Source: Acidobacteriota bacterium (GTDB lineage Bacteria; Acidobacteriota; Thermoanaerobaculia; Multivoradales; Multivoraceae). From it: 64,000 bases of DNA. The translations under genes and the position numbers were made by a program. The stretch is taken from positions 1,274 to 65,273 of the forward strand of contig QQVD01000018.1 of assembly GCA_003388555.1 (NCBI GenBank). The letters are read 5' to 3'. The notes beneath the pieces were generated by a model. The model did not search any database, was not told where the DNA came from, and saw nothing but the letters and a program-made list of their open reading frames with translations. Of the stretch, positions 1 through 64,000 are shown piece by piece; position 1 is the stretch's first letter, and each line of letters opens with the position of its first letter.

Positions 1-1117
1 CGCCGTCGGCGTCCATCGCGTAGATCTGTGGCGACCCGGAGCGCGACGAGGTGAAGGCGATCTGTCGCCCGTCACTGCTCCACGAGGGATTGGTGTCGAT
101 GGCGCCCGAGTTGGTCAGGCGCTGCAGGGTCTGCTGGCAGTCGCGGATGCGGCAGCGGAAGAGCTCGATGTTGCCGCGCAGCGAACGTGAGAAGACCACC
201 GAGCTGCCGTCGGGCGACACGTCGGGCGAGGTGCTCTGCACCTCGTCGACCAGGATCGGGCTCTTGCGGCCGGTCTGCCGATCGGCCCAGTAGAGCGAAG
301 GCGAGAGCTCGTAGTACGAGGTGTAGGCGAGGCCGTTGCCGTCCGGCGACCAGGCCGGAGTGAAGGTGAGCGACTCGTGACCGGTGATGCGACGCTGGTC
401 GTAGCCGTCGTAGTCCATAACGTACAGCTCCTTGATGCCGCTGCCGTCGCGGTCGGAGGTGAACGCGATGCTGGTCAGCCCGATGCCGCGCTGGCCGGTG
501 AAGTAGAAGACGATCTCGTCGTTGAAGGTGTGGGCCATGCGCCGCGCCAGGTCGTAGGTGCCGCGGTAGCGCTTGCCGAGGATCAGGCCGTGTCCCTTGA
601 GGTCGAAGATGCGACCCTCGAGCACCAGCTTGTCCTCCTCCAGGAGCAGCTCGGCGAGCAGGACGACGTCGTTGCCGACGGAACGGTAGAGCTCGAAGTC
701 GTGGGTGAAGTCGCCGTTGACCTCGAGGCCCGAGAGCTGGTCCGGCCCCATCACCGAGAAGATGCCGTTGAGCTCGAGATCGCTGCGCAGCGTCTGTTCG
801 AGCTCCTCGGCGGCCTTGCGCGCCGCCGGCGGAAAGACGGAGCGGTGCTTGGCGGCGGGCAGGGCGAGGCGCACCCGCTCCCGTACGTCGCCCTCGATCA
901 GGAGAGTGACGCCGTCCTGCAGGCGGGAGGTGTCGGCCGGAGTCTCGGTCTGCTGAGCAGAGACCATCGGCGCCGGCAGCAGCATCAGCAGCAGGGCAGC
1001 GAGGGAGCCCGTTGCGTAGGAGCTGGGACGCCGTCCGCGGAGAAAACGGCCGGTCGGAGCGGCCGGAGCCGTGGGGCGGTTGAGGGAGGTGGTGCGGTGC
1101 TCGGCTTCGCGGGTCAT
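1..1117 (-). CDS. tolB: TolB, periplasmic beta-propeller protein of the Tol-Pal system; N-terminus at 1117, C-terminal part runs off the window start
   Basis: Minus-strand translation from ATG 1117 gives MTREAEHRTTSLNRP... followed by TolB-typical motifs (DYDGYDQRRITGHESLTFTPAWSPDGNGLAY, IYAMDADG). Lies downstream of tolQ/tolR/tolA-like. The + ORF 377..1453 is its antisense shadow. Confidence 0.88.
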   Translation of the reverse strand, partial: MTREAEHRTTSLNRPTAPAAPTGRFLRGRRPSSYATGSLAALLLMLLPAPMVSAQQTETPADTSRLQDGVTLLIEGDVRERVRLALPAAKHRSVFPPAARKAAEELEQTLRSDLELNGIFSVMGPDQLSGLEVNGDFTHDFELYRSVGNDVVLLAELLLEEDKLVLEGRIFDLKGHGLILGKRYRGTYDLARRMAHTFNDEIVFYFTGQRGIGLTSIAFTSDRDGSGIKELYVMDYDGYDQRRITGHESLTFTPAWSPDGNGLAYTSYYELSPSLYWADRQTGRKSPILVDEVQSTSPDVSPDGSSVVFSRSLRGNIELFRCRIRDCQQTLQRLTNSGAIDTNPSWSSDGRQIAFTSSRSGSPQIYAMDADG

Positions 1118-1439
1118 GCTGGAGGGTGGTCTTCCTTGGCGTGCTCGGGTGGTCGGATCTCGCCCTGGTTCGCGGTGGCCCGTGTTCCTGCGCGCAAACC
1201 TTTGAGACGAATGAACTTGCGCCGCGAGACTATCGCAGGTTCGCAGCTCGCCGAACCGCGGTGCCTGACTCCGACGGCGCGGCGCGTACGGGCGCCGACG
1301 CAGTCTGGATCTGAACGCTCGTCACGATGCGGAACAATCCCGCAAAGCACCGAAACTCCCGGAAAACGCGAAAAATCCCGGCCGCACGGCGCCGGCCGGC
1401 CCCTCGGAGCGCTCGAGCACCAGGTCGGACGCGCCGACC

Positions 1440-2189
1440 TCAGCGGAAGATGATCCGCACCCCCAGCGAGTCCTTGCGGTACGCCTGAGGCAGCGGCGGC
1501 AGCGGCACGGCTCGCGACACCGCCTCGTAGGCGGCGCGGTCGAAGGCTCGCGATCCAGAGGACTGGGCGACCTGAAGCTCGGTGAGCTGGTTGCCCTCGC
1601 GCACGATGCGGAAGCTGATGATCAACTCGACGCCCTCGCCTACCGGAGGGCGTCGCCACTCGCGCCGGATGCGGGCGATCAGCCGGTCGAGATAGTAGGA
1701 GTAGCGCAGCGAGAACTCGGGGTCGTCGAAGCCGGCGAAGTCGGCTTCCTGGCTGCGACCCGTGGAGGCCGGCGGAGTCTCCTGCGTGCCTGGCGCCTCG
1801 ACCGGCGCTGGCTCTTCCGGCTCCTCGGACACCGGCGACTCCTCGGGCGGCGACTCCCGCCGCGGCTCTGGCTCTTCGGGCTGCAGCACCGGAACGTCCT
1901 CGGGCGCCGGCTTGGGAGCCTCGACCTCGGGCTCGGGCTCGGGCTCGGGAACCGGCGCCGGCGGAGTGCGACGCGGCTCGGGACGCGGCCCGCGCTGGAG
2001 GTCGGCGGCGGGGATGGTCACCACCTCGACGTAGCGGACCTCGGGACGCTGCCGCTCGAAGAGACGCGGTCCGAGGACCGCGCCGACAACCAGCGCGACG
2101 TGCAGCAGCACCGAGACGACGGGGAACAGCCGGCCGAGACGGGGTGTCGCGAGGGAGCGCCGGTCGAGCAGCTGGGTGACTGCGTCCAT
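1440..2189 (-). CDS. TolA/TonB-family protein: N-terminal TM anchor, Pro/Glu-rich linker, TonB-C-like C-terminal domain
   Basis: 249-aa ORF with hydrophobic N-terminal segment, PEPEPEVEAPKP linker and a C-terminal domain resembling TonB/TolA C-terminus (…YYLDRLIARIRREW…GVRIIFR). Sits between tolR and tolB. Confidence 0.72.
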   Translation of the reverse strand: MDAVTQLLDRRSLATPRLGRLFPVVSVLLHVALVVGAVLGPRLFERQRPEVRYVEVVTIPAADLQRGPRPEPRRTPPAPVPEPEPEPEVEAPKPAPEDVPVLQPEEPEPRRESPPEESPVSEEPEEPAPVEAPGTQETPPASTGRSQEADFAGFDDPEFSLRYSYYLDRLIARIRREWRRPPVGEGVELIISFRIVREGNQLTELQVAQSSGSRAFDRAAYEAVSRAVPLPPLPQAYRKDSLGVRIIFR

Positions 2190-2205
2190 CGCCGGGAACG
2201 TGCGG

Positions 2206-2634
<429 letters not shown>

Positions 2635-2681
2635 CTGCTGTTCCCTGCTTGGCTCGAAGAGTTTCTCGGCGGCCCCGCCGC

Positions 2682-3413
2682 TCAGGTGAAGTTGCGCTCG
2701 GCCAGATTGAGGAACTCGAGCGCGAAGTCCTCGAGGTCGGTCTTGGCGCGACGCAGCCGGCTGGAGAGCTGGTTGTAGCCGATCAGCGCCGGGATCGCCG
2801 CCACCAGGCCGGCCGCAGTGTTGATCAGTGCCTCGGCGATGCCTGGAGCGACCGCCAGGATCGACGCCGAACCGCTGGCGCTGATGTCGTTGAACGCCAC
2901 CATGATGCCCCAGACGGTGCCGAAGAGACCGATGAACGGGGTTGCCGCCGCGGTGGTCGCCAGGAAGGTCGCGTTCCTGCTCAGCGCCAGCATCTCGACC
3001 GCGATGGCGCGCTGCAGGCTGCGCTCGATCGCGATCAACGACTTGATCTTGTAGCCGCCCGCGCCCTCTTCCTGTCGTTGGGCGCGCGCCTTCACCTGGG
3101 TGTCGATCTCGAGGTAGCCGGCCTGGAACAGGCCGACCAGCGGCGAGGCCTTGTGCTGCGTCGCCACCTTGTTGATGTCGGAGAAGCGGCTGCTGCGCCG
3201 GAAGGCCTCGAGGAAGCGCCGGTTCTGCTGCGAGACGACGCGGAACTGCCGGTTCTTCGACAGCAGGATCGCCCACGAGCCGATCGAGAAGAAGGCCAGG
3301 ACCGAGAAGGTGATCCAGGCCACCGGGCCCGCGTCGAGGAAGAGGCCCAGGGCACCCGGGCCCTCGTTGCCCGGCAGGGCGGCGAGCACGGAGAAGGGAG
3401 AGGTGGTGGTCAT
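2682..3413 (-). CDS. tolQ: TolQ/ExbB (MotA/TolQ/ExbB proton-channel family)
   Basis: 243 aa from ATG 3413 (MTTTSPFSVLAAL...GIAEALINTAAGLVAAIPALIGYN...). ORF 2682..4040 trimmed to the conserved start. Confidence 0.88.
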   Translation of the reverse strand: MTTTSPFSVLAALPGNEGPGALGLFLDAGPVAWITFSVLAFFSIGSWAILLSKNRQFRVVSQQNRRFLEAFRRSSRFSDINKVATQHKASPLVGLFQAGYLEIDTQVKARAQRQEEGAGGYKIKSLIAIERSLQRAIAVEMLALSRNATFLATTAAATPFIGLFGTVWGIMVAFNDISASGSASILAVAPGIAEALINTAAGLVAAIPALIGYNQLSSRLRRAKTDLEDFALEFLNLAERNFT

Positions 3414-3688
3414 CGGGATGTCGTCGCCGCGCGGCCGCGGGCTGATCCTCTTCGCAGGGGCTTGGTAGGGGTTCCGGGGGCGGGGTTCCGGGCTGGCGAC
3501 GTGCACAGTACGGGCCGCGATCTCCGGATGTCGACCCTCCGGGCGGCACACGGTGCCGTCGCCCGCGGCAAGGTACCACGGGCGCGTGCCGAATTCACCC
3601 GCGCAACCCGTTGGCTCGTGCGGTGGATTCCACCCACCGCCCCCGCTCGCACACAGGCCGCGGCAGCGCTGCCCGCGGCGACCTGCGA

Positions 3689-4492
3689 TCAGTCGGGCAG
3701 CGCATCGCTCGGGCCCCGGCGCCGCCACTCGAAGAGCACCACCGAGGCAGCGACGGCGGCATTGAGCGATTCGACCCCGGCGACGAGCGGGATCGTCAAG
3801 CGGTGCGTGGCCAGGCGGTTCGCCGCGGCCGAGACGCCGTGTGCCTCGGAGCCTACGACCAGGACCCCCGCCGGCGGCAGCGTCGCGCTCCACAGAGGGG
3901 TTCCGCCGTGCGCCGCCAGCGTCAGCCAGGGTGCCGTGTCGCCGACGAGCTCGCGAAGCTGCTCGGGCGCAGCGCCCCAGAGGAGGGGAAGGCGGAGCGC
4001 CGCACCGGCCGACGCTCGCACCGCCCGGGGATTGCGCCACGAGCAGCTCCCCGGCGCCGCCACCACAGCCGCGCAGCCGGAGGCGGCCGCACTACGGATC
4101 AGCGCGCCGACGTTGCCCGGGTCCTGCACCGCGTCGAGGTACAGCACCCGGCCTGCGACGGCTCGACGCTTCAACTCGGCGAGGTCAGGTCGCTGCACGC
4201 TGGCCAGGGCCAGCAAGCCGCGGGGAGAGTCGACGTCGGACCCTTCTCGCAGCAGCGCCGGCTCCACCTCGCGCACCTCGACCCCCAGCGAGCCGGCCCG
4301 TTCGAGCAGCGCGGCGAACGTCTCCCGCTGGCCTGCCTCGACGAGCAGCACCTCGAGAGCCGTGCCGCATTCGAGAGCGGTCTGCACGAGGTGCGGGCCT
4401 TCGAGCAGCACGCCATCGTCCTCCCGTCCACCTTTACTTCGGCGCAGACGGCGCGTAGCCTTGAGGATTCGATTGTCCCGACTCGAGATCAC
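3689..4492 (-). CDS. TrmH/SpoU-family RNA 2'-O-methyltransferase (RlmB-like)
   Basis: 267 aa with SpoU motifs (LDAVQDPGNVGALIRSAAASG, VVGSEAHGVS, IPLVAGVESLNAAVAASVVLFE). Confidence 0.83.
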   Translation of the reverse strand: MISSRDNRILKATRRLRRSKGGREDDGVLLEGPHLVQTALECGTALEVLLVEAGQRETFAALLERAGSLGVEVREVEPALLREGSDVDSPRGLLALASVQRPDLAELKRRAVAGRVLYLDAVQDPGNVGALIRSAAASGCAAVVAAPGSCSWRNPRAVRASAGAALRLPLLWGAAPEQLRELVGDTAPWLTLAAHGGTPLWSATLPPAGVLVVGSEAHGVSAAANRLATHRLTIPLVAGVESLNAAVAASVVLFEWRRRGPSDALPD

Positions 4493-4554
4493 TCTCCGAC
4501 GGACTCCCTCGAAAGCCGGATGGCCGGGTGACGGGTCGACTGCAGGTTCACCGT

Positions 4555-4608
4555 GGTGACTGGGGTGACTGGGGTGACTGGGGTGACTGGGGTGACTGGG
4601 GTGACTGC
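4555..4608 (+). repeat. Tandem 9-bp repeat GGTGACTGG x5 plus one imperfect copy
   Basis: Direct reading of 4555..4608. Lies between the divergent trmH-like gene (start 4492) and ORF 4528/4621. In frame with the GTG 4528 start, where it encodes (GDW)6. Confidence 0.9.
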
Positions 4609-4620
4609 AGGGTGAATGGA

Positions 4621-5328
4621 ATGAGCCTGCGCAGCGATCTGCTCACCGCCTTCTGGAACCGCTTTCCCGAGGACCGCGTCCGTGTCGCCGTGGTCGGTGA
4701 GGACCCGGACAAGCGCGCCGGAGTGCTGCTCGGCATGCGAGCCTACCTGGGCTTCGATCCCTCGTGGGAGAAGGCACCGCCGACCCGCGCGCGCCCGGCC
4801 GAGCGACGTCATCGTGGACCGATCGCCGGGATCCGCGAGGTCGAGGAGGAGCCCGCCCCGGACGCTCGGCGCGAGCTGACCGTGACCTCGGTGCCGGACG
4901 GCGGCGGCGAGGGCGCGGTGCCGGTCGATGACGCCGAGACGGTCGCGCGCGCCCTGCGCCGGGCCCGCGCGCTGACAGCGAGCACCCGCACACCGCCTCT
5001 CTTCGACCTCTACGTCTGCGCCGAGGGCGGCGCCCACGATCTGGTGGTGGGAGACGCCGGCAGCGGCGAGCGCTTCCTCCTCGCCCGCAGCTGGGTGGCG
5101 ATCGAGGCTCCGTGGGGCCGTGCCATCGGCAGCAGCGCCTCACTGCAGCTCCCCGCGACTCTCGCGGCGGGAGGCGACGGCCTGCCGGTGCCGGGCACCC
5201 GTCGCCACGGTGGTGTGCTCGCCTCGCTCACCGGCGGTCTGCTCGACCGCCGCCACGCAGTCGCCACGGCGACGACCCACGCCCTCGCCTCGCTGGTCTA
5301 CCCACTGCTCTCGTCGCGCCCGCTGTAG
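4621..5328 (+). CDS. Hypothetical protein; the ORF could start at GTG 4528 and then carry the N-terminal (GDW)6 repeat
   Basis: G/C-dominated third codon positions across the ORF, as in the other coding regions here. No recognisable domain. ATG 4621 preceded by GGTGA. Confidence 0.5.
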   Translation: MSLRSDLLTAFWNRFPEDRVRVAVVGEDPDKRAGVLLGMRAYLGFDPSWEKAPPTRARPAERRHRGPIAGIREVEEEPAPDARRELTVTSVPDGGGEGAVPVDDAETVARALRRARALTASTRTPPLFDLYVCAEGGAHDLVVGDAGSGERFLLARSWVAIEAPWGRAIGSSASLQLPATLAAGGDGLPVPGTRRHGGVLASLTGGLLDRRHAVATATTHALASLVYPLLSSRPL

Positions 5329-5685
5329 GGGCTGCGCCAGCAGGGGCCGGTAGCGGCTCAGGAGCCACTACCCAAGGGCCGCGGCGCTGCGGCGCTGTGC
5401 TAGCCTGAACCGTCCAGCCGCCGCTCCGGAGGCCGACGGTCCGATTCGATGCCCGAGGGCCCGCAGAGGTCCAAGACGGGAAGGGTTGCGTGGCCGCGTT
5501 CCGAGCTCCCCGGCGAAGCGCCCCCGAAGCGCTCGGCGCGCCACGCGGCCAAGCCCGCTGCGCCCGGGTCGGGGATCCAATGAAACTCCACGGGCGACGC
5601 GCAGGCGTCGGCCCTGACGCCGCTGCTGCGGCGCCGCCCTGCCGTCAGCGCCTCGGCGCCCGCCCGGCATCGGAGGTCTCCAGCC

Positions 5686-6834
<1,149 letters not shown>

Positions 6835-6883
6835 CGGCCGCGGCTGTCGCGCAACCTTCCAGCCGTCGGCTTGGCCGGACCGG

Positions 6884-8113
6884 TCAGCTCGGCGCGCTGT
6901 TCTCGCGCGGCAGCACCCGGCTGAGCACGGCCACCGCGACGGTGGCCGAGGCGAGGGAGCCGACGATGATGCCGAGCCGCTCGTCGAAGAGCAGATCGAC
7001 GCCGGTCTCCTCGAAGGCGAGCGAGCCGATGAACAGGCTCATGGTGAAGCCGATCCCGGTGAGCGCCGCGGCGCCGTAGAGCACCGGGTAGCTCATGCCG
7101 CGCGGCAGACGGGTCCATCCGGCGGCGACGGCGATCCAGCAGCACAGGAAAACCCCGATCTGCTTGCCGAAGAAGAGCCCCATGGCGATTCCCAGCGGCA
7201 CCGGGTGCAGGAGGTCGTCGAGGCCGGTGTCGGTGAGGCGCAGGCCCGCGTTGCAGAAGGCGAAGACCGGCAGCACGAAGTAGGCGACGATGGAGTGCAG
7301 GTCGTGCTCCAGGGTCTTCACCGGCGAGTTGGTCGGATCGCGCCGACAACGCATCGGCACGGTGAGGCCGAGCATCACGCCAGCCAGGGTCGCGTGCACG
7401 CCGGACTTGAGCAGCGCCGTCCACATCACCAGCCCGACGAGCAGGTACGGGCTCTGACGCACCACGCCGCGGGCGTTCATCGCCACCAGCAGCACGATGC
7501 ACCCAGCCGCGGTGAGCAGCGCCGTCAGCGAGATGTTGGCGGTGTAGAAGAAGGCGATGATCAAGATGGCGCCGACGTCGTCGAAGATCGCCAACGTGGT
7601 CACGAAGACCTTGAGGGAAGTCGGGACCCTCGATCCGAGGAGCGACAGGACGCCGAGGGCGAAGGCGATGTCGGTGGCGGCAGGGATCGCCCAGCCCTGT
7701 GCCGCGACCGGGTCGCCGTGATTGAAAGCCAGGTAGAAGCCGGCGGGGAACAACATGCCGCCGATGGCGCCGACGCCGGGCAGGATCACGTTGCTGCGCT
7801 GGGAGAGCTCGCCTTCGACGCACTCCCGCTTCAACTCGAGGCCGACGAGCAGGAAGAAGATCGCCATCAGCCCGTCGTTGACCCAGAGGAGCAGCGGCTT
7901 GTCGATCGCGAAGTCTCCCACCGACAGGCTCACCGGCGTCGACAGGAGCAGGTCGTAGAACCTCGACAGCGGCGAGTTGGCCACCATGACGGCGAGCACC
8001 GCAGCGACCATCAGCAGCACGCCGGCCGCCGACTCCTGGGCGAAGAACTGGCGCAGGAAACCCGCCGGCGAGGAGCGCGGCCTCGACTCGTGGCGGAGCG
8101 GCGGAGCGGTCAT
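6884..8113 (-). CDS. nhaA: Na+/H+ antiporter NhaA
   Basis: 409 aa polytopic membrane protein, aligns with the NhaA N-terminus (…FFAQESAAGVLLMVAAVLAVMVANSP…) and conserved core (…ATDIAFALGVLSLLGSRVP…). Confidence 0.92.
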   Translation of the reverse strand: MTAPPLRHESRPRSSPAGFLRQFFAQESAAGVLLMVAAVLAVMVANSPLSRFYDLLLSTPVSLSVGDFAIDKPLLLWVNDGLMAIFFLLVGLELKRECVEGELSQRSNVILPGVGAIGGMLFPAGFYLAFNHGDPVAAQGWAIPAATDIAFALGVLSLLGSRVPTSLKVFVTTLAIFDDVGAILIIAFFYTANISLTALLTAAGCIVLLVAMNARGVVRQSPYLLVGLVMWTALLKSGVHATLAGVMLGLTVPMRCRRDPTNSPVKTLEHDLHSIVAYFVLPVFAFCNAGLRLTDTGLDDLLHPVPLGIAMGLFFGKQIGVFLCCWIAVAAGWTRLPRGMSYPVLYGAAALTGIGFTMSLFIGSLAFEETGVDLLFDERLGIIVGSLASATVAVAVLSRVLPRENSAPS

Positions 8114-8123
8114 TTCCGCGATC

Positions 8124-10598
8124 TCACGTCTGCACTCCCAGGAACAGGTAGAGCGAAGCGGTGGAGAAGAGCACGTTGGGCGCCCAGACGGCGATCAGCG
8201 GTGGCAGGGCGCCAGCGTCGCCGAGGGTGACGAAGAAGGCGTTGAGGGCGAAGTAGATCATCCCGATCGCCAGCGCGATACCGATGCCGTAGAGGGCGCC
8301 GCGGCGCCCCAGACGGAAGGCGAAGGGGAGGGCGACGAAGGCCATGACCAGCGCCGCGCCTGGGCCGGCGAGCTTGCTGTGCAGCTGCACCCGGTACTGG
8401 GTCGTCTCCTGGCCGGCGTTCTCGAGCCGGTCGATGAAGTGCGCCAGCTCCTCTGGACCCATCTCCTCCGGCGGCTTGAGCTCGGTGTCGAAGAACTCTG
8501 GAGTCTCGGGCAGGTCGACCGGCACGGGGCCGACGAGCTCCCGCACGTCGGTCACCACCGAGCCGTCGAAGCGGCGCAGCCAACCGCCTCGGACCTGCCA
8601 CTGGCGACCGTCGTAGGCCGCCGTCTCGGCGTAGAGGCGGCCGGTGAGGGTGAGCCGCGCCAGGTCGAGCTGGAAGACGTGGAGGTGCTGCAGGGTGGCG
8701 CTCTCCTCGTCGAAGAACTGGAAGTGGTAGAGGTAACCGCCGCGACCGTACAGCCACTGCTGGTCGGCGCGCTTGAAGGTCCGGGTGTCCTGGGTGCCGC
8801 GGATGATGCTCTTGTAGTCGGCGGCGCGAGCGTTGGAGTAGGGGAGCACCGACGATTCGAGCAGCGCGCACAGCCCCGCGACAAGGAGCGCCGCCAGCAC
8901 CACCGGAATGGCGAGGCGGTAGAGACTGATCCCCGAAGCCTTCGCCGCGATCACCTCGTTGGATCTCGACAGCAGGCCGAAGGACACCAGGGTGCTGATC
9001 AGGATCACCACCGGGGCGAGCAGGTTGAAGATGTCGAACGAGAGGAACTTGTAGTACTGGAGGATCGTCTCGGTGGAGACGTCGTTCTCGAGCACCTCGT
9101 CGACCAGCTCGGTGAAGTTGGCGATCACGAAGACCAGCATGCCGGCCAGCGCGGCGAGCACGAACACGCGCGTGAACAGCCTGAGCAGATAGCGGTCGAG
9201 GACGTTGGGGAAGCGCAGCGACGGCAGCTGGAAGCGCAACCGCAGGTCGGCGTCGCGGCGCGCCGGCGGGGCAAGCAGGCTTCGTCGGCGCGGCGCCGCG
9301 GCCCGACCGGCGTCGCCGACCGCTCGATCGCTCTGGCGCTCCCGCTTCTCGCTGCGGCGCAGCTGACGCGATTCGCGCTTCTGGTACTTGCGCCGCTGCC
9401 GGTAGCGGGATCGCACCCTGGCGTGCGACCAGAACTGGTCCCGAATCCACTGGTCGAGACGGCTCAGGATCAGGCTCTTGTCACTGTTGCGCCTGGTCAG
9501 CAGGAACAACCCGGCGATCAGGAAGAGGATGTTGGGCAGCCACATCGCCAGCCAGGGAGCCAGATCGCCGCGCTCCGCGGTGCGCTCACCGGCGGTGATC
9601 AGGACCTGGTAGATCAGGATCACCACCAGCGACAAGGCGAAGCCGGACGAGCGTCCGCCGCGCCGGTTGTCGAAGCCCAGCGGCACGCCGAAGAGGCCGA
9701 GCACGATGCAGGCGGCAGGGATGGAGAACTTCTTGTGCACGTTCACCATCGCCAGGCTGCGCATGTTCTCGGGATTCGACTCGTCGGCGTGGAAGCGCAC
9801 CAGCTCCGAGAAGGTCATCGCACGCAGGGAGCGGGTCTGGGCGTGCTGCGCCCGCAGCGCCAGGGTGCCGTCGCTCTCGACCAGGGTCGAGGTGGCGAAG
9901 GTCTCGATCGAGTAGCGGTGCTGGGCTCCCAGATCGAGCTCGTGGACCGTGCCGTCCTGCAGGGTCAGGACGACCTCCGAGGCGGCCTCGTTGACGTCGA
10001 CGGTGCCGGACCTGGCGAAGGTGATGCGGCTCTGGCGGCCGAGGATCGAGTCGCCGACGAAGACGCCGGTCCAGCGCTCGCCGGCGGTTCGGTCGACGTA
10101 GAGCACCGTGCCGTCGAGCTCGTCGTAGAACCGTCCCGGTGTCACCTGGCCGACGACGTTGTTCGAGATCACCTCACGCTGCAGAGCCTGCGACCGGGTG
10201 TTGCCCCAAGGCAGCACGGTGAGCATCAACCAGATGTTGAGCGCCGTCAGCAGACCGGCCCAGGCCATCACCGGGCGGTAGAGCGCGAACAGGCTGATCC
10301 CGGCCGACCGGATGGCGACCAGTTCGCTGTCGGCCGAGAGACGGCCGACGGTGATCAGCACCGCGAACAGGAACGACATCGGGATGGTCAGCACCACGAT
10401 GTGCGGCAGGCTGAGCAGCAACAGCTCCGCCACGACACCCAGCGCGACGTCGCGCTGGATGATCATCTCGGCGAGATCGAAGAGCACGTCGGTGAGCAGG
10501 ATCATGGTGAAGACCATGAGCCCGAGCCCGAGCGGCCCGGCGATCTCGCGCATCACGTAGCGGTCGAGCACGCGGGTGACCATCGTCCCGGGGATCAT
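8124..10598 (-). CDS. Fused LptF-LptG-like LPS export permease (two YjgP/YjgQ permease domains in one 824-aa polypeptide)
   Basis: N-terminal domain starts VLDRYVMREIAGPLGLGLMVF. A second domain restarts at VLDRYLLRLFTRVFVLAAL after a highly basic linker (RYRQRRKYQKRESRQLRRSEKRERQ…). Both halves have YjgP/YjgQ topology. Confidence 0.82.
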   Translation of the reverse strand: MIPGTMVTRVLDRYVMREIAGPLGLGLMVFTMILLTDVLFDLAEMIIQRDVALGVVAELLLLSLPHIVVLTIPMSFLFAVLITVGRLSADSELVAIRSAGISLFALYRPVMAWAGLLTALNIWLMLTVLPWGNTRSQALQREVISNNVVGQVTPGRFYDELDGTVLYVDRTAGERWTGVFVGDSILGRQSRITFARSGTVDVNEAASEVVLTLQDGTVHELDLGAQHRYSIETFATSTLVESDGTLALRAQHAQTRSLRAMTFSELVRFHADESNPENMRSLAMVNVHKKFSIPAACIVLGLFGVPLGFDNRRGGRSSGFALSLVVILIYQVLITAGERTAERGDLAPWLAMWLPNILFLIAGLFLLTRRNSDKSLILSRLDQWIRDQFWSHARVRSRYRQRRKYQKRESRQLRRSEKRERQSDRAVGDAGRAAAPRRRSLLAPPARRDADLRLRFQLPSLRFPNVLDRYLLRLFTRVFVLAALAGMLVFVIANFTELVDEVLENDVSTETILQYYKFLSFDIFNLLAPVVILISTLVSFGLLSRSNEVIAAKASGISLYRLAIPVVLAALLVAGLCALLESSVLPYSNARAADYKSIIRGTQDTRTFKRADQQWLYGRGGYLYHFQFFDEESATLQHLHVFQLDLARLTLTGRLYAETAAYDGRQWQVRGGWLRRFDGSVVTDVRELVGPVPVDLPETPEFFDTELKPPEEMGPEELAHFIDRLENAGQETTQYRVQLHSKLAGPGAALVMAFVALPFAFRLGRRGALYGIGIALAIGMIYFALNAFFVTLGDAGALPPLIAVWAPNVLFSTASLYLFLGVQT

Positions 10599-10887
10599 AC
10601 GGGCGTGCGGGCGGAGGCCGACGAGGAGAACCCGGAACCGTGGGTGTGAGGTGGCTCGAAGAGCGGGGACAGGCGAGAACCGAGGCGGTCGCAGAGCCTG
10701 GGCCGGACCCGCCGCGATGCCGTCGTCCTCGGATGCAACGTCCGATAAGATGAATTATGTAAACCTCGATACTGCCCCTGCGCTGAGCCTGGCTCCTCCA
10801 GCAAGGCGTCTTCTTAGCCGTTAGGGCCTCTGATGCGCGCGCGTCCGGCGTCCTGCCGACTTCCGCGAGTTCCGAATCAGCGACCGT

Positions 10888-11863
10888 TCAGCCGGCGAGG
10901 ATGCGCTGGCGCTCCTCTTCGTCGAGGCCCTTGAGCTCCTCGATGACCGATTCCAGGGCCCGGATCAGGTCACTCGGATCGACCTCCGACTGCTTGAAGC
11001 TGAGTGACAGGCTGTAGCGCTTGTCGGGAGCCCGGAAACGGAAGGTGTACGGCTTGCGGCGCGGCGGCTTGCGACGGGCCGCGGGCGCACCGTCCGCCTT
11101 CTCGGCCGCCTCGCGGCGCTGCTTGACCTCCTCGCGCAGCTCGCGCCGGTTCAGTCCGAGGGTCGAGACGCGCTCGAGCAGGCGGATCATCTCGTCCTCG
11201 TCGTCGGCCTTGAGTACCTCCAGGAGGATCGACTTCGAATGCACGTCCAGGGCCTGGACCGCTTCGCGCACCCGCTCGGGCATCTGCAGCAGCGCGAAGG
11301 ACTCGGTGACCACCACCCGCGACTTCCCCACCGCCTCGGCGATCTGCTCGTGGGTGTAGCCGTACTGGTCGGCGAGCGCCCGGTAGCCCTCGGCCTCCTC
11401 GAAGGCGGTGAGGTCCTTGCGCTGCAGGTTCTCGATCAGGGCGATCTCGAGCGCCTCCTGCTCGGTCACCTCCATCTCGATCGCCGGGATCTCCAGCAGG
11501 CCCGCCTGAAGCGACGCACGGTAGCGACGCTCGCCCGAGATGATCCGGTAGATCGCTCCGTCCTCCTCGGCGCCATCACGTCCGTCGCGGTCCTCGTCGG
11601 ACAGCCGGCGCACGAGGATCGGCTCCAGCACGCCCTTGCTGCGGATCGACGCGACCAGGTCTCCGAGGTCCCCGATCATCGAACGAGGCTGGTCGGGGTC
11701 GGGCTCGATCGAGGACAGCGACAACATCCTCCCCACCGAGACCTCGTTGCGCTGCGACAACTCGTCGACGAAGTGCTGGCTGTGCCTCATCCTCACCCGC
11801 TTCGGCAGTCCCCGTTTCTTGCTCGCGTTGCTCGAGGCCGAGACCCTTCTGGCGCTCGCTGGA

Positions 11864-11871
<8 letters not shown>
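10888..11871 (-). CDS. parB: Chromosome partitioning protein ParB/Spo0J
   Basis: 327 aa, ParB box (…GERRYRASLQAGLLEIPAIE…), HTH and C-terminal dimerisation region. Overlaps parA by 8 nt. Confidence 0.93.
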
Positions 11872-12625
<754 letters not shown>

Positions 12626-12669
12626 TGTGCGCCGGAGTGTAGACCTCGCGATGCGACCCGGTCAACGAA

Positions 12670-13369
12670 ATGTCGGCCGGCCGACCACAACATGTACTCG
12701 TGAGGAGCGCTAAGTACCACAAAATGTGGTGTTAAGGGGCCGCGAAGGCGAGACGTGTTCGTCGGCCGATGCAGTGGACGGTCCACGGCCCGGTCGGCGT
12801 CGCGCCTCCGTCGCTGCGCTCGTCCCGCTCCGATCTCGACCTCAGGCGAGCGGCCACTGTTCGGCCGGTGACATGATCTCCTGCCCAGCCCACTGAGGGG
12901 CATCGTAAAGGCGGATGTCGGCCGGCCGACATCAGGCGACGGTGCCAGGAGTACCCGGGCGAGTGGTCGCGCGGGCGAACGTGTTCTTCGGCCGATGCAG
13001 GACACGCTCCATGGCCCGGTTAGCGTCGCGCCTCCGCCGTTGCCGTGTCCTAGCATCGACCCTCGAGCTCGGGCGAGCGGCCACTGATCGGCCGGCTTCA
13101 TCGTCTCCGACCACCGGCCAGGACAGCTGTTGGTGGGCAAGGGACCAGAGCGTCGGCGCCATCGTCCGGTCAGCCGAAGGACGGCTGTCGGAGCACGAGG
13201 ACCGAGGAAGAGGGTGAGCTCCGAGCTGTGTCGGCCGGCCGACATCCCTGCAAGCGAGAGCCATCAGCTCATCGTCTCCGGCTCAGGCCCACAGCGAAGC
13301 ATCCGCTGGCCGTGGCATCTTCTCGTCGGCCGATACAGTGGTCTTCGGCGCGCGGCCACTGATCGCCCT
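12670..13369. repeat. Non-coding array of about 3 degenerate tandem repeat units (about 225-340 bp each) with GC palindromes
   Basis: Each unit carries shared blocks: GTGTTCGTCGGCCGATGCAG (12756, 12981, 13319), GGCCCGGTNRGCGTCGCGCCTCCG (12787, 13013), GGCGAGCGGCCACTGWTCGGCCGG (12845, 13073, 13349) and the palindrome TGTCGGCCGGCCGACA. The palindrome occurs at 12670-12685 (one arm mismatch), 12915-12932 (perfect 18-mer ATGTCGGCCGGCCGACAT) and 13229-13244 (perfect 16-mer). ORFs here (MSAGRH...) have A/T-rich third positions, so the region is non-coding. Confidence 0.75.
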
Positions 13370-13453
13370 TGTACCGCTGGGTCCGATCAGCGGCGCGCTC
13401 CGCGCGTCCGCCGCATCGGACCTCGTTCGGCGCGCCGAAGGCCGCGCCGAACG

Positions 13454-14017
13454 CTACATGGTGTATTTGCCGAGGTCGTCGGGATCGAGGTTCTCGAACC
13501 AGCGCTTCAACTCTTCGTCCCGCCGGGTCTCCGGCTCGGGGCGCGAGGTCAGCGCGGCGAACACCTGCTCGCCGACGAAGAGCTCGGCGTCGGCGCGCAG
13601 CGCCAAGGCGACTGCGTCGGAGGGCCGGGCGTCGACGTCGAACAGCTCGTCGCCCTGCTGCAGCCGCAGCGAGGCGTAAAAGGTGCCTTCCTCGAGCGAG
13701 TGGATGACCACCGCGATGAGCTGCACGTCGAGCGACTCGAGCAGATCCGCCATCAGGTCGTGGGTCAGCGGTCGCGGCGGCTCGGTGCCCTCGAGCTGCA
13801 TCTGGATGGCGCTCGCCTCGAAGAGGCCGATCCAGATCGGCAAGATGCGACGCCCCTCCTCGCCCGCCGAGGCGAGGTCTTCGATGCCGTCCTCCGAACC
13901 GGGCTCGTCTTCGGCCCCGCTCTCTTGGAGGATCAGGACCGGCGTGTTCTGTGCCGGATCGAGCAGCAGCGTCTTGACCTGCATCGGCACGAGACGGCCC
14001 TGGAGCGGATCTCTCAT
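13454..14017 (-). CDS. Bifunctional nuclease family protein (DUF151/BFN)
   Basis: 187 aa, BFN-like core (…VLILQESGAEDEP…RILPIWIGLFEASAI…THDLMADLLESLDVQLIAVVIHSLEEGTFYASL…). True start may be the internal Met (MQVKT, 13984). Confidence 0.75.
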   Translation of the reverse strand: MRDPLQGRLVPMQVKTLLLDPAQNTPVLILQESGAEDEPGSEDGIEDLASAGEEGRRILPIWIGLFEASAIQMQLEGTEPPRPLTHDLMADLLESLDVQLIAVVIHSLEEGTFYASLRLQQGDELFDVDARPSDAVALALRADAELFVGEQVFAALTSRPEPETRRDEELKRWFENLDPDDLGKYTM

Positions 14018-14132
14018 CGCGGCTTCGATTGTGTGTCCCGCGCAGATCCTGCGTCAAGGCGTGTGACGACGCCTGCTCTGCCCGCCGTGATCCTCCATCG
14101 GCGGGCCGGCGAGTACCTCCGCGGAGTCGGTC

Positions 14133-15584
14133 TCAGGCGGCGCGGCCGAGCAGGCTGTGAGGGTGCGCCCGAGTGACTTCGACATCGACGAGGCCGCCGG
14201 CAGGAGTCCGCTCGAGGTCGCCGCGGAAGTGCACGATGCGGTGGCAGTCGGTGCGGCCCGAGAGGTAGCCCTCCTGCCTGCTGGGACCGGTCACCAGGAC
14301 CGCATGACGCGAGCCGACCAGCTCTTCATTGAGCTGCCGCTGGATCGTCGACTGTTCCGCGAAGAGAGCCTGGAGTCGCGCATCGGCGACCTCGGAGGGG
14401 ACTGGCTCGTCACGCAGGCGCAGTGCCGGGGTGCCGGGCCGCGGCGAGTACTTGAAGGCGTAGACCGAGCTGAAGCGGGTGCGTCGCACCAGGTCGAGGG
14501 TGCGCTCGAACTGCTCGTCGGTCTCGCCCGGGAAGCCGACGATCAGATCGGTGGAAAGCGCCAGCCGAGGTCGTGCGGCACGGAGCTTGGCGACCAGCTC
14601 GTCGTACGCGGCGATCTCGTAGCCCCGGCCCATCCTGCGCAGCACCTGATCGTCGCCCGACTGCACCGGCAGGTGCAGATACGAGCTGATGTTCGGGTGT
14701 CGTGCGAAGCACTCCACCATCTCGTCGGAGAAGTCGCGCGGATAGGAGGTCACGAAGCGCAGCCGCTGGACGCCGTCGAGACCCGCCACCTGGTGCAGCA
14801 GGTCGGCGAAGTCACGCTCCGGCTGCTCGGGCTCGCGCCAGTGGTTGACGGTCTGCCCGAGCAACTCGATCTCGACGAAGCCCTCGGCGACGAGGCGCTC
14901 GACCTCGCGCACGATCTCGCGGGCCGGTCGACTGCGCTCCGGGCCGCGAGTGGTCGGCACGATGCAGAAGGTGCATCGCTTGTCACAGCCTTCGACGATC
15001 GTGACCATGCCCTTGTACTGGCCGTCGCGGCTGATCGCGTCGAGATCGAACTCACGGTCCTGGGGGAAGCCGGTCGCGACGGTGCGCTCGCCGGTGCGAC
15101 GCACGTGATCGAAGACCTTGCGGAACTCCCCCACCCTCCCCGTGCCGATCACGAAGTCGAGCTCGGGCACGCGGCGCAGCGCCTGCTCCCCCTCCTGCTG
15201 GGCGACGCAGCCGCAGAAGCCGATCCGCACCTGCCGGTCCTGTCGACGCTTCAGCAGCCGGTACTCGCCGAGGCGCGAGTACGCCTTGTGCGCCGCCTTC
15301 TCGCGCACCGAGCACGAATTGAGCAGGATGACGTCGGCTTCGTCGGCGCGGTCGGTCGGCAGCAGCCCCTGTTGCACCAGCTGGCCGGCGAGCCGCTGGC
15401 TGTCCAACTCGTTCATCTGGCAGCCCCAGGTCTCGATGAAGAAGCGTTCTTGCGACTCGCTTCTCGACCGCTCTGGCGGCGACGTCTGGCCCGCCTCGCC
15501 GACGGCGCCGTCACTGGCCTCCGTGGGGCATTCTGGCTTCGAGGATCTGCTGCTCATGTCGGTCTCGGGATCTCGGGTAGTCAT
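14133..15584 (-). CDS. miaB: tRNA-2-methylthio-N6-dimethylallyladenosine synthase MiaB (radical SAM methylthiotransferase)
   Basis: FFIETWGCQMNELDS MTTase N-domain, radical-SAM CxxxCxxC (GCDKRCTFCIVP), C-terminal TRAM. Start placed at ATG 15584; ATG 15557 is an alternative. Confidence 0.88.
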   Translation of the reverse strand: MTTRDPETDMSSRSSKPECPTEASDGAVGEAGQTSPPERSRSESQERFFIETWGCQMNELDSQRLAGQLVQQGLLPTDRADEADVILLNSCSVREKAAHKAYSRLGEYRLLKRRQDRQVRIGFCGCVAQQEGEQALRRVPELDFVIGTGRVGEFRKVFDHVRRTGERTVATGFPQDREFDLDAISRDGQYKGMVTIVEGCDKRCTFCIVPTTRGPERSRPAREIVREVERLVAEGFVEIELLGQTVNHWREPEQPERDFADLLHQVAGLDGVQRLRFVTSYPRDFSDEMVECFARHPNISSYLHLPVQSGDDQVLRRMGRGYEIAAYDELVAKLRAARPRLALSTDLIVGFPGETDEQFERTLDLVRRTRFSSVYAFKYSPRPGTPALRLRDEPVPSEVADARLQALFAEQSTIQRQLNEELVGSRHAVLVTGPSRQEGYLSGRTDCHRIVHFRGDLERTPAGGLVDVEVTRAHPHSLLGRAA

Positions 15585-15642
15585 CTCCGCCCGCCTGTGG
15601 TGGGGAGCGTCGGCACCGGGGCTCCTCGCGCCACCCTGAGAC

Positions 15643-16632
15643 TCAGGGGCGTCGGCGCGGCGGATCGACCACGATCGGTTCGCCTGGTTCCGCCTCGCCG
15701 AGCTGCTCACCCGCGTCCGCCTCGGGGTCCTCCACCGGCTCGAGCTCGATGCCTTCGCGCAACCAGCCCGGCAGCGCTCCGGCGCGCCGGCCGCGCTCGA
15801 GCAGATCCTCGAGCTCGTCGCGAAACCGCTGCATCTCCTCCTTGGCCTCCTCGATGCGGTCCAGGGTGCGGTCCCAGGCAGGCTTGATCTCCCGGTCGCG
15901 GTAGAAGGGGTCGTCGGCGGCGTAGAACTCGTTGCGCAGGCGTGCGGCGTCGGCTTCTAGCTCGGGCACCGAGTCGTAGGCCTCGCGCCAGGCGAGCCGC
16001 AGCCGCAGCGCCTCGGAGCGCCAGTACTCTTCTCCCTCAGGGCCGCCGACCGCCAGAGCCTCCTCGGCCGCGGCGAGCTCCTCCTTGTCGATGGGCCCGC
16101 TGCCGATGGTGACCTTGACGTCCTTGGCGTACTCGGCGAGGTTCTCGTCGTCGATCACGGCGATCGGCGGCGCCGATCGACGGCGGCGGTCGCGCTCGGC
16201 GACGCTGGCCTGGTGCAGACGAGAGCTCAGGTCCGTCTGCTGGCTGGCGCCCCGGCCGATCCAGACCGTCGTCGGATCCCCGTCGCCGTCACGGTCCTCG
16301 GCCCCGTTCTCCGGGTCGCGGGGGTGAGGGCCTGGCGATGCGGCGGCGCGCGGCTCGGTCTCGGTCGGGCCACGGTCCGCAGCGGCGGAGCTGCCGGGCG
16401 CCACGGGCGGCTCCAGCTCCGGGCGCTGGGTCACGGTCGCAGGACCGGCCACGGTCTGTGGGGTCAGATCCTGCTCCGCGGTCGTTCCGCATGCTGAAAC
16501 CAGTACCGCAGCCGCGCACAGGGCACAGCTCTTCCCCACCCACGACGGCCACCGGTTCAGGGCGCGGCGATACCAGCCGTGGCGCAGGCGTTCCGCTCGT
16601 GCTGTTCGGATCGATGCTGGTGTGGTGTCCAT
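15643..16632 (-). CDS. Hypothetical lipoprotein
   Basis: ORF 15643..17055 trimmed to ATG 16632 (MDTTPASIRTARAERLRHGWYRRALNRWPSWVGKSCALCAAAVLVSACG, lipobox-like). Coiled-coil/acidic C-terminal part. No recognised domain. Confidence 0.55.
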   Translation of the reverse strand: MDTTPASIRTARAERLRHGWYRRALNRWPSWVGKSCALCAAAVLVSACGTTAEQDLTPQTVAGPATVTQRPELEPPVAPGSSAAADRGPTETEPRAAASPGPHPRDPENGAEDRDGDGDPTTVWIGRGASQQTDLSSRLHQASVAERDRRRRSAPPIAVIDDENLAEYAKDVKVTIGSGPIDKEELAAAEEALAVGGPEGEEYWRSEALRLRLAWREAYDSVPELEADAARLRNEFYAADDPFYRDREIKPAWDRTLDRIEEAKEEMQRFRDELEDLLERGRRAGALPGWLREGIELEPVEDPEADAGEQLGEAEPGEPIVVDPPRRRP

Positions 16633-16982
16633 GGGGCTCGGCTCGCTTCTCGGGTGGAATCCAGGACGGGGGCACAGTTGCCCAGAAGGGGACGCTTCGG
16701 ATGCCGGCGACACCTCGGCCGCACCCGACGTCGGCGGCCCGCGCCTTCGATTCTGGAGTCTTCGCCGCGCGCGATCAACCCGGCACCGCACTCGGGTCGC
16801 CGCGGTCCCGGTAGAGCCCGTCGGCTCGCGAGACGCCGGGAGCGTTGCCAGAGCGTGCCGCCCGAGAGCAGGGTCGGGTCGCTGCGGCTCACCACGCCCG
16901 CGGTCCGAGGTCGTCGAGGAGGAGGCACGGCGCGGCGAATCGGCACCGGCACCAGATCCGGTCGTCGCGGACTCCTCACCGC

Positions 16983-18692
16983 TCAGCTGGTCAGCAACCG
17001 CTCGACCTCGCCCGCGGTCGCGCAGCTGCAGGCACGCTCCCAGAGCTCCTGGCAACCCGTCATCTCGAGCCCGGCGACGCGCTCGCGGACGCGATGGATC
17101 GCTCGCGGCGACATCGAGAGCTGACGCAGCCCGGCGCCCAGAAGCAGTGCGGTGGCGCGCGGGTCGCCGCCGATCTCGCCGCAGATCGACACCTCGACCC
17201 CGGCCTCGGCGGCGGCGCGCACCACCAGGTCGACGAGGCGGAGCACCGCCGGATGCAAAGGACGGTAAAGACCTGCGACGCGATCGTTGTTGCGGTCGAC
17301 AGCGAGCGTGTACTGGGTCAGGTCGTTGGTCCCGATGGCGAAGAAGTCGACCACCTTCGCAAGGTGGTGGGCGATCAGCGCCGCTCCCGGGACCTCGATC
17401 ATCGCCCCGATCGGCACGCTATCCGGCACTTCCACTCCGTGCTCGACCAACTCCCGCCGCACCTGACTCAAGAGGGCACGGAAGAGGAGAACCTCGTCCA
17501 CCGACGAGACCATCGGCACCATGATGCGGAGGTTTCCCACCGAGGCTGCACGCAGAAGGGCGCGCAGCTGCACGACGAAGACCTTGCGCTGGGTCAGCGT
17601 CAGTCTGACTCCACGCAGACCGAGGCTGGGGTTGGCCTCGTCGCTCTCACGGAATCCGCGACCGATCTCTCGTCCTCCGAGATCGAAGGTCCGGATGGTC
17701 ACCGGACGCGGTGCGTGGCTGCAGAGGAGGCGCTCGAAGGCCGCGAACTGCTCCTCTTCGGTGGGCAGCTCCGGCGCCCGCTCGATGTAGAGGAACTCAC
17801 TGCGGTACAGGCCGACTCCGTCGGAGCGGGCGGCGAGGGAGACGTTGATCTCGTCGAGGATCTCGATGTTCGACAGCAGGTCGATCTCGGCGCCGCAGAG
17901 GGTGCGGGTGGGGCCGACGCCGGCCTCAGGTTCGGGGAGATCGGAGCTCTCGTGGTCGACCCGCAGCTTGGCCTCGGCGATCTCGGTGGGATCCGGCCGC
18001 AGGCCGACGGTTCCCGTCTCGCCGTCGATGACCACCGCGGCCCCGTCGCGCACCTGGTTGCGCGCCTCGCGCACGCCGAGCACCAGTGGCAGCGACAACG
18101 CCCTGGCGACGATGACGGTGTGGGATCCCTCGCCGCCCCCTTCGAGCACGAAACCGGCGACACCGAGCCGGCCGAGGCGCAGTGCCTCTGCCGGCGTCAG
18201 CTCGTCGGCGACGATGATCGCGCCCCGGGCTCGACTGCCGAGCTCCTGCGGCGCTCCCTTCTGCAGGTTGGCGAGCAGGTAGCGCACCACGTCCTCGATG
18301 TCCTGGCCGCGCTCACGCAGATGAGCGGTCTCGATGCGGGCGAAGCGCGCACCCAGGTCCGCTCCGACCTCCTGCACCGCCCACTCGGCGTTCACCTTCT
18401 CGCCGCGGATCACGTCCTCGATCCGCTCGAGGAAGAGAGGGTCGTGGAGGATGAGGTCGTGGGCGTCGAAGATGCCGGCCAGTTCGCTGCCGACCTCGCG
18501 CTGCACCGACTGGCGGGTGCGAGCGAGCTCGCGCTCGATCTCCTCCACCGCCGCGGTCAGACGTCCCACCTCGGCCTCGACCTGATCGTCCTCGCTGGTG
18601 ATGCGGTAGACCGCCCCCAGCTCGCGCCGCAGCGCGACGGCTGGGCCGATGGCGAAGCCCCGCGACAGCCCCCTCCCTCGCAGTATCTGCAC
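16983..18692 (-). CDS. ptsI: Phosphoenolpyruvate-protein phosphotransferase (PTS Enzyme I)
   Basis: 569 aa, EI N-domain, His domain (GGGEGSHTVIVARALSLP) and PEP-utilising C-terminal domain (…IGTNDLTQYTLAVDR…CGEIGGDP…). Confidence 0.95.
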   Translation of the reverse strand: MQILRGRGLSRGFAIGPAVALRRELGAVYRITSEDDQVEAEVGRLTAAVEEIERELARTRQSVQREVGSELAGIFDAHDLILHDPLFLERIEDVIRGEKVNAEWAVQEVGADLGARFARIETAHLRERGQDIEDVVRYLLANLQKGAPQELGSRARGAIIVADELTPAEALRLGRLGVAGFVLEGGGEGSHTVIVARALSLPLVLGVREARNQVRDGAAVVIDGETGTVGLRPDPTEIAEAKLRVDHESSDLPEPEAGVGPTRTLCGAEIDLLSNIEILDEINVSLAARSDGVGLYRSEFLYIERAPELPTEEEQFAAFERLLCSHAPRPVTIRTFDLGGREIGRGFRESDEANPSLGLRGVRLTLTQRKVFVVQLRALLRAASVGNLRIMVPMVSSVDEVLLFRALLSQVRRELVEHGVEVPDSVPIGAMIEVPGAALIAHHLAKVVDFFAIGTNDLTQYTLAVDRNNDRVAGLYRPLHPAVLRLVDLVVRAAAEAGVEVSICGEIGGDPRATALLLGAGLRQLSMSPRAIHRVRERVAGLEMTGCQELWERACSCATAGEVERLLTS

Positions 18693-18711
18693 CGGTCTAT
18701 GGCTCCGTTTC

Positions 18712-18981
18712 TCAGCCGCCCTCGCCGAAGCGTGACTCGATCAGCTCTCTCAGGGCGTCGAAGCAGGCGTCCTCGTCCTCGCCGTCGCAGCGCAGCGTGA
18801 CCGTCTCGCCGCAAGGCGCCGCGAGCAGGAGCAGTCCGAGGATGCTCTTGCCTTCCACCTCCTGGTCGCCGTACGCGATCCGGACCTCGCAGTCGTACTG
18901 CGAAGCGCAGTGCACCAGCTTGGCCGAGGCACGGGCGTGCAGTCCGAGACGATTGCGGAGCTCGAGCTCGCCGCTGCGCAC
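18712..18981 (-). CDS. ptsH: Phosphocarrier protein HPr
   Basis: ORF 18712..19089 trimmed to in-frame GTG 18981 (VRSGELELRNRLGLHARASAKLV…EGKSILGLLLL…). His15 (GLHAR) and Ser46 (GKS) motifs present. Start one nt after the EIIA stop. Confidence 0.8.
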   Translation of the reverse strand: MRSGELELRNRLGLHARASAKLVHCASQYDCEVRIAYGDQEVEGKSILGLLLLAAPCGETVTLRCDGEDEDACFDALRELIESRFGEGG

Positions 18982-18982
18982 C

Positions 18983-19474
18983 TCAACACCCCTTCGCCGG
19001 TTCCGGCGCGGGCCGCGGGTCACCCTCGGCTGCTGCTGCCGGGCAGGCGGCGACCTTGCCGATCTCGATCGCGCACCGGGCCCTGTCACGCAAGACCCGA
19101 GCCGTGTCCTCGAGCGACAGTCCCGCGGTGGCGCTGCAGGCCAGCTTGAGCAGCATCGCGAGGTTGACTCCGCCGATCACCTGGACGCGACCGGGCCTGA
19201 CCAGCGTGGAGGCGGCGCGGAACGGGGTGTCGCCGTAGAGGGCGCAGAGGATCAGGATCGGCTCGGGGTCTTCCGAGACCTGCGAGACCTGCGAGACCTC
19301 CGGGATCTCGGTGATCTCCTCGAGGCGCCGCTCGATCGCCTCGCGTGCCTGGGCCACCCCGGCTTCCCAGGGGATGCACAGGGAGTGGAAGCCGGCGGCG
19401 GCGCCGTTGATCTGCTCCACGCTGTGCAGGAGCTCGGCGGCGAGGCCGCCGTGGGAGAGGACGAGCTTGAGCAA
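18983..19474 (-). CDS. PTS EIIA component, mannose/fructose/sorbose family
   Basis: 163 aa starting MLKLVLSHGGLAAELLHSVEQI (EIIA-Man His-domain pattern). Contains a short 9-bp x3 internal repeat (EVSQVSQVSE). Confidence 0.82.
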   Translation of the reverse strand: MLKLVLSHGGLAAELLHSVEQINGAAAGFHSLCIPWEAGVAQAREAIERRLEEITEIPEVSQVSQVSEDPEPILILCALYGDTPFRAASTLVRPGRVQVIGGVNLAMLLKLACSATAGLSLEDTARVLRDRARCAIEIGKVAACPAAAAEGDPRPAPEPAKGC

Positions 19475-19556
19475 GGAATCAGTCGGTGAGAGTGCAGGTG
19501 GGCTACGCGGCCTGAGGGGTATGCGTCGACTGCGGCAGAACAGAACGCCGTAGAGA

Positions 19557-20492
19557 CTACCGGCGATCGGTGTCGGGCGCCGTCACCGTCTCGCCGACGG
19601 GAGAGGCGTCGGTCTGCTCATGGCGGATGACGTCGCGGTGACTGATCCTCACGTTCCAGTTGGCCGCGGCCAGCCGTGACGCGAGCGCCTCCGCCATCGC
19701 CACCGATCGGTGACGTCCGCCGGTGCAGCCGATGCCGATCGTCAGGTAGCTGCGCAACTCGCGGCTGAAGTTCGGCAGCAGGAACTCGAGCAGCTTGAAC
19801 AACCGCTCTTCGAGCTCCCCGAACTCCGGTTTGCTGCGCAGGAACTCGACGATCTCCCGATCGAGACCCGAGAGCAGACGCAGCTCGGGCACGAAGTACG
19901 GGTTCGGCAGATACCGCACGTCGAACAACAGATCGGAGCCCGGCGGAATGCCACGTTTGAAGCCGAAACTGATCAGGTTCACCGTCAGGCCCGCCTGGTC
20001 GGCGCGCCGGTCCCCGAACTCCTGATCGATCTGGCGTCGAATCTCGTGGATCGTCCACTCGGACGTGTTCATCACCTTGTCGGCGAGGGCGCGGACGTCC
20101 TCGAGGGCCTGCCGCTCGCGCTGGATCCCCTCGCTGACCAGGCCGCTGGGCGCCAACGGATGGCGGCGACGGGTCTCGGAGTACCGGCGCAGCAGCACTT
20201 CGTCCGAGGTGTCGAGGAAGAGAACGAAGGGATCGATCGCGGCGCGGTCGACGCCGGCGAGCAGCTCCGGCAACGTCTCTGCGAGACCGGGAGTGCGCGC
20301 GTCGGTGACGACGGCGATCCGGTCGGCCGCCGGGATGTGTTCCCGCGGCGCCTCGAGCAGGTCTCGCAACAGGGTCACCGGGAGATTGTCCAGGCAGTAG
20401 TAGCCTAGGTCCTCCAGGCACTTGGCCACGGAGGACTTTCCGGCTCCCGAGAGGCCGGTGATCAGGATCACTTGAACGCGCTTCTGGGCCAT
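19557..20492 (-). CDS. rapZ: RNase adapter protein RapZ (YhbJ), P-loop NTPase
   Basis: ORF 19557..21290 trimmed to ATG 20492 (MAQKRVQVILITGLSGAGKSSVAKCLEDLGYYCLDNLP…). C-terminal RapZ domain (…GCTGGRHRSVAMAE…). Confidence 0.9.
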   Translation of the reverse strand: MAQKRVQVILITGLSGAGKSSVAKCLEDLGYYCLDNLPVTLLRDLLEAPREHIPAADRIAVVTDARTPGLAETLPELLAGVDRAAIDPFVLFLDTSDEVLLRRYSETRRRHPLAPSGLVSEGIQRERQALEDVRALADKVMNTSEWTIHEIRRQIDQEFGDRRADQAGLTVNLISFGFKRGIPPGSDLLFDVRYLPNPYFVPELRLLSGLDREIVEFLRSKPEFGELEERLFKLLEFLLPNFSRELRSYLTIGIGCTGGRHRSVAMAEALASRLAAANWNVRISHRDVIRHEQTDASPVGETVTAPDTDRR

Positions 20493-20762
20493 CCACTGAC
20501 TCGCCGGCCCGTGCCGGTCCGGCGACGAGAGCCACCGGCGGCTCGGCCGTCGGCGACCACGATCGCCGCGACGGTGAAACGAGGCTAGCAGCCCGTGGCC
20601 TGACTGTGTTGGGCTTCGAGCGGCGTCGGACGGATTCTTCCCCCACCGCCGCGATGACGAGCTGACGAGCGCCGGTCGCCGGGCGCTCCGTCGGCACGGC
20701 ACAACGGCAGCAGACCGTCGAGTGCACCGTGCGGCATCGCTCGACCCGTTAGGAGCAGAGGT

Positions 20763-22772
20763 TTGCACGACCGCAGCGATGGCATCCGGACGGGCCTCGC
20801 CGGCCGCCTCTCCGAGGCCGGAACGCGGTCGCTCCCGCGACCGGGCGGACGGCGGGCAGGCACTCCCGCCGCGCCGAGTTTCCTTCTCCTGACCGGCGCC
20901 ATGCTGGCGCTCGCCTACCTCCCGTGTCTGGGGCGAGGTTTCGTCAGCGAGGACTTCTTCATCCTCCGGGCCTATGCCGCGGCCGAGCAGGAGGGCGCCA
21001 CGCTGCAGCTGGCGGCACGGCAGTTCGCTGGCCCCTGGCTCGAGCTCGTCCTGGTCGGCTTCTACCGGCCGTTGGGTTCGGCACTGCTGCAGTCTCTGTG
21101 GGTGGTGTTCGGGACGTGGTCCACGGGCTACCTCGTGGCGCACGGCGCTCTGCACCTGCTGAACGCCTGGCTGGTGGCGGACCTGACCGCGACCCTCTGT
21201 CGCGGCCGCGATCCAGGCGGCGCTGCGCCGAGAGCGACCACCCTGCCGGCGTCGCTCGCCGGTCTGGTGTTCGCGCTGCACCCGATGCATCCCAACGCGG
21301 TGCTGTTCGTCGCCAGCTACGCCACGCTGTACGGCGTGACTCTGGCGCTGCTGGCGCTGCGTTGGGCGATGAGCGGGCGTCAGATGGCCGCCAGCGTCGC
21401 CACCGGCGCGGCTCTGCTCGTCTACGAGCAGGCAGCGGTGCTGCCGGCGCTGCTGCTGCTCCTCGACCTGATCGCCCCGTCACGCTCGGGCGCCGTGCGG
21501 GGTCGTGGGCGCCAGCTGGGCCTCCTGGCCCGTCGACACGCTCCACGCTGGGCGCTCCTGGCGACCTACCTGGCGATCCGTCGCGGCGCGCTCGGAGAGA
21601 CGCTCGCAGGCTACGAGAGCTACTCGCGCGACCTCGGCTGGGATCGGCTGGCATCGACGACCGCCTGGCTCGCCGACTCGCTGGGGCGCGCACTGGTGCC
21701 GACATTCCAACTCGATGCGCTGGCCGGGACGATCGGCGGATTGGCCCTGGCGGTCCCACCTCTGCTCACGGTGGCGCTGGTCCTGCGGAGTGGCGGCGGT
21801 ACTGCGGGGCACCTCGCCGGAGCGCGCGCGGTGGCCTTCGGAGGGGTCGCGGCTGTGTTGTCGTTGCTGCCCTTTGCAGCCGGGCCGGGAGTGGTGTTCG
21901 GCAACGGTCGATACCTCTATCTGGCGACCGCCGGCACGGCATGTCTGCTCGGTGGCCTCGCCGCGCTGCTCGGCCACCGTGCGGACGAGACTGCGGCGAT
22001 CCCACCTCGCCGACGGCGCTCGCTGCGCTCCCTTCTTACGACGCTGCTCTGCATCGGTCTGCTGGCCGGCTACACCCTGCAACTGCTCGATCTGACGAGG
22101 CTCTACGGCGCCGCCGGCGCGGTGGCGGAAGAGGTGAGGTCCGCGGTGGCCGAGGCGGCGGGGAACCGGCCGTCCGCGCTGCACTTCGTTGCCGGTGCGC
22201 CGCGCTTCCTCGACCACGAGGGAGTCCCGGCGGCCCAGGTGCTGCACTGGGGCCTCGCCGACTCCCTGCTGCCGCCGTTCACCGGCGAGCCGGTCGTCAC
22301 CTACCCGGTCCCGGACGTCGACCGGTCGCTGCTGCAGCCCCTCTTCGAGAGCGCCGGCCCACCGCACGACCGGACAGCCTGGCGGTGGGTCGACGGTGCC
22401 CTGCAGCGGTGGGGGCCACCGACCGCGCCTCCACTGCCCGCGCTCGAGGTCGAATGGCAGAGCGCGACCGCCGGCGAGGCGACCGGTCGAACGGCCACCC
22501 GGTCGCTGCACGGGCTGGTGCGCGCCGGCTCGGCGGAGACGCCGCAGTACACCGACTTCCGCCTCGTGGTGGTGACCCGCGCCGCCTACCACGTCGAGAG
22601 GGTGCGCGGCGATGCAGCGAGCGGAAGCGTCGCCTTCGCGCTCCCCGCACCGCTCCTGGCGAGCTCGCGACGGCTCTACGGCGACACCCGGCCGGTGGCC
22701 TTCTGGTGGCTGGTGGCCGTCGACGCGGCCGGCCACCCGACGGCCGTCAGCGCGCTGCACACGGTGCACTGA
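20763..22772 (+). CDS. Polytopic integral membrane protein, possibly a GT-C-fold glycosyltransferase (ArnT/PMT-like)
   Basis: 669 aa, more than 10 predicted TM helices in the N-terminal two thirds, soluble C-terminal region. Third codon positions are G/C-dominated as in the other genes here. Family assignment tentative. Transcribed opposite to the flanking rapZ and hprK. Confidence 0.65.
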   Translation: MHDRSDGIRTGLAGRLSEAGTRSLPRPGGRRAGTPAAPSFLLLTGAMLALAYLPCLGRGFVSEDFFILRAYAAAEQEGATLQLAARQFAGPWLELVLVGFYRPLGSALLQSLWVVFGTWSTGYLVAHGALHLLNAWLVADLTATLCRGRDPGGAAPRATTLPASLAGLVFALHPMHPNAVLFVASYATLYGVTLALLALRWAMSGRQMAASVATGAALLVYEQAAVLPALLLLLDLIAPSRSGAVRGRGRQLGLLARRHAPRWALLATYLAIRRGALGETLAGYESYSRDLGWDRLASTTAWLADSLGRALVPTFQLDALAGTIGGLALAVPPLLTVALVLRSGGGTAGHLAGARAVAFGGVAAVLSLLPFAAGPGVVFGNGRYLYLATAGTACLLGGLAALLGHRADETAAIPPRRRRSLRSLLTTLLCIGLLAGYTLQLLDLTRLYGAAGAVAEEVRSAVAEAAGNRPSALHFVAGAPRFLDHEGVPAAQVLHWGLADSLLPPFTGEPVVTYPVPDVDRSLLQPLFESAGPPHDRTAWRWVDGALQRWGPPTAPPLPALEVEWQSATAGEATGRTATRSLHGLVRAGSAETPQYTDFRLVVVTRAAYHVERVRGDAASGSVAFALPAPLLASSRRLYGDTRPVAFWWLVAVDAAGHPTAVSALHTVH

Positions 22773-22787
22773 GCTCCAGCCGGGCGG

Positions 22788-23783
22788 CTAGCGACCCCGG
22801 CGCTTCGGGCCACCACGCTTGCCGGCGCTGATCTCCAGCTCGTGCTCGAGAGCTCGCGCGAACTCTCGCGCCGAGTGATGTCCCTCCAGCTTGAGGACGT
22901 GGTTGCGGGCCGCGATCTCGACCAGGTTGGAGATCGAGCGACCGGTGGCCACCGGCATCAGGATGTAGGGCACTGGAGTCTCGAGGATCTCGTAGAGCGT
23001 CTCCTCGAGGCCGAGCCGGTCGTAGGCGCGATCGCCCTCCCAGGGCTCGAGCTCGATCACCAGGTCGATCGAGTGGCGCTGACGCACCGCGGCGAGCCCG
23101 AAGAGGTCCTTCACGTTGATGATCCCCAGGCCGCGAAGTTCCATGTGGTGCGCCAGACGCTCGCCGGCGTTGCCGATGAGCTCACCGTTCGGGTAGCGCT
23201 TCATCTGCACGCTGTCGTCGCTGATCAGGCTGTGTCCCTTGGTGATCAGGTCGAGGGCGCACTCGCTCTTGCCGACCCCGCTGGAGCCGATCAGCAGGAC
23301 GCCGAGGCCGTAGATCTCGAGCAGCACTCCGTGCATGGTGTGACTCGGCACCAGATGCTCTTCGAGGAAGTAGCTGATCTCCTTGATCACCACCGAGGAG
23401 AGGCTGGAGGAGGAAAGCACCGGGATCTCCCGTTCACCGCAGAGCTCCAGGAACTCGTCGAACGGCGGGATCCCCTTGGTGACCACGAACACCGGCACCT
23501 CGAGCGCGGTGATCCGCTCGAACCGCTCGAGGCGATCCGCGGGCTCGAGGGTGCCCAGATAGGCGGTCTCGCTCTCGCCGATGATCTGCACCCTGCCCGG
23601 CTTGATGTAGTCGTAGTAGCCGGCGAACGCCAGGCCGGGTTTCTGGACCCGCGGGTTGGTTATGCGCCGGTCGAGTCTGTGCTCGGCGCAGAGAACCCGC
23701 AGGTGCAGCGGGTTGAGCTCGTCGGTCAGCAGCTCGCTGACCGGCACCGAGTCCAGCTGTTTCAGGGTGGGAGCCTGGACCAC
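22788..23783 (-). CDS. hprK: HPr kinase/phosphorylase
   Basis: 331 aa, Walker A GSSGVGKSE, HprK signature (…LHHMELRGLGIINV…VPYILMPVATGRS…). Confidence 0.93.
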   Translation of the reverse strand: MVQAPTLKQLDSVPVSELLTDELNPLHLRVLCAEHRLDRRITNPRVQKPGLAFAGYYDYIKPGRVQIIGESETAYLGTLEPADRLERFERITALEVPVFVVTKGIPPFDEFLELCGEREIPVLSSSSLSSVVIKEISYFLEEHLVPSHTMHGVLLEIYGLGVLLIGSSGVGKSECALDLITKGHSLISDDSVQMKRYPNGELIGNAGERLAHHMELRGLGIINVKDLFGLAAVRQRHSIDLVIELEPWEGDRAYDRLGLEETLYEILETPVPYILMPVATGRSISNLVEIAARNHVLKLEGHHSAREFARALEHELEISAGKRGGPKRRGR

Positions 23784-23850
23784 TGGGTCGCCTCCGTGGG
23801 GGCGGAGCGGAGCGAAGCCCGCCTCCGGCCGATGGACTCAGAGATGGACG

Positions 23851-25821
23851 TCAGAAGACCTGCTTGCGATCGGTCGAGGACGGGATGTTCAGCTCGTCGC
23901 GATACTTGGCCACCGTGCGCCGCGCGATGTTGATGCCCTCCGCGTTGAGCCGCCGCATCAGCGCCGAATCGGACAGAGGCTTCTTGGGGTTCTCGCCCTC
24001 GATGAAGTGCTTGAGCTTGCGCTTGACGCTGAGCGACGAGACGTCCTCGCCCTGGTCGCTGTCGATGCCGCTGTGGAAGAAGAACTTCATCGGGTAGAGG
24101 CCGCGCGGAGTGTGGATGTACTTGTTCGACACCACCCGGCTGACCGTCGACTCGTGCATGCCGATGTCCTCGGCGACGTCGCGCAGGACCATCGGTCTCA
24201 GATGCTCGATGCCGCCGTCCAGGAAGCCCCGCTGCTGCTTGACGATCGAGTTCGCCACCTTGTAGATGGTGCGCTGCCGCTGATCGAGACTCTTGATCAG
24301 CCAGATCGCCGAGCGCATCTTCTCGCGCAGGTACTGCTGGGCGTCACTCTCGCGCCCCTCGGCGCGCATCTTCTGCAGCATCCTGCGGTACGCCTTGCTC
24401 ACTCGCAGGCGCGGCATGCCGTCGTCGTTGATCTGGATCACGTACTCGCCGCCGACCTTGACCACCGCGACGTCGGGCTCCACGTACTGTGGTCCCGAGC
24501 CGCCGAAGCGACGCCCGGGTCTGGTGTCGAGCCTCTTGATCCTCTCGAACGGCTCCTCGAGATCGGCGAGAGGACGCCCCATCGACTTGGCGATGGCGGC
24601 GAACTGCCGCTTCAGCAGACGGTCCCAGTCCTGCTCGATCAGCTCGTAGGCGAGGGTCTCGTCCTCTCCCGCCGCTCGCAGCTGCAGCAGCAGGCTCTGG
24701 CGCAGATCCACTGCACCGATGCCCGGCGGGTCGAGCGCCTGGATCAGCTCGATCGCCGATTCCACCGCGGCGCGCGGGTAGCCGGGGACCTCGGGACGCT
24801 GCGACGGGTCGGCGGACGCCGGATCGGGCGCTCCGGCCGCACCGACCGGCTCCCTGCCGGCCTCGTCCTCGAGCACGGCGACGCCGGCCCCTGCATCGAC
24901 CGCCTCGACCGAGTCGGCTGAGTCGACCCGTGAGCTGGCGACGCTCTGCGCCCGCAGGCCGGACGAGGCCACCGAGGCGACTCGTTGAGCCTGCGGCACC
25001 GCCGCCTCGCTGCGACGCTCGAGCTCCTCGAGCGAGGCATCCTCCGGGTCCGGCGTGCTGTCGCCTCCGTCGCGGGGCTCCTCGCGACGCTCGTCGTCCT
25101 TCCCGGCGCCGGCCTCGTGTGCACGCAGCCAGCGGCGGTGCGCCTCGAGGCGGCGCTCGTACTCGCTCCTCTCCTCGTCGCTGGCGGCGAGGAGCTGGAT
25201 CTCCTCCACCGAGGCGCGCAGGAAACCGTCCTCGTTGAGGTTGCCGATCACGACCTCCGCCAGCTCGCGGTCGAGCGGCTCGAGGTCCATCATGCGGATC
25301 TGCCACAGCAGGTGGTCGGAGAGCTCCGGCCCGGCACTGATGGTGTTCTCCAGCGGCGCGGCCTCGCGCAACTCGAAGGTCGAGGCCGCGGTCGATCCTG
25401 CACCGTCGAGGTAGTCGTTGAAGTAGGCGTCGATGTCGATGTCGTCGAGCGACTCGAGGTCCTCGCTCTCCTGCTCCTTGTCGTCGGCCTCGGCAGCGGG
25501 CTCGTCGGCCTCGCGCTCCTGCTGGCCGTCGGTTCGATCCGCTGCGTCGTCGCTGCGGGCATCGTCCTCGCCGGCCTGGGCTTCGGAGTCCGGCCCCTCG
25601 TCGCTGCCGCCGTCCGCCGCCTCGGGCTCCTGGTCGACGCCCTTCTCGTCGTCCTCGAGATCCTCCATCTGCTCCAGCATGGGGTTCTCGGTGAGCTCCT
25701 CGGTGATCACGCCTTCGAGCTCCAGGCGGGTCATCTGCAGCAGCTTGATCGCCTGCTGCAGCGACGGCGTCATCACCAGCCGCTGGGAGAGTTTCAGCGA
25801 GAGCTTCTGTTCTAGGGCCAT
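23851..25821 (-). CDS. rpoN: RNA polymerase sigma-54 factor RpoN, with an unusually long acidic/Ser-rich region II
   Basis: ORF trimmed to ATG 25821 (MALEQKLSLKLSQRLVMTPSLQQAIKLLQM…). C-terminal RpoN box (ARRTVAKYRDELNIPSS) and HTH. About 656 aa owing to an expanded low-complexity insert of roughly 250 aa. Confidence 0.93.
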   Translation of the reverse strand: MALEQKLSLKLSQRLVMTPSLQQAIKLLQMTRLELEGVITEELTENPMLEQMEDLEDDEKGVDQEPEAADGGSDEGPDSEAQAGEDDARSDDAADRTDGQQEREADEPAAEADDKEQESEDLESLDDIDIDAYFNDYLDGAGSTAASTFELREAAPLENTISAGPELSDHLLWQIRMMDLEPLDRELAEVVIGNLNEDGFLRASVEEIQLLAASDEERSEYERRLEAHRRWLRAHEAGAGKDDERREEPRDGGDSTPDPEDASLEELERRSEAAVPQAQRVASVASSGLRAQSVASSRVDSADSVEAVDAGAGVAVLEDEAGREPVGAAGAPDPASADPSQRPEVPGYPRAAVESAIELIQALDPPGIGAVDLRQSLLLQLRAAGEDETLAYELIEQDWDRLLKRQFAAIAKSMGRPLADLEEPFERIKRLDTRPGRRFGGSGPQYVEPDVAVVKVGGEYVIQINDDGMPRLRVSKAYRRMLQKMRAEGRESDAQQYLREKMRSAIWLIKSLDQRQRTIYKVANSIVKQQRGFLDGGIEHLRPMVLRDVAEDIGMHESTVSRVVSNKYIHTPRGLYPMKFFFHSGIDSDQGEDVSSLSVKRKLKHFIEGENPKKPLSDSALMRRLNAEGINIARRTVAKYRDELNIPSSTDRKQVF

Positions 25822-25835
25822 ACCGTTCGGGATTC

Positions 25836-25852
25836 TTGCATAGATCTTGCAA
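25836..25852. promoter_or_regulatory. AT-rich near-palindromic element TTGCATAGATCTTGCAA, 15 nt upstream of the rpoN start codon
   Basis: Direct reading. Two TTGCA arms around a central AGATCT. Locally AT-rich in a 70% GC background. Confidence 0.3.
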
Positions 25853-26072
25853 AGACTGGGCTTCGGCTGGGCACCGGAAGAGAGTTCCCGATGTCGGGTC
25901 CAGGCCCGAGCCGCCCGCGGATCGCCTGCAGGTCGGGGCCCGCTGCCGCAGCGCTGCCGCAGCGCCGCCGCAGCACCGCCGTGCACGTCGTCTCCAGGTC
26001 GATCGGGCCGCTCGCCGGGCAGAGCCCCGGTGAGGCTTCGCGGTCGGCTCCGGCACGGCGCCGGTGGGCGCG

Positions 26073-26789
26073 TCAGAGCCGGAATCCGTCTCCCAGGTAG
26101 ATCTTGCGCACCTGCGGGTCGGAGGAGAGCACCTCCGGAGAGCCGGCACGGAGGATCTCGCCGTTGTTGATGATGTAGGCGCGGTCCGTGATGCTGAGCG
26201 TCTCGCGCACGTTGTGATCGGTGATCAGGATGCCGATCCCCATGTTGCGCAGATGTCGGACGATCTGCTGGATGCCGAGGACCGCCTTGGGATCGATGCC
26301 GGCGAAGGGCTCGTCGAGCAGCACGAAGCGGGGATCGATGGCGAGCGCACGAGCGATCTCGACTCTCCGACGCTCGCCGCCGGAGAGCTCGTGGCCGAAG
26401 GACTTGCGCACCCGCTCGAGGTCGAGCTCGTGGATCAGCTGGTCGATCCTCCGACGCATCTCGGCGCTCGTCAGGCTCTGGGTCTCGAAGACCGCTCGCA
26501 GGTTGTTCTCCACCGACATCTTGCGGAAGACCGACGGTTCCTGTGGCAGGTAGCTCAGACCGCGCTGAGCCCGCAGGTACATCGGCAGATCGGAGATCTC
26601 CTCATCGTCGAGGAAGATGCGACCGCGGTCGGGTCGGGTGAGACCGACGACCATGTAGAAGGTGGTGGTCTTGCCGGCGCCGTTCGGGCCGAGCAGACCG
26701 ACGACCTCTCCCTGGTGCACCTGGATCGACACGTCCTTCACCACGGCTCTGCCGCGGTAGACCTTGCGCAGCCCCTGCGCCCGGATCAC
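26073..26789 (-). CDS. lptB: LPS export ABC transporter ATP-binding protein LptB
   Basis: Walker [13 protein letters not shown] signature [15 protein letters not shown], Walker [13 protein letters not shown]-terminal [10 protein letters not shown] as in E. coli LptB. Start set at in-frame GTG 26789 by alignment ([11 protein letters not shown]…). ORF extends to ATG 26972, so the start is uncertain. Confidence 0.88.
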
Positions 26790-26940
26790 CGCTCCGGCGG
26801 GCAGTCGGTCCGCGCCTTCCCGATCGACCTCCGCCGACACGTCGGCCGGCACCACCTCGATCGATGGTCCCGGCGCAGCCTCCTCGCCGCCGCCGTCCCT
26901 GACCTCGGACGCCGGCGGGCGCGCGTCGTCGGCCGGACGC

Positions 26941-29124
26941 CTACGAGTCCGTCGGCGCTGCGCCACCGGCATCCCCCATCTTGAACAGACCGCTCTCCAT
27001 GCTGTACCAGAGCCGGTAGCCCGCGACCTTGCCGACGGCCGGATCCTCGAGGGTCAGAGGTTCCCCGAACAGGATCACCTCGCCACGCGACAGATCGTAC
27101 TCGGCACGCTCCGCACGGATGGTCCGCGACGAGGCCGGATCGACGATCCTGGCGCTGCCGAGGCAGTGCATCTTGTCGGCGTTCTGGTTCGCGTCGAGCT
27201 CGACCTCCATCCGATCGCAGGAGATCCTGCGCTGGTTCTGCAGCGCCACCACCTCTCCTTGATACACCAGCTCCTCCGATGCCTCCGAGTAGGTCAGGAT
27301 GTCGGAGGTCACTTCGATCTGGCGCGGCCCCGTCGGCTCGAGATCGCTGGCCTGTCGCCCGTCGGCCGCGTCCCCGGCCGTTGCCCCCGCCTCGGCTCGG
27401 GCCTGGGCACTGGTGGTCAGCAGGCTTCGCACGCCGCCGGATGCCGCCAGCTCGGTGCCGTCGCTGCTGCCGCGCAGCTGATCCGCGAACAGCACACTGG
27501 CGCCGGACCAGGCACGCACCTGGTCGCGGAACAGGAACTCGGAGCTGCCCCTACGCAGCAGTGCCTCCTGCGCCTCCACCCTCACCGGCTCGTCGCCGTC
27601 GCCGAGGGGGCCGCGCGCCACCGCGCCGGTGGCCGGCGCCAGCTCGGAGCGCACCCCGCCGCGGGCGAGCAGGAGCCCGGTGTCCTGGTTGAACGTCACC
27701 CGTGGCGCTCGCAACTCGCCCTGGTCGCTGAACAGCTCGACCTCGGGAGCCCCGATCAGCTCGATCCGATCCTGCACCAGCTGCATCTCGGCGCGCGCGG
27801 CCACCGCTCGCAGGTCGCCTTCGCGCAGCGTCACCGCATCACGCAGCTCGGCCAGGGCGAGCTTGCCGGCGCCGTCGAACTCGGCGTGCAGGCTCTTCGC
27901 CGTCGCTTCGCGCAGCGGCCGGTCCGGCGCGGCGTTGTCGAGCTCCACCAGCTCGACGTCGCCGAGTGCGTCGATCGACCGCGGCTTGCGTTCGTCGAAC
28001 CCGACGCGGATCCCCGAGGCGGTGACCCGGCGGGTCAGGCCGCTGCCGTCGTCGGCGGCGAAGACCGCGGGCAACTTGCGCACGCCTTCGAGGTCGAGAG
28101 ACTCGATCTCCGAGCGCCGGTTGAGCGCCAGCGCCAGGCTTGCGCCGCGGAAACGGGCGCCCGAGCCCGGCAGCAGCTCGTCCTCCGAACCGGTCGTCTC
28201 GTCCTCCTCCGTCTCGTCCTCGAACGCCAGGTCGTCGAGCTCGTCCGCCTCTGCGCCGCTCCGAGCCCCGGCGGCGGACGCCGCTCCCCGCGCGCCGACG
28301 TCCTCTTCGAGGGCGGCGATCGAGCTCGCCGCGACCAGGCCGCGGACCTTCCACAGCGCCCGGACGTAGCGCACGATGTCCTCGACCTCGTCCAGGTACA
28401 GCGAGAGCCGCTCGCTGCGCAGCTCGTCGGGACCGCGCCGGACGACGACCCGCCCCTGGGCTCGCGCCAGGCGGTTCGCCTGCAGGTAGAGGACCTCCTG
28501 CGCCCGCAGCCGCAGCGCCGGCTCGACCCCGTCGCGCGATCGCACCAGCACGCCACCACGCAGCAGCACGGTCTCCTCGACGAAGTCCATCCGGAAGTGC
28601 GTCGCGCGACCGACCAGGTCGGCACCGAGCTCGAAGCGCGTGCCGCGAGATGTCTCCAGCAGGTTGCCGTTGTGCGACAGCTCGAGCCACTCTGTGTAGA
28701 GCTTCATGCCTCCGGGGTCGACCACCACCACTTCGCCCTCGAGCCGGGCCTCGCCGCGGACCTGGTTGTACTCCGCCTTCCTGCTGTAGATCCGGTAGAG
28801 GCCGTCGGCGCGCGAGAAGGACAGCTCGACGCCCTCGAGGAAGACGTTGTCCTCACGATCGGCCAGCAGCCTCTCGCCGGCGATCTCGAACAGGGTGCGC
28901 CCCTCCTGCTCGAAGGTCTTGCGGAAGCCCGTCGAGACGACCGCGGCGTCGGTGTCGTCGCCGCGCAGGTCTCCCGGCACCGAGGAGTCGCCGGAGCCCT
29001 GCCCTCCCAGCACCTGGCCCCGGTTGAGGACGAGCAACACCACCAGCCCGCCGAGGGTGGCCAGGAAGGTGAGCAGGAGAGCAGTGCGGAGGAGCCGCAA
29101 CGAGGCGCGGCCGGGGCGAGCCAT
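26941..29124 (-). CDS. LptC/LptA-family (OstA-like) LPS transport protein, apparent LptC-LptA fusion with an acidic low-complexity linker
   Basis: 727 aa with N-terminal signal anchor ([17 protein letters not shown]) and repeated OstA-like beta-jellyroll segments. C-terminal LptA-like region (…[12 protein letters not shown]…[15 protein letters not shown]…). Internal linker [17 protein letters not shown]. Immediately upstream of lptB, as in the canonical lptC-lptA-lptB-rpoN order. Confidence 0.68.
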
Positions 29125-29133
29125 GCGGTCATT

Positions 29134-30969
29134 CTATGGTCCGCTCGGCGGCGCCCCGTGCGCCTCGCCGCTGTGTCGACGCAGCTCGCGGACCACCAGC
29201 GTGGGACAGCCGAGATAGTCGTCCCAGCTGAGCTCACCGAGGATCTCGTAGGGCCCGTCGGCGGCGGTCTGCTGCAGACGCTCACCGTGCCAGGCCACCA
29301 GCGGCAACCTGGCCCCCTTGCGGTCACGGGCCATCAGCTTCAGGTGCCCGTTGCCGAAGACCCGCGGCGGGACGACGTTCTCGAGCGGACCGAGGCGGAT
29401 CATCGGTACCGGGTTGCCCGGACCGTAGGGCTCGAGTCGTTGCAGGGTGACGAAGAGGTCCCGATCGACCCGGGCGGCGGAGTCGAAGTCCAGCTCGTAG
29501 GGCAGCCGACGCTGGAGGACCTCGGGCGCCCAGAGCGCTGCGCGCTGCCAGGCCTCGCGCAGCTCCTCGAGCTGCTCGGCGCGCACCGTGAGCCCGATGG
29601 CGTGCTCGTGTCCACCGAAGCGCTCGAGTCGCTCCCGCCAGGGAGCCAGGAAGTCGTAGAGGTGCACACCGTCGATCGATCGTCCCGAACCGGTGGCCAC
29701 GCCGTCCTCGACCGCCAGCAGGAGCGTCGGCCGGTGCAGCTCGCGGGCCAGCCGCCCGGCAGCGATGCCCACCACACCGCGGTGCCACTCCTCGCTCCAT
29801 GCCACCAGGATGCCGGGCAGACCGGAGTCCGGCGGCGCCATCGTGGCGACCGAGGCGACGTCGGCCTCGTTCCCGATGCCCAGCACGGCGGCACGCGCCT
29901 GCTCGAGCACCCGACGCTCCTCACCCTGACGACGCTGGTTCCAGCCGTCCAGCGCCTCGGCGAGGCGACGTGCCTCGGCGGCGTCGGTGGTCAGCAACAG
30001 GTCGAGGGCGTGCTGTGCCGAGTCGAGCCGCCCCGCCGCGTTGATCCGCGGACCGAGCCGGAACCCCACGTCCTGCGCCCGCATCGGAGACTTCACCCCG
30101 GCCACCCGCACCAGCTCACGAAGCCCTGGCGATCGCGCCTCGTCGAGGGCGCGCAGCCCGAGCGCCGCGATGGTGCGGTTCTCTCCCACCAGTGGCACGA
30201 CGTCGGCGATCGTGCCGAGTACCGCGATGCGTAGCAGAGCCGCGATCGGCGGCGTTCGACCGAGCGAGACGTAGAGCGCGCAGGCCAGTTTGAACGCCAG
30301 GCCGGCTCCGCAGAGCTCGGCGTTGGCGTAGCGGTTCCCGGGCTGCTTGGGATTGATCTGCACCACGTCGCCCGGGAAGTCCCGACCCGGGAGATGGTGG
30401 TCGGTGACGATCACGTCGATGCCGACGCTGCGCGCCGCCGCGATCGCCGCCGCCGAGGTGGTACCGCAGTCCACCGTCACGATCAGCGAGCAGCCGAGAC
30501 GCTGTGCCTCGTCGACCTGGCGCTGCCGGAAGCCGTAGCCGTCGCGCATGCGATGCGGCAGGATCTGCTCGGTGCCGATGCGGCACGCCTTCAGAGCCGC
30601 GCTGAGCAGGGCGGTCCCGGAGACCCCGTCGACGTCGTAGTCACCGACCACCGCGACCCGCTCTCCGTGCAGCCGTGCCCGCTGCAGACGCTCGACGGCC
30701 TCCCGCATTCCGCGCAGCTCGAACGGATCGAGCAGCTGGTCGACGTGGGGCGACAGGAAGCGCTCGGCCTGCTCGAGCGTGCGCACGCCGCGCCGTGCCA
30801 GCATGCCGGCGAGCTCGGCCTCGATCCCGCCGGCGACGAGCACGTCGGCAGGTGCCGGCCACGCCGCGGGTTCCCACGCGGCGGCGGGCGTCGTGGCGAC
30901 CGGCACCTCCCCGAGTGCGGCGTCCTCGACCGTCGGGTCGGTACTCGGGTCATCCACCGTGAGATCCAC
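29134..30969 (-). CDS. recJ: Single-stranded-DNA-specific exonuclease RecJ
   Basis: 611 aa, DHH motifs (VAVVGDYDVDGVSGTALL, IVTVDCG, VIVTDHHLPG) and DHHA1 (GGHEHAIGLT). Confidence 0.93.
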   Translation of the reverse strand: MDLTVDDPSTDPTVEDAALGEVPVATTPAAAWEPAAWPAPADVLVAGGIEAELAGMLARRGVRTLEQAERFLSPHVDQLLDPFELRGMREAVERLQRARLHGERVAVVGDYDVDGVSGTALLSAALKACRIGTEQILPHRMRDGYGFRQRQVDEAQRLGCSLIVTVDCGTTSAAAIAAARSVGIDVIVTDHHLPGRDFPGDVVQINPKQPGNRYANAELCGAGLAFKLACALYVSLGRTPPIAALLRIAVLGTIADVVPLVGENRTIAALGLRALDEARSPGLRELVRVAGVKSPMRAQDVGFRLGPRINAAGRLDSAQHALDLLLTTDAAEARRLAEALDGWNQRRQGEERRVLEQARAAVLGIGNEADVASVATMAPPDSGLPGILVAWSEEWHRGVVGIAAGRLARELHRPTLLLAVEDGVATGSGRSIDGVHLYDFLAPWRERLERFGGHEHAIGLTVRAEQLEELREAWQRAALWAPEVLQRRLPYELDFDSAARVDRDLFVTLQRLEPYGPGNPVPMIRLGPLENVVPPRVFGNGHLKLMARDRKGARLPLVAWHGERLQQTAADGPYEILGELSWDDYLGCPTLVVRELRRHSGEAHGAPPSGP

Positions 30970-31081
30970 CTCGGTGAGGCCGCGGCGCGATTCTGCTCTT
31001 CTCGTCCATCGAGGTCCCGATGCTAAGCCACCGCCGCCCAGCGTCGCCTTCTTCGTCTTCGCTCGACGGTGGCGGCGCTGC

Positions 31082-33484
31082 TCACAGCAGGTCCTGAGGA
31101 TCGACGTCGATCGTCAGCTCGCGGATCTCGAGCAGGCCGAGGTCCTCGAGCAGCCTGCGTATGCGGCGGCCCGAGGCGCCGCGCAGCAGCATCTGGAACC
31201 GCCACCGCCCGCGGAGCTTCTCGAACGCCGCTGGAGCGGGGCCGACGATCCGTAGCCCCCTGGCCAGCGGGTGCCGCTCGATGCGCCGGGCGATCTCGCG
31301 CATTCGTGACTCGGCCCGCTCGCGGCCCCGATCCTGCAGTAGCAGCGCCACCATGCGAGTGAAGGGCGGATAGTGGAAGATCTCCCGGAAACGAAGCTCC
31401 TCCCTGGCGAAGGCGTCGTCGTCGTGGTGCAGAGCGGCTTGGATCGCATAGTGCTCCGGATGGTGTGTCTGGATCACGAAGCGGCCGCGACGGTCGCCGC
31501 GCCCGGCCCTGCCCGCGACCTGGGTGAGCAGGTTGTAGGTGCGCTCGACAGCACGAAAGTCGGGGAAGCCGAGGTAGGTGTCGGCCGACATCACCGCCAC
31601 CAGGTGCACGTTCGGGAAGTGGTGTCCCTTGGCCACCATCTGAGTGCCCACCAGTACCCGTGTGCGGCCGCTGCGGAACCGCTCGAGCACCGCCGCGACT
31701 CCGCCGCGACGCTGGGTGCTGTCGCGATCGAGCGTGGCGACCTCGACACCGGGGAAGAGGCTGCGGAAGTCGTCCTCGACCCGCTCGGTCCCGGCGCCGA
31801 TCGCCTCGAGAGCCGCCTCGCCGCAGCTCGGACAGCGCTTCGGCACCGGCAGCATCGAACCGCAGTAGTGGCAGAGCATCCGCCCCTCCCTGCGATGCCA
31901 GGTCCGCGGCAGGCCGCAGTCCTCGCAGCGCTGGTCCTCGCCGCAGGCCCGGCACAGCAGCAGCGGCGCGAATCCGCGACGGTTGCGCAGCAGGATGATC
32001 TGGCGCTCCTCCTTCAGTGCAGCCTCGATTTCGCTCCGTAGCAGCTGCGAGAAGTGCACCTCACCCGGCCGGTGCGAGAACGACTCGCGGCGCAGGTCGA
32101 CCAGCACGCCCTCGGGCAGGCCGCCCTCCCCCACCCGCTCGGTGAGCTCGAGCTCGCCGTAGCGTTCGCGGGCGACGTTGAGCCGGCTCTCGAGGCTCGG
32201 TGTGGCCGACGCCAGGAGCGCCGTCGCCCCCTCGCTGCGTGCCCGTACCAGGGCGAGGTCGCGGCCGTTGTAGCGCGGCGTGGCGTCCTGCTTGTAGGCC
32301 GCATCGTGCTCCTCGTCGACCACCACCAGGCCCAGCCTCTTCAGCGGCGCGAAGACTGCCGAGCGTGGACCGACGACGATCTGGGCCGCCCCGGAGCGGA
32401 TCCGCTGCCACTGATCGGAGCGTTCGGCGCGCGACAGGTTCGAGTGCAGCACCGCGACCCGCCCTGCGAAGCGCTCGACCAGGGTGCGTGCCAGGGCCGG
32501 GACCATCGCGATCTCCGGCACCATGACGATCGATCCACGCTGTTGCCCGAGCGAGTGGGCGATCGCTCGCAGATAGACCTCGGTCTTGCCCGATCCGGTC
32601 ATCCCGCGCAGCAGCCATGGAGAGAACTCGGCCCGCGCCAGGGCCTCCTCCAGTCGTCGCACCGCAACGCTCTGGTCGGCGCGCAGCTCGAAGGGAGCGA
32701 CGGTCGCGCTGGCGAGCAGGTGGCGGTCGACCGGCTGCTGGCGGACCTCGGTGAACTTGCGCACCAGGCCGAGCTCGTCGAGCCTGCGCACCACGCCCGA
32801 CGAGCAGTCGGCCGCACGACAGATCTCGTCGGAGCTCGCCGGCCGCCCCGCCTCGAGCAGCCAGGCGAACGCGGCGCGGGCCTTCGGGGAGCGCGCCAAC
32901 ACCTCTTCCCCCCGCTGTCGCTCGCCGGGCACCGCTTCGTACGCGGTGCGGTAGCGGCCGCTGGCGGTGTCGTCCGACTCGATGCGGATCCAACCACGCT
33001 CTCGCATCTCCTCGAGGGTGGCGCCGAGCTCGGGCGTATCGATCCGCTCCACGACCTCGTGCTGGCGAAGGGCGCCGCGATCGATCAGCAGCGCACGGAC
33101 CTCCTTGGCCAGCCCTTCGGCGCGGGCCTGGAACATGCCGCGGTCGGTGATCCGGATCCGCCTCGCGCCCCAGCTCTCGAGGCCTGAAGGAACGACGCCG
33201 CGCAGCACCTCGCCGATCGGCGCGAGGTAGTAGTCGGCGGTGAAGCGGGCGAGGTCCAGCAGCGCCCGCGGCACCACCGGCTGGTCGTCGAGAACCGCGC
33301 CGATCGGCTTCAGCTGCTGCGGCTCGATGTCGGCAGGCGCCGAGGCGTCGGGTTCGACGATGATGCCGACCACGCTGCGGCGTCCCAGGGGTACCCGGAC
33401 ACGGACTCCGGTCTGGAGCTTCGCGTGCGCCGGCGCCGTGTAGGTGAGAGGCTGGTGCAGCGGCGCCGGCACCGCCACGGCCAC
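31082..33484 (-). CDS. priA: Primosomal protein N' (PriA helicase)
   Basis: Walker A GMTGSGKTEVY, DEEH box (VVVDEEHD), Cys-rich zinc-binding region (CRACGEDQRCEDCGLPRTWHRREGRMLCHYCG…CPSCG). Start set at in-frame GTG 33484 (VAVAVPAPLHQPLTYT…), start uncertain. ORF 31082..33700 has no ATG near the conserved N-terminus. Confidence 0.88.
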   Translation of the reverse strand: MAVAVPAPLHQPLTYTAPAHAKLQTGVRVRVPLGRRSVVGIIVEPDASAPADIEPQQLKPIGAVLDDQPVVPRALLDLARFTADYYLAPIGEVLRGVVPSGLESWGARRIRITDRGMFQARAEGLAKEVRALLIDRGALRQHEVVERIDTPELGATLEEMRERGWIRIESDDTASGRYRTAYEAVPGERQRGEEVLARSPKARAAFAWLLEAGRPASSDEICRAADCSSGVVRRLDELGLVRKFTEVRQQPVDRHLLASATVAPFELRADQSVAVRRLEEALARAEFSPWLLRGMTGSGKTEVYLRAIAHSLGQQRGSIVMVPEIAMVPALARTLVERFAGRVAVLHSNLSRAERSDQWQRIRSGAAQIVVGPRSAVFAPLKRLGLVVVDEEHDAAYKQDATPRYNGRDLALVRARSEGATALLASATPSLESRLNVARERYGELELTERVGEGGLPEGVLVDLRRESFSHRPGEVHFSQLLRSEIEAALKEERQIILLRNRRGFAPLLLCRACGEDQRCEDCGLPRTWHRREGRMLCHYCGSMLPVPKRCPSCGEAALEAIGAGTERVEDDFRSLFPGVEVATLDRDSTQRRGGVAAVLERFRSGRTRVLVGTQMVAKGHHFPNVHLVAVMSADTYLGFPDFRAVERTYNLLTQVAGRAGRGDRRGRFVIQTHHPEHYAIQAALHHDDDAFAREELRFREIFHYPPFTRMVALLLQDRGRERAESRMREIARRIERHPLARGLRIVGPAPAAFEKLRGRWRFQMLLRGASGRRIRRLLEDLGLLEIRELTIDVDPQDLL

Positions 33485-33554
33485 GCATCGCGGCAGGGTG
33501 TTCTTCTCGCGGTGTTCGCCCAACGTAGCCCCACCGTAGCCCAAGCCTGGCGAG

Positions 33555-33860
33555 CTACGTCGCGACGCGACAGCGACCGCAGAGCAGGCGGCCACCTGGG
33601 CCCTCGACGAGGCGCTGGCGCGGGGTGTGAACACCGCACTGCGTACACACCGCCAGCAGCTCGACCCGGCGCGGTCGCGCATCGCCCGCATCGACGTCAT
33701 CGCCGTCGCGGGCGGCTGTCGATCGTCGTCGACGCATCTCGTCCGCCAGGCGGCGCGCCGCCTGCACGTCCGGCCGTTCGAGCAACCCGGCGATCTGCGA
33801 CCGGATCGCCATCCAGATCAGGATCAGGGCGATCAGAACGACCAGCAGCTTGCTCAGCAT
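33555..33860 (-). CDS. Small hypothetical protein with N-terminal TM helix and C-terminal CxxC…CxxC zinc-ribbon-like motif
   Basis: 101 aa (MLSKLLVVLIALILIWMAI…CTQCGVHTPRQRLVEGPGGRLLCGRC). G/C-rich third positions. Confidence 0.45.
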   Translation of the reverse strand: MLSKLLVVLIALILIWMAIRSQIAGLLERPDVQAARRLADEMRRRRSTAARDGDDVDAGDARPRRVELLAVCTQCGVHTPRQRLVEGPGGRLLCGRCRVAT

Positions 33861-33887
33861 CGCGGGCCGACCCTCGGAGCCTGAGGC

Positions 33888-34409
33888 TCAGTCCTCTTCC
33901 GCTGCCTTGGCCTTCTTGCGCTTGGCGATGCTGGCGTTGAGCGCTTTCTCGACGAGCTTCTCGGCGTCCTCTTCGGCGATCTTCTTGACGTGCGCGACTT
34001 CACTGACGATGAAGTACTTGGCGCTCTCGTACATCTTCTTCTCGCGGAAGGAGAGGCTCTTCTTCTGGCTGACCAGACGGAGGTTCTTGAGTACCTCGGC
34101 GACGTCGGGCAGCGAGCCCGTCTTCATCTTGTCGAGGTTCTGCTTGTACCGACCCTTCCAGTCCTTGTAGGTGTCGATCTTGCCGTCCTCGAGCAGGGTG
34201 AAGAGGTCCTTGATGTCCTTCGCCCGGCACAGCGGCCGCAGTCCGACGAGCTCGAGGTTCTGCTCGGGCACCATCACCTTCGAGTCGTTCGACAGCAGTC
34301 GCAGGTGGTAGAACGTCTGCTGCATCCCGTCGATCGAGCTGTCCGCGATCTCCTCGACGACGCTGACCCCGTGATTCGGGTACACCACTTTCTGTCCAAG
34401 TTCGAACAA
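33888..34409 (-). CDS. carD: CarD/CdnL-family RNA-polymerase-binding transcription factor
   Basis: 173 aa (MFELGQKVVYPNHGVSVVEEI…), RNAP-interacting domain fold pattern plus basic C-terminal tail. Confidence 0.88.
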   Translation of the reverse strand: MFELGQKVVYPNHGVSVVEEIADSSIDGMQQTFYHLRLLSNDSKVMVPEQNLELVGLRPLCRAKDIKDLFTLLEDGKIDTYKDWKGRYKQNLDKMKTGSLPDVAEVLKNLRLVSQKKSLSFREKKMYESAKYFIVSEVAHVKKIAEEDAEKLVEKALNASIAKRKKAKAAEED

Positions 34410-34680
34410 AGCTCGGCTCCTTCTCTATCGCTGCCCATCACCCTTGAGCCCGGATCGCGTCTCGAGACACGCTCCGTCCCGAGACACGAAGAGCCTGGCG
34501 CGCTTCCCCGCGCGCTCAGGAACAGCTTCGACCCGGCGCAGGCGATGCTGGATGTACTGTCGGCAGCCCGGCTCTCGCTTCCGGGCACTCTCCGAGGAGG
34601 CCCGAGGATTGCATAATCGGCGCCGATTGTCAATCTGCCGGGCGGCAGTTTCATTGGGTGGAACCGGACTCCGGGCCACC

Positions 34681-34697
34681 TGTGGCACCGTGCCACA
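34681..34697. promoter_or_regulatory. Perfect 17-bp palindrome TGTGGCACCGTGCCACA (candidate operator)
   Basis: Direct reading. Lies about 110 bp upstream of tRNA-Leu(CAA), in the divergent carD upstream region. Confidence 0.35.
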
Positions 34698-34805
34698 ACC
34701 TCCAGCGGAGACGTTCAGGGGACATTCATCGGCCTCGGGCGAGGCGCCGGTTTGACACCCCCTCCACCCCGCCTCTACGATGACCGGCCGGCCGGACGGC
34801 TCTCA

Positions 34806-34891
34806 GCCGGAGTGGCGGAATGGCAGACGCGGGGGACTCAAAATCCTCTGCCCGCAAGGGCTTGTGGGTTCGACTCCCACCTCCGGTACCA
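34806..34891 (+). tRNA. tRNA-Leu (anticodon CAA), CCA encoded
   Basis: GCCGGAGTGGCGGAATGGCAGACGCGGGGGACTCAAAATCCTCTGCCCGCAAGGGCTTGTGGGTTCGACTCCCACCTCCGGTACCA. Cloverleaf folds with long variable arm, anticodon loop CTCAAAA. Confidence 0.9.
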
Positions 34892-34996
34892 GCACCGACC
34901 GTCGGCGACCCTGCCGACACCCGACCAAGCGGCGCCTGTCAGGCCAGCCTCCGTCTCCTGTCCCGGAGATCGCCTGGCCGAACCGGGGGCCGTCGC

Positions 34997-36667
34997 TCAG
35001 GGCTGCGACGCCGACTGCTGCTCCGTCGGCTCCAGGGTCTCGAGGTCAGTGTCGTCCTCGATCTCCACACCGGCCTCTTCGAGCAGCTGGCCGGTGGCCT
35101 TGTAGAAGGCGGTGAGGGCGCGACGGTACGCGGTGATGGCATTCACCTCGCGGCTGCGCGCCTGAGACAGATCCTCCTGGATCTCGAGCACCTGGAAGCT
35201 GGTGGTGATGCCGTTCTCGTAGCGCTTCTCCTCGGCGTCGAGGTTGCGCTCCGCGAGCTCACGGGAGATGCGTGCCGAGTCGATCTGCTGCGCCGCGGTG
35301 CGCACACCTCGCGCCGCCCGGCGCACGTCGGTCTGGACCTGCAGCAGTGTCTGTTCGAGCTGGGTCTCTCCCTGTTCGAGCGCGAGATCGGCGATCGTCG
35401 ACTGGGCACGGGCGGCCCGGTTCTGCAGCGGCATCGCGAAGTTCAGCGCCACCTGCCAGGCGTCGAAGTCCCGGTCGATCACCTGATCGAGCGCGTCGTC
35501 GTAGCCTCCTGGAACGATCGTGACCACCGGATCGGGGTCGAAGATGCTGCCTTCGGTGACCGCGACGTCGCCACCCAGGCCGCTGTAGCCGTAGCGGACC
35601 TCGAGGCCGAGGCGCGGCAGCCTTTGGTTGCGGAAGAACCGCGAGTCGAGCGCCAGCTGCTCGATCCGTTTCCGTGCCGCGCGCACTTCCGGGCGCTCCT
35701 GGTTGGCGGTGGCGAGGGCCCGGTCCAGATCGATCTCGAGGCGCGCCTGCTCGGGGTCCGTAGCGGGCACGATCTGCGCGTCCCAGAACCTCGGGCCGTC
35801 GAGGTTCAGCAGCTCCCGCAGCGAGTCCGCGGCATCCTCGACGTCGGCCTCGAGACGGATGATGTCTTCCTGTCGGGTGGCGATGCCCACCTCGGACTGG
35901 ATGAGCTCGAGCGGCGCCTTGGTGCCGACATCGACCTGCACCTTGTTCATCTCGTGCAGTTCCTCGGCCAGTCCGAGACTCTCCCGCGCCACTTCGAGCT
36001 GGGCCCTCGACTCGACCAGGCTCCAGTAGGCGCTCTCGACCAGCTCGATGGTGTCCGACACCGCCCGCTCGAGGTCCTCGAGCGCGATCTCGGCGTCGAG
36101 TCCCGCGATGCGCAGGTTCCGCTCGGTCGCCAGTCGGCCCCGCCCGCGCAGCAGCGGCTGCGAGAAGACCGCCTCGATGCCGACGTCGAAGCTGGGGTTG
36201 ATCTGGGCGAACACCGAGTTCGACTCGAAGCGCTGGTTGGTGAAGGAGAGTCCCGCCACGCCGCCGGTCGGGATCAGTCGGTCGAGGCCGAGATTCAGGC
36301 TCTGGGTCTCGGACAGCCTCACGTCGGCGCCGTCGAGCTGCGAGGCAGCAGGCGTCGTCGAATCGCGGATCAGCCCATCGCCGGTCAGGTTGTAGTCGTA
36401 GATGCCGCGGTTCTGCAGCACCGTGAAGAGCGCCCGGCTGCGCTGGAAACGCTGGATCCGCAGTCCGAGATTGCGCTGCAGCGCGACCGCGATCGCCTCG
36501 TCGAGCCGCAGCTCCAGCACGTTGTCGTTGGTCGCCAGGGAGCTCTCTGCGTCGATCGTCTTCCACGACGTGCGGAAGGTCTTCGGCTCCTGTGCGAGGG
36601 ATGCAACCGGCGCCAGCGCGAGCAGCACCAGTGCCAGACCGGGGATCGAAAGCGTCGCTTTACGCAT
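34997..36667 (-). CDS. TolC-family outer membrane efflux protein
   Basis: 556 aa, signal peptide (MRKATLSIPGLALVLLALAPVASLAQEP), two OEP repeats. Confidence 0.82.
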   Translation of the reverse strand: MRKATLSIPGLALVLLALAPVASLAQEPKTFRTSWKTIDAESSLATNDNVLELRLDEAIAVALQRNLGLRIQRFQRSRALFTVLQNRGIYDYNLTGDGLIRDSTTPAASQLDGADVRLSETQSLNLGLDRLIPTGGVAGLSFTNQRFESNSVFAQINPSFDVGIEAVFSQPLLRGRGRLATERNLRIAGLDAEIALEDLERAVSDTIELVESAYWSLVESRAQLEVARESLGLAEELHEMNKVQVDVGTKAPLELIQSEVGIATRQEDIIRLEADVEDAADSLRELLNLDGPRFWDAQIVPATDPEQARLEIDLDRALATANQERPEVRAARKRIEQLALDSRFFRNQRLPRLGLEVRYGYSGLGGDVAVTEGSIFDPDPVVTIVPGGYDDALDQVIDRDFDAWQVALNFAMPLQNRAARAQSTIADLALEQGETQLEQTLLQVQTDVRRAARGVRTAAQQIDSARISRELAERNLDAEEKRYENGITTSFQVLEIQEDLSQARSREVNAITAYRRALTAFYKATGQLLEEAGVEIEDDTDLETLEPTEQQSASQP

Positions 36668-36698
36668 AAGGGGGAGAGGACCTCGCGAATTCGGCCGG

Positions 36699-36711
36699 AA
36701 CGAGTCTCGTT
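36699..36711. promoter_or_regulatory. 13-bp perfect palindrome AACGAGTCTCGTT, 30 bp upstream of the TolC-like gene start
   Basis: Direct reading. Operator-like geometry. Confidence 0.25.
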
Positions 36712-37257
36712 CGGCGGTGTCTCAGGAGCGGCGCCGGAGAGCAGGCCGCGGGATGGTCGGTGGGGACGGATGGGTCGCCGCGCTTGCACGATTCGCCGGC
36801 TGCAGCCTCTGGCCAGCCGCGGAAGTCGGACTTCGCGCCGGCGCGGGGTTGGAGGCGTACTGCCGGAGAGGAGGCGCGGCTTGTCGTGGAGAGCTTAGCG
36901 GCATGCCGGAGAGCTCGGCGTTCCTCGGGTCAGGTTCGACATTCCCAGGCGCTCGGACGCGGCCGCGGCGGTCGCCACGGTCCGTCGCCCGGTCCTCGTT
37001 CTCCGACGCACAGAGTAGACGCTGGCCGGGGTGACCTGTTTCCATCGACCGAGTCGTTGTCCGTACGTCGCACACCGCCAAAAGTTCCATCGTCCACGAG
37101 GGCGGACCGCCGCCGAAGTCACCGTATCTCGGGCCTGTGACCCTGTCCGGTCTCCGCGAACCGGATCCGGGCGACCGTCGGGGGCCACGGCTCCGCGATC
37201 TCCCGCGGCCGTTCCGAGTCGACAGGCGTCGCCGTGTCGGATCGTGTCCGGGTCGTC

Positions 37258-38994
37258 TCAGCGACTACGCAGCAACTCGCGGATCGCTTCCAGCGCGGCG
37301 CAGAGGGCGAACCCGGTGGCGCCGGCCTCGCGGCCGTCAGCCTCCTTGGCTCGGTAGGCAGGCCCGGCGATGTCTAGATGCGCCCACTCCCCTGCCCTGA
37401 CGAACTGGGAGAGGAACGCGGCGGCGGTGTTGGCGCTGCCCCAGCGCTCCGACGAGTTGCGAAGCCTGGCGTGCACGCCGCGCATCCGCTCGACGTCCTC
37501 ACTCCACAGCGGCAGGCGCCACAGACGCTCGCCGGTCCGCCGACCGGACTCGATCAACGAATTGGCGAGGCGGTCGCTCGGTGTGTAGACGGCGGCGGCG
37601 TCGTTGCCGAGGGCGACGACTGCGGCTCCGGTGAGGGTCGACATCTCGAGCAGCAGCCGCGGAGTGTGTCGCGACGCCAGGGCGAGAGCGTCGGCCAGGA
37701 TGAGTCGCCCCTCGGCGTCGGTGTTGATCACCTCGACAGTCGTCCCGTCGGCCATCTCGAGGATGTCGCTGGGGCGGTAGGCGGCGGCATCCGGGAGGTT
37801 CTCGGCCAGCGGCAGCAGCACGTCGAGCTCGATCGGCACCTCGAGGTCGGCGAGGAGCAGGCCGAGTGCGAGCACCGTGCAGGCGCCGCACTTGTCGTAC
37901 TTCATCTCCTCCATCGACGCCGCGGGCTTGATCGACAGGCCGCCGCTGTCGAAGGTGACGCCCTTTCCGACCAGGGCGACCCGCGGTGGCGAGCCGTCCT
38001 CGGCGCTCGCCGACCTCGTCGCACCGCCGCTGCTGAGGCGCACGAGCCGGGGGCCGTTGACCGAACCGCCTCCGACCGCGGCGAGCCCGCCGAGGCCTTC
38101 GGCACGAATTCGATCCGGCCCCCACACCTCGACCCGCAGGCCGGCGTCGCGGCCTACCCGTCGGGCCAGCCCGGCGATCCACTCCGGCGTGGCGATGTTG
38201 GCCGGCACGTTGCCGAGCGCCCGCGCGAAGCCGAGCCGAGCGATGACCCGGCGCAGCTCGCGCTCCTCCTGCTCTCCAAACGACCCAGGGAGCAAACAGC
38301 CGCACAGCTTCACCTCGAGCTCCGGAGCTCGTTCTCCCGCCCCTTTGCGTGCGTCGCGGAAGGCATCGAAGCGGAAGAGACCTTCGTCGATGGCGCGCGC
38401 CAGGCGCAGCCGGCTGTCGAACAGAGGCGCTGCGCGACCGGGACCGGCCTCCCCCGCGACGCCGTCGCCGCCGGCCAGTGCCACGAGCGTGACGCTGGCG
38501 GCGCCGACCTCGCGCGCCATCACCAGCGCTCCCCGGACCCAGGCATGGGCCGGGGCCCCGCGATCGGAGACCGGAACGTGCCCTGCGCCGGCGGAGGTCG
38601 ACCCGGCGTCGTCCGGCGCCGGCCGCACCACCTGCAGGTGGAGCCCGTCCGACGACACGCCGCGCAGGCTACGGGTCGAACGAGACCGGCCGGCGCCGGC
38701 GCTGCTGCGCCGACCGCGAGCATCCGCTGGACGCCGTGCGCCTCCACCGTCCCGGTCGAGGGCGTCGAGGTGGACCTCCAACGCCCGCCGCAGTTCGGCC
38801 GGCAGACCGTCGAGTGCATCGCGACCGACGGTCGCCGGCGCGAAGACGCTCACCAGCTCGGAGCGAGCAGCCCGCGGCGGCACCCGCCTCAGGCGGGGCA
38901 TGCGGTCGACGACGAAGGTCGTCGCCAGCTCTTCCGCGAGCAGCGCCGCGCGCTGCCTCCGACCGCCGCGCGGCTCTCGGCGAGCCGGGCTCAT
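37258..38994 (-). CDS. pepA: Leucyl aminopeptidase (M17 family, PepA)
   Basis: C-terminal catalytic domain motifs (VGKGVTFDSGGLSIKP, NTDAEGRLILADAL). N-terminal extent uncertain. Confidence 0.83.
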   Translation of the reverse strand: MSPARREPRGGRRQRAALLAEELATTFVVDRMPRLRRVPPRAARSELVSVFAPATVGRDALDGLPAELRRALEVHLDALDRDGGGARRPADARGRRSSAGAGRSRSTRSLRGVSSDGLHLQVVRPAPDDAGSTSAGAGHVPVSDRGAPAHAWVRGALVMAREVGAASVTLVALAGGDGVAGEAGPGRAAPLFDSRLRLARAIDEGLFRFDAFRDARKGAGERAPELEVKLCGCLLPGSFGEQEERELRRVIARLGFARALGNVPANIATPEWIAGLARRVGRDAGLRVEVWGPDRIRAEGLGGLAAVGGGSVNGPRLVRLSSGGATRSASAEDGSPPRVALVGKGVTFDSGGLSIKPAASMEEMKYDKCGACTVLALGLLLADLEVPIELDVLLPLAENLPDAAAYRPSDILEMADGTTVEVINTDAEGRLILADALALASRHTPRLLLEMSTLTGAAVVALGNDAAAVYTPSDRLANSLIESGRRTGERLWRLPLWSEDVERMRGVHARLRNSSERWGSANTAAAFLSQFVRAGEWAHLDIAGPAYRAKEADGREAGATGFALCAALEAIRELLRSR

Positions 38995-39116
38995 GGCGAC
39001 CCGGGTGAGCTCGGACCGCTCGCCGACCTCGCCGCCGCGCCGACGGCGCCGCGACTGCGGTTACAGTCCGGGTCCACCCCACACGCCTGCTGTCGCCGTG
39101 CAGCGCGAGAAGCCCG

Positions 39117-41156
39117 ATGGCCGAACAAGACAACCTGCTCGACCACCTCCGAGGTCCGTTCAACTTCCTCGATCCGTCGATCGAGTCGATCCGACTTCAC
39201 CACGCGCGGCTCTCCCAGCTCCTGCCCAGGCCGCGTCCGATCTTCCTGCGCGACGGAGCCGCGACGCCCGTCATGGGCTTCCCGGTCCAGCGCAATCGCA
39301 GCGCGCTACGTCTCGCCGAGGCGCTGCGACTCTACATCGAGTCGGAGGAGCGAGCACAGGTCGCCACCCTGACCGGCGGCGCCGGCTTCGACCTGCGCTC
39401 GCACCAGATGGCCTGGTCCAACTACCGCGAGCAGCTCGAGGAGGTCAGCGAGAACCTGTTCAGCTCGAACTACGGGCGGAGCTTCCCGCAGATCTTCTGG
39501 CTCGACCACTCTCGTGACCTGGTGACGATCCTGCGCGGCACGCCGAGCCGGATCCGCCGTCTCGACCTGCAGATCGGCAAGCGTCGAGGAGAACAGCTGC
39601 GCTACACGGTGCTGTTCAAGTTCCTGCAGCGGGTGATCGCGCTGTGCTACGACCTCGCGGCGAGGATCTCACGCGAAACCGGGCAGACCGAAGAGGAGCT
39701 GTTCCCGCCCATCCTGACCCTGATGCAGGACAACGTGCTGATCCTGACCGAGGACCACGTCGGGCGGGAGCTCGAGGAGCTGGTCGGCTACTTCCGCGGC
39801 TACCTCAAGATCGACGGCCGCAGCCTCCTCTATCGGGTCGCTCTCCTGCGCAGCTGGCACCGCGAGACGCTGGCAGCGGACCCCTTCCTGCGCAGGACGG
39901 CGGAGACCCTGCACCCGGGAAGCGACGAGGCTCCCGACTCGCTCCTCCATCGTCAGGGCTACCTGGACATCCTGTCAGGACATCCCGGTTACGATCCGGC
40001 CGCCCTGCTCGGACCTCCGGAGATCCGGCTCTGGTCGGCCCTGCTCGAGAAGCTCAAGGAGTTCGAGCTACTCAACGCCACCCGCCGGCTGATCGTCGAG
40101 GTCACTGCGTCCGAGCGTGGCTATCTCTGCCCGGGCAGCGCCGCGAAGCGACTCGGGCTGCCGCCGCAGGACGTCGAGCTCTTCCGCGAGACCCGCCCAC
40201 TCGACTTCTCCGCACCGTGGATCATCGATCCCGAGGTCTCGCGCGTCGGCCTGATCTACGACATCACCGAGTTCTCGGCCATCGTCAGCATCGTCCGCCT
40301 CGCCGATCGCGCCTCACAGAACGACTCGTACCGGCAGATCTTCACCTTCCAGCACCGGATCAACCAGATCGCTCGCCTGCTCCGGTTGCGCATCGAGAAG
40401 TACCTCGGCGACGGCGCCTTCTATTCGGGGCGCAATCCGCTGCGCATGCTGATCGCGGCGCTGCGCATGCAGCGGGCCTACGCGGCCGCGGTGGCTGACG
40501 GATTCCCCTTCGACCGCGGCATGCGCCTGGCGCTGAACTTCGGTTCCTACCGACTGCTGCCGCTCGGCGGCAGCAACACAACCGAGGAGGAGCGCTACGA
40601 GGTCTACGGCCACGGACTGGTCGAGCTGTCGCGTCTGGTCAGCGGCAAGAAGGGGCTCGACTTCGAGGAGATCAAGTCGGTGCTGATCGCGCGCGGCTAC
40701 GACGAGCTGGCGGTCAACGACTTCTTCGCGCCGGTGACCGCGGACAGCGCGCGCGCCACGTTCGATCGCGCCAAGGGCGAGTTCTTCGCCGAGCTGAGCC
40801 GTGACGGCGCGCTGGTCAACGAGGGGATCGTCGCCACCGAGCGCTTCCTCGAGGAGCTGCAGCGGAGCCGGCACCTCGGACCGCTGTTCAAGGCGCAAAG
40901 GGACGATCGCAGCTATGTCGTCGTCGCCCAGCCCGCCGGTCCGGGCGAACGTGAGCTCATCGCGGTGAGGCGGCTCGGCCTCGCCCGTCTCAAGGGCCTC
41001 GACAAGCTCTCGGTGTACGAGGTGCTCGACGCCACCGGTTGGGAGCTCAAGCGCGAGGACCAGCTGCACCGCGTGCCGCTGGTGCAGGCGATCAACGAGT
41101 CGTTCACCGCCAGCCTCGCTCGCGCCGGCCGGCCGACGCCGATCCGTCCGCTCTAG
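39117..41156 (+). CDS. Hypothetical 679-aa protein with a central region resembling a class III adenylate/guanylate cyclase catalytic domain (divergent)
   Basis: G/C-dominated third codon positions across the ORF, as in the other coding regions here. Residues about 365-510 carry CHD-like motifs in the correct order: [11 protein letters not shown] (cf VTVLFADIVGFT), [10 protein letters not shown] (cf KTIGDAYM), [10 protein letters not shown] (cf RIGIHTG) and [16 protein letters not shown] (cf YDVWGDTVNLASRME, with Asn replaced by Glu). Confidence 0.75.
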
Positions 41157-41182
41157 CAGTCCCGGAGGGCCATCCGGGACTG
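41157..41182 (+). terminator. GC-rich hairpin directly after the stop codon of gene 39117..41156
   Basis: CAGTCCCGG-AGGGCCAT-CCGGGACTG, 9-bp stem. No U-tract, which is common in high-GC genomes. Confidence 0.4.
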
Positions 41183-41254
41183 CTGGACCGGGCCGAGTCG
41201 GGCGCAGCGCCGCTCGGCCCGTGACCTGGCCCGCTATGATCGCCGCGCCGTTGC

Positions 41255-41293
41255 GGAGGCGTCACGCGGAGGCGTCACGCGGAGGCGTCGCGC
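41255..41293 (+). repeat. Three tandem 13-bp direct repeats GGAGGCGTCACGC (third copy GGAGGCGTCGCGC) about 90 bp upstream of purC
   Basis: Direct reading. Unit length not a multiple of 3 and intergenic, so non-coding. Confidence 0.85.
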
Positions 41294-41383
41294 GAAGGCC
41301 GTCGTTTTCGCGCTTCTGGCAGGTCGGCCGCCAACCCGACAGAAGCGACAACCACAGACCTCACAGCCAGGGAGAGGCTTCCC

Positions 41384-42304
41384 TTGAGCCAGATGAACGA
41401 GTCCGCGCCGGGTCAGTCGGCGCTCGTACGCACCCAGCTCGACGACGTCGGCGCTGTCAAACGCGGCAAGGTGCGCGACCTCTACGATCTCGGCGACCGT
41501 CTGCTGGTCGTCGCCACCGACCGCCTGTCGGCCTACGACCACGTGCTCAGCCCCGGCATCCCGGACAAAGGCAAGGTGCTCAACCAGCTGACCAACTTCT
41601 GGTTCTCGAGCACCAGGGAGATCGTGCCCAACCACCTGCTGGCAACGCGTGTCGAGGAGTTCCCGGAGGCGCTGCAGCCCTACGCCGAGCAGCTCGCTGG
41701 ACGCTCGGTGATCGCGGCCAAGGCCGAGGTCGTCCCCTTCGAGTGCGTCGCTCGCGGCTACCTTGCCGGCAGCGCCTTCCGCGAGTACAGCCGGACCGGT
41801 TCGGCCTGCGGCTACTCACTGCCGGAAGGCCTGGTGCGCGCCAGCCGCCTCGACGAGCCGCTGTTCACGCCGGCGACCAAGGCTGAGAGCGGCCACGACG
41901 AGAACATCAGCTACGCGGAGCTGGTCGACCGCGCCGGCAGCGAGCTCGCCGAGCGCCTGCGTGACGTCACCCTGGAGCTCTACCAGCACGGCCGAGACTT
42001 GGCCGCCGAGCGCGGCCTGATCCTCGCCGACACCAAGTTCGAGTTCGGCTGGATCGACGGCGAGCTCACCCTCATCGACGAGGTGCTGACGCCCGACTCC
42101 TCGCGCTACTGGGAGGTCGACGCGTGGAGCCCCGGGACCGAGCCGGTGTCTTTCGACAAGCAGTTCGTGCGCAACTGGCTCGACGAGAGCGGCTGGGATC
42201 ACGACAGCCCGCCACCGGACCTGCCGGGGCACGTCGTCGCCGGCACGCGGGACCGCTACTTGACGGCGTTCCGACGCATCACCGGGAGCGATCCGGAGCT
42301 GTGA
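41384..42304 (+). CDS. purC: Phosphoribosylaminoimidazole-succinocarboxamide synthase (SAICAR synthetase)
   Basis: 306 aa, SAICAR synthetase family (…[26 protein letters not shown]…LADTKFEFG…). Confidence 0.95.
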
Positions 42305-43646
42305 CCGATGGGAGGCGGGAAGAAGTGTAGGACCGCGGCAGCCGCTGGGCGAAGCGGCAGGTCACCTCGTAGGAGATCGTGCCGCTCCAGCGCGCCCACT
42401 CGCCTGCGCTGACGGCGGCGCTCGGCGCAGAGGACGGTGCCGGGCTTTCCGGAGTCGTGGCGCCGAGCAGCACCACCGTGTCGCCGACGTGGTGGGAGGC
42501 GCCCTCGTCGTCCAGCCGGCCGAGGTCGACGCAACACAGGTCCATGCTGACGGTGCCGGCGAGGGCGCGGCGCCTGCCGCCCACCAGCACCTCGGCGCCC
42601 CGCGCCGCGCGCGGCACGCCATCGGCGTAGCCGATCGGCAGCAGGCCGATCAGTCTGTCCTCTGCGGCCCGGTAGGTGCTGTTGTATCCAACGCCCTCGC
42701 CACGCCGCACCGGCCTCAGCGCCGCCAACCGGGTGGTCACCCGCATCGCCGGACGTGGCCACTCCGGCTCCCCGTCGCGACCGGCGGAGCCTGCTCCAGC
42801 GTCGCGCCGCAGGTCGAGGCCGTAGAGACCGCCGCCGAGCCGGAACGAGAGTCGTTCCGGTGGCAGCCCGAGGTTGCCGGCACAGCCTTCGCCGGGGCCG
42901 GCGCCGTCGCGCGGCAGGCCGCAGGTGTTGTCGAGGTGCACCACGCCGCTCGCCAGCCACGGGTGCGCCGCCACGACCTCGGCGAACCGTCGCCGCTGCT
43001 GCGCCGTCACGTCGCTCCCCGCGACCTCGGACTCGCTGAAGTGGCCGAACACCCCACGCAGCTGCAGTCCGGGGCTCGACTGGAGGATGTCGCCGGCGCG
43101 AGACAGCAGCGCCGGATCGAATCCGCTGCGCCGCATCCCGATGTCGAGCTCCAGATGCAGCGGCACCGGCCGATCCATCGCGGCGACTTCGGCCCAGGCC
43201 GCGAGATCGTCCAGCCCACCGACCGTCGGCACCCACCCCAGCCGCGCCCGCGAACGCGCCAGCTCGCGCCGTCGCTCCTCACCGAGCAGGGCCGGGAAGA
43301 CCCCGAGAACCAGCAGCTCGACGCGGCCGGCGTCGCGCGCCAGCTCGGGCAGCCGCGAGAGCAGGCGCTCGGCCTCTTCCGGGCGCGCCACGCAGAAGCC
43401 GCGGCACACCTCGGGAGCCAGGCGCAGCAGACGGCGGACGACCGCCTCGGCACCGTGGCCGTAGGCGTCCGCCTTGACCACCGCGTAGCCGCCGTGACCG
43501 GCGGCTCGCGCCGCGTGCGACAGGTTCTCCACGACCGCGTCGAGGTCGACCTCGACGCGCGACGGCGACGGTGGATCGGCGGACGACGCGCCCTCAGACG
43601 AGCACGTCGGGGTCGTGGTCGTCGTAGTCGGGTGGGGGCTGGGCAT
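42279..43646 (-). CDS. alr: Alanine racemase
   Basis: PLP-lysine motif AVVKADAYGHGA, C-terminal domain (…GRVSMDL…). Start uncertain. ATG 43646 overlaps the dnaB 3' end by 53 nt. 3' end overlaps purC convergently by 26 nt. Confidence 0.82.
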   Translation of the reverse strand: MPSPHPTTTTTTPTCSSEGASSADPPSPSRVEVDLDAVVENLSHAARAAGHGGYAVVKADAYGHGAEAVVRRLLRLAPEVCRGFCVARPEEAERLLSRLPELARDAGRVELLVLGVFPALLGEERRRELARSRARLGWVPTVGGLDDLAAWAEVAAMDRPVPLHLELDIGMRRSGFDPALLSRAGDILQSSPGLQLRGVFGHFSESEVAGSDVTAQQRRRFAEVVAAHPWLASGVVHLDNTCGLPRDGAGPGEGCAGNLGLPPERLSFRLGGGLYGLDLRRDAGAGSAGRDGEPEWPRPAMRVTTRLAALRPVRRGEGVGYNSTYRAAEDRLIGLLPIGYADGVPRAARGAEVLVGGRRRALAGTVSMDLCCVDLGRLDDEGASHHVGDTVVLLGATTPESPAPSSAPSAAVSAGEWARWSGTISYEVTCRFAQRLPRSYTSSRLPSVTAPDRSR

Positions 43647-44973
43647 AGCGCTCGAGGTTGCGGAAGGTGGTGGTATCGCCGAGGAAGGCGAGCTCGACCG
43701 TGCCGGTCTCACCGTGACGGTTCTTCGAGATGATCACCTCGGCCAGGCCTCGATTGTCGTCGTCGGGGTTGTAGACCTCGTCGCGATAGACGAAGGCGAC
43801 GACGTCGGCGTCCTGCTCGATCGATCCCGACTCACGCAGGTCGGCGAGCTGCGGGCGATGATCGCTGCCGCGGCGCTCCGGGTTGCGCGACAGTTGCGAC
43901 AGTGCCATCACCGGGATCTCGAGCTCCTTGGCGAGCTGCTTGAGGCCGCGGCTGATGGCCCCGATCTCGAGGTTGCGGTTCTCGTAGGCGCCGCCCGAGC
44001 TCATCAGCTGCAGATAGTCGATGATCAGCAGGTCCAGGCGCCGGTCGCTGCGCAGCCGCCTCGCCTTCGAGCCGATCTCGAGCAGGGTCGGGTTGCCGGA
44101 GTCGTCGATGTAGAGCGGCGCGTCGCCGATCTTGCGCCGCGTCTGATGCAGCAGACGCCAGTCCTGCTCGCTCAACTGGCCCTGGCGGATGCGCGAGAAC
44201 TCGATGTCGCTCTCCGAGGCGAGGATGCGCATCGCCAGCTCCTGCTCGCTCATCTCGAGCGAGAACACCCCGACGCCGCACTGCTCGCGGATCGCCACGT
44301 GCTGGGCGATGTTGATCGCCAGGCTGGTCTTGCCCATGCCGGGACGCCCGGCGACGATCACCAGGTTGCCGGGGTTGAGCCCGTGCAGGCTGCGGTCGAG
44401 GTCGGGGAAGCCCGTGCGCAGGCCCGGGAAGTCCTTCTCGCCGCGGCGCTCGATCTCGAGCACGGTCTCGTTGATCACCGACTGCAGCAGCGTGAAGCCC
44501 TTGGCGATCGCCTCCTCGCCGAGGCCGAGGATGCGCTGCTCGGCGAGGCCGAGAGCCTCCTGGGCACTGAGGCCGCCGTCGAAGCTGGAGCGGAAGACCT
44601 CGCTGCAGGCGTCGATCAGGCTGCGACGCAGGGAGCGCTCCTTGATGATCTCGACGTAGGAGTCGACCCGGCTCAGATCGGGTAGATCGACGTCGAGGGT
44701 GGCGAGGTAGGCGAGCCCGCCGGCGCGCTCGAGGTTCTCGCGCTGCTCGAGACGGGCCTGCACGGTGCGCAGGTCGATCTCCTCTGCCTCCGCCTGCAGC
44801 TCGATCATCGTGCGGTAGAGCAGCTGGTGACGCTCGGCGTAGAAGTCCTCCTCCACCAGGCGAGCGGCGGCCGCCGGCAGATGGCGCTCGGCATCGAGCA
44901 GGATCGCAGCCAGCACGGCGCGCTCCGACTCCTCGCTGTGCGGCAGCGTCTTCCTGTTCTCCAGCGTCAGCAC
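43594..44973 (-). CDS. dnaB: Replicative DNA helicase DnaB
   Basis: Walker A GRPGMGKTSLA, DnaB N-domain (…SEESERAVLAAILLD…), RecA-like C-domain. Start set at in-frame GTG 44973, because ATG 45102 would overlap the divergent radical-SAM gene. Confidence 0.92.
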   Translation of the reverse strand: MLTLENRKTLPHSEESERAVLAAILLDAERHLPAAAARLVEEDFYAERHQLLYRTMIELQAEAEEIDLRTVQARLEQRENLERAGGLAYLATLDVDLPDLSRVDSYVEIIKERSLRRSLIDACSEVFRSSFDGGLSAQEALGLAEQRILGLGEEAIAKGFTLLQSVINETVLEIERRGEKDFPGLRTGFPDLDRSLHGLNPGNLVIVAGRPGMGKTSLAINIAQHVAIREQCGVGVFSLEMSEQELAMRILASESDIEFSRIRQGQLSEQDWRLLHQTRRKIGDAPLYIDDSGNPTLLEIGSKARRLRSDRRLDLLIIDYLQLMSSGGAYENRNLEIGAISRGLKQLAKELEIPVMALSQLSRNPERRGSDHRPQLADLRESGSIEQDADVVAFVYRDEVYNPDDDNRGLAEVIISKNRHGETGTVELAFLGDTTTFRNLERYAQPPPDYDDHDPDVLV

Positions 44974-45081
44974 GGCGCTCAACTCTAAAGGACGATGCGC
45001 CCCGAATCGACGCCGGCAACGCCAAGGATCCGGCGCTGGCGGAGCGCCGGTCGCCGTGAGGCGATCCGATAGAGTGGCCGA

Positions 45082-46248
45082 GTGATGCGACCGTCCCGCC
45101 AACGCCCCCTGACGGTGCTCCTAGACGCCACCGAGAAGTGCAATCTGAAGTGCACGATGTGCTACTTCTCCGCCACCGACCGGCTGCGCTGGGAGCCCTT
45201 CGACCGCGAGCTCTCGCCCGACGGCATGATGCCGCTCGAGGTCTTCGAGAAGATCGCGGCGGACTTGTTCCCGCGCGCCTGGCGGGTCGCCCTGGCCTGC
45301 GCCGCGGAGCCGCTGATCCACCCGAGGTTCATCGAGATGGTCGGGATAGCGGGGCGCTACCGCGTCCCCGATCTCTGGTTCCCGACCAACCTCCTGGCAC
45401 TGACCGAGAAGAAGGCGCAGGCGATCGTCGACGCCGAGGTCACCACGGTCGGTGTGTCGATCGACGGCACCCGGCAGGAGACCTACGAGGCGATCCGGAT
45501 CGGCGGCAAGTGGGCCAGGCTGATGAAGGTCCTCGACCTGTTCAACCAGACACGCGAGGAGCGCAGGGCGAAGACCGGCCTGCGGATCATCTTCACCTGG
45601 ATGAAGACCAACCGGGGCGATCTGCTCCAGCTGCCGGAGTTCGCCGAGAGGCACGGCGCCAACGAGATCGACGTGCGCTTCGTGGTCCCCACCGCGGGCG
45701 TCGACGTGAGCGACGAAGTGCTCGACGGAGAGGACCCCTCGCGGCTGCGTGACGAGCTCGGCACCGCGGCGGAGGACGCCGTGCGCCGCGGCCTGCGCCT
45801 CTCCTCCTACCCCGAGTACGACAGCGCCGAGGAGATGTCCGGCCCGCTCGCCAGGCTGCGCCGCCAGTGGTTCCGCCGCCGCGCCGGGCTCGATCGCTGG
45901 GAGTACACCCACTACCGCATGCGCGAACGGCTCAAGGGCTGCGTGTGGCCCGGGGATTTCTATGTCGTGCGCCCGAACGGCGCCGTCTCGCCCTGCATCT
46001 TCTGGAACCAGGAACCGATCGGCTACTACCCCGACGACAGCTTCGCCGAGCTGAGCCAGGGGCCCCGGCTCACCGCGATCCTCGACGGCCTGCGCAGCGG
46101 CCGTCCGGTGGGCACCTGCCAGTCGTGCTCGCAGCGCAAGAACGCCCTCTACGTGCGCCTCAAGCGGCTGGTCGGTCGCGGCGACAGCGGCGACCTCGCC
46201 GAAGCCCGCGGTAGCGGTTCGGGGTCTTCCGACCTCGTGCAGCTGTGA
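45082..46248 (+). CDS. Radical SAM protein with C-terminal SPASM/twitch-like Cys cluster
   Basis: CNLKCTMCYF (Cx3Cx2C) near the N-terminus. C-terminal cysteines (…GCVWPGDFYVVRPNGAVSPCIFW…GTCQSCSQ). 388 aa. Confidence 0.82.
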   Translation: MMRPSRQRPLTVLLDATEKCNLKCTMCYFSATDRLRWEPFDRELSPDGMMPLEVFEKIAADLFPRAWRVALACAAEPLIHPRFIEMVGIAGRYRVPDLWFPTNLLALTEKKAQAIVDAEVTTVGVSIDGTRQETYEAIRIGGKWARLMKVLDLFNQTREERRAKTGLRIIFTWMKTNRGDLLQLPEFAERHGANEIDVRFVVPTAGVDVSDEVLDGEDPSRLRDELGTAAEDAVRRGLRLSSYPEYDSAEEMSGPLARLRRQWFRRRAGLDRWEYTHYRMRERLKGCVWPGDFYVVRPNGAVSPCIFWNQEPIGYYPDDSFAELSQGPRLTAILDGLRSGRPVGTCQSCSQRKNALYVRLKRLVGRGDSGDLAEARGSGSGSSDLVQL

Positions 46249-46258
46249 GACGCCGCAG

Positions 46259-48268
46259 ATGGCCGGGCCGCGGGCCGGGAGCCGTCCCGGAAGCCTGATC
46301 CGGGCCCTCCTCGCTCTCGCCCTCGTCTGGTCCTGCCTCGTCGCCGCCGCCAACCTGCAGCGGGCGTGGCGCGGTCGGCCGCAGGATCCAGGCCTGGCTC
46401 CCAGCCTGTGGCTGCTGGGCGGGCCTCAGTCCGAGGCCCTGCGGGCCGAGCTCGCGGCGGTCGCGGCCCGCGCTCCACGTGGCGCGACGCTGGCGCTGAC
46501 CTCGTTCCACGTGCCGTCGCACGAGCTGCACTTCGTGCACCTGTGGACGGCCTTCCTGCTCCCCCACCACCGGGTGGTGCGCGACGATGCTTCCGCCGGC
46601 GCCGACTACCTGCTGGCGTGGCCGGCGCTGGAGCCCGGGCTCGACGCCGGACCCACCACCGTCGCCGGCGGCGCCGGGGTGGAGCTGGCCGGAGCCGTGC
46701 ATCGCAGTCCGGCGCTGTCGCTGCACCGGCTCGCCTCCTCCGCCCCGCCTCCCGCGGACGGCGCCGACGAAGGGCCGGCGATCTCTCGCGCCGCTCGCGC
46801 CGACGCTCCCAGACTCGATCCGGTGCATCGCCGGCTCGACGCCGGGCGCTGGCTCTCCTGGGCCCTGTTCGTGCTGGCCACCACCATGACCGGCGCCGCC
46901 GCCGTGCACCTGCCGCGACGGCTCGCGCGGCGACGCGGCGACGCGCCAGCCGACGAGCCCGCGACGGGCGAGCCCGCCGTCTGGGGCCTGTGGCTGTTCT
47001 CCGGAATCGTCACCCTGTTCGTCCTGCTGGCCTGGAGCGACCTGATCGGCCTGCGATGGAGCCCTGCCGCGCTCCAGGCCGCCCTCGCGGTGGGCGCAGC
47101 GCTGGGCGTCGTCGCCCTCGTCCGGTCGCGGCGAGGCCCCGGACCCGGCCGCGGCCCGAGGGCGTCGGGCATCGCCGGCGGCGAGCTCGGCATCGCGCAT
47201 CTCGCCGCGACGCTCGGCGCCCTCGCCTTCGCCGCGCTCACCTGGCGGCTCGACGCGACCCTCTCCGACTTCGTCTACCACTGGGGGCTCAAGGCCAAGC
47301 GACTGGCGCTCACCGGCGGCGTCGACTTCGGCTTCCTCGCCGATCCGGCGGCCCAGTACGTCCACCCCGACTACCCCAACCTGCTGCCGGCGCTGTGGGC
47401 CGCGGAGGCGATCGCCACGGGCTCGCTGCACGAGCGCATGGCCTTGCTCTGGTCGCCCGTGGCGCTCGCCGCCCTCCTGGCGGTGGCGGTACGCGCGTCG
47501 ATCGGTGGCCGTGGCGAGTGGCCGGGGCGGTCGTCGAGGCAGCTCGGCGCCGCCTTGACGGTGACGACGAGCGCCGGCTTCGCCTGCGGCTACTACCAGG
47601 CCGGCTCGCCGGATCTGTTCCTGGCCGCCGGCGTGCTGCTGATCGCCTGCGCCCTCTGTTCACCGTGGTCCGGGCAACCGACCCCTGGCGGCGACGGTCT
47701 CGCCGCCAACGGCACCCTCTTCGCACTCGGCGCCGGCCTCGCTGCCGGCGCCAAGATCGAGGGCGTCGTCTTCGTGATCCTGGCGAGTGCGGTCCTGGCC
47801 ATCGACGGCGCTCGATGCGTGCTGCGCGGACGCGCGGTGACGGCGGTCGCCGGCTCGGCGCTGCCGGTGCTGACTCCGGCACTCCTGGTGGCCTTGCCCT
47901 GGCTGTTGGGCGTGCTCCGCCACGACCTGTTCCAGCCCGGCAACACCGCCGGCCTGGATCCCACCCGTCTCCCGGTGGTGCTCGCCGCCACCTGGCGGGC
48001 AGCCTGGATCCCGGCCTGGGCGGGCCTGCCACTGCTCGCCGTCGCCGGTCTGGCGGTGGCGTTGTCGCGGCGCTCGACGCGGCCCGTCGCGGCCCTGCTC
48101 CTGGCTCAGCTCGGCTTCTACCTCTACGCCTACCTGGCGACGCCGTTCGACGTCGAGGCGCTGGTCGCCACGAGCTTCCCGCGCCTCCTCTACCACCTCG
48201 TGCCGGCGGCGCTGGTCGTCACCACGATCGCGCTCGTGCCAGACTCGGAGCCCGATCCTGGCCGGTGA
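46259..48268 (+). CDS. Polytopic integral membrane protein (unknown family, possible GT-C-like glycosyltransferase), likely co-transcribed with the radical-SAM gene
   Basis: 669 aa, N-terminal TM, central soluble segment, then about 10 TM helices. Starts 11 nt after the radical-SAM stop. Confidence 0.65.
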   Translation: MAGPRAGSRPGSLIRALLALALVWSCLVAAANLQRAWRGRPQDPGLAPSLWLLGGPQSEALRAELAAVAARAPRGATLALTSFHVPSHELHFVHLWTAFLLPHHRVVRDDASAGADYLLAWPALEPGLDAGPTTVAGGAGVELAGAVHRSPALSLHRLASSAPPPADGADEGPAISRAARADAPRLDPVHRRLDAGRWLSWALFVLATTMTGAAAVHLPRRLARRRGDAPADEPATGEPAVWGLWLFSGIVTLFVLLAWSDLIGLRWSPAALQAALAVGAALGVVALVRSRRGPGPGRGPRASGIAGGELGIAHLAATLGALAFAALTWRLDATLSDFVYHWGLKAKRLALTGGVDFGFLADPAAQYVHPDYPNLLPALWAAEAIATGSLHERMALLWSPVALAALLAVAVRASIGGRGEWPGRSSRQLGAALTVTTSAGFACGYYQAGSPDLFLAAGVLLIACALCSPWSGQPTPGGDGLAANGTLFALGAGLAAGAKIEGVVFVILASAVLAIDGARCVLRGRAVTAVAGSALPVLTPALLVALPWLLGVLRHDLFQPGNTAGLDPTRLPVVLAATWRAAWIPAWAGLPLLAVAGLAVALSRRSTRPVAALLLAQLGFYLYAYLATPFDVEALVATSFPRLLYHLVPAALVVTTIALVPDSEPDPGR

Positions 48269-48299
48269 GGGAAGTCCCGCACCGCACGTAGAGTCGCCA

Positions 48300-48385
48300 G
48301 CCGGAGTGGCGGAACGGTAGACGCAGAGGACTTAAAATCCTCCGCCTTCATCGGCATGTGGGTTCGAATCCCACCTCCGGCACCA
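48300..48385 (+). tRNA. tRNA-Leu (anticodon TAA), CCA encoded
   Basis: GCCGGAGTGGCGGAACGGTAGACGCAGAGGACTTAAAATCCTCCGCC…GGGTTCGAATCCCACCTCCGGCACCA. Anticodon stem GAGGA/TCCTC, loop CTTAAAA. Confidence 0.9.
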
Positions 48386-48449
48386 CTAAGGGAAGACGCG
48401 GCCGGACCGCCAACGGCCACCACCAGGCTGTGCCCGCACGCGGGCAACG

Positions 48450-48524
48450 TGGAGGCGACGGTCGGAATCGAACCGACGAATAAGGGCTTTGCAGGCCCCT
48501 GCCTTACCACTTGGCTACGTCGCC
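48450..48524 (-). tRNA. tRNA-Cys (anticodon GCA), CCA encoded
   Basis: Reverse complement GGCGACGTAGCCAAGTGGTAAGGCAGGGGCCTGCAAAGCCCTTATTCGTCGGTTCGATTCCGACCGTCGCCTCCA, 75 nt cloverleaf. Confidence 0.88.
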
Positions 48525-48598
48525 GGGCGTTGCGCGCCGCGCCATCGGCGCCGCGAGCTTCCACCTCGTGGATCGTGCGCACGATCCGGGAGGCGAGC

Positions 48599-48673
48599 TG
48601 GAGCGGGAAACGGGATTCGAACCCGCGACCCCAACCTTGGCAAGGTTGTGCTCTACCACTGAGCTATTCCCGC
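48599..48673 (-). tRNA. tRNA-Gly (anticodon GCC), CCA encoded
   Basis: Reverse complement GCGGGAATAGCTCAGTGGTAGAGCACAACCTTGCCAAGGTTGGGGTCGCGGGTTCGAATCCCGTTTCCCGCTCCA. Confidence 0.9.
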
Positions 48674-48840
48674 CCGGGAGGGCGAAGGATACGGGCGCGG
48701 CAGCGAGAGTGTCAAGGATTCGGGGGTGCGTGAGGCGTGCCCCGGCCTCGTCCAAATGGAGGTGCCGTGGCAGGCGTCGTGAGCCTCCATCGAACCTCAG
48801 CCGCGAGGCCTCCACCCGACGGCTCACGGACTGCGAGAGC

Positions 48841-49280
48841 TTACTCGAAGGCGCCCCGGATCAGCTCGACCGTCCAGCCCCGACCCCAACCGCCGCGGAA
48901 GATGCTCTCGCTGCCGGGCGGCCGCTCGCGACGCTCGACGAGGACGACGTCGAAGCGGCAGTCCGGGATCTCGAAGCCGTCGCGCTGCCACTGCTGCAGA
49001 TAAACCTCTGCGGCGCGGCGCACCCGGCGCTGCTTGGCCTCGTCCACCGCCTGTGCGGCGCTGCCGTGGGAGCTGTCGGCGCGCGACTTGATCTCGACGA
49101 AGCAGAGCACCGGATCCGCTCCACCTGCGTCCCAGGCCACGAGATCGATCTCCCCGCGCGGGTTGCGGTGGTTGCGTTCGATCACCCGGTAACCGTGCCG
49201 GCGCACCAGGTGGCGCACGGCGCGGTCCTCGGCGGCGCGGCCGCGGAAGCTGGTCGACTGCCGCCCCCGCAGGCGCCGCC

Positions 49281-49281
<1 letters not shown>
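48841..49281 (-). CDS. yraN: YraN-family (UPF0102) putative endonuclease; start codon unresolved
   Basis: Core RHGYRVIERNHRNPRGEIDLVAWDAGGADPVLCFVEIKSR. No ATG/GTG/TTG between the cysS stop and the conserved core, while ATG 49470 would overlap cysS by 190 nt. Confidence 0.55.
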
Positions 49282-50735
<1,454 letters not shown>

Positions 50736-50959
50736 GGTGTTGTGCAGCCGCACCGGTTCGGCCGATCCGGCAGGGGTCGCGGCGCCTTTCCCCTGGTTCA
50801 TCGCGGGCTCAGGCAGCGGTGGTTGCGCGATCGGCGACGACCGACGCCTGCTTCCGCGGTCGGGCGCTCGCGGTCGAGGCGCGATCTCGTCGAACCGGTG
50901 GCCGGCTCGCGGCGCTGCCGGCTCGCCACTGCGCCATCGACTGCATCGGCCACGACCGG

Positions 50960-51553
50960 CTAGTTGACCTGCACCTGGGCGTCGATCCAGCCCAGGAAGT
51001 CCATCACCTGGCCGTTGCCGTCGACACCGTCCTGATCGACGAACTCGAGCCGGCCGGTGCCGCTGGCGGCGCTGGTGAAGCGCAGCGACAGGACCACCCC
51101 GCTGCCCGAGGTGCCGCCGACGTCGCCGAGGCGGGAGACTCCGAGCACCAGCTCGCCCTGACTCTGGAAGACCTGGAGCGAGGTGTCGACGGCGCCCGAC
51201 TGGCTGAGGAAGGTGCCTTCGCTGCCCTCCTGGAAGTTGAGCAGACCGGCCGGATACAGGAGCGTGAAGGCGAGGCCGTAGACGTTCTGCAGGTCGGTGC
51301 CGACGACCTCGAGCAACAGCTCACCCGCGGCGCCGCTGCCGGCGCGCAGCGACACCGTGCCGGCGCTCGCGGCGCTGTCGCTGGTGACCACGATGCCCGG
51401 CGGTGGAGGCGGAGGCGGCGGTGGAGGCTGGGTCGGCGAACCGCCGCCGCCGCCACCTCCGCAGGCCACCAGCGCCGCAAGCGCCAGCCCGTTCAGCAAC
51501 AAGACCGCGTACCTCGCGAGCCGCGCCGTTCGCCCTTCGGACCTCACAGTCAT
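50960..51553 (-). CDS. Hypothetical lipoprotein with Gly7-Pro10 tether
   Basis: ORF trimmed to ATG 51553 (MTVRSEGRTARLARYAVLLLNGLALAALVACGGGGGGGSPTQPPPPPPPPPPGIVV…), then a beta-rich domain. 4-nt overlap with def. Confidence 0.55.
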   Translation of the reverse strand: MTVRSEGRTARLARYAVLLLNGLALAALVACGGGGGGGSPTQPPPPPPPPPPGIVVTSDSAASAGTVSLRAGSGAAGELLLEVVGTDLQNVYGLAFTLLYPAGLLNFQEGSEGTFLSQSGAVDTSLQVFQSQGELVLGVSRLGDVGGTSGSGVVLSLRFTSAASGTGRLEFVDQDGVDGNGQVMDFLGWIDAQVQVN

Positions 51554-52092
51554 CTCGCCACGGCCTCCGTCGGTGCAGTCTCCGGTGGCTCCTTGGCCAC
51601 CAGGCGCTTGAGGTGCCGACGCGCCCGCTCGCGACGCAACCCCCTCAGATGATCGACGAAAAGCACTCCGTCGAGATGGTCGATCTCGTGCTGGATCGCT
51701 CGCGCGAGCAGCCCCAAGGCCTCGAGCTCGTAGCGTTCGCCGGACACGTCGGAGGCGGTGAGGACGACGCTGGCGGGCCGGATCACCTTGTCGGTGTACT
51801 CGGGGATCGACAGGCAGCCCTCGCTGTCCGCCTCGCGCTCGTCGCCTGCCCGGAGCTCCGGGTTGATCAAGACGAGCAGCTCCTCGGGATCCTCGCCGAC
51901 GCTGAGGTCGACCACAGCGACCCGCAGCCCGACGCCGATCTGCGGCGCGGCAAGACCGATTCCCGGCGCTGCGTGCATGGTCTCCACCATGTCCCCCACG
52001 AGCTCCGTGAGCTCGTCGTCGAAGCGCGTCACCGGACGCGCAACCTCCCTCAGCACCGGGTCCGGGTAGATCCGGATCGAACGCAGACTCAT
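51550..52092 (-). CDS. def: Peptide deformylase
   Basis: Motifs GIGLAAPQ, EGCLS, HEIDHL. Confidence 0.94.
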   Translation of the reverse strand: MSLRSIRIYPDPVLREVARPVTRFDDELTELVGDMVETMHAAPGIGLAAPQIGVGLRVAVVDLSVGEDPEELLVLINPELRAGDEREADSEGCLSIPEYTDKVIRPASVVLTASDVSGERYELEALGLLARAIQHEIDHLDGVLFVDHLRGLRRERARRHLKRLVAKEPPETAPTEAVAR

Positions 52093-52104
52093 GACCGGCA
52101 GAGC

Positions 52105-53049
52105 TTATTGCATGGTCGAGCCGGCGCGCGACCGCAGCTTGCCGCACATCTCCCGCAACTCGGCATCGTTGCCGAGGCGACGCAGCCCGGAGACCAGGGC
52201 ACGTGGGTCCGGGTTGCCCACCAGGCAACGCTCGAGACCCTCCCGATCCAGCACCAGCACGCTGCCGTTGCCGGTCGGCCGCAGGCTCACCGCCCAGGGT
52301 TGGCGTTCGAGCAGGCTCGACTCTCCCAGCAGATCGCCGATCGTGAAGGTGCGCAGGCTCGTGTCGCGGCCACCGGTCGGCGCCGGCGCCAGGGCCTCGA
52401 TCTCGCCGAAGGCGATCAGGAAGGCCCGTTCGTCGCTGGACTCGGCGCGTACGAGGGTCTCGCCGACACCGAATCGACGCAGCTTCATGTTCGAGAGCAC
52501 GCGCACGATCTGCTCGCCAGGGAGCTCCCGCACGACCGGCGAGCTGCTCAACCGGTCCCAGATCTGCTCCAGCTCGATCGCCGCCGTCGCGACCGCGCCG
52601 CTGCCGCTCCGACTGGCGCTGCTGAGCGCGGCGACCGCCTGGCGGCGCACCTGATCCAGCTTGCGCTTCTCCTCCAACAGCAGGAGCCGCTGCTTGATGC
52701 TCTCTTCGAGCGGCGCGATGCGCTGGCCGCGGGTGAGCGCAGCATGGGCGCGATCGAGGAAGCCGTCGCGCATCATCTGATCGGCCGCCCCGATGTACTC
52801 GACGATCGCCTCGTCCCGCTGTTCGAGCCGCTCGAGGACGCCGGCGAGCTTGAGCCGCGCGTGGTGGTCCTGCGGTGCCGTCTTGAGCCGTTTGCGGAGG
52901 CGCTCCTCGGCCTCGGCGAAGCGCCCGAGGACGATCAGGTCATCGGTGGTCGGACCGGTATCGCGGTCGCGGGCGCCGGGCCGACGCTTGCCCTTGCCGC
53001 CACCCTTGTCGGCGGGCTTCTTGGAACGGCCCTGGAAGAACGACTTCAC
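52105..53049 (-). CDS. Cyclic-nucleotide-binding domain protein (N-terminal helical/TPR-like region, C-terminal cNMP-binding domain, no HTH)
   Basis: cNMP-binding signature (…FGEIEAL…RTFTIGDLLGESSLLERQPWAVSLRPTGNGSVLVLDREGLERCL). Start set at GTG 53049 (GAGG 6 nt upstream). GTG 53082 is an alternative. Confidence 0.68.
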   Translation of the reverse strand: MKSFFQGRSKKPADKGGGKGKRRPGARDRDTGPTTDDLIVLGRFAEAEERLRKRLKTAPQDHHARLKLAGVLERLEQRDEAIVEYIGAADQMMRDGFLDRAHAALTRGQRIAPLEESIKQRLLLLEEKRKLDQVRRQAVAALSSASRSGSGAVATAAIELEQIWDRLSSSPVVRELPGEQIVRVLSNMKLRRFGVGETLVRAESSDERAFLIAFGEIEALAPAPTGGRDTSLRTFTIGDLLGESSLLERQPWAVSLRPTGNGSVLVLDREGLERCLVGNPDPRALVSGLRRLGNDAELREMCGKLRSRAGSTMQ

Positions 53050-53586
53050 CCGGCACCTCGACCCCGTGAATCGATGAGACACCCCTGGGGAACCCGGCGA
53101 CGAGTCGCCACACGGTGCACCGCGTAGCCTGGGCCAAGGGGCGATCCTCCACTGTACGCGCCACTGCTGACGGCGGTCAAGGTCCGCCTCCCGGTGTCGT
53201 CCTCTCGTGAGGACGGCATGAGACCCGCAGAGAACGGTCGCCGGACGTCGCTCCTCACGGTGCCTGGAGTGCTCGGATCGCGGATCCCCGGGATGGCTGC
53301 TGGGTCCCTTCCCAGCCGCCAGATCGCCGCCTGGCGCCGCCCGCGCCGGCGGTGCCGAGCCGAGGTCGGTCGGGGTCGCGAAGGAGCTCGGCTTAGATCG
53401 CGCTACGTCCCGTTCCGCGGGGGTTTGCCTGGTGTGGGGCCATCGGCGGGCGAGCCGACGAGGTGGCTGCGATGCTCGCCCGGCACAATGCGTGCGCGCT
53501 CCCGCCGGCGGCCACCCCTGGATCCAGCGGCCGCCTGGGCGCCCGGCATGTGGGCCTTGCCGTAGGCTCGACCGGACTTTCGGTCC

Positions 53587-53602
53587 TGGAACACATGTTG
53601 CA
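53587..53602 (+). promoter_or_regulatory. Candidate sigma-54 (-24/-12) promoter TGGAAC-N5-TTGCA
   Basis: cTGGAACacatgTTGCAcc with correct GG/GC spacing, 74 nt upstream of ATG 53676. rpoN is encoded in this window. Confidence 0.45.
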
Positions 53603-53675
53603 CCGGATGTCCGGCGTGCGGCGGATCGCGGCGAACTGCGACGAGCCGGCACCAGAGACCGAGGAGGCTACCGCC

Positions 53676-56450
53676 ATGACCCTTGACCGCAACGATCACT
53701 CCATCGACCGCGCCGAGCGTCCGTCACGCGAGCGCTGGCGCCGACCCTCCCTCCCGGCCGTCGCCGCGGCTCCGCCGCAGCGCCGCGTCGCGGGGATCAC
53801 GCTGCTCGGCGGGCTCCTAGCGACGCTCGCGAGCGTGCTGCTGGCGGCCGGCGCACGGGCCCAGGACTACGCCGACACGGCGGACGAGCGACGCTACAGC
53901 TCGGTGCGCTTCCTCGAAGGCCCGGCTTCGCTGCAGACCGAGGAGAGCGCCGAGCGCATCGACCTCGAGCCCAACTACCCCATCGTCACCGGCGACCGGC
54001 TGTGGGTGCCGCCCGGCTCCCGCGTCCTGGTCGCCCTCGCCGACGGCAGCCTGCTGGCTGTCGGAGGCGGCACCGAGGTGGTCTTCGACCAGCTCGCGCT
54101 GTCGCTCGACAGCGAAGAGTCGACCTCGCGCCTGCGTCTGCTGCAGGGGCGTATCGACCTCAACGTCGACGAGTTCTTCCAGGCGCCCGAGCTGCCCATC
54201 GTCGACACGGCGAATGCCCGTGTCTTCGTGCAGTCCGAATACGCCCGCCTGGCCATCGGCGCCAACCACTCGGACTGGACCGAGGTCACCACCCGTGACG
54301 GCCTGGCCGAGGTCCTGACCCCCAACGGCTCGTCGCTGGTGCGAGCCGACGAGGAGCTGACCGTGCGCGGCATCCACGACACTGCGGTCGATCTCGCCCA
54401 GGCGGCTCCGCTGCAGGATCTCGAGCTGTGGGCCGGCGACTCGGCGGTGCGGTTGGCTCGTGGCACTTTCGACGAGCTCGAGGCGCCGCTTCCCGAGACC
54501 GCCCAGCTCGACGATCACGGTGACTGGGTCGTCGTCGAAGGCAGCCGCGCCTGGCGCCCGCGCGTCGCGACGGACTGGCGGCCGTACTCCTCCGGGCGCT
54601 GGGTCCATACCCCCACGGGGCTCTACTGGGCCACCTACGATCCGTGGTCGCCGGTGGTCTACCACTACGGCGGCTGGGACCTGCACCCGCGTTGGGGCTG
54701 GGTCTGGTACCCGGGCTACCGCTACGCGCCGGCACACGTCGCCTGGTATTTCGGGCCCGACTACTACGGTTGGATCCCGACCACCTATTACCGACGCCAC
54801 TACGGCTTCCATCTCACCGGCTTCGGATTCCGGTTCGGCATCTGGGGCCGCGCCGGCGGCTACTGGGACCCGTTCTACGACTGGACGTTCTGCCCGACCG
54901 GGTACTTCGGCGCGCGCCGCGGCTACCACCACTACCGCTCGGGTCGCTACTACCGTGACCGCGGCCACGGCCGCCTCGGTGACGGCTACGTCACCACCGA
55001 CACCACCTACGTGACCAAGGCCCACCTGCGCGATCCCGACCGCATCTACCGCGATCTCGACCGCGACGGCGGACGACGTGACCTGGTCGACGTCAACCCT
55101 CTGCTGGCCAGGGGCAAGGAGGTCCCGGAGTCGGTCCGCAAGGCGGTGCTGGTGCGCGGCGACAGTCAGACGGTGACACCGAAGGTGCGCCGCGGTGTGC
55201 TGGCCTCGGGCGAGGTCCCGAGAGCGAGCGAGCGTGGTGTCAAGGTGGCCACAGGCACCCGCTCCAGCCTGCGCTCCACGAGCACGGTGAACGGCAAGAG
55301 CACCGGCAGCCTGCGGTCGGTGCCGCGCAGCGACGAACGGCGCGAGCCGGCAAAGGCGATCGTCGACGGCGTCCGCCAGCGCAGCGACTCCGGCGCGACC
55401 GCGAAGGTGCCCGCCACCTCCTGGCGAGGACCGGACACCGACGGCCGGGCAGCGACGAGCGCCCGCGGTCGAGTCGACGGCCGCGGCGACGACGGCAAGG
55501 GCCGCACCACGGTCCGCGGCGTCGAACGGGGTGCCACACCGAGCACCGTGAGCAGTCCGCGGGGCAGCGTGCGCGACAGCGGCAACCGTGAGAAGACGAC
55601 GCCGCCGTCCCGCTCGGCGCCGACGATGCGCTCCACCGCCCCGCCCAGGACGGCGCAGCCGCGCACGGTTCCGTCGCGCCCGAGCACGTCGCAGCCGAAG
55701 GCGACGCCGTCGCGACCCAGCTCGGCACAGCCCAAGGCGGCGCCGTCGGCTCCTCCTCGCAGTGCCTCGCCGCGGTCGAGCTCGCCGCCGCCGCGGCAGG
55801 CGTCGCCGCCGCCCTCGAGCCCACGAGCCACGCCGAAGAGCTCCAAGCCGCCGGCCGCTCGTGAGGTCAGCGGCGTGCGCGGCGCCAGTCGGGAGCAGGT
55901 GAGCCAGCGCGCCAAGACCAGGGCGCTGCCGCGCTCCAGCCGGTCGCCGGGCTCCTCCCGCACCGTGAGTCGCTCGCGCGCCTCACGACCGGTAGCCAGC
56001 CCGCGCCGCCCGGCGCCCAGCTCCCGCTCCAGCGTGCGCGACGAGTCTTCCCGCACCAGGCGTCCGTCGGCACGGTCGTCGGCGGCGAGCCCGTCACGGA
56101 GACCGGCGAGCAGCTCCGCGAGTCAGGTGCGCTCCAGCGGCCGGTCGGGCTCGGTCTCTGCGTCGCGACCGGCGCCGTCGACGCGTGGCCGCAGCAGCGT
56201 GCGCTCGGCGCCGAGTCGTTCCTCGACCGTGCGTTCGGCGCCCCGGAACTCGGCGCCGCGACCGACGGTGAAGAGCTCGCCGTCTCGGCGCTCGACCTCG
56301 GCGCGCCCCTCGAGCCGCCCGTCGTCGCGTCCTTCGGCCAAGAGCAGCTCGCCACCGCGCCGCTCTGCGGCCTCGAGCGGCAGGTCCAGCTCGCGGCCGA
56401 AGCCGAGCGCCAGGTCGGCACGATCGAAGCGGCCGCCGGGCGGCGCCTGA
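53676..56450 (+). CDS. Large hypothetical protein: N-terminal signal/TM segment, FecR-like domain, Trp/Tyr/Gly-rich block, and a roughly 450-aa Arg/Ser/Pro-rich low-complexity C-terminal tail
   Basis: ATG 53676 with GAGGAGG 8 nt upstream. G/C-dominated third codon positions along the whole 2.8 kb ORF, including the RS-rich tail. N-terminal part resembles FecR (DRLWVPPGSRVLVALADGSLLAVGGGTEVVF). Residues about 310-440 are extremely rich in W/Y/G/H/R. Tail is built from SR/SP/RP-type low-complexity sequence (…SRSRASRPVASPRRPAPSSRSS…). Confidence 0.7.
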   Translation: MTLDRNDHSIDRAERPSRERWRRPSLPAVAAAPPQRRVAGITLLGGLLATLASVLLAAGARAQDYADTADERRYSSVRFLEGPASLQTEESAERIDLEPNYPIVTGDRLWVPPGSRVLVALADGSLLAVGGGTEVVFDQLALSLDSEESTSRLRLLQGRIDLNVDEFFQAPELPIVDTANARVFVQSEYARLAIGANHSDWTEVTTRDGLAEVLTPNGSSLVRADEELTVRGIHDTAVDLAQAAPLQDLELWAGDSAVRLARGTFDELEAPLPETAQLDDHGDWVVVEGSRAWRPRVATDWRPYSSGRWVHTPTGLYWATYDPWSPVVYHYGGWDLHPRWGWVWYPGYRYAPAHVAWYFGPDYYGWIPTTYYRRHYGFHLTGFGFRFGIWGRAGGYWDPFYDWTFCPTGYFGARRGYHHYRSGRYYRDRGHGRLGDGYVTTDTTYVTKAHLRDPDRIYRDLDRDGGRRDLVDVNPLLARGKEVPESVRKAVLVRGDSQTVTPKVRRGVLASGEVPRASERGVKVATGTRSSLRSTSTVNGKSTGSLRSVPRSDERREPAKAIVDGVRQRSDSGATAKVPATSWRGPDTDGRAATSARGRVDGRGDDGKGRTTVRGVERGATPSTVSSPRGSVRDSGNREKTTPPSRSAPTMRSTAPPRTAQPRTVPSRPSTSQPKATPSRPSSAQPKAAPSAPPRSASPRSSSPPPRQASPPPSSPRATPKSSKPPAAREVSGVRGASREQVSQRAKTRALPRSSRSPGSSRTVSRSRASRPVASPRRPAPSSRSSVRDESSRTRRPSARSSAASPSRRPASSSASQVRSSGRSGSVSASRPAPSTRGRSSVRSAPSRSSTVRSAPRNSAPRPTVKSSPSRRSTSARPSSRPSSRPSAKSSSPPRRSAASSGRSSSRPKPSARSARSKRPPGGA

Positions 56451-56560
56451 CCGAGCCGCGAAGCCGCGACGGCTGGCGGGTCACGCCCCCGGCCGTCCGT
56501 GCCGATGCAGGAGCTGCCAGCTCTGCCGGAGTGGAACGAGATGCCAGTACACTCCCGCGC

Positions 56561-56830
56561 ATGGGCTGGTGGCGCTCCCTGCGGCGGGTCCTGCCGCGTC
56601 TGGTCTTCGTCCTCTACTGTCTCGAAGCGGGTCTGTTCCTCTGTCTGATCCCGTGGCGAGACGGCTGGGTCGTGCTGGTCGATCAGTTCGCGGTCGACGC
56701 GATGAGGCCCTACCTGCGGTCTTCGTTCATTCGCGCCCTGATCTGCGGCTTCGGCGTCGTGCACCTGCTGTGGGCCCTGCACGATCTGCACGACCTGCTG
56801 CGGCGCAGCGAAGATGTCGCACCCGGTTGA
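56561..56830 (+). CDS. Small hypothetical membrane protein (2 predicted TM helices)
   Basis: MGWWRSLRRVLPRLVFVLYCLEAGLFLCLIPW…, about 89 aa. Overlaps the thiE start by 17 nt. Confidence 0.4.
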   Translation: MGWWRSLRRVLPRLVFVLYCLEAGLFLCLIPWRDGWVVLVDQFAVDAMRPYLRSSFIRALICGFGVVHLLWALHDLHDLLRRSEDVAPG

Positions 56831-57509
56831 CGGTCGGCGCGAAGCGGCGCCGCGGCTGCTCGCGATCAGCGACGGCCGCTCGAGCGGCGATCCGGGCGAG
56901 CGCCGCTGGTCCGACCTGCTGGGGCGCCTCGAAGCGATCGGCGCCGCGCTGCAGCTGCGCGAGAAGCACCTCGACGACCGCCGTCTGACGGAGCTCGCGA
57001 CCTGGATCCGCCGTCGCTTCAGCGGCCCGCTGATCTTGAACGGCAGGCCGGATCTGGCCGTCGCGGTCGGCGCCGACGGCGTGCACCTGCCGGCAGACGG
57101 TGCGCCGACGAGGACGGTGAGGGAAATGCTCGCGAGACACGGCGGAGCCTGCCTGCTCGGGCGCTCGTGCCACGTCGAGAACGAGGTTGCCGCAGCCGCG
57201 GCGGAGGGCGCCGACTACGTCGTCTTCGGACCCGTCTTCGCGACCCGCAGCAAGAGCGGTTCTGCTACCGGAGGTGTGGACGCCCTGCGAAGGGCGGCCC
57301 GCCATCGCGTGCCGGTGCTGGCGCTCGGCGGGATCTCCTCCTCCAACGGGGCTTCAGCCCTCGCCGCGGGCGCTCACGGGCTCGCCGCCATCACCGCCTT
57401 CGCCACCGATTCCGAGGCCCATGCCCTGGCGCGCCTGGTCGATCACTCCGCGGTCGTCGAGCCCACCGCCGCCGAGCTCGCTCCAGGCACCGACCAGGTC
57501 GGCAGGTAG
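56814..57509 (+). CDS. thiE: Thiamine-phosphate synthase
   Basis: 231 aa, ThiE pattern (…QLREKHL…ILNGRPDLAVAVGADGVHL…GADYVVFGPVFAT…PVLALGGI…). Confidence 0.86.
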   Translation: MSHPVDGRREAAPRLLAISDGRSSGDPGERRWSDLLGRLEAIGAALQLREKHLDDRRLTELATWIRRRFSGPLILNGRPDLAVAVGADGVHLPADGAPTRTVREMLARHGGACLLGRSCHVENEVAAAAAEGADYVVFGPVFATRSKSGSATGGVDALRRAARHRVPVLALGGISSSNGASALAAGAHGLAAITAFATDSEAHALARLVDHSAVVEPTAAELAPGTDQVGR

Positions 57510-58511
57510 CGGGGCCAGGTACTCCAACGGCCGCCCGCCGACCGGATGGCGAAGCGCCAGGGCCCAGGCGTGCAGAGCCGGGCGTTGCAATCCGACGATG
57601 ACTCGACGCGCCTCCGGCGAGCGCACGCCGCGATGCCGGCGGCCGCCGTACTGCTCGTCGCCGAGGAGCGGGTGGCCGATCGCCTCGAGATGCACCCGGA
57701 TCTGGTGGGTGCGGCCGGTGTGGAGCCTGACCCGGAGGGCACTCGCGGGGACGAGCTCGCTGACCGCCAGTCGTCGGTACTCGCTGCGTGCCGGGCGCGC
57801 GCCCGCGCGCACGGCCATTCGGGTGCGGCGACCGGGATCGCGGCCGATCGGCCGCTCGATCACGCCGTGGCTCGGGGTCCGTCCGTAGCACAGGGCCAGA
57901 TACACCTTGCCCACCCGACGGGCGGCGAACTGGCGCACCAGCGACTGGTAGGCCGCTTCCGTGCGGGCCACCACCATGACCCCGGAGGTGCCGACGTCGA
58001 GGCGGTGCACGATGCCTGGACGGCGCGGATGACCGACGTGCCGCAGCTCCGGGAACTGCGCCACGAGCCGGTTGCAGAGGGTGCCGGCGGGGTGCCCGGC
58101 GCCGGGGTGCACCACCAGCCCGGCAGGTTTGTCGATGACCACGAGGTGCTCGTCGACGTAGAGGATCTCGAGCCTGCCCGGCTCGGCGCTCAGCTCCTGC
58201 TCCTCCCGCTCGGCGGCGCCGCAGTCGAGCACGACGATCCGTTCGCCTCCCTCGAGTCGCAGGCTCGGCTTGGCCGGCTTGCCCGCGACGTCGACCATGC
58301 CCCCGCGCAGGAGCTGTTGGATCCGGTTGCGTGGACGCGAGAGGGCGCCGGCCAGGTAGCGGTCGATCCTCTCGCCGGCCGACTCGGCGGCGACCTCGAT
58401 CACGATCCGATCCGTCTGCCCGGAACCGCCGTCGCGGCGATCGCGCGCCGGTCCCGCCGGCTGATCCCCGTGTCCGTCCGCCGCCGCCCGCTCAGGCGCG
58501 CACGGACTCAC
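57354..58511 (-). CDS. rluD: RluD-family 23S rRNA pseudouridine synthase
   Basis: N-terminal S4 domain, catalytic HRLDVGTSGV motif, …HTGRTHQIRVHL…. Gly-rich C-terminal tail overlaps the thiE 3' end convergently by 156 nt. Confidence 0.86.
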   Translation of the reverse strand: MSPCAPERAAADGHGDQPAGPARDRRDGGSGQTDRIVIEVAAESAGERIDRYLAGALSRPRNRIQQLLRGGMVDVAGKPAKPSLRLEGGERIVVLDCGAAEREEQELSAEPGRLEILYVDEHLVVIDKPAGLVVHPGAGHPAGTLCNRLVAQFPELRHVGHPRRPGIVHRLDVGTSGVMVVARTEAAYQSLVRQFAARRVGKVYLALCYGRTPSHGVIERPIGRDPGRRTRMAVRAGARPARSEYRRLAVSELVPASALRVRLHTGRTHQIRVHLEAIGHPLLGDEQYGGRRHRGVRSPEARRVIVGLQRPALHAWALALRHPVGGRPLEYLAPLPADLVGAWSELGGGGLDDRGVIDQARQGMGLGIGGEGGDGGEPVSARGEG

Positions 58512-59034
58512 GCTCGTCCTCGGCCGCCGGCTCGGGAGCTGGCGCGAACAGCGACTCGACCACCAGGCAGACGATGCCGCCGGTGATCGCGCTGTCCGCG
58601 ACGTTGAAGGTCGGCCAATGCCGCGTGCCGACGTAGACGTCGAGGAAGTCGGTGACCGCCTGGAAGGCGATGCGGTCGACCAGGTTGCCGACGGCGCCGC
58701 CGAGCACCAGGGCCAGAGCGACGAGGAGGAGTCGCCGGTCGGGCGGAGTCCGGGCGAAGTAGATCGAGACCAGGATCAGCGCCAGGGCGCCGAACAACCC
58801 GAGGACCAGCGTGCCCACCAGCTCGCCCCGGCTCGGGAACAGGCCGAAGGCGATGCCGGTGTTCTTGACGTGGATCAGGTTGAAGAAGCCGGGAACGACC
58901 TCCACCGTCTGATAGAGAGCCCAGCCGCGCTCGATCGCCAGCTTGGTCCACTGATCGAGGGCGAAGACGAGGGCGGCGACAGCCAGCAGCCAGCTCTTGA
59001 TCGGGGAGCGGGTGCTGGTCTCGGCGTCGGGCAT
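58492..59034 (-). CDS. lspA: Lipoprotein signal peptidase (signal peptidase II)
   Basis: Start at internal ATG 59034 (MPDAETSTRSPIKSWLLAVAALVFALDQWTK…). LspA motifs (…NTGIAFG…FNVADS…). Confidence 0.9.
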   Translation of the reverse strand: MPDAETSTRSPIKSWLLAVAALVFALDQWTKLAIERGWALYQTVEVVPGFFNLIHVKNTGIAFGLFPSRGELVGTLVLGLFGALALILVSIYFARTPPDRRLLLVALALVLGGAVGNLVDRIAFQAVTDFLDVYVGTRHWPTFNVADSAITGGIVCLVVESLFAPAPEPAAEDERESVRA

Positions 59035-59142
59035 CGATCTTCTCCGTACGAACCAGCGGGCATCGTAGCGCACGGCCACGAGTGCGGCTGGAGCCGCGTC
59101 GGCCGCAGCGGTGCCGACCGGCCGCTCCGGTCGGTGCCTTCG

Positions 59143-60255
59143 TCAGAGCAGCTCGCCGAGCTCGCTGAAGGGCCTCTCCTGTGACTCCGCGACGGCCCGG
59201 TAGGTGATCCGGCCGGCATAGGTGTTGACGCCGTTGCGCAGCCCCTCGTCCTCGCGCAGCACCTCGCTGAGCGGCCCGCGAGCGAGCGTCCTGGCGAATG
59301 GCAGCGTCACCGAGTTGAGGGCGAACGTCGAGGTGCGTGGCACGGCTCCCGGCATGTTCGCCACGCAGTAGTGCACCACACCGTCGACCTCGTAGACCGG
59401 ATCCGAATGGGTGGTGGCGCGGGTGGTCTCGGCGCAGCCTCCCTGATCCACCGCCACGTCCACCAGGACCGAGCCCGGCTTCATCTCCTTCAGCATGGCG
59501 CGGCTGATCAGCTTGGGAGCCGAGCGACCGGGGATGAGGACCGCGCCGACCACCAGGTCGGCGCGCGACATCGCCGCCATCACGTTGTGGTGGTTGCTGG
59601 CCAGGGTGGTGATCGCGCCGCGGAATAGGTCGTCGATGTAGCGCAGGCGGCTGACATTGGTGTCGAGCACGGTGACGCGGGCGCCGAGGCCGAGCGCCAC
59701 GCGGGCGGAGTTGAGGCCGACGATGCCGCCACCGATGATCACGACGTCTCCCGGCGGCACCCCCGGGACTCCGCACAGCAGGGTGCCGCGCCCGCCGTAG
59801 GGCCGCTGCAGGTAGTAGTTGCCCACCAGAACCGCCATACGGCCGGCGACCTCCGACATCGGCGTCAGCAGCGGCAGTCCTCCGGTGCGATCGGTGATCG
59901 TCTCGTAGGCGACCCCGGTGACCTTCTTCTCGAGCAGCGCGGTGGTCAGCTCGGGGAGCGGTGCCAGATGCAGGTAGGTGAAGAGGATCTGATCGCGCTG
60001 CATGCGGTCGAACTCGACCGCGACCGGTTCCTTGACCTTGACGATCATCTCGCTGCGCGCCCAGACATCGTCGGCCGCCTCGACCAGCGAGGCCCCGGCG
60101 GCTTCGTACTCCTCGTCGAGGATTCCACTGCCCTCGCCCGCCCCTCGCTCCACCAGCACCTCGTGGCCGTCCTCGACCAGCGCGTGAACGCTCGCCGGGA
60201 TCAATCCGACGCGGTACTCGTGGTCCTTGACCTCTCTCGGCACCCCAACTCGCAT
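59143..60255 (-). CDS. ald: Alanine dehydrogenase
   Basis: 370 aa, N-terminal [21 protein letters not shown]-binding GGGIVG. Confidence 0.93.
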
Positions 60256-60496
60256 CCCTACCTCCTCTCCAACGATCTCCTGCCCGGCGGATCTGGCCTC
60301 GCGCCCCGTCGCGGAGCGGCCGGAGCGTCGGACGCGCCTCGCATCATCTGACTCTCGGCTGACCTCGAGCGGTGCGTCCCCAGGGGTACCCTGGCGGGTG
60401 CCGTGGCGCCGCGGTTGCCCCGCGACCGCGTGCGAAAGCGGCTCTCCGGCTCCGGCTCCGTTCAGCGCCGTCGATGCGGCCGACGGAGCGACGGCA

Positions 60497-60988
60497 TCAG
60501 CCGGCCGAGAGGCTGCGCGGCGCCTGAGCCGACGACGACTTGCCGGCGGCGCGGCCGGGATTCATCTCGATCTTGCCCTTGCAGAATCCGCCCTCGGCGA
60601 TCGCGACCCGCGGAGCGACAACGTCCCCCTCGATCGACCCCGAGGGCATCAATTCCACCTTCTCGCTCGCCGAGACGTTGCCCTTCAGCGTGCCGGAGAT
60701 GCGCACCGAACGGGCCGAGACGTCACCGACCACCCTTCCCTTGTCGCCGATGATCAGCTCGTCCTCGAGGTTGACCTCGCCCTCGACGATGCCTTCGACC
60801 AGGACCTGGCTGGATCCCGAGATGCGCCCTTCGATCTTCGACCCGGCGGCGACCAGCGTCTTCTGAGCGCCCGCTGCCTGCGGTCTCGCCGGAGCGCCTG
60901 GAGCCGCGGCGGCGGGCCGTCCGACCGGCGTCGGCTCTGGTTTGGGGGCGGGAGTCTGCGAGCTTCCATCGCGGCGGAAAATCGACAT
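60497..60988 (-). CDS. Bactofilin-family cytoskeletal protein
   Basis: 163 aa, Pro-rich N-terminal tail then repetitive beta-helix bactofilin (DUF583) repeats (…[54 protein letters not shown]…). Confidence 0.82.
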
Positions 60989-61028
60989 CTGGACCTCTGT
61001 CTTTGGGTGGCGTCTGGAGCCGGGTCGC

Positions 61029-61104
61029 TGGAGCGGGCAACGGGACTCGAACCCGCGACATCAAGCTTGGGAAGCTTGCACTCTACCAACTGAGTTATGC
61101 CCGC
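61029..61104 (-). tRNA. tRNA-Gly (anticodon CCC), CCA encoded
   Basis: Reverse complement GCGGGCATAACTCAGTTGGTAGAGTGCAAGCTTCCCAAGCTTGATGTCGCGGGTTCGAGTCCCGTTGCCCGCTCCA. Confidence 0.9.
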
Positions 61105-61226
61105 CCACGCGCAACGTACCCGAAGCCTCTGGCGGCGGTCAACCGCTTCCTGGCACGGCTCCACGAAGCCCCTTCGCGAGCATCCGTAGGGGCTGGAGAG
61201 GTCCGCGAGGGCTCGTGACCGTGGGC

Positions 61227-61232
61227 TATAAT
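61227..61232 (+). promoter_or_regulatory. Consensus -10 hexamer TATAAT 6 nt upstream of ATG 61239 (possible leaderless transcript)
   Basis: gtgggcTATAATgagaccATGgcg. No SD sequence between the hexamer and the ATG. No good -35 seen. Confidence 0.3.
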
Positions 61233-61238
61233 GAGACC

Positions 61239-61550
61239 ATGGCGAACGACGTGGATTCAGGAGAGCCCGCGATCACCGGAAGCGATCGTCAGAACGAGCC
61301 GACCCTCTACTTCTTCCCCGAGGACGACGTCACCGAGTCGCAGCTGCGGCGCATCCTGGCCTCGGGTGGCGAGGACGAGCGCAGCTGGGCCATCTCGCAC
61401 CTGCTCCGCTTCGCCCAGTGGGACGACATCTGGCTCTACGTCAGTCGCGACGAAGTGCGTCAGCTCTTCGAGAGCATCGAACTCCCCGAGACCCTGCGCG
61501 CCGCCTGGGCACGCATGCTCAAGATCGAAGACGGCGTTCGCATCGGCTGA
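61239..61550 (+). CDS. Hypothetical 103-aa acidic protein
   Basis: ORF 60942..61550 trimmed to ATG 61239 (MANDVDSGEPAITGSDRQNEPTLYFFPEDD…). G/C-dominated third codon positions. No recognised domain. Confidence 0.55.
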   Translation: MANDVDSGEPAITGSDRQNEPTLYFFPEDDVTESQLRRILASGGEDERSWAISHLLRFAQWDDIWLYVSRDEVRQLFESIELPETLRAAWARMLKIEDGVRIG

Positions 61551-61789
61551 GTCCGCTCGCCACCCGATCCCCGATGCAGCGCTCTCGCTCCGCGTCACGA
61601 CGTTCGTCGGCCCTCGCGCCGACGATCGGCTGACACCCTCGCCCGAGCGATCGGGGACCAGGCCAACCGCGGTGCCCGACGTCGCCTCGACACCGGGCAC
61701 CACGCGGAGCGAACGGGTGAAACGACCGGCCGCCGCCATCCGCGGCACCGGGCCGTCACGGGCCGCCGCCCCTGACCAGCGGCGCCGCG

Positions 61790-62845
61790 CTAGTCGCCCA
61801 TCATCAGGTCACCGAGCCCGCCGAGGACCGACCCCTCACCCTTGCGCTTGCCGCCCGCCTGTGGCGCCGCGGCGTAGACGCGCGAGGCCAGACGGCTGAA
61901 CGGCAGCGACTGGATCCACACTGTACCCGGCCCGGTCAGGGTGGCGAAGAAGAGGCCCTCTCCACCGAACAGAGCGGTCTTGATCCCCGGCACCATCTGG
62001 ATGTCGTAGTTGACGCTGCGGTCGAATGCGACCAGGCAGCCGGTGTCGAGCCTGAGGGTCTCACCGGCACGGAGCTCGCGCTTGACGATCGTGCCGCCGG
62101 CGTGAACGAAGGCGAGGCCGTCACCCTCGAGCTTCTGCAGGATGAAGCCCTCGCCGCCGAAGAACCCCGCACCCAGCTTGCGCTGGAAGGCGATGCCGAC
62201 CGCCACCCCCTTGGCGGCACAGAGGAACGCGTCCTTCTGACAGAGCACCGTGCCACCGTGCGCCGGCAGATCGAGCGCGATGATCCGCCCCGGGTACGGC
62301 GACGCGAAGGCCACCTTCTGACGTCCTCCCGAGCTGTTGCCGAACACGGTCATGAACAGCGACTCGCCGGTCAGCACCCGCTTTCCGGCCGACATCAGCT
62401 TGCCCATGAAGCCGCCGCCCTCCGACTGCGACGAGCCGTCTCCGAAGATCGTCTTCATCTCGATGCCCGGGTCCATGTACATGAACGAGCCGGCTTCCGC
62501 GATGCAGGCCTCGGCAGGGTCGAGGGTGATCTCGACGAACTGCATCTCCTCGCCGAACACCTCGTACTCGATCTCGTCGGCAGCCTGTCCGGCCGGCCGC
62601 GGAGTCCCACCGCCACCCGAGGCGGTGGCGCCGGCCGCACTGACCGGCGGCGGCGAAGCCACCGAGCCTCCGGCGAGCGCCTGCTTGAACTTGGCATGGG
62701 TGTCGATCGGCGCCCAGTTGTCCATCCCCTGCCGGAAGACGTGCACGCCCCCGTCGAGCTCACCGGCGCGGATCCTCGAGACGACGTCGTCCTCGCTCCA
62801 CGGCCCCCGCTGTTCACCGTTCACCGCTACGTACCACTCGCTCAT
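61790..62845 (-). CDS. TIGR00266/DUF124 (AIM24-like) family protein with N-terminal GYF-like DUF4339 domain
   Basis: Trimmed to ATG 62845 ([48 protein letters not shown]…). C-terminal region matches the DUF124 pattern (…[25 protein letters not shown]…[25 protein letters not shown]…). Confidence 0.78.
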
Positions 62846-63105
62846 TCCGAATTCCCTCTCTGATCTCTGGTTGCACGAATCGTCGACGATGCCCGGAGTC
62901 GGGCCGTCGGGCCGCGAGCACCTCGCGGCAGCGCCCGGCGCCTCGGGTGGCGGGCGCCGCGCGGCGCAGCCCGTGACCGTCCCGTCACTACCGTCGCCCT
63001 GCGCTGTCGGTTCGGCGCGGGGCAGCGAACGACGGCCCGGTGCATCCGGTGCATCGTCCCTGCGCCGATTGTAGTGCCCACGCCTCTCTCCTGCCGCCGA
63101 GCCGT

Positions 63106-63939
63106 TCAGCGGTCGGCGACGAAGCGCACCTCGAAGAGCCGTGGCCAGTTCTTCCCGGTGATCAGGAAGGTGCCTCGGTCGGCGCGGTGGGCGATTCCGT
63201 TGAGCACCTCGGCCGCCGCCGCCTCGGCCTCGGACAGCAGGCCGGAGGCGTCGATCACCGCGGTCACCGTGCCGCTGTCGCGGTCGATGCGGACGATCTG
63301 GTCGGTCTCGAACACGTTGGCGAAGAGCGCCCCGTCCGCCCACTCCAGCTCGTTGAGATGGCTCTGTGGCGAGCCGCCCCGCCACACCGACACGGTGCGC
63401 AGGCGCTCGAACGTGCGCGGGTCGTGCGCGGTGAGCAGGTGGGTGCCGTTGCTGACCCACAGGACGTCGCCATCGAAGGCCAACCCCCATCCCTCGCCAA
63501 GCAGCTTCCACTCCGGCAGCGGCGCGAAGTCCTCGAGGCGGTAGCGGAGCACTCTGCCCGAACGCCAGGTCAGCTGGATCAGCTCGTCACCTACCCGGTC
63601 CAGACCCTCGGCGAAGAGATCCTCCGAGAGACCGATCCGTCGCTCCGGCGCAGCGCCGAGACGGTAGCGGACGAGTCCCGACCTCCCGTAGCCTCCGTGG
63701 CTCTCGAAGATCCATCCCTCGTGGATCAGCAGACCCTGGGTGTAGAGCGACGGATCGTGCGGGTATTCGGCGAGGACCTCCACCCTCAGCCGCTCCGGCT
63801 GGGGCCTGGGACGCCCGGTCGCCGGCTCGACCTGCGGCTGCACCGCCGCGCTCGGGGCCGACGCGGCGGAGCCTCCTTCGCACGCCGCTACAGCGAGGAG
63901 TACGGCCAGGATCTGCGCCAGTCGGGTCGGCACGCTCAC
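63106..63939 (-). CDS. Glutaminyl-peptide cyclotransferase (bacterial/plant-type glutamine cyclotransferase), lipoprotein
   Basis: GTG start 63939, signal/lipobox (LLAVAAC), QC beta-propeller motifs (…[31 protein letters not shown]…). Confidence 0.8.
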
Positions 63940-64000
63940 CGCGACTCCTCGGGCGGAGACGGCCAGATCCAGGGGCTGCTCTCGACCCGGTTGCCGAGAG
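63936..64000 (-). CDS. 3' end of an unidentified upstream gene (runs off the window)
   Basis: Minus-strand stop TGA at 63938..63936 overlapping the downstream GTG start in a GTGA arrangement. Only about 20 codons visible. Confidence 0.3.
   Translation of the reverse strand, partial: LGNRVESSPWIWPSPPEESR

Follow-up and report, generated by a model that had tools for sequence, protein, structure and literature searches.

A candidate non-canonical parS palindrome associated with a variant ParB in Acidobacteriota

The parAB locus and its upstream spacer

The window, by which we mean the whole 64-kb stretch of DNA that was analysed, carries parA and parB on the reverse strand. A non-coding spacer of 828 bp (12626-13453) separates parA from a gene with a bifunctional-nuclease domain (BFN), and three copies of a palindrome lie in this spacer. 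The features of the locus are as follows.

10888-11871, minus strand: parB, 327 aa, with ParB_N and HTH_ParB domains; 8-nt overlap with parA
11864-12625, minus strand: parA, 253 aa, Walker-type ParA/Soj ATPase
12636-12665, minus strand: sigma-70-like parA promoter, TTGACC-18 nt-TACACT, with 10 nt between its end and the parA ATG
12670-12687, no strand: site A, ATGTCGGCCGGCCGACCA; 16-bp core 12671-12686, last base mismatched
12753-12817, no strand: block X, copy 1, containing the half-site-like GTCGGCCG
12835-12881, no strand: block Y, copy 1, containing GCGGCCACTGTTCGGCC
12915-12932, no strand: site B, perfect 18-bp palindrome ATGTCGGCCGGCCGACAT; core 12916-12931
12979-13043, no strand: block X, second copy, sharing 85% identity with the first
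13062-13108, no strand: block Y, second copy, sharing 83% identity with the first and containing ATCGGCCGGC
13228-13245, no strand: site C, GTGTCGGCCGGCCGACAT; perfect 16-bp core 13229-13244
13323-13341, no strand: block X, truncated copy 3, 18/19 identical to copy 1
13347-13368, no strand: block Y, truncated copy 3
13424-13453, minus strand: 11-bp perfect hairpin directly 3' of the BFN stop codon, no T-run
13454-14017, minus strand: BFN gene, conserved next to parA, on its upstream side, in most Acidobacteriota

GC content by codon position was flat across the spacer (0.67-0.72 in all six frames), against a GC3 of 0.88-0.91 in the flanking genes, and its 207-aa open reading frame (ORF) had no match in Pfam. 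An earlier note on this DNA, made from the sequence alone, had described about 830 bp without a credible ORF, and this description holds. Its statement that the ORFs found there all start at the ATG inside the palindrome is true of three of the four larger ones.

Two copies of TGTCGGCCGGCCGACA are perfect (12916-12931 and 13229-13244) and one, at 12671-12686, has a single mismatch, its last base being C. The coordinates thus confirm one perfect 18-mer, one perfect 16-mer and one single-mismatch copy, as described before. The candidate site is also spelled TGTCGGCSSGCCGACA, TGTCGGCGCGCCGACA and TGTCGGCNNGCCGACA in this report. When up to two mismatches were allowed, the rest of the 64-kb window had no further match to TGTCGGCCGGCCGACA, and shuffled sequences led us to expect 0.02. 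The three 18-mers are mutually identical at 15-17 of 18 positions, and their 40-nt flanks at only 7-13 of 40.

The chromosomal parS site is regarded as nearly the same in all bacteria, and one review calls it "highly conserved ... mainly TGTTNCACGTGAAACA" (PMC7022226). No such site was present anywhere in the 64-kb window at three or fewer mismatches, in agreement with the earlier note. The palindrome itself matches this consensus at 6-8 of 16 positions and is, therefore, not a canonical parS. Neither dnaA nor oriC was identified within the 64 kb, and the trend in GC skew was weak.

The units of the array are diverged and 245-313 bp long. The common blocks reported for them proved real, with X and Y each present as a pair and a partial third copy, and neither block had a copy outside the spacer within the 64 kb. 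The units have diverged too far, and differ too much in length, for Tandem Repeats Finder, which reported nothing on 12000-14000. Blocks X and Y carry GTCGGCCG or TCGGCCGG, an 8-mer that was 28-fold enriched in the spacer; judging from these short GC-rich words, the blocks might be decayed sites. The hairpin after BFN may act as a terminator or a stabiliser.

Site A is located upstream of the parA promoter, 5 nt from its -35 hexamer, and the same promoter arrangement is found in two relatives, L005 and L126. The gene order miaB-BFN-parA-parB-lptFG is kept in the loci of five relatives and in a sixth (L126), and each of the six has one ATGTCGGCGCGCCGACAT, 34-66 bp before parA. Their BFN-parA spacer measures 126-154 bp, against 828 bp in the window. 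The flank of site C on the BFN side, CGCTTGCAGG, also adjoins the single site in relatives L001 and L004. The short spacers with a single copy therefore indicate that the three-site array is a lineage-specific expansion of an ancestral single site upstream of parA. Of the array proposed to belong with parAB, then, the palindrome is indeed linked to these genes; the array as such is peculiar to this lineage. About 330 kb of relatives' DNA, obtained without use of the palindrome, contained no exact copy away from the operon and two degenerate matches, which differ at 1-2 positions and lie 3-5 kb downstream of parB.

Distribution of the palindrome in Acidobacteriota

Conservation of the 18-mer ATGTCGGC-SS-GCCGACAT extends across Acidobacteriota. 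When species-representative genomes were scanned for it, at least 120 stretches were found, and about 95 of those listed were labelled as acidobacterial classes. Among the 120 matches listed, 53 were in or beside a parAB operon: 32 inside parB, invariably in one codon register, 15 ahead of parA at a distance of no more than 250 bp, and 6 at the parB end or past it. Within the genus Chloracidobacterium, locus L042 has the site inside parB. The two bases at the centre vary freely, and the motif therefore reads TGTCGGC-NN-GCCGACA; this corrects the palindrome as it was first described, the array itself being real.

The same 18-mer, letter for letter, was found in six or more acidobacterial classes, in DNA of 28-70% GC. 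For example, locus L031, which has a GC content of 28% and is labelled Cloacimonadota, combines an E-type ParB (defined below) with two GC-rich sites, and two loci of 44-45% GC (L038 and L074) also have the site. Clusters of 3-9 sites were found in other Acidobacteriota (L101, L029, L061, L121 and L023), some of them as tandem units of about 160-180 bp; such clusters match the behaviour of canonical parS clusters. One complete chromosome (L117) has parAB and two sites within the first 8 kb of its record, the start of which is not known to be oriC.

Where the site lies inside parB, it encodes the peptide C-R-x-A-D-I. Among parB genes that encode this peptide and were obtained without site information, 8 of 9 had both 7-bp arms exact, with Cys always TGT and Arg always CGG. 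In clades with the site outside parB, the peptide has drifted, for example to VQALDV in the window. These codon patterns suggest selection at the DNA level on the site within parB.

The Acidoferrales are an exception. Their E-type parAB loci (L129, L131, L137 and L210) had no site within 6-10 kb. The sites cluster at recO-glyQS-ppdK instead, and composite elements scattered over the genome, with several in each, also carry them; the element that includes the palindrome in Acidoferrum measures at least 150 bp. By length, no contig with such a cluster matched one with a ParB homologue. Many copies are intergenic beside unrelated genes and often have a flank that is conserved on one side, and in one 3.7-Mb contig sites lie at 0.55, 0.89 and 2.99 Mb. 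A site with no role but that of a centromere would not ordinarily be dispersed in this way, so other proteins may bind it as well or instead. The dispersal may reflect either a ParB with a KorB-like regulatory or organising role throughout the genome, or mobile elements hitch-hiking on the segregation machinery.

Two other assignments of the palindrome were rejected. It is not a phage feature, since 2.9 million viral contigs gave just 4 matches, none with ParA or ParB. BFN was discarded as its binder because the BFN gene is missing from six loci (L031, L038, L039, L062, L074 and L096) in which an E-type ParB and the palindrome are both present.

ParB type and site type

On its domains, its sequence boxes and its structure matches, the window ParB belongs to the CTP-binding-clamp family of chromosomal ParB proteins, and CTP binding is predicted for it. 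Its best matches among solved structures were 7BNK and 1VZ0 (M. xanthus and T. thermophilus ParB), and its CTP-binding box, GERRYRA, is intact. The DNA-binding region is of a variant type (GKSRVVVTESFALL ... HSKSILL).

We call a ParB "E-type" when it has glutamate in place of Caulobacter N178. R181 is also lost in these proteins (S or A), GHAR, which includes R204, is replaced by SKS(I/L), and the N-terminus has RGLP..MRHxxHYVExL in place of the canonical RGLGRGL. The E-type proteins fell essentially into one clade in a neighbour-joining tree, and GERRYRA and ENLQR are invariant throughout it.

For a comparison blind to the site, 80 metagenome loci were obtained by alignment of the ParB N-terminal and HTH regions. 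The palindrome was present in 13 of 23 loci with an E-type ParB and in none of 52 with a canonical ParB; for canonical parS, the numbers were 0 of 23 and 23 of 52. Phylogeny is a partial confounder of this association between ParB type and site type (Fisher p = 9e-9), since the majority of E-type ParBs come from Acidobacteriota. None of the E-type loci searched contained a canonical parS, nor did these loci have another candidate parS. L049 has a canonical-like GGTTTCACGTGAAACC 57 bp from its palindrome. Near-canonical sequences in L044 and L028 were inside the metK coding sequence, at its ARETI motif, and were attributed to coincidence of coding. As a positive control, the sole actinobacterial locus (L103) showed five canonical parS around a canonical parAB.

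The protein and the site have changed and been kept in corresponding places. E-type ParB keeps GKSR and the palindrome keeps the outer TGT/ACA; the inner five bases of the half-site differ from those of parS (CGGCS versus TNCAC). R173 forms a hydrogen bond to the G of TGT, and parS is contacted by N178 and R204, both of which are conserved in ParB and Noc alike (PMC7383237). By analogy with these contacts, the changed residues of ParB would match the changed inner bases, and GKSR would read the retained TGT.

A candidate centromere and its alternatives

Taken together, these observations make it probable that the palindrome is the parS of the E-type ParB clade and that an ancestral single site became three in the 828-bp spacer here. 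Judged from the sequences, this clade appears to extend throughout Acidobacteriota and to a few metagenome-assembled genomes (MAGs) labelled as other phyla. The three palindromes upstream of parA are most likely a chromosome-segregation centromere. The earlier note had raised a non-canonical centromere or ParB-loading array as one option, and this prediction gained support: the palindrome accompanies parAB throughout the phylum in three placements, it and canonical parS are mutually exclusive, it tracks the variant DNA-binding region of ParB, and the outer TGT/ACA and its reader residue in ParB are both kept.

In the mechanism we propose, ParB dimers would recognise each 16-bp site by their helix-turn-helix and bind CTP by means of two intact boxes, GERRxRA and ENLQR. 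CTP-bound ParB would then close into clamps and spread onto adjacent DNA, and ParA would move the resulting partition complex. Three nucleation sites may give a larger or more robust complex. As site A is 5 nt from the -35 hexamer, ParB occupancy could be coupled to parAB transcription, which would amount to autoregulation.

The palindrome might instead be the operator of a separate phylum-specific transcription factor acting on parAB and other genes. Both in the window and in its close relatives, the site directly precedes the parA -35, which would suit an operator, as would the intergenic Acidoferrales copies by unrelated genes, often with a one-sided conserved flank, and part of the ParB-type correlation reflects phylogeny. 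However, the 32 of 53 operon-linked sites (among the matches listed) that are inside parB lie 1.3 kb downstream of the parA start and, therefore, cannot be promoter operators, and a further 6 of the 53 are at the parB end or past it. The site accompanies parAB even in the 28%-GC Cloacimonadota-labelled MAG; its length, symmetry and outer TGT/ACA are like those of parS and the Noc-binding site (NBS); the changes in ParB are at known base-contact residues; and E-type loci offer no other candidate parS. We regard an operator as improbable. Another explanation makes the variant ParB a Noc- or KorB-like paralogue with sites of its own, while a canonical ParB/parS elsewhere segregates the chromosome. 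It could account for the dispersed sites of Acidoferrales and for the canonical-like palindrome in L049, and position 201, read as G, may be K in another alignment, which would resemble the R201 of Noc. This parB, however, belongs to a conserved operon in which it shares 8 nt with a Soj-type parA, its CTPase boxes are intact, no second ParA or ParB is present within the window, homologue matches in the sources are named simply ParB/Spo0J partition proteins, and canonical parS was absent from every E-type locus. We think a paralogue quite improbable.

The remaining explanations concern the repeats themselves, and both had been listed as options in the earlier note. Selfish REP- or MITE-like repeats that adjoin parAB by chance would explain units with common 20-65-nt blocks and the composite element of Acidoferrum with its several occurrences per genome. 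Yet many-copy dispersal was not seen: the window has three copies in one spacer, and neither the palindrome nor blocks X and Y recur in the 64 kb. The relatives' DNA held no exact off-operon copy, only the two degenerate matches downstream of parB. Nor is the sequence specific to a species or genus, as in REP families; the exact 18-mer is kept across classes of the phylum and over 28-70% GC, and the palindromes are conserved where their immediate flanks are not. This origin is very unlikely. The palindromes could, finally, act at the RNA level, as BFN terminator hairpins, structured sRNAs or 5' leaders. A terminator scan marked site A as a short GC hairpin with a T-rich tail, and many non-operon copies are flanked by AAA...TTT. 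Folding energies of the X-Y units, on both strands, were nevertheless within shuffle noise (z +0.35 to -1.8), so the idea of a structured RNA was dropped. Rfam gave five tRNAs only in the window and had no match to its palindromes or to those of 11 other loci. Copies in the parB coding sequence cannot be terminators, and terminators do not keep an exact sequence throughout a phylum. An RNA-level role is scarcely credible.

The preferred reading, a parS of the E-type ParB, can be compared with known systems. The chromosomal parS of B. subtilis, Caulobacter, Myxococcus and Thermus, bound by ParB/Spo0J, is likewise a 16-bp inverted repeat with outer TGT...ACA. As with parS, the palindrome is found in or next to parAB, including inside parB, with one to many copies per locus, and its partner is a ParB with ParB_N and HTH_ParB, GERRxRA and GKSR, encoded downstream of a Soj-type ParA. 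It differs in the free central two bases, which give a 7-2-7 architecture, and the E-type ParB differs in having E at position 178 and no R181 or GHAR.

Noc and its NBS (ATTTCCCGGGAAAT, Firmicutes) are a precedent for a ParB-family HTH re-specified to another 16-bp palindrome by few substitutions. Sites are dispersed in some lineages in both cases, and one alignment gives E-type ParB a basic residue at position 201, which Noc also has (PMC7383237). The window system did not fit the NBS consensus (6-8 of 16 positions) or the residues Q173, K179, K184 and R201, with R173 kept. Noc keeps N178 and R204 and has R173 changed to Q, whereas E-type ParB keeps R173 and loses the other two. Noc is also a paralogue alongside ParB that is not in the ParA operon, and its site differs in sequence.

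Plasmids offer a further comparison. In F sopC, 43-bp units are repeated in tandem, and SopB binds the 7-2-7 palindrome that each contains; RK2 KorB, one ParB-family protein, acts at many O_B sites (TTTAGCSGCTAAA) around the replicon. The window shares with them tandem units with one free-centre palindrome each and a site by the partition promoter, which would allow autoregulation. It differs in being chromosomal and phylum-wide, in its diverged 245-313-bp units as opposed to 43-bp repeats, and in a ParB that comes from the chromosomal lineage, as its matches to 7BNK and 1VZ0 indicate. Near parAB, Myxococcus xanthus has about two dozen parS and Corynebacterium glutamicum about ten. The window resembles such clusters, including the five sites of L103, in having several nucleation sites within a few kb of parAB; the site sequence is another one, and there are just three sites here and one in close relatives.

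A wider claim, which we put forward tentatively and consider possible rather than likely, is that the centromere code of Acidobacteriota, and of a few MAGs labelled as other phyla, is an orthogonal one. A monophyletic ParB clade would have switched from TGTTNCAC to TGTCGGC half-sites through replacement of DNA-contact residues otherwise conserved in ParB and Noc, with the site off parAB in Acidoferrales. Our literature search on acidobacterial parS, the palindrome and non-canonical parS, which did not extend to Livny et al. 2007, found no prior description.

If this is true, a whole environmentally dominant phylum would rely on a different 16-bp site, with N178 and R204 of its ParB replaced, and the failure of canonical-parS searches in acidobacterial genomes would be explained. 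It would be the second natural case, after Noc, of rewired ParB specificity, and locus tagging would gain an orthogonal ParB/parS pair. TGTCGGC-NN-GCCGACA would serve as a simple partition-site marker for acidobacterial genomes and MAGs, and the odd repeat region of the window would read as a three-site centromere joined to the parAB promoter.

The array before parA and its single-site relatives

The window has a GC content of about 70%. Its ParB is 100% identical to a protein of an NCBI MAG that bears the name "Acidobacteria bacterium", and the nearest relatives of this ParB are in Thermoanaerobaculia (61-67% identity). The gene order on the minus strand is ptsI, a hypothetical gene, miaB, the bifunctional-nuclease-domain gene (BFN), the spacer, parA, parB and an lptF/G fusion.

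Features of the parAB locus in the window
13454-14017, minus strand: BFN
828 bp between BFN and parA: spacer
13229-13244, spacer: palindrome TGTCGGCCGGCCGACA, perfect (site C)
12916-12931, spacer: palindrome TGTCGGCCGGCCGACA, perfect (site B)
12671-12686, spacer: palindrome TGTCGGCCGGCCGACA, one mismatch (site A)
12753-12817 and 12979-13043 (85% identical), partial 13323-13341: repeat block X
12835-12881 and 13062-13108 (83% identical), partial 13347-13368: repeat block Y
11864-12625, minus strand: parA
10888-11871, minus strand: parB, 8-nt overlap with parA
8124-10598, minus strand: LptF/LptG fusion (824 aa, two LptF_LptG matches), downstream of parB

Codon-position GC was flat in all six frames of the spacer (0.67-0.72; GC3 of the neighbouring genes, 0.88-0.91), and Pfam gave no match for its longest ORF; therefore, the spacer is non-coding. 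Every palindrome is accompanied by repeat blocks, and neither block was found outside the spacer in the window. These results, together with the divergence of the blocks, bear out the earlier note's description of a non-coding degenerate repeat array before parA. Its count of two perfect copies (an 18-mer and a 16-mer) and one copy with a single mismatch also held, with no further copy of TGTCGGCCGGCCGACA at two or fewer mismatches in 64 kb (0.02 expected), as did its failure to see a canonical parS, of which none was detected across the whole window at three or fewer mismatches. The 18-mers at sites A, B and C agreed at 15-17 of 18 positions and their immediate 40-nt flanks at 7-13 of 40; the palindromes are conserved islands inside an otherwise decayed repeat.

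The synteny rpoN-hprK-rapZ-EIIA-HPr-ptsI-...-miaB-BFN-parA-parB-lptFG is kept in five loci fetched from other genomes (L001-L005) and in L126, the closest relative locus (71% ParB identity in the N-terminal and HTH domains). Their BFN-parA spacers are 126-154 bp long, and each has a single ATGTCGGCGCGCCGACAT that lies 34-66 bp upstream of the start of parA. After the site, L005 and L126 read TTGACC, 17 nt, TA(C/G)ACT, 11 nt and ATG, and site A is followed by the same promoter (TTGACC, 18 nt, TACACT, 10 nt, ATG). Site C shares its BFN-side flank, CGCTTGCAGG, with L001 and L004. Because C has the ancestral BFN-side flank and A the ancestral promoter side, the extra array material arose between them, and the window array is a single conserved site that has expanded locally.

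Only 10-11 nt separate the end of the parA -10 hexamer from the ATG (window 12626-12665, minus strand; L005:9205-9246; L126:237-279), a gap too short for a Shine-Dalgarno sequence in all three; the parAB mRNA may be leaderless. The LptF/LptG fusion is also kept in relatives' loci L001, L004 and L005.

Distribution of the site and its match to ParB type

When ATGTCGGCSSGCCGACAT was scanned in one genome per bacterial or archaeal species, at least 120 stretches matched. Among the matches listed, about 95 were labelled Acidobacteriota, in Thermoanaerobaculia, Blastocatellia/Pyrinomonadaceae, Vicinamibacteria, Terriglobia/Acidoferrales, Holophagales, Aminicenantes and Chloracidobacterium. The site was in or beside the parA-parB operon in 53 of the 120 listed, where <0.1 would be expected by chance (a ~2 kb operon per ~5 Mb genome). 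Among these 53 operon-linked sites, 32 lay inside parB, all in one register (xxA TGT CGG CGC GCC GAC ATx, encoding CRRADI), 15 lay 250 bp or less upstream of parA, and 6 lay at the end of parB or just beyond it. Staying with the operon while shifting between upstream, internal and downstream positions is the behaviour of a partition site, not of a promoter operator.

The relaxed motif TGTCGGCNNGCCGACA returned the centres GC (122), CG (22), TG (11) and a few others; the site thus consists of two 7-bp arms and a 2-bp spacer with a free centre. The centre is CG in the window and in Vicinamibacterales and GC in most others. Two sites are typical of Vicinamibacterales, a CG-centred one upstream and a TG-centred internal one that encodes CRLADI. 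Locus L023 has three (before parA, inside parB and after parB), while the Acidoferrales loci L101, L029, L061 and L121 have 9, 7, 4 and 3 sites within 0.3-4.7 kb, some of those in L101 and L121 held in tandem non-coding units of ~150-180 bp. Multi-site arrays resembling the window's thus arise repeatedly. The central 8-mers of the two common variants, GGCCGGCC and GGCGCGCC, are the FseI and AscI recognition sequences, a curiosity that could help mapping or cloning.

With no site information, 80 metagenome loci were fetched by means of an alignment (A1) that spanned the N-terminal and HTH domains of ParB and ended before the CRRADI position; the search went through generic ParB patterns. ParBs were classed by their recognition helix as E-type (GKSRxxVTE...SKSLLL; named after the E that replaces Caulobacter N178) or canonical (GKSRxxVANxLRLL...GHARAL). 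One arm mismatch was allowed for the palindrome and two mismatches for canonical parS.

Sites at metagenome loci by ParB type
E-type ParB: 23 loci; palindrome, 13; canonical parS, 0
Canonical ParB: 52 loci; palindrome, 0; canonical parS, 23

Palindrome and ParB type were associated (Fisher p = 9e-9), many of the site-less loci being short contigs. In a neighbour-joining tree, 71 E-type sequences fell in one clade with just two other tips, one of which was E-type on inspection and the other a truncated sequence. The sole actinobacterial stretch, L103, matched by chance and served as a positive control, with five canonical parS around a canonical parAB. Sequences 1-2 mismatches from canonical parS inside metK (L044:3767-3782, L028:3330-3345) encode ...ARETI... 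and were rejected as coding coincidences; they would mislead a naive parS scan.

In Caulobacter ParB, parS is contacted by Q162, G170, K171, S172, R173, N178, G201 and R204; R173 forms a hydrogen bond with the G in the outer TGT, and N178 and R204 are conserved in ParB and Noc alike (PMC7383237). The acidobacterial ParBs retain GKSR and their site retains TGT...ACA, with A177-N178 changed to T-E, R181 lost (LRLL to LSL or FAL) and GHAR changed to SKS(I/L). Compared with the half-sites of parS (TGTTNCAC) and NBS (TATTTCCC), that of the palindrome (TGTCGGCS) differs in its inner five bases, which the residue changes would fit. The CTP-binding boxes GERRxxA and ENLQR are invariant in the E-type clade; by analogy with the rest of the family, E-type ParB should therefore have kept its function as a clamp that loads and spreads. 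E-type ParBs have in common the N-terminal peptide (K)RGLPxxLxMRHxxH(Y/F)V(E/D)xL, where canonical ParB has the ParA-interaction motif RGLGRGLxALI (window 11760-11871, ParB residues 1-37; L129:5848-6000; L137:5908-6010). The NCBI annotation of the window ParB begins at an internal Met (300 aa) and drops part of this peptide.

Nine parB genes fetched without site information encode C-R-(R/H/L)-A-D-I. Both arms were perfect in eight of them, with a single mismatch in the remaining one, and the codons were TGT for Cys (9/9), CGG for Arg (9/9), GAC for Asp (9/9) and GCC for Ala (8/9). In clades with the site outside parB, the peptide differs (VQALDV in the window; VQALGI in L001-L005 and L126), and no trace of the site was found at the equivalent position. 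This pattern points to selection acting on the DNA, not the peptide, at the parB-internal site.

The link between the site and E-type ParB extends beyond the phylum and beyond high GC, to L031 (28% GC, labelled Cloacimonadota), with an E-type ParB (GKGRTTISE...CRHADI) and one site inside and one after parB, and to L038 and L074 (44-45% GC) and L039 (labelled Binatia). BFN is absent from several of these loci, which argues against its product as the binder of the palindrome.

Sites away from parAB

In Acidoferrales (Terriglobia), which have an E-type ParB (protein name "Candidatus Acidoferrum" ParB), no site was found within 6-10 kb of parAB (L129, L131, L137, L210). A syntenic cluster of 2-9 sites lies at recO-glyQ-glyS-ppdK in six MAGs of Acidoferrales and relatives, some of the sites inside coding sequence; in Acidoferrales, the centromere may have left the parAB locus.

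Site clusters at recO-glyQ-glyS-ppdK
L101:120-4775
L029:1718-6087
L061:4582-7657
L024:945-3149
L107:4064
L114:962-1356

Dispersed intergenic copies in Acidoferrales adjoin unrelated genes. A one-sided conserved flank of ~25 nt, TTAAAGTAAYACTTGAAGGTTAT, accompanies the palindrome in 14 or more stretches, most of which are Acidoferrales-like (L006, L014, L055, L081, L107, L108, L022, L077, L085, L092, L100, L125, L036, L088). Its neighbours are unrelated (the glyS-ppdK spacer and amylase, permease and AddA genes), and the flank might act as a promoter or as a second binding site. A composite repeat, 150 bp or longer, GCGAAATATCAGGGGAAAAATC-aaaa-[palindrome]-TTTCCACAGGGGGTATACCCCCCTGTTTTTGCGTATGTAGGGGAAACAAAGGAG... 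in which GTATGTAGGGGAAAC recurs, is present in several copies per Acidoferrum genome, each beside different genes (L020:~3700-3900, L027:~6950-7150, L087, L059, L111, L113, L053, L124, L008; also L121:~1100-1200) and looks like a dispersed element carrying a ParB-type site.

In Thermoanaerobaculia, a second conserved palindrome position with shared flanks in three MAGs (L118:5560, L007:3463, L009:302) is ~300 bp away from the gene for RNase P RNA (L118: 4878-5259); no such gene was detected in the window. Another recurrent position is just upstream of NTPase_I-T (DUF84), with a degenerate site (2 mismatches) in a Thermoanaerobaculia relative (L004:15223-15238) and a perfect one in an Acidoferrum MAG (L020:3751). 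Four of 2.9 million IMG/VR viral contigs carry the 18-mer (L206-L209), two with identical flanks, and no ParA or ParB was found near it in any of them.

One intergenic stretch (L049:6560-6760) has a perfect canonical parS core, GGTTTCACGTGAAACC, 57 bp from the palindrome. One degenerate copy of the palindrome lies between the two, and upstream there are several GTTCGAA(T/C) repeats. This is a hint that a reader of canonical parS may exist as well in some Acidobacteriota. The Acidoferrales sites and L049 leave room for extra ParB roles or additional binders; they do not alter how the window is read.

Readings of the window array

If the palindrome were the operator of a separate transcription factor, its intragenic and downstream placements and the fit with ParB contact residues would go unexplained. 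The variant ParB could instead be a Noc- or KorB-like paralogue beside a canonical pair elsewhere in the genome; this is disfavoured because its gene lies in an operon with that of a Soj-type ParA, the window has no second ParA or ParB, and canonical parS was found in none of the E-type loci examined. Two alternatives of the earlier note, a REP or MITE family and structured RNAs, fared worse. The exact sequence is conserved throughout a phylum and has no further local copies, both of which contradict a REP or MITE family; structured RNAs, and likewise terminators, are contradicted by folding controls, Rfam and the copies within coding sequence. The note's leading idea, a non-canonical centromere or ParB-loading array, gains support from comparative evidence, namely parAB linkage and exclusivity to one ParB type.

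Chromosomal parS has been called highly conserved, "mainly TGTTNCACGTGAAACA" (PMC7022226), and no earlier description of the palindrome was found in the searchable literature; the site is a variant of the known ParB-parS system. Most likely, the spacer in the window is a non-canonical parS array with three sites, joined to the promoter of parAB; ParB would bind there, spread and autoregulate parAB, and the cell would benefit from the three sites. The array is most likely part of a ParB-parS pair with changed specificity, in use across the phylum Acidobacteriota.

Follow-up and report, generated by a model that had tools for sequence, protein, structure and literature searches.

Across life, cAMP and cGMP come mainly from class III nucleotidyl cyclases, which genome surveys tally with PF00211-type profiles. 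Their catalytic domains (CHDs; PF00211) have been solved for several bacterial enzymes, among them Cya2 of Synechocystis (2W01), CyaB of P. aeruginosa (3R5G), CyaC of Spirulina (1WC1) and Ma1120 of M. avium (4WP8/5D0E). GGDEF diguanylate cyclases such as PleD (1W25) have a related palm-type fold and also carry out two-metal nucleotide chemistry. DUF2652 cyclase-like proteins occur in Actinobacteria, Bacteroidetes and Proteobacteria, and the mycobacterial ones conserve a Lys-Glu pair, the metal-binding Asp and the Arg, while the transition-state Asn is replaced by Ile (Ramakrishnan et al. 2016, PMC4886424). The mycobacterial Rv1900c is an active class III cyclase with His in place of this Asn, indicating that the Asn is dispensable (summarised in PMC4886424).

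The gene described here lies at 39117..41156 on the forward strand of the window, the 64,000-nucleotide stretch of DNA that was analysed; the parts of the gene given below, a hairpin at its end and purC are on the same strand. As originally predicted, it is a single, complete ATG-initiated ORF, listed with 679 codons and a TAG stop codon, and its product has 679 aa (~77 kDa). The ATG start at 39117 is well supported because homologues start at the equivalent residue. The GC3 of the gene was 0.89, the same as that of the adjoining purC, and by this measure the gene appears native to its genome. The highest 19-residue hydropathy window reached 1.44 and no transmembrane segment was found with this window; the protein is predicted to be soluble and cytosolic.

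Sequence profiles for known domains did not recognise the protein. The hmmscan against PF00211 suggested with the original prediction gave no match to it at E<=10 (Pfam, single sequence), nor to any of 50 family members scanned singly at E<=1, and the domain is called cryptic for this reason. In HMMER searches in both directions, the profiles of the family and of the PF00211 CHDs did not detect each other, and identity to class III CHDs was only 9-15%. No match was obtained with NCBIfam or, at E<=10, with the DUF2652 model, and a small CHD HMM run with filters off did not detect the ORF. Searches of PDB sequences with the protein, a full-length profile and a domain-only profile returned no cyclase and no usable match. 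When 5.8 billion proteins were searched with the domain-only profile for a bridge to PF00211-annotated proteins, the 120 matches listed were solely family members. Neither a canonical cyclase nor a family paralogue was found elsewhere in the window.

The fold was recognised from structure. A template-free AlphaFold2 model of the protein (pLDDT 90.5, pTM 0.85) was compared with the PDB using Foldseek. There were 139 matches at E<=1e-3, and the best 50 were all class III adenylyl/guanylyl cyclase domains (E about 1e-6, probability 1.00), with TM(target) values of 0.65-0.80 for single-domain cyclase targets. Structures among the best matches were Cya2 (2w01), Ma1120 (5d0e/4wp8), CyaB (3r5g), CyaC (1wc1), the mammalian 1cjk and RhGC (5oyh). 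DSSP assigned to the model the order E373-383, H386-394, H398-421, E425-429, E433-438, H441-460, E469-482, E494-497 and H499-509; this order and the Foldseek matches are those of a class III CHD, and the fold and strand/helix order are shared with the bacterial domains listed above. In hhalign, the family core aligned with three solved CHDs (Cya2, CyaB and CyaC) with probabilities of 55-74% and P of 2.7e-5 to 1.2e-4, while the controls, GGDEF domains (P 0.13) and the N-terminal domain (P 0.26), were both negative. The predicted structure and the best hhalign result (74%, P 2.7e-5) thus bear out the cryptic class III cyclase-like domain that had been proposed, and the model supports the C-terminal half of the protein (residues about 370-645) as a highly divergent class III nucleotidyl-cyclase-type catalytic domain. 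The domain is larger than the roughly 150 residues first suggested, spanning about 275 residues (370-645) with its insertion included; the C-terminal region, previously left unassigned, completes this fold.

The cyclase-homology core (residues 370-513; 40224..40655) was delimited by the AlphaFold2 fold, the hhalign register and residue invariance. Its elements follow the order beta1-alpha-alpha-beta2-beta3-alpha-beta4-beta5-alpha4, and it carries D382, K428, D432, R470, N474, E495, V502, E503, R506 and G510-K511. A two-helix, family-specific insertion (residues 514-556; 40656..40784) follows, as seen from the model, the Foldseek alignment and its conserved length. The helices, H516-525 and H530-549, were modelled with lower pLDDT (55-89). 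Foldseek alignments covered 265-290 columns against targets of 160-200 residues, the insertion was 42-49 residues long in the ten distant-subgroup members checked, and L523, G527, Y528, F536 and P539 within it are conserved. The C-terminal part of the fold (residues 557-645; 40785..41051) was assigned by hhalign with the insertion excised, by the model and by conservation. It comprises an L566-x-N568-E-G570-I-V-A-T strand, an extra beta-hairpin and a K626-G627 ... Y-E635 terminal strand, the canonical counterpart of which is v-K-G-k ... y-x-l. After excision of the insertion the domain aligned end to end with CHDs; residues 557-645 alone gave P 0.24, which is not significant. Unlike the class III CHDs compared, this protein has an insertion of ~44 residues after alpha4 and the extra hairpin.

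Active-site residues were placed by hhalign profile-profile alignment against Cya2, CyaB and CyaC. The four motif strings quoted in the original prediction were all present in the order given, at residues 377-387, 427-436, 469-478 and 494-509. D382 (codon GAC, 40260..40262), the first metal-binding Asp by register and invariance, lies in the beta1 motif Y-D-I-T-D/E-F-S, where the canonical form is F-x-D-I-x-G-F-T. The substrate-specifying Lys and the second metal-binding Asp, assigned on the same grounds, are found in K428-Y-L-G-D432 (40398..40412), which occupies the beta2-beta3 hairpin and corresponds to canonical K-x-x-G-D. D382 and D432 align with both canonical metal-binding Asp residues of the three solved enzymes and are invariant (158/158). 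The positions of the base-specifying pair hold K428 (158/158) and E495 (154/158); Glu at the second position is non-canonical, class III CHDs having Asp, Thr, Cys or Gly there, and the substrate is not deducible from the pair. E495, G498, V502, E503 and R506 lie on or near helix alpha4 (40599..40634), where the G...R stretch aligned without gaps. R506, also invariant, aligns with the transition-state Arg of V-N-x-A-x-R on this helix. The transition-state Asn, four residues before the Arg, is absent: its position is V502, occupied by Val in 130 and Ile in 26 of the 158 members, and the invariant E503 stands at Asn+1. The replacement of this Asn by Glu noted originally was therefore off by one residue. 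The F-S/T of the phosphate-binding turn was aligned with that of the solved CHDs as well. Metal-binding Asp, K-x-x-G-D Lys, alpha4 Arg, F-S/T turn and terminal K-G are thus in common register with class III CHDs and, as in the homodimeric bacterial enzymes, one chain holds all catalytic residues. The family differs from these domains in having Val/Ile for Asn with an adjoining invariant Glu.

Like the 679-aa protein, the DUF2652 proteins are cryptic class III-like proteins, recognised by remote homology only and biochemically uncharacterised, and the mycobacterial ones share with it the Lys-Glu pair, the metal-binding Asp, the Arg and a hydrophobic replacement of the Asn. However, DUF2652 proteins are single-domain proteins of about 250 aa with their own Pfam model and belong to other phyla, whereas the protein described here has two domains and the insertion. 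Rv1900c is recognised by standard profiles, has another domain architecture and is not known to have an invariant Glu at Asn+1.

The protein had been described as an orphan, which was wrong. A word-indexed search found 154 homologues at E<=1e-3 and an exhaustive search 191 representatives at 50% identity; full-length homologues form at least 190 sequence clusters, and the family occurs in 240 species genomes. Nearly all of the best 80 homologues came from MAGs of Thermoanaerobaculia, Holophagae and other Acidobacteriota. No Pfam domain was present among the homologues listed and no earlier description of this Acidobacteriota cyclase-fold family was found in literature searches; one source (JGI) labels a family fragment 'class 3 adenylate cyclase'. 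The family is an unannotated, lineage-restricted one of Thermoanaerobaculia and related uncultured Acidobacteriota. Alternative architectures returned by the exhaustive search (P0203, P0266, P0245 and others) were not true fusions but gene calls that proved chimeric or fragmentary.

Conservation was evaluated in a MAFFT alignment of 158 full-length members with identity down to about 28%. Y381, D382, E427, K428, G431, D432, G433, R470, G498, E503, R506, G510 and K511 were invariant, and N474 (157/158) and E495 (154/158) nearly so. Among the 55 positions conserved in at least 95% of members, 45 fell within the catalytic half, so that purifying selection acts on just the active-site residues. 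The invariance of both Asp, the Lys and the Arg agrees with the conservation expected of true motif residues in orthologues, and since motif residues are invariant or near-invariant at such divergence, the four motifs are not chance matches.

The N-terminal domain (residues 1-365; 39117..40211) was defined from the model, Foldseek and conservation, and is fused to the cyclase domain in none of the listed class III enzymes. It was modelled with pLDDT 94.4 and pTM 0.91 and consists largely of long helices, plus two small beta elements. Foldseek gave no significant match in the PDB (best E 0.67, probability <=0.09) and none in BFVD, a set of viral predicted structures. Only 10 of its positions were at least 95% conserved, so it is evolving faster than the catalytic half, and no conserved His/Cys/acidic cluster was seen in the family alignment. 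Since it has neither such a cluster nor a relevant structural match, hits to Hemerythrin (3/50 members, best E 0.071) and Fe_dep_repr_C (2/50 members, best E 0.0023) were discarded as noise. The domain may serve in regulation, sensing or dimerisation.

From the fold, residue register, conservation, distribution and gene neighbourhood established here, we infer how the protein may dimerise, catalyse, choose its substrate, form its product and be regulated. By analogy with the solved enzymes, it is probably an active, dimeric, two-metal class III-type nucleotidyl cyclase. Two chains would form a head-to-tail homodimer. One chain would bind, through D382 and D432, two Mg2+/Mn2+ ions that activate the 3'-OH on the ribose of a nucleoside triphosphate, and the base, probably a purine, would be read by K428 and E495 of the other chain. 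R506 would stabilise the pentavalent alpha-phosphate and K626, judged from its canonical counterparts, may bind the gamma-phosphate. The products would be a 3',5'-cyclic nucleotide and pyrophosphate, with cAMP as a first guess because of the Lys (K428). With Val/Ile in place of the ribose-orienting Asn, the invariant E503, the next residue along this helix, may assume or modify the role of the Asn, and the helical N-terminal domain (1-365) may control activity or stabilise the dimer.

The gene neighbourhood bears on a different, unlikely though serious possibility, that the same palm fold and two-metal centre serve another chemistry functionally tied to purC. The enzyme might, for instance, produce a cyclic or linear signal nucleotide of a non-canonical kind, transfer nucleotidyl groups or act on an intermediate of the purine pathway. 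The same fold superfamily holds non-cyclase enzymes, e.g. archaeal GTP cyclohydrolase III and Thg1. The purC gene (SAICAR synthetase; 41384..42304; PF01259, E 1.3e-71) followed the gene directly, in the same orientation, in 74/77 informative genomes, and the two genes overlapped by 4 bp in locus L001 and in L090, a distant-subgroup locus in which all other neighbours differ. The replacement of Asn by Val, the Glu fixed at Asn+1, the unusual Lys-Glu pair and the conserved insertion also favour a different chemistry. On the other hand, every top structural neighbour was a bona fide adenylyl or guanylyl cyclase, and the class III-specific Lys of K-x-x-G-D, the alpha4 Arg and the terminal K-G are all retained. 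Furthermore, purC did not adjoin the gene in three of the four informative distant-subgroup loci, and a RadA, DnaB or DnaA/Hda-like gene recurred nearby in some loci of both subgroups, suggesting inherited gene order and not functional coupling. No riboswitch, shared regulatory RNA or other RNA element was found between the gene and purC.

In the window, the housekeeping neighbours are pepA, purC, alr and dnaB. A 15-bp GC-rich hairpin without a U-tract overlaps the stop codon (41152..41187; dG -31 kcal/mol, z -3.9). It may form the 3' end of a transcript or act in attenuation between the gene and purC; neither a sigma-70-like promoter nor a canonical terminator was found at the locus. The cNMP-binding-domain protein pointed out earlier (52105..53049) was confirmed by an above-cutoff match to PF00027 (E 4.8e-8), its gene lying 11 kb away from the cyclase-fold gene. 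PADLOC gave no match for the protein or two distant members, and together with the housekeeping neighbours this led us to reject a defence system (Pycsar-like, CBASS or another in PADLOC).

A more specific proposal, which we regard as improbable, is a purine-linked enzyme or sensor outside cAMP/cGMP signalling. The N-terminal domain would sense a metabolite of the purine pathway such as SAICAR, AICAR/ZMP or IMP, and the cyclase domain would make a non-canonical nucleotide, with the Glu replacing the canonical Asn function and the product coordinating de novo purine synthesis with growth. Such a role would account for the age of the pairing with purC and for its frequent translational coupling.

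The original prediction also raised a pseudo-cyclase, which is quite improbable. This would be an inactive regulatory protein that has kept the fold but lost turnover, and that binds nucleotides or acts in a purely structural way. In its favour, the family lacks the canonical transition-state Asn and has diverged beyond the reach of any cyclase HMM, and the insertion might block the canonical dimer. However, degenerate sites normally drift, whereas here the metal-binding Asp, Lys, Arg, K-G and several Gly residues are invariant in 158 sequences of 28-100% identity, with conservation concentrated in active-site elements. Some active cyclases, Rv1900c among them, also do without the Asn (PMC4886424).

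A GGDEF-type diguanylate cyclase or another palm-domain family is very improbable. 'YDITDFS' and 'KYLGDGAF' superficially resemble the beta1 and hairpin motifs 'DIDHFK' and 'RxGGDEF', a likeness of motifs alone; the hairpin reads L-G-D-G-A-F where GGDEF domains have GG[DE]EF, and these domains are without the alpha4 Arg and K-x-x-G-D Lys present in the family. With 3ign, PleD 1w25 and a consensus, hhalign gave 0.4% (P 0.13) as against 74% (P 2.7e-5) with class III CHDs, no GGDEF structure was among the best 50 Foldseek matches, and Pfam GGDEF matched neither the protein nor the 50 members. Chance motif resemblance in an unrelated fold, suggested by the lack of sequence-database support for a cyclase, is hardly credible given the structure prediction and search, hhalign with its negative controls and the invariant motif residues.

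Should the protein prove to be just an adenylyl cyclase, the benefit lies mainly in improved annotation of some 240 species genomes. Surveys based on PF00211 entirely miss a conserved cyclase-fold protein carried by a whole bacterial class. The carriers, Thermoanaerobaculia and their relatives, are abundant uncultured Acidobacteriota of soil and sediment, and they hold the gene in a housekeeping neighbourhood. With the Asn lost, the adjoining Glu fixed and a Lys-Glu pair, the family offers a natural test of which catalytic residues are truly indispensable, and the 365-residue helical domain without a Foldseek match among solved structures is another feature to follow up. The old and unusual linkage to purC may hint that nucleotide signalling and purine biosynthesis are connected.

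The 679-aa family protein is encoded by a single ATG-initiated ORF (39117..41156, + strand), and the residue equivalent to its start also begins the homologues. Since the GC3 of the gene was 0.89, the same as that of the neighbouring purC, and the hydropathy peak over 19-residue windows (1.44, in a beta strand) was below membrane-helix level, the protein is native and soluble, with a mass near 77 kDa. All four motif strings from which a cryptic class III nucleotidyl cyclase domain had been proposed were present, at residues 377-387, 427-436, 469-478 and 494-509.

The protein had also been called an orphan, which was wrong, as 154 homologues (E<=1e-3) were retrieved when 5.8 billion proteins were searched through a word index. 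Among the 120 of these listed, nearly all were 640-725 aa long with >90% query coverage and 41-80% identity, the exceptions being a few truncated gene calls; none had a precomputed Pfam domain, and the sole name given to any of them was 'hypothetical protein', in Thermoanaerobaculia/Acidobacteriota MAGs. An exhaustive phmmer search of 1.84 billion cluster representatives gave 191 matches, including a distant subgroup of 766-872 aa with 28-34% identity. Relatives were found in 240 genomes when 185,579 species were scanned with one genome per species. The best 80 of these 240 were all MAGs, nearly all labelled Thermoanaerobaculia, Holophagae/Holophagales, 'Multivoradales' or Acidobacteriota, with one 'Deltaproteobacteria' and three unclassified genomes as outliers. 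No published description of the family was found in the literature searched, and no family model covers it. A 503-aa fragment of the family, P0138, carries the JGI/IMG label 'class 3 adenylate cyclase' while the other named members are 'hypothetical protein'; thus at least one annotation pipeline has occasionally made the same cyclase assignment.

The domain proved cryptic at the sequence level, as the original prediction had described it. The hmmscan against PF00211 that it proposed was negative, Pfam at E<=10 giving nothing usable for the family protein. Nothing usable was obtained from NCBIfam, from PADLOC, from Pfam searches with 50 family members one at a time, or from PDB sequences searched with the protein, a 50-sequence full-length profile and a 22-sequence domain-only profile. 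The domain-only profile matched 218 proteins in the 5.8-billion-protein set, and all 120 listed were family members without Pfam domains. A small HMM of the class III catalytic domain (CHD) did not detect the ORF with all filters off.

Structure prediction and structural search supported the cyclase-like domain. The AlphaFold2 model (50-sequence family alignment, no templates) had a mean pLDDT of 90.5 and a pTM of 0.85, and its predicted order over residues 373-509, namely beta1, two helices, a beta2-beta3 hairpin, a helix, beta4, beta5 and a helix, is the topology characteristic of class III. A Foldseek search of the PDB returned 139 matches at E<=1e-3, of which the best 50 were all class III adenylyl/guanylyl cyclase catalytic domains, including Cya2, Ma1120, CyaB, Rv1625c, RhGC, CyaC, mammalian VC1/IIC2, sGC and GC-A (probability 1.00, E about 1e-6 to 2.5e-5, TM normalised to the single-domain targets 0.65-0.80). 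Because the targets have 160-200 residues and the alignments covered 265-290 columns, the fold contains large insertions and reaches well beyond the central 150 residues to which it had been assigned.

The residue register was obtained with hhalign, using an alignment of 158 full-length family members against the PDB sequences of Cya2 (2W01), CyaB (3R5G) and CyaC (1WC0). The core (370-513) aligned with these class III CHDs at 74% probability (P 2.7e-5), residues 360-645 at 63% (P 7e-5), and residues 370-645 with the insertion excised at 55% (P 1.2e-4), whereas the N-terminal control (1-360) gave 0.2% (P 0.26). D382 corresponded to the first metal Asp (Y-D-I-T-D/E-F-S vs canonical F-x-D-I-x-G-F-T), and in E-K-Y-L-G-D-G (vs D-K/E-F-x-G-D) K428 took the base-specifying Lys/Glu position and D432 that of the second metal Asp. 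R470 and N474 fell in the R-x-G-I-H/N-x-G strand, E495 at the second base-specifying position three residues ahead of the conserved G498, and R506 at the transition-state Arg. With the insertion excised the alignment reached the last strand of the domain and placed K626-G627 on the terminal K-G strand; the K626 equivalence depends on this end-to-end alignment together with the fold, since segment 552-645 alone was not significant against class III CHDs (P 0.24). Between G498 and R506 the residues were spaced as in the canonical G-x-x-V-N-x-A-x-R, without indel, so the transition-state Asn is replaced by V502 and not, as had been proposed, by Glu, E503 being at Asn+1. Since positions i+3 and i+4 before R506 share one helix face, E503 could still reach the Asn region.

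Conservation across the 158 members agreed with the expectation that the two Asp, the Lys and the Arg would be kept in orthologues, D382, D432, K428 and R506 being invariant. Also invariant were Y381, E427, G431, G433, Y455, G468, R470, G498, E503, G510, K511, L566, N568, G621, K626 and G627; N474 was kept in 157 and E495 in 154, and residue 502 was Val in 130 and Ile in 26.

The N-domain (1-365), modelled alone, consisted of long helices and two small beta elements (pLDDT 94.4, pTM 0.91). Foldseek found nothing significant for it in BFVD or in the PDB (best E 0.67, probability <=0.09, TM <=0.22). It accompanied the cyclase-like domain in 157/157 aligned full-length database members; apparent alternative architectures among partial matches traced to gene calls that were fragmentary or chimeric. 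For this domain, the weakest part of our model, a role in regulation, sensing or dimerisation may be suggested. The insertion (514-556) was modelled as two helices with a lower pLDDT of 55-89, and was 42-49 residues long in ten distant-subgroup members, which differed chiefly in carrying a C-terminal tail of about 100-200 aa for which no Pfam domain is recorded. In P0143, P0145, P0146, P0151 and P0153 this tail comprised an acidic or Pro-rich linker and a short conserved-looking segment.

The gene is followed by purC (41384..42304, + strand), and a divergent pepA (37258..38994, - strand, Peptidase_M17) lies upstream; an OEP/TolC-type gene, alanine racemase and dnaB are also neighbours. The listed pepA ORF is 578 aa, compared with about 490 aa for its homologues in other loci; the catalytic-domain match is limited to residues 255-562 and no Peptidase_M17_N match was found. 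Translation therefore probably starts further downstream than listed, the alternative being a divergent N-domain. Of 80 genome loci, 77 had enough downstream sequence to judge, and in 74 of them purC followed immediately on the same strand (median gap 67 nt between tblastn matches; exceptions L025, L052 and L057). An overlap of 4 bp between the called genes occurs in locus L001 and again in distant-subgroup locus L090, where all other neighbours differ; purC was missing at distant loci L086, L088 and L089. In both subgroups, some loci also had RadA, DnaB or a small DnaA/Hda-like AAA+ gene in the vicinity. The association of the family gene with purC is thus old and often operon-like, not obligatory, and may partly be inherited gene order. 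At L088 (1..9388) the 795-aa P0153 lies on the same strand 26 nt past the last EutN gene of a bacterial-microcompartment cluster (two BMC genes, three EutN genes, aldehyde dehydrogenase, DeoC and RpiB). At L086 (6014..10814) a DinG/XPD-type helicase (DEAD_2, Helicase_C_2) comes 20 nt after P0143, and a small DnaA/IstB-like AAA+ gene lies divergently upstream of it; a similar gene follows purC in L090.

Neither an Rfam element nor a consensus promoter or terminator was found in the 228-nt spacer before purC. A perfect 15-bp GC-rich hairpin (41152..41187; dG -31 kcal/mol, z -3.9 against shuffles) overlaps the TAG stop; lacking a U-tract, it is missed by the terminator scan, and it may form a factor-independent 3'-end or act in attenuation, a kind of structure typical of genomes with high GC. 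Further along the spacer, at 41253..41299, lie 3.6 tandem copies of a 13-nt unit, GCGGAGGCGTCAC (94% matches).

The separate cNMP-binding-domain protein that had been reported was confirmed in a 515-aa ORF (52105..53652, - strand), with PF00027 above the gathering cutoff at residues 391-476 (E 4.8e-8, 33.3 bits vs 27.5). Judged by its sequence, it is a potential cyclic-nucleotide receptor 11 kb from the family gene; no canonical cyclase is encoded within the 64-kb window. The ORF has a weak TPR-like stretch, and its listed start may be over-extended because the N-terminal third is Arg/Pro-rich. The C-terminal half of a 995-aa ORF (53463..56450, + strand) is an extreme Ser/Pro/Arg/Ala low-complexity tract, and this ORF may either encode a genuine disordered or cell-surface protein or be an artefact of open frames at high GC. 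Rfam placed five tRNA genes in the window, three clustered on mixed strands (48300..48673) and two at 34806..34888 and 61032..61104.

Fold, register, conservation and gene context are demonstrated; on balance, we infer that the family protein is an active class III-type nucleotidyl cyclase. It would be a two-metal enzyme acting as a presumed homodimer, in which D382 and D432 would bind the metals, K428 and E495 would read the base, and R506 and K626 would handle the alpha and gamma phosphates, respectively. The function of Asn would be either dispensable, for which Rv1900c is the model, or assumed by E503. ATP is a first guess for the substrate because of the Lys at 428; product and regulation are likewise inferred. 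Mycobacterial DUF2652 cyclase-like proteins have a Lys-Glu pair, a hydrophobic residue in place of Asn and a retained Arg (PMC4886424), exactly the active-site pattern of the family protein, but they are a separate family that it does not match. The same fold might instead perform different chemistry, possibly tied to purine metabolism, which we consider the foremost alternative and a rather unlikely one. An inactive pseudo-cyclase is less probable still: 45 of the 55 positions conserved at >=95% lay within residues 366-679, the N-domain contributing only P37, P39, G54, L129, L208, L222, L313, R323, P361 and F364, so that selection centres on the putative active site, a pattern that speaks against a decayed pseudo-enzyme. 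A GGDEF-type enzyme or a chance resemblance is very improbable, as the core aligned with GGDEF sequences (3IGN, PleD and one consensus) at 0.4% (P 0.13) compared with 74% (P 2.7e-5) for class III CHDs.

The family adds a new and strongly divergent variant to a well-known type of enzyme and is confined to a bacterial lineage that has been little studied. What sets it apart are the structurally unmatched N-domain, the conserved insertion and the unusual substitution in the active site. Interest in it would rise substantially if the product were non-canonical or the purC linkage functional.

Follow-up and report, generated by a model that had tools for sequence, protein, structure and literature searches.

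A radical SAM gene followed by the gene for a large membrane protein, divergent from dnaB, raises the question of what such a pair acts upon. The original prediction for this 64-kb stretch of Acidobacteriota DNA (hereafter, the window) did not recognize the pairing as a described system and offered two substrates, one associated with the membrane (lipid, glycan, or lipoprotein) and the other a short unannotated peptide. We addressed this question through the domain structure of the two products, their predicted folds, and the genomic contexts of 84 radical SAM loci.

Gene organization of the locus

The radical SAM and membrane-protein genes were located as predicted, and ORFs, GC3, and gene calls agreed on their positions and on their divergence from dnaB (Table 1). 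GC3 was 0.94 in the radical SAM ORF and 0.90 in the membrane-protein ORF, where it was the highest or tied-highest value in every 150-nt interval. Public gene calls begin the radical SAM gene at the ATG at 45085. The 669-aa ORF was found with the same sequence in three assemblies, one of which (L003) belongs to a slightly different strain with neighboring genes at 98–99% identity. Both ORFs are genuine genes.

dnaB lies on the minus strand with its called start at 44973, and the region between it and the radical SAM gene is presumed to contain the promoter of the two-gene unit; no sigma-70-like promoter match was found in these 111 nt. The spacer between the two genes, previously given as 11 nt, was counted as 10 nt. 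A tRNA-Leu gene begins 32 nt past the stop codon of the membrane-protein gene. The genes within ±8 kb of the unit were housekeeping genes; glycan genes, including any for a polyprenyl-phosphate sugar synthase or a flippase, were not found in this range.

Table 1. Coordinates of the features of the two-gene unit in the window
Feature	Position	Strand	Remarks
Intergenic region, dnaB start to radical SAM start (divergent)	44974–45084	.	111 nt; from gene calls and sequence
Radical SAM gene	45085–46248	+	387 aa; alternative GTG start at 45082
CxxxCxxC (C19, C23, C26), SAM-cleaving [4Fe-4S] cluster	45139–45162	+	No variation among the 18 family members of alignment A1
ACAAEP motif with C72	45295–45312	+	C72, A73, A74, E75, and P76 invariant in A1
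Twitch cysteines, C286-x12-G299-x4-C304 ... C345-x2-C348	45940–46128	+	Invariant in A1 (18 members)
Operon junction spacer, radical SAM/membrane-protein gene	46249–46258	+	10 nt, gacgccgcag
Membrane-protein gene	46259–48268	+	669 aa
N-terminal module, aa 1–162	46259–46744	+	Homologous to a separate gene for a 149–190-aa single-TM protein in relatives
Pro/Ala/Arg-rich linker (fusion point), aa 163–197	46745–46849	+	Between two HMM matches
Polytopic membrane domain, aa 198–669	46850–48268	+	Predicted GT-C-like fold; unannotated family
Loop with the highest conservation in the membrane domain, D337...P377 (SDFVYHWGLK...GGVD...HPDYPNLLP)	47267–47389	+	Candidate active site, predicted periplasmic

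Domain structure and classification of the radical SAM protein

The canonical CxxxCxxC motif reported earlier was confirmed by its conservation in alignment A1 and by a match to Pfam Radical_SAM (PF04055) above the gathering threshold (5e-13; 49.9 bits vs. a cut-off of 29.5). The ACAAEP motif presumably occupies the place of the usual GGE SAM-binding motif; used as a search pattern for the family, it recovered 127 species. Pfam SPASM (PF13186) also matched above gathering (3e-6; 27.8 bits vs. 21.5). A full SPASM domain contains seven Cys residues in the arrangement CX9-15GX4C-gap-CX2CX5CX3C-gap-C (PMC6231123). The window protein keeps the first four, whereas the last three are missing, and no Cys residue beyond C348 was present in any of the 18 aligned members. 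In the AF2 model, strands 292–295 and 300–302 surround the β-hairpin Gly (G299). As judged from its sequence, the C-terminal part belongs to the twitch type, with four Cys residues and one predicted auxiliary cluster. The C-terminal Cys cluster previously described as SPASM/twitch is thus retained as a twitch but not as a full SPASM domain; the Pfam SPASM HMM matches it because a twitch is a truncated SPASM.

More than 400 homologues were found at 57–67% identity, and in these searches the family was confined to Acidobacteriota, mostly Thermoanaerobaculia. The AF2 model (pLDDT 76.6) matched solved radical SAM structures at E-values of 1e-11 to 1e-6 in Foldseek, in keeping with the partial TIM-barrel fold of the superfamily, the top matches being SuiB (1.7e-11), BlsE (1.2e-10), SkfB (3.5e-10), DesII (1.4e-9), and anSME, and SkfB was the sole match in a search of PDB sequences. 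Profile searches placed the family outside the curated housekeeping and maturase subfamilies, membership in which would have spoken against an undescribed system: no curated NCBIfam cut-off was reached, the best score being 86.5 bits against 380 (TIGR04317). Scores relative to cut-offs were 40/284 for MoaA, 41/265 for MftC, 26/450 for Tes, and 30/180 for viperin, and the models of the W-cofactor maturase, NirJ, AhbC/D, MoaA, PqqE, and MftC did not match at their cut-offs. HpnJ-type models were not among the best 25 of 45 NCBIfam matches. The PADLOC pVip model scored 36 bits, on the core alone.

Architecture and predicted fold of the membrane protein

The 669-aa product had been described as a single polytopic membrane protein. 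Its multi-TM nature was supported by approximately 10 TM segments in hydropathy analysis and by a helical AF2 model (pLDDT 68.5), but relatives and HMMs divided it into the products of two fused genes. An HMM of the separate small protein scored 180 bits on the N-terminal module, and counterparts of this module were translated from L084 (7520–7993) and L086 (7432–8004). AF2 predicted a single helix (10–37) followed by a low-confidence region in this module, and the linker had a pLDDT <50 and a weaker yet continuous GC3 signal. Sequence comparison identifies the ORF as a fusion of a single-TM protein of ~150–190 aa and a polytopic protein of ~430–480 aa. The window unit is a two-gene operon that functionally comprises three proteins.

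The window membrane protein had no match in Pfam, NCBIfam, or PDB sequences, and searching 52 members of its family against Pfam at E ≤1 gave no consistent match; a profile search collected 2708 cluster representatives at E ≤1e-3. In Foldseek, the model of the membrane protein matched AftA (E 4e-3, probability 0.97), ArnT (probability 0.99), STT3 (0.91), and ALG3 (0.80), as well as Pmt4 and EmbA-EmbB. These GT-C matches were weak, with E-values of 4e-3 to ~1 and TM-scores of 0.22–0.35 on a model with a pLDDT of only 68.5. Alignment of the membrane family with the PMT-like family by hhalign gave P = 3.4e-4 over 281 columns, with a marginal probability of only 38%. The fold predicted for the polytopic family is GT-C-like. 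The suggestion of a GT-C-like glycosyltransferase therefore holds for the predicted fold, whose best matches are GT-C enzymes, but not for membership in GT39, GT83, or DUF2029, since no Pfam model matched.

The invariant columns in the alignment of the membrane family (A2) were D337, H341, W342, G343, K345, G354, D356, H369, P370, D371, Y372, and P373, and the D, H, K, D, Y, and P of the conserved loop were still invariant across 52 diverse members. GT-C glycosyltransferases carry a conserved acidic catalytic residue in the first extracytoplasmic loop past a TM helix, ahead of juxtamembrane helices. In the AF2 model, D337 lies just past TM helix 312–330, and four short helices come next; however, three TM helices precede it. 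An Arg-rich loop ahead of this helix suggests an in-to-out orientation by the positive-inside rule alone. One member of the family, P0127, also carries a fused sulfatase/phosphodiesterase-type domain; therefore, the family could have a non-sugar substrate to transfer or process.

Genomic contexts of the radical SAM family

We surveyed conservation of the gene pair across the 84 loci. The pairing recurred in the clade nearest to the window protein, where the order radical SAM, small, and polytopic gene was kept in five of six loci (the window, L004, L084, L085, and L088); the sixth, L006, contained the radical SAM gene without the module. The flanks of this block differed among at least three contexts, namely dnaB and tRNA genes in the window, wzm-wzt and waaP-like genes in L084 and L085, and LigT and Gfo/Idh/MocA-GH109 genes in L088. 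The radical SAM and small genes overlap by 4 nt in L088. No polyprenyl-phosphate sugar synthase or flippase was recognized in L084, L085, or L088. The small and polytopic genes also occurred without any radical SAM gene (L086, L089, and L090).

Across the family, a GT-C-like gene (YfhO, PMT-like, or the membrane family) lay within 2 kb of the radical SAM gene in 42 of 84 loci. In clade B, the radical SAM gene was located between YfhO-type and PMT-type GT-C genes and was adjacent to one or other of these types in 37/40 loci; Pfam supported the assignments (YfhO, 6.9e-15; PMT above gathering for the PMT-like protein). A membrane-family member was convergent and directly downstream of the radical SAM gene in L037, in the slot of the PMT-like gene of other clade-B loci. 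Convergent members were also found 1.5–2.6 kb downstream in L031, L052, and L064, with the PMT-like gene retained next to the radical SAM gene in L031 and L052. In clade A, a GT4 glycosyltransferase gene preceded the radical SAM gene in all 29 loci, a Gfo/Idh/MocA::aldo-keto-reductase fusion followed it in 24 of them, and the operon was preceded by genes for three secreted paralogues with Pro/Thr/Asp-rich linkers.

The commonest partner was a class-I methyltransferase, adjacent to or fused with the radical SAM protein in 54/84 loci; none was found in the whole 64-kb window. Several loci of the 'mid' group had no recognizable partner. The membrane partner of the window is not family-wide, and most loci link the radical SAM gene to a methyltransferase, YfhO/PMT-like, or GT4 gene. 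These neighborhoods, with their sugar oxidoreductases, are consistent with the membrane-associated or glycan substrate suggested at the outset.

Proposed function and alternative explanations

The radical SAM protein most likely takes part in building or decorating a cell-envelope sugar polymer rather than in modifying a peptide. From gene context and fold, we tentatively favor, at somewhat less than an even chance, a scheme in which a cytoplasmic twitch radical SAM enzyme modifies a sugar that is later transferred by the GT-C-like partner. What follows on the class of substrate, the type of reaction, the membrane protein's topology and transferase activity, and the physical hand-over between the two proteins is inferred. 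The product of the first gene would be a soluble cytoplasmic enzyme with a BtrN-type twitch, carrying one SAM-cleaving [4Fe-4S] cluster and one four-Cys auxiliary cluster. That of the second is a single-pass protein fused to a polytopic part of ~470 aa, predicted to be GT-C-like, whose acidic/His/Lys loop would face the periplasm. The radical SAM enzyme would abstract hydrogen from a moiety of the sugar or cyclitol type, either of a nucleotide-sugar or of a polyprenyl-phosphate- or otherwise lipid-linked sugar at the cytoplasmic face. The moiety would then be converted by oxidation, epimerization, dehydration, or rearrangement, as paralleled by BtrN, DesII, and BlsE on soluble sugars and, as proposed, by Cds and HpnJ on lipid-linked sugars. 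Finally, the GT-C-like partner would use the lipid-linked product at the outer face and decorate an envelope glycoconjugate.

Alternatively, the target of the radical SAM enzyme could be the acyl or isoprenoid chain of either a membrane lipid or a polyprenyl carrier (C–C coupling, methylation support, or cyclization), with the membrane protein binding, presenting, or moving the lipid and transferring no sugar. A membrane protein and, in many loci, a methyltransferase as partners would fit lipid chemistry, the class of lipid-modifying radical SAM enzymes is growing (PMC13459092), and weak core-domain matches to Tes in NCBIfam and to GDGT-MAS in Foldseek (7e-7) point the same way. However, the Tes score reflects the generic radical SAM core only, and Tes has a SPASM domain that holds two auxiliary clusters (PMC13459092), whereas one is predicted here. 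Moreover, the neighbors in the other clades were GT4, YfhO, PMT-like, and sugar dehydrogenase/reductase fusion genes, with no lipid-synthesis genes. We regard this explanation as unlikely.

Maturation of a ribosomal peptide or a protein encoded elsewhere, with its export or glycosylation left to the membrane protein, is more improbable again. Candidate substrates include the small single-TM protein itself, as partner or as N-terminal module, and the secreted c1 proteins found in clade A; the three secreted, linker-containing paralogues ahead of the clade-A operon would fit this explanation. PMT-type and YfhO-type GT-C enzymes are able to glycosylate proteins, and a weak PgfM2 match points the same way. 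The structural matches to SuiB and SkfB, the latter also the PDB sequence match, likewise fit a maturase. Against it, no PqqD domain matched in Pfam in either ORF or appeared in the precomputed annotations of the neighbors, and the radical SAM protein, whose cluster motif starts at residue 19, has no RRE/PqqD domain. The unit contains no peptidase or ABC-maturation exporter, and no peptide-maturase model in NCBIfam came near its cut-off. The only small ORF in the 111-nt gap was one of 25 aa, rich in Arg, and the called genes (≥50 aa) of the 84 loci included no recurrent conserved small ORF; a Zn-ribbon ORF of ~100 aa upstream in L004, L084, and L085 was absent from the window and L088. Pfam, annotations, and the ORF scan therefore upheld the initial impression that a precursor peptide, a PqqD-like partner, and a peptidase are missing nearby, and the flank scan gave no credible small ORF for the short-peptide substrate considered initially.

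Least probable of all, if by little, is a lack of any functional link, with the radical SAM protein as a housekeeping or cofactor enzyme that is specific to its class, works alone, and lies by chance beside the membrane module in a few related genomes: the module without radical SAM gene, the radical SAM gene without module or recognizable partner, and the housekeeping neighbors in the window would agree with it, but the three-gene order persists across differing flanks with very short spacers or overlaps, the abutting GT-C-type genes of clade B are difficult to explain by chance, and the curated cofactor subfamilies were not matched at cut-off.

Relation to known systems

The sugar-modifying scheme that we favor has precedents in Cds and HpnJ, radical SAM enzymes whose proposed substrates are lipid-linked sugars (PMC13459092), and in auxiliary sugar-modifying enzymes that supply GT-C transferases (PMC11127046). 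In domain structure, the window enzyme resembles BtrN, the butirosin 2-deoxy-scyllo-inosamine dehydrogenase and twitch prototype, which acts on a carbohydrate-type substrate. Both combine a radical SAM core with a twitch; the BtrN twitch holds a single auxiliary [4Fe-4S] cluster ligated fully by four Cys residues, and of the SPASM Cys residues, precisely the first four are retained in the window protein (PMC6231123). Unlike BtrN, the window family has the additional invariant C72 in ACAAEP; BtrN serves a soluble pathway to an antibiotic and has no partner in the membrane. A sequence relationship between the two was not detected, as BtrN was absent among the PDB sequence matches and the best 50 Foldseek matches of the window protein. 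SkfB, SuiB, and anSME share the overall fold, and the Pfam SPASM model matches the window protein, but the latter lacks an RRE, a precursor peptide, and the Cys residues of a second auxiliary cluster.

DesII and BlsE, among the top structural matches (TM about 0.55–0.66), have activated sugars as their cytoplasmic substrates, which glycosyltransferases use afterwards, but they are only 16–19% identical to the window protein and belong to secondary-metabolite clusters with no GT-C-type partner. Calditol synthase (Cds) and HpnJ are cytoplasmic radical SAM enzymes proposed to alter a lipid-attached sugar in pathways that need a glycosyltransferase (PMC13459092). They differ in serving hopanoid or GDGT lipids with no GT-C partner, and homology is evident for the radical SAM core only.

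Three-component extracytoplasmic systems (Gtr, ArnT, and GT136) consist of a polyprenyl-phosphate-sugar synthase, a flippase, and a GT-C enzyme, with auxiliary epimerases (PMC11127046). They resemble the window unit in coupling a GT-C membrane enzyme to cytoplasmic makers or diversifiers of the lipid-linked sugar donor. The window unit differs in having no adjacent synthase or flippase, a partner assigned to GT-C at the fold level only, and a radical SAM protein as auxiliary enzyme, a type not mentioned in the abstract of that paper (PMC11127046).

A wider proposal, possible but doubtful, is that the family represents an unrecognized radical SAM-dependent step in envelope-glycan synthesis, found in these searches in Acidobacteriota only. 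A twitch enzyme would remodel a lipid- or nucleotide-linked sugar for a new GT-C-like family with an obligatory single-pass partner (fused in the window), and sister clades would have been rewired to YfhO/PMT-type transferases and a class-I methyltransferase.

Two-gene unit in the window

The two open reading frames (ORFs) named by the original prediction, one encoding a radical-SAM enzyme (rSAM) and the other a membrane protein, were both present. Their products were 100% identical to database proteins labelled "Acidobacteria bacterium", in line with an acidobacterial metagenome-assembled genome as the source of the window. The GC content at third codon positions (GC3) was 0.94 for the rSAM ORF and 0.90 for the membrane ORF, values that mark genuine genes in this genome (window GC ~70%) and thus indicate that both ORFs are real; the GC3 of the membrane ORF was top or joint top in all 150-nt windows. 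The spacer between the two measured 10 nt rather than the predicted 11 nt. As predicted, dnaB lies on the opposite strand, with a called start at 44973 and a divergent intergenic region of 111 nt. Directly 3' of the membrane gene, a tRNA cluster whose tRNA-Leu starts 32 nt past the stop forms the 3' boundary. With divergent dnaB upstream and tRNA-Leu downstream, the unit consists of exactly two genes. The remaining genes within ±8 kb are all housekeeping genes (leucyl aminopeptidase, purC, alr, dnaB, yraN-like, cysS, and def). Scans of the unit for promoters/terminators and repeats gave no signal above chance, and an Rfam scan of the window detected tRNAs only. Another window ORF, with a strong coding signal and no Pfam domain, has a 41%-identical relative near rSAM in locus L015.

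Features of the window and of other loci encoding rSAM or membrane-family homologues
Locus	Feature	Position	Strand	Product
Window	rSAM	45082/45085-46248	+	387 aa
Window	rSAM C-terminal tail	46195-46245		alignment columns ~385-400
Window	Membrane ORF	46259-48268	+	669 aa
Window	tRNA cluster	48300-48673	+, -, -	Leu-taa, Cys-gca, Gly-gcc
Window	ORF without Pfam domain	39117-41156		679 aa
L084/L085	Wzm/Wzt exporter	3712-5867		
L084/L085	WaaP/Kdo-kinase-like protein	9730-12063		777 aa
L084	Zinc-ribbon-like protein	5960-6259		~100 aa
L085	Zinc-ribbon-like protein	5948-6259		~100 aa
L004	Zinc-ribbon-like protein	9646-9960		~100 aa
L088	Protein directly upstream of rSAM	4235-5065		276 aa
L089	Methyltransf_23 protein	6182-7546		454 aa
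L090	P0127, membrane-family fusion	8001-11468		1155 aa
L027	Secreted paralogue (two more adjacent)	3752-5188		about 400-850 aa
P0047	SAM-binding loop of clade A fusion	residues ~430-460		

Family and structure of the radical-SAM protein

rSAM matched the Pfam families Radical_SAM (5e-13) and SPASM (3e-6), and NCBIfam, Pfam, and PADLOC gave no subfamily assignment. The best NCBIfam match, among the best 25 of 45 matches, was a tungsten-cofactor maturase model, which scored 86 bits where its cut-off is 380. As no NCBIfam model came near its curated cut-off, membership of a well-characterized housekeeping subfamily, which would have refuted the original prediction, is ruled out.

In an alignment of 18 homologues, C19, C23, and C26 of the CxxxCxxC motif were invariant, as was C72 within an unusual ACAAEP motif, and the invariant Cys pattern of the C-terminal domain was limited to C286-x12-G299-x4-C304 and C345-x2-C348. 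A twitch domain is a truncated SPASM domain that binds one auxiliary cluster, and the [4Fe-4S] cluster of BtrN is fully ligated by four Cys residues (PMC6231123). By these definitions the four-Cys pattern identifies a twitch domain; the predicted C-terminal Cys cluster is therefore present, but it is not of the SPASM type. The C-terminal tail varied among homologues, yet in the window's clade (clade C) it ends in a short conserved motif, (L/V)V(Q/E)(L/I)G; the clade A counterpart, LEQLG, stands immediately ahead of a fused methyltransferase domain. The motif may serve in docking.

The AF2 model of rSAM (pLDDT 76.6) best matched SuiB, BlsE, SkfB, DesII, anSME, viperin, and MoaA, a mixture of peptide-acting and sugar-acting enzymes, so that the substrate cannot be read from the fold by itself. 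SkfB alone was detectable in a PDB sequence search (7e-7). We rejected an anti-phage viperin-like reading, as the match covers the core only and the gene lies in stable class-wide synteny, and also an anSME reading, as rSAM has neither a second auxiliary cluster nor a match to the model.

Fusion and predicted fold of the membrane protein

A word-indexed search with the 669-aa protein retrieved 14 homologues of 420-485 aa that covered the C-terminal 50-67% of the query. In relatives, two genes replace the single gene of the window: one encodes a small protein of 149-190 aa with a single TM helix at its N-terminus, the other a polytopic protein of 427-482 aa, and the polytopic gene usually overlaps the small gene by 4 nt. 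Homology between the small protein and residues 1-162 of the window ORF is clear (180 bits with the small-protein HMM; common stretch WLLGGPQ...LP(R/P)HH(V/R)V), and between the two fused parts runs a linker rich in Pro, Ala, and Arg (aa 163-197). Three assemblies, of which one represents a strain that diverges slightly, contain the identical 669-aa ORF, which shows that the fusion is not an assembly artefact. The fusion provides a Rosetta-stone clue that the single-pass and polytopic proteins, together the membrane module, act as one unit.

A profile search of 1.84 billion cluster representatives yielded 2708 members of the polytopic family at E<=1e-3, of which 277 reached E<=1e-30; every sampled member was named "hypothetical protein" and came from Acidobacteriota, Thermoanaerobaculia, or Holophagales. 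Invariant residues were concentrated in one loop, (P/S)DFxYHWGxK...G.D...HPDYPNL.P, with others in AKIEG and FPRL motifs. In the AF2 model, with a pLDDT of 68.5 and good prediction from residue ~195 onwards, this loop forms four short helices directly after TM helix 312-330. Foldseek against the PDB returned AftA (probability 0.97, E 4e-3), ArnT (0.99), STT3 (0.91/0.82), ALG3 (0.80), Pmt4 (0.60), and EmbA-EmbB (0.47); every match of substantial probability was a GT-C glycosyltransferase, with weak E-values and TM-scores (0.22-0.35). The suggestion of a GT-C-like partner agrees with these best matches of the predicted fold. Pfam, NCBIfam, and PDB sequence searches gave no match, including for 52 members scanned singly, and PADLOC gave none for the membrane protein. 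With hhalign, a 13-sequence alignment gave no significant match to the PMT-like and YfhO families that neighbour rSAM elsewhere; a 138-sequence alignment matched the PMT-like GT-C family marginally (P=3.4e-4, 281 columns, probability 38%) and was negative against YfhO and the "big" membrane family. We take GT-C-like as the best current assignment, and as a provisional one.

In P0127, a member of the membrane family, a Sulfatase/Phosphodiest (alkaline-phosphatase superfamily) domain is fused at the C-terminus in a layout that recalls LtaS/EptA-type enzymes. This fusion hints that the C-terminus of the membrane protein is periplasmic, and that the family may handle phospho-substituents instead of, or besides, sugars.

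Genomic contexts of rSAM

We fetched 80 rSAM-encoding loci from GTDB species genomes; these 80 of the 127 matching species were all Acidobacteriota, mostly Thermoanaerobaculia. Three further loci came from protein look-ups, and counts are given over 84 loci. Three coherent groups were defined by neighbour-joining ordering of rSAM domains and HMM searches of six-frame ORFs. Neighbourhoods were determined with a GC3-based gene caller and HMMs on six-frame ORFs, since raw ORFs in 70% GC DNA were swamped by long antisense ORFs.

In clade C (6 loci), which has no linked methyltransferase, the order rSAM, small, polytopic was kept in 5/6 loci with differing flanks, supporting conservation of the gene pair across genomes. 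Where the window has a 10-nt spacer, L088 shows an overlap of 4 nt and L084 spacers of 49 + 7 nt. The block lies between dnaB and tRNAs in the window; its flanking genes in L088 are LigT and Gfo/Idh/MocA-GH109, and those in L004, L084, and L085 are wzm-wzt plus a WaaP/Kdo-kinase-like gene. As counter-examples, the membrane module occurs without rSAM in L086, L089, and L090, and L006 has rSAM without the module. In two close relatives (L084/L085), the block adjoins a divergently encoded ABC exporter for O-polysaccharide, Wzm/Wzt, in which the Wzt_C domain is a module that binds carbohydrate; the WaaP/Kdo-kinase-like protein lies on the other side. Directly upstream of rSAM, three loci encode a protein with an N-terminal CPxC...zinc-ribbon-like motif; it belongs to one synteny group (63% identity, L004 vs L084) and is absent from the window and L088, and Zn_ribbon_8 genes lie near the rSAM-less modules. 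The protein upstream of rSAM in L088 shares 40% identity with a portion of the Methyltransf_23 protein that is divergent from the rSAM-less module of L089, a resemblance that is another methyltransferase link to the membrane module.

Clade A (29 loci) has GT4 upstream in 29/29 and a Gfo/Idh/MocA::aldo-keto-reductase (AKR) fusion downstream in 24/29; at least 25 of the 29 rSAM proteins carry a fused domain of class-I methyltransferase-like type. The expected methyltransferase SAM-binding loop is VLDxGCGxG; in P0047, a clade A fusion, this glycine-rich loop is degenerate (VLFVGDEAW). The Pfam methyltransferase match was weak for the fused domain (E 0.005) and strong for stand-alone clade B proteins (1e-15 to 1e-21); the fused form may no longer be catalytic. 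Three tandem secreted paralogues with Pro/Asp/Thr-rich linkers and no informative Pfam match precede this operon in 29/29 loci and could be glycoprotein substrates.

In clade B (40 loci), YfhO (28) is followed by an adjacent class-I methyltransferase (25), rSAM, and a convergent PMT-like GT-C gene (29). Also upstream lie additional methyltransferase genes and one for a polytopic protein of 670-736 aa. A GT-C-type gene lay <=2 kb from rSAM in 37/40 clade B loci. In L037 (clade B), a window-type membrane-family member occupies the convergent slot held elsewhere by the PMT-like gene, and in L031, L052, and L064 such members are convergent, 1.5-2.6 kb downstream of rSAM. Over all 84 loci, a GT-C-like gene lay <=2 kb away in 42/84, an adjacent GT4 in 29/84, and an adjacent or fused methyltransferase in 54/84. 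A tblastn search of the 64-kb window for methyltransferase, YfhO, PMT-like, GT4, Gfo/AKR, and Zn-ribbon ORFs found none.

Putative function of the pair

What rSAM neighbourhoods have in common is the chemistry of sugars and of the envelope rather than that of peptides. This theme, the BtrN-type twitch domain, and the structural resemblance to BlsE and DesII jointly favour a tentative sugar-remodelling model, to which we give somewhat less than even confidence: cytoplasmic rSAM would remodel a sugar or cyclitol moiety carried on a nucleotide or lipid, and the GT-C-like membrane enzyme would then use the product on the outer face. As precedents, the rSAM enzymes Cds and HpnJ are proposed to act on lipid-linked sugars (PMC13459092), and other auxiliary enzymes are known to diversify the lipid-linked donors that GT-C transferases use (PMC11127046).

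Modification of a lipid chain by rSAM would suit the membrane partner and the frequent methyltransferase partner and is unlikely beside the linked glycosyltransferases and sugar oxidoreductases. A maturase role for rSAM, with a peptide or protein encoded elsewhere as substrate, would accord with the match to SkfB and is rather improbable: the CxxxCxxC motif begins at residue 19, so that rSAM has no N-terminal peptide-recognition domain, and, as originally predicted, a search of short ORFs flanking the window unit gave no credible precursor peptide. Adjacency by chance, which loci with only one partner would fit, is the least probable, given the conserved gene order.

A literature search on radical SAM with YfhO/glycosyltransferase, Thermoanaerobaculia, or GT-C/polyprenyl found no paper describing the rSAM family; both families are uncharacterized, and no described system matching the pairing was found, although each component is recognizable in kind, the one as a twitch rSAM and the other as a GT-C-like transferase. 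The observation behind the original prediction thus stood with corrections, and its interpretation was supported in part.

SPASM/twitch radical-SAM enzymes have been mined mostly as markers of peptide natural products. With no peptide partner and consistent linkage to GT-C-like and soluble glycosyltransferases, methyltransferases, and sugar oxidoreductases, the rSAM family is a clean counter-example. If the sugar-remodelling model is true, radical chemistry would become one of the means by which bacteria make the glycans or glycolipids of their cell envelope, a function would become assignable to a membrane family of about 2700 clusters annotated so far only as hypothetical, and an unusual envelope sugar would be indicated for a poorly cultured, environmentally widespread acidobacterial class.

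By analogy with what has been proposed for BtrN and anSME (PMC6231123), the predicted fully Cys-ligated auxiliary cluster of rSAM could serve as an electron acceptor; alternatively, the invariant C72 could act as H-atom donor in an epimerase-type reaction.

Follow-up and report, generated by a model that had tools for sequence, protein, structure and literature searches.

We found that the gene at positions 53676..56450 (+) of the window, by which we mean the whole 64,000-nt stretch of DNA analyzed here, is real and full-length and encodes one continuous exported cell-envelope protein of an uncultured diderm acidobacterium (Thermoanaerobaculia). This protein is an ordinary member of a large family that is catalogued yet unstudied, and its tail is unusually long for the family. 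The family layout runs from a signal peptide through an acidic FecR/CJM-like beta-domain and a Trp-rich DUF6600 domain to a long, basic and evenly charged disordered tail. That the tail is translated and subject to selection is indicated by its GC-independent basic charge, its two short motifs and its persistence at low GC.

Gene structure and reading frame

The complete gene, which covers the FecR-like domain, DUF6600 and the cationic tail, comprises 924 codons plus a stop; the coordinates and strand of the original prediction were borne out, and its length of 925 aa is corrected to 924 aa plus stop. Direct sequence reading placed a strong Shine-Dalgarno sequence, GAGGAGG (53661..53667, +), 8 nt 5' of ATG 53676, and for this reason we preferred this start over the upstream GTG/ATG candidates from which some public gene calls begin (947 and 992 aa). 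GTG at 53463 is the start of the longest possible ORF. The gene is single copy within the 64-kb window, and its deposited versions (REK10401.1 and REJ74236.1) are annotated as hypothetical proteins. For the core, a dN/dS of 0.15-0.19 indicated purifying selection.

Translation of the C-terminal half had originally been argued from G/C-dominated third codon positions. GC3 is indeed high along the entire ORF (0.85-0.93); however, GC2 in the tail-coding part also reaches 0.83-0.91 and antisense frames are open across it as well, so that GC3 alone is no proof of the tail frame. The conclusion itself stands on other evidence: each of four assemblies (L085-L088) contains the ORF, free of indels and with 0-1 mismatches, two motifs are conserved in the sense frame, and tails are kept at loci with a GC content of 0.37-0.50. 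The agreement among the four assemblies also speaks against a frameshift and against an end of the gene before the Arg/Ser-rich region.

Distribution and domain architecture of the family

Relatives are encoded in more than 552 species genomes, mostly of Thermoanaerobaculia. At thresholds of E<=1e-3 and E<=1e-30, searches with the Trp-rich (W) module retrieved 5,944 and 190 representatives, respectively, and the top matches were mostly proteins of 650-900 aa with the module at approximately residues 230-480. A first search had yielded 54 homologues with the same layout, 40 of which (385-861 aa in length) carried both FecR and DUF6600 in precomputed Pfam annotations, and at 56 of 80 genome loci a FecR-like region lay ~600 nt 5' of the W module. 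The window protein resembles DUF6600 (PF20245) proteins in the invariant W/G/P/Y pattern, in the domain order of its closer relatives and in its Thermoanaerobaculia neighbourhood. Thus, the architecture that had at first gone unrecognised is not unique: Pfam has DUF6600, NCBI names the relatives 'DUF6600 domain-containing protein', and the domain order recurs in closer relatives. The original prediction had named membership in an already characterised family of this domain order as grounds for refutation; the family is catalogued and has the same order, but it is uncharacterised, and our literature search found no paper on the DUF6600 family.

The FecR-like fold suspected from the sequence was supported. 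This acidic, all-beta domain (approximately aa 70-245; 53883..54410, +) gave a FecR match in the Pfam HMM search and a strong structural match to PupR, whose cell-surface signalling domain (CCSSD; PDB 6ovm) contains the same CJM/FecR all-beta subdomain. AlphaFold2 (AF2) modelled the core with a pLDDT of 91.3. Next to it lies a folded Trp/Tyr/Gly-rich module (aa 267-495; 54474..55160, +) consisting of DUF6600 (aa 276-370) and a conserved C-terminal extension. The W/Y/G-rich block reported earlier is therefore present, although it is already catalogued as Pfam DUF6600 (PF20245) and is part of this larger module. The DUF6600 match was clear (77.1 bits against a gathering cutoff of 27, E=1.2e-21, profile positions 2-99 of 102), and nothing beyond FecR and DUF6600 was found in the protein in a Pfam search at E<=1. 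Across 54 sequences, 16 columns were invariant (G,W,W,P,W,P,G,W,W,Y,G,W,W,V,W,P), all of which the window protein has. The W module was modelled with a pLDDT of 88.6, and the search for a solved structural relative returned no match.

Export

Signal peptides and their cleavage were called by heuristics (h-region and AXA-like site). On this basis, the predicted signal peptide of the window protein occupies aa 1-62 (53676..53861, +), with an Arg-rich n-region, an h-region at aa 38-60 and a cleavage site at ARA|Q. The h-region, which had been noted originally as an N-terminal hydrophobic segment, is the sole hydrophobic segment of the protein (top Kyte-Doolittle 19-mer 2.18 at aa 38) and is preceded by only 37 residues. 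Among 165 family members, an N-terminal h-region was present in 162, of which 156 had an AXA-like site after it; a lipobox occurred in 4 members, and in none of the 165 was there a second TM segment or a 19-mer above 1.6 beyond aa 90. The n-regions of homologues inspected by eye were mostly short and of the signal-peptide type. We therefore favor a cleaved signal peptide rather than an uncleaved inner-membrane anchor, and the protein appears to be Sec-exported. FecR-like domains are periplasmic. Export would place the polycationic tail outside the cytoplasm, as the original prediction had considered, either in the periplasm or at the cell surface, two locations that look alike in sequence.

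Composition and conservation of the disordered tail

The tail (aa 497-924; 55164..56447, +) is a disordered Ser/Arg/Pro/Ala polycation with a net charge of +73, and AF2 pLDDT falls below 50 from aa 497 onward. Between aa 521 and 924 it contains 25% Ser, 18% Arg, 14% Pro and 11% Ala. The tail has only 3.7% Lys, 0.7% Leu and 0.2% Trp, and no Phe, Tyr, His or Cys. Thus, the high positive charge described at first is real, whereas the description of the tail as almost entirely SR/RS/SP/RP sequence was overstated: RS and SR together account for 43 of 427 dipeptides (10%), with a single SRSR run. Eukaryotic SR/RS domains and protamine/H1 tails are similar in their high Ser and Arg content and high positive charge, but these analogies were not supported, since the tail lacks RS runs and is poor in Lys, and the protein, which is predicted to be exported, has neither an RRM nor any other nucleic-acid-binding Pfam domain. 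Export also implies that the tail is kept apart from cytoplasmic nucleic acid.

Long basic tails are a general property of the family. Tails of at least 100 aa were found in 179 of 188 module-bearing members, and tails of fewer than 30 aa in only 5. The 179 tails range from 104 to 527 aa, with medians of 287 aa, 18% Arg, +0.11 charge per residue and approximately 4% hydrophobic residues (W/F/Y/I/L/M), and the net charge was not positive in just one (basic tail in 99% of members). The window tail is near the family extremes in both length (~430-445 aa; family median 287 aa) and net charge (+73; family median +32, family maximum +77). The split between an acidic head and a basic tail is conserved. 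On the other hand, the tails of more distant relatives are weakly charged or polyampholytic (net 0 to +0.08 per residue), so that strong polycation character is not universal.

The relationship between tail composition and GC content bears on whether the tail is a product of base composition. In comparison with the default expected from 77%-GC DNA, Arg, Pro and Ala of the window tail were close to expectation (observed/expected 1.03, 0.84 and 0.76, respectively), and its extreme composition thus partly reflects mutational bias. However, Ser was 3.9-fold enriched, and aromatics, Leu, His and Cys were nearly absent. Across the family, the basic fraction of tails was unrelated to locus GC (rho 0.04), whereas K/(K+R) followed it (rho -0.48, p=2e-5), Lys replacing Arg, and loci with a GC content of 0.37-0.50 retained tails of 108-230 codons. 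The sequence itself is less constrained: dN/dS in the tail was ~0.6, with an uncertain alignment, and tail identity to the closest homologue, P0001, was ~44%, compared with 74-82% for the core.

Two short motifs stand out within the tail. First, a mid-tail motif, PAKAIVDGVRQR (aa 558-569; 55347..55382, +), is a diverged copy of P-x-R-R-V-L-D-G-I-R and lies inside a 14-residue island that is identical in P0001, a 78%-identical homologue, although the flanking tail is only ~44% identical. The motif HMM was positive in 71 of 179 tails and in 0 shuffled tails, the window copy scoring 11 bits against an 8-bit threshold. Second, the C-terminal end, SKRPPGGA (56424..56447, +), carries a terminal basic-PP motif that is shared by P0001 (...KPRKPPQE) and the window protein (...RSKRPPGGA); 54 of 179 tails had [KR]x0-2PP among their 10 C-terminal residues, compared with 10.8 +/- 2.9 in random internal 10-mers. 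These two conserved motifs argue for at least some sequence-specific contacts of the tail and suggest that residue order counts at least locally in this family. The window tail also contains a 36-nt tandem repeat (55671..55748, +; 2.2 copies of PSRPS(T/S)(S/A)QPKA(T/A), Tandem Repeats Finder score 107, 83% matches), and homologues have clade-specific tandem repeats at the same tail region.

Gene neighbourhood

A small gene (56561..56830, +) follows the DUF6600 gene after a 110-nt gap in which no terminator-like site was found. Its 89-aa product has two predicted TM helices and is a candidate inner-membrane partner; it matched no Pfam family and has no recognisable signalling domain, and 26 of its columns are invariant across 4 loci. 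The small-gene HMM was positive at 44 of 80 genome loci, and at 41 of these the gene immediately follows the DUF6600 gene in the same orientation. It is the commonest neighbour, and all three look-ups that started from the small protein led to an adjoining FecR/DUF6600 gene. It is missing at the other 36 loci, including those of a whole close clade, and is therefore not an obligatory partner.

The remaining neighbours in the window are purC, dnaB, a radical-SAM gene, cysS, def, a cNMP-binding gene, thiE, rluD, lspA, ald and genes for a bactofilin, an AIM24 protein and a glutaminyl cyclase. The closer Thermoanaerobaculia relatives share this conserved housekeeping neighbourhood, which points to no pathway. 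No ECF sigma factor, TonB-dependent transducer or linked secretion-system gene was found in the window or at the relatives' loci, and the ECF sigma and transducer families were outside the top 25 neighbour families at 29 non-syntenic loci. No regulator or peptidoglycan synthase was consistently linked.

Proposed function

We tentatively propose that the protein is an envelope tether or scaffold, with a cationic tail that binds anionic envelope polymers and bears docking motifs, and not an iron-uptake regulator; we regard this as plausible, if short of probable. The folded head would dock to one particular component of the envelope. This could be a protein or, as the aromatic beta-hairpin repeats suggest, a glycan. 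The tail has one basic residue per ~4-5 positions and is nearly devoid of hydrophobic residues; it may behave as a flexible polycation and bind anionic envelope material multivalently, candidate ligands being peptidoglycan carboxylates, phospholipid or LPS phosphates and acidic exopolysaccharide. The disordered regions of RsgI and PBP1 (PMC9732909; see below) are a precedent for such action on the cell wall outside the cytoplasm. Of the ligands named in the original prediction, LPS, exopolysaccharide, polyphosphate and extracellular DNA are all plausible. The tail would be long enough to span the periplasm, and its two motifs could serve as specific docking sites, for which the small two-TM protein encoded directly downstream is a candidate receptor.

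It is rather unlikely that the protein instead crosses the outer membrane and belongs to a secreted or surface matrix, where the head would anchor it to the cell surface and the tail would bind extracellular DNA, acidic exopolysaccharide or the surfaces of a host or of minerals, or would seed the deposition of mineral or silica, a property of Ser/Arg- or Ser/Lys-rich peptides. The protein is predicted to be exported and not a lipoprotein, its polycationic Ser-rich tail is compatible with polyanion binding, and clade-specific tandem repeats are seen in many surface proteins. However, the lack of any hydrophobic segment past aa 90 in every member excludes C-terminal sorting signals that require a TM helix, and the helix of PEP-CTERM, LPXTG or GlyGly-CTERM type was absent in all 165 members, the window protein ending in ...RSKRPPGGA. 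Moreover, a linked secretion-system gene is lacking, the gene lies within a conserved block of housekeeping genes and not in a locus for biofilm or exopolysaccharide, and the commonest neighbour encodes a small inner-membrane protein.

An envelope-state sensor or reach-through adaptor, in which the tail threads or fills peptidoglycan pores, the motifs touch an inner-membrane partner and the head touches an outer-membrane component, so that both membranes are linked, is an unlikely reading. It extends the comparison from the intrinsically disordered regions (IDRs) of RsgI and PBP1 to the Lpo-type reach-through linkers of Gram-negative bacteria. The IDRs of Bacillus subtilis RsgI and PBP1 are polar, charged and aromatic-poor, still work when scrambled, and have been proposed to make multivalent peptidoglycan contacts (PMC9732909). 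The window tail fits this composition class of extracytoplasmic IDRs (PMC9732909) in being aromatic-poor and in conserving composition while its sequence is poorly conserved; it differs from them in its strong net positive charge, its two conserved short motifs and its diderm host, and it is attached to a soluble FecR/DUF6600 head, whereas the former IDRs belong to an anti-sigma factor and a peptidoglycan synthase. The FecR/CJM fold as a periplasmic docking module (PMC7186176), the co-located two-TM gene, the conserved docking-like motifs and a tail of ~430 residues, which we infer to far exceed the length needed to span the periplasm, are also in agreement with an adaptor. On the other hand, the protein lacks an output domain, whether transmembrane or cytoplasmic, its small partner has no recognisable signalling domain and is often missing, and neither a regulator nor a peptidoglycan synthase is consistently linked.

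That the tail is a functionless, GC-driven low-complexity extension or in part a gene-calling or frame artefact, with only the core being of importance, is improbable. Such a view would account for Arg, Pro and Ala at base-composition expectation, the dN/dS of ~0.6, the variable tail length (104-527 aa) and the open alternative and antisense frames at such GC, and the tail of one homologue, P0015, is frameshifted. Against it are the retention of tails of at least 100 aa in 179 of 188 members, also at low GC, the constant basic fraction with Lys substituting for Arg, the Ser enrichment together with the near absence of aromatics, Leu, His and Cys, and two motifs far above shuffled or internal controls. 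The artefact version was largely refuted by the indel-free assemblies, the motifs and the low-GC retention.

The FecR match and the strong structural match to PupR might point to an anti-sigma factor of the FecR type, or to a cell-surface-signalling protein that regulates iron uptake; we consider this highly improbable. [quoted passage not shown] The window protein, in contrast, has only a signal peptide at its N-terminus, cleavable by heuristic criteria where PupR has a membrane anchor, and no cytoplasmic anti-sigma domain; the STN subdomain (STN/DUF4974) is missing, with the DUF6600 module and the disordered tail in its stead. Furthermore, unlike FecR/PupR systems, neither the window gene nor the relatives' loci have a linked ECF sigma factor or TonB-dependent transducer. 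Membership in the FecR anti-sigma factors was thus refuted. Finally, a cytoplasmic nucleoid-associated protein with an H1/protamine-like or RS-like tail, which had been offered originally for the case of a cytoplasmic tail, is scarcely credible: the high positive charge speaks for it, but it conflicts with a signal peptide conserved family-wide, the periplasmic location of FecR-like domains, the low Lys content, the lack of RS repeats and the lack of an RRM or DNA-binding domain in Pfam.

Significance

As a single gene, the window gene is ordinary, being one of a family that is in Pfam, is named by NCBI and shows an identical order of domains in hundreds of genomes. The DUF6600 family, by contrast, marks a considerable gap in knowledge: its members are conserved, with preserved synteny, in a class of Acidobacteriota that is widespread in the environment, and they contain a domain that is predicted with confidence and has no relative among solved structures. 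The family also offers a very long, strongly basic exported disordered region whose charge is under selection, a type of region little studied in diderms, and the two conserved motifs and the candidate small membrane partner provide experimental handles. More speculatively, the family might represent a new class of diderm envelope protein, in which a structurally new Trp-rich beta-hairpin domain is combined with a Sec-exported polycationic disordered polymer of hundreds of residues that would act as electrostatic interlayer glue or spacer, or as a trans-envelope bridge, its two motifs docking it to a dedicated small inner-membrane protein. If so, the acidic-head/basic-tail split might drive head-to-tail self-assembly in the periplasm. 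Should the tether or bridge reading be true, these proteins would add a new building block to models of diderm envelope cohesion.

Gene model and reading frame of the DUF6600 gene

We found that the window protein, a secretory-type protein with a FecR-like domain, a Trp/Tyr/Gly-rich folded module (W module) and a long cationic tail, was encoded by a single ORF at 53676-56450 on the plus strand (924 codons plus a TGA stop), in agreement with the original prediction. The longest version of this ORF opens with GTG at 53463; a Shine-Dalgarno-like GAGGAGG at 53661-53667 precedes ATG 53676, which is the best start. Public gene calls for the same sequence gave 924, 947 and 992 aa, and the choice of start was the sole difference between them. 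MAG GCA_003385675.1 matched the window at 99.97% identity over 12 kb, and in three more assemblies (one from Logan and two from ENA) the ORF was free of indels and showed 0-1 mismatches, which excludes the sequencing frameshift before the Ser/Arg-rich region that had been named as a possible objection.

Reading of the tail was more complicated. The original prediction relied on GC3 to argue that the tail is translated, and GC3 was indeed 0.85-0.93 over the full gene. However, GC2 climbed to equally high values in the tail (0.83-0.91), and antisense frames across the tail were open both in the window and in the closest homologue. Long antisense ORFs overlapping the gene occurred at 55166-56056, 55867-56562 and 53817-55025 on the minus strand; the first of these, likewise open in the closest homologue, had gene-like GC1/2/3 values of 0.76/0.65/0.88. 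Thus, GC3 was rejected as proof of frame in this region, whereas translation of the tail was upheld by conservation and by low-GC relatives. First, the sense product was much better conserved than the antisense product (tblastn E=2e-38 vs 6e-10). Second, a 14-residue tail island, PAKAIVDGVRQRSD, was identical in P0001, a homologue 78% identical to the window protein, with only ~44% identity in the flanking tail; both proteins terminate in (K/R)(K/R)PP. Third, long tails were retained family-wide, and relatives in loci with a GC content of 0.37-0.50 kept tails of 108-230 codons, a length very unlikely for a chance open frame at such GC. Together, these observations established the tail frame. 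We judged the antisense ORFs to be by-products of the high-GC (77%) Ser/Arg/Pro-coding strand and a trap for gene callers. A separate observation concerned the homologue P0015, whose tail was Arg/Pro/Gly/Leu-rich (RRREVRRPRRRLPPGYA...) where its near relatives P0011-P0013 and P0017 had PPTRVRSTPRSSTP repeats. The repeat region appears to be frameshifted, either through an assembly error or in reality, and would reflect the same effect, namely that alternative frames are open in a high-GC strand coding for Ser, Arg and Pro.

Export signal and folded head

The predicted signal peptide (aa 1-62) comprised an Arg-rich n-region, the only hydrophobic segment of the protein (aa 38-60) and an ARA-Q junction. 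An N-terminal h-region was present in 162 of 165 full-length family members; 156 of these had an AXA-like site and only 4 had a lipobox-like motif, and no second hydrophobic segment was found in any of the 165. These family-wide heuristics suggest that the entire mature protein is exported and soluble, which supports the earlier proposal of an exported protein with a polycationic tail. A Tat signal ('QRRVAG') was also considered and rejected, as the twin-Arg was not conserved in homologue N-termini inspected by eye.

The HMM search against Pfam envisaged in the original prediction identified two domains. The FecR-like domain (~aa 70-245) passed the PF04773 threshold marginally (25.3 bits vs 24). 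The fold expected after the N-terminal hydrophobic segment was supported by a match of the family profile to PDB 4m0h (E=3e-6) and by an AF2 model of aa 63-500 (pLDDT 91.3, pTM 0.89). The 136 aligned residues approximate the size of the CJM subdomain of the cell-surface-signalling regulator PupR, which covers residues 110-238 (PMC7186176). FecR-type Gly-Thr self-cleavage was rejected because the GGGT at aa 129-132 lay outside the conserved columns of the family alignment. The W module occupied aa 267-495, and its first 95 residues corresponded to Pfam DUF6600 (PF20245; 77 bits vs a cutoff of 27). It contained 16 invariant W/G/P/Y/V columns in the family alignment and, when modelled alone (pLDDT 88.6), formed successive beta-hairpins (G-x-W...G-x-x-W) followed by helices, a fold with no solved relative. 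A search of NCBIfam gave no match for the window protein.

Composition, charge and motifs of the tail

The disordered tail (aa 497-924) had a net charge of +73. Ser (25%), Arg (18%), Pro (14%) and Ala (11%) dominated aa 521-924; a basic residue occurred approximately every 4-5 positions, the longest stretch without one was 10 residues, and Phe, Tyr, His and Cys were all absent. Given the base composition of the tail, Arg (1.03x), Pro (0.84x) and Ala (0.76x) were unremarkable, whereas Ser and Lys were enriched 3.9-fold and 4.1-fold, Gly (0.49x) and Leu (0.17x) were reduced, and aromatic residues, His and Cys were almost missing. Across 72 loci with GC contents of 0.37-0.76, the basic fraction was independent of GC (rho 0.04), whereas K/(K+R) was correlated with it (rho -0.48, p=2e-5), indicating that charge is conserved and that the choice of residue tracks genome composition. 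On compositional grounds, the tail is more than GC drift and represents a selected feature. The dN/dS of the tail (~0.6) was unreliable due to the ambiguity of low-complexity alignment. The analogy to eukaryotic RS domains did not survive: the tail had a single SRSR run, and RS and SR together made up 10% of its dipeptides.

Among the 188 members with a W module, the tail reached 100 aa or more in 179 and was shorter than 30 aa in only 5. Median values for these 179 tails were 287 aa, 18% Arg, a hydrophobic content of ~4% and a charge of +0.11 per residue, and only one was net non-positive. The split between an acidic head and a basic tail was family-wide: the FecR-like head had a median charge of -15 (negative in 99%; -19 in the window protein), the W module +9 (negative in 3%; +4 in the window protein) and the tail +32 (positive in 99%), with the window tail close to the family maximum of +77. 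More distant members had weaker or polyampholyte tails; thus, strong polycation character is typical of the clades close to the window.

Two motifs recurred in the tails. The island P-x-R-R-V-L-D-G-I-R, usually mid-tail, was found in 71 of the 179 tails and in no shuffled tail; the window copy, PAKAIVDGVRQR (aa 558-569), scored 11 bits against a threshold of 8. In 54 of the 179 tails, a basic-PP ending lay within the final 10 residues, compared with 10.8 +/- 2.9 expected from internal windows. Other clades had conserved endings of their own, such as ...(V/I)KRD(H) and ...RTPPFVP.

Family and distribution

The original prediction regarded the architecture as unrecognized, and it proved not to be unique. 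The first homologue search recovered 54 proteins with FecR, DUF6600 and long tails, mainly from Thermoanaerobaculia MAGs, some of them named 'DUF6600 domain-containing protein'; the deposited entry for the window protein reads 'hypothetical protein'. When the W module was searched exhaustively, 5,944 representatives were recovered at a cutoff of E<=1e-3 and 190 at E<=1e-30. The majority of top matches were 650-900 aa long with the module at ~residues 230-480, and relatives were encoded in more than 552 species-representative genomes. In Verrucomicrobiota, Ignavibacteria, Myxococcota and Chitinophagales, distant members had no FecR-like domain but retained the signal peptide, the DUF6600 domain and a tail of low complexity. 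The window protein shared every tested feature of the DUF6600 family and is a member of it. A known family with the same domain order therefore exists, but it is catalogued and not characterized, and the window gene alone is ordinary. Our literature search found no paper mentioning DUF6600 and nothing relevant on FecR with disordered or arginine-rich regions, Thermoanaerobaculia FecR or YXWGXW/WXXGXW repeats. Several close relatives (including loci L010 and L012) were labelled Holophagales or Gemmatimonadota yet carried a Thermoanaerobaculia-type gene, and those labelled Holophagales also had Thermoanaerobaculia-type synteny; MAG taxonomy labels may be inconsistent.

Genomic context and a small neighbouring gene

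The window gene lies within a housekeeping block kept across the class. Divergent upstream genes are cysS, a cohesin-like gene, def and a cNMP-binding/TPR gene; the DUF6600 gene is followed by an ~89-aa small ORF, thiE, lspA and rluD, and further downstream by ald, bactofilin, an AIM24/GYF gene and glutaminyl cyclase. The genomic context of the gene contained no ECF sigma factor, TonB-dependent transducer or secretion system. When 108 neighbours from 29 non-syntenic loci were compared with Pfam, no dominant partner or pathway stood out (top counts: Metallophos 8, cNMP_binding 6, MscS 6).

The most persistent neighbour was the small ORF (56561-56830, plus strand), which encodes a protein of 89 aa that has two predicted TM helices and belongs to no Pfam family. 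It was detected by HMM at 44 of 80 loci, on the same strand and directly downstream in 41, and was kept even at some loci without linkage to def and thiE; conversely, all three look-ups from the small protein led to an adjoining FecR/DUF6600 gene. Across four loci it had 26 invariant positions, including Y-C-x-E-x-G, P-W-R and G-F-G-x-V-H-x-x-W-x-x-H-D-L. The small ORF and the start of thiE overlap by 17 nt, and no terminator-like site was found between the small ORF and the DUF6600 gene. The small ORF was absent from one close clade and from all non-Acidobacteriota members. By eye, no clean correlation could be observed between its presence and the type of tail ending; the endings of the Multivorans-like clade (...RTPPF(V/G)P or ...RTPPRL(S/R)) occurred both with and without it. 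We consider its product a candidate partner of the DUF6600 protein.

The divergent cNMP-binding and TPR-like gene (52105-53652, minus strand; the real gene is probably ~52105-53050) was upstream in 21 of the 80 related loci by tblastn, with a downstream same-strand match in two more. The cNMP_binding family also recurred among non-syntenic neighbours (six members), and a regulatory link is possible. Between cysS and def, an ORF at ~50960-51550 (minus strand), whose product starts with a linker rich in Gly and Pro (GGGGGGSPTQPPPPPPPPPPG), is by position the candidate counterpart of a gene matching Pfam Cohesin (PF00963) in relatives L089, L090 and L091. The bactofilin gene (60497-60988, minus strand; within the 6-kb flank at 17 of 80 loci) and the GYF_2 + AIM24 gene (61790-63511, minus strand) are, in many relatives, likewise part of the conserved block. 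The rluD-lspA pair (57354-59079) was on the minus strand in the window, and in relatives L002, L003, L004, L089 and L091 lspA and then rluD followed thiE on the plus strand; this amounts to a local inversion inside an otherwise conserved block. Elsewhere in the window, two large plus-strand ORFs with good GC3 signal, 39117-41156 (679 aa) and 46259-48268 (669 aa), had no Pfam match at E<=1e-3; the latter was Ala/Leu/Gly-rich with a signal-peptide-like N-terminus.

Possible function

Our results describe an exported and soluble protein: its acidic head consists of two domains, and its basic, disordered tail is long and evenly charged and contains two conserved motifs. The nearest functional precedent for the tail is provided by the extracytoplasmic intrinsically disordered regions (IDRs) of RsgI and PBP1, which are polar, charged and aromatic-poor and for which non-specific multivalent contacts with peptidoglycan have been proposed (PMC9732909). 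In contrast to these, DUF6600-family tails have retained sequence motifs and are strongly net-charged. We tentatively favor an envelope tether or scaffold, in which the head would dock on a specific envelope component and the tail would bind anionic envelope polymers multivalently and/or span the periplasm; the tail motifs might serve as docking sites, for which the small membrane protein is one candidate receptor. The window protein could instead be a secreted or surface matrix protein, which we regard as unlikely, and a sensor or bridge variant seems somewhat less probable still. A functionless tail, which the unremarkable Arg, Pro and Ala levels might suggest, is improbable in view of the GC-independent basic fraction. 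A FecR-type anti-sigma factor was rejected as highly improbable: the CJM-like fold is common to FecR/PupR regulators and the window protein, but the latter has no anti-sigma domain, STN subdomain or sigma/transducer linkage, and transducer binding by PupR needs CJM and STN together (PMC7186176). Least credible was the nucleoid-associated alternative raised with the H1/protamine-like tail, which was dismissed because the window protein is predicted to be exported and is poor in Lys. The DUF6600 family as a whole is a widespread and unexplored envelope component, combining a domain without a solved relative with an unusual exported polycationic IDR.
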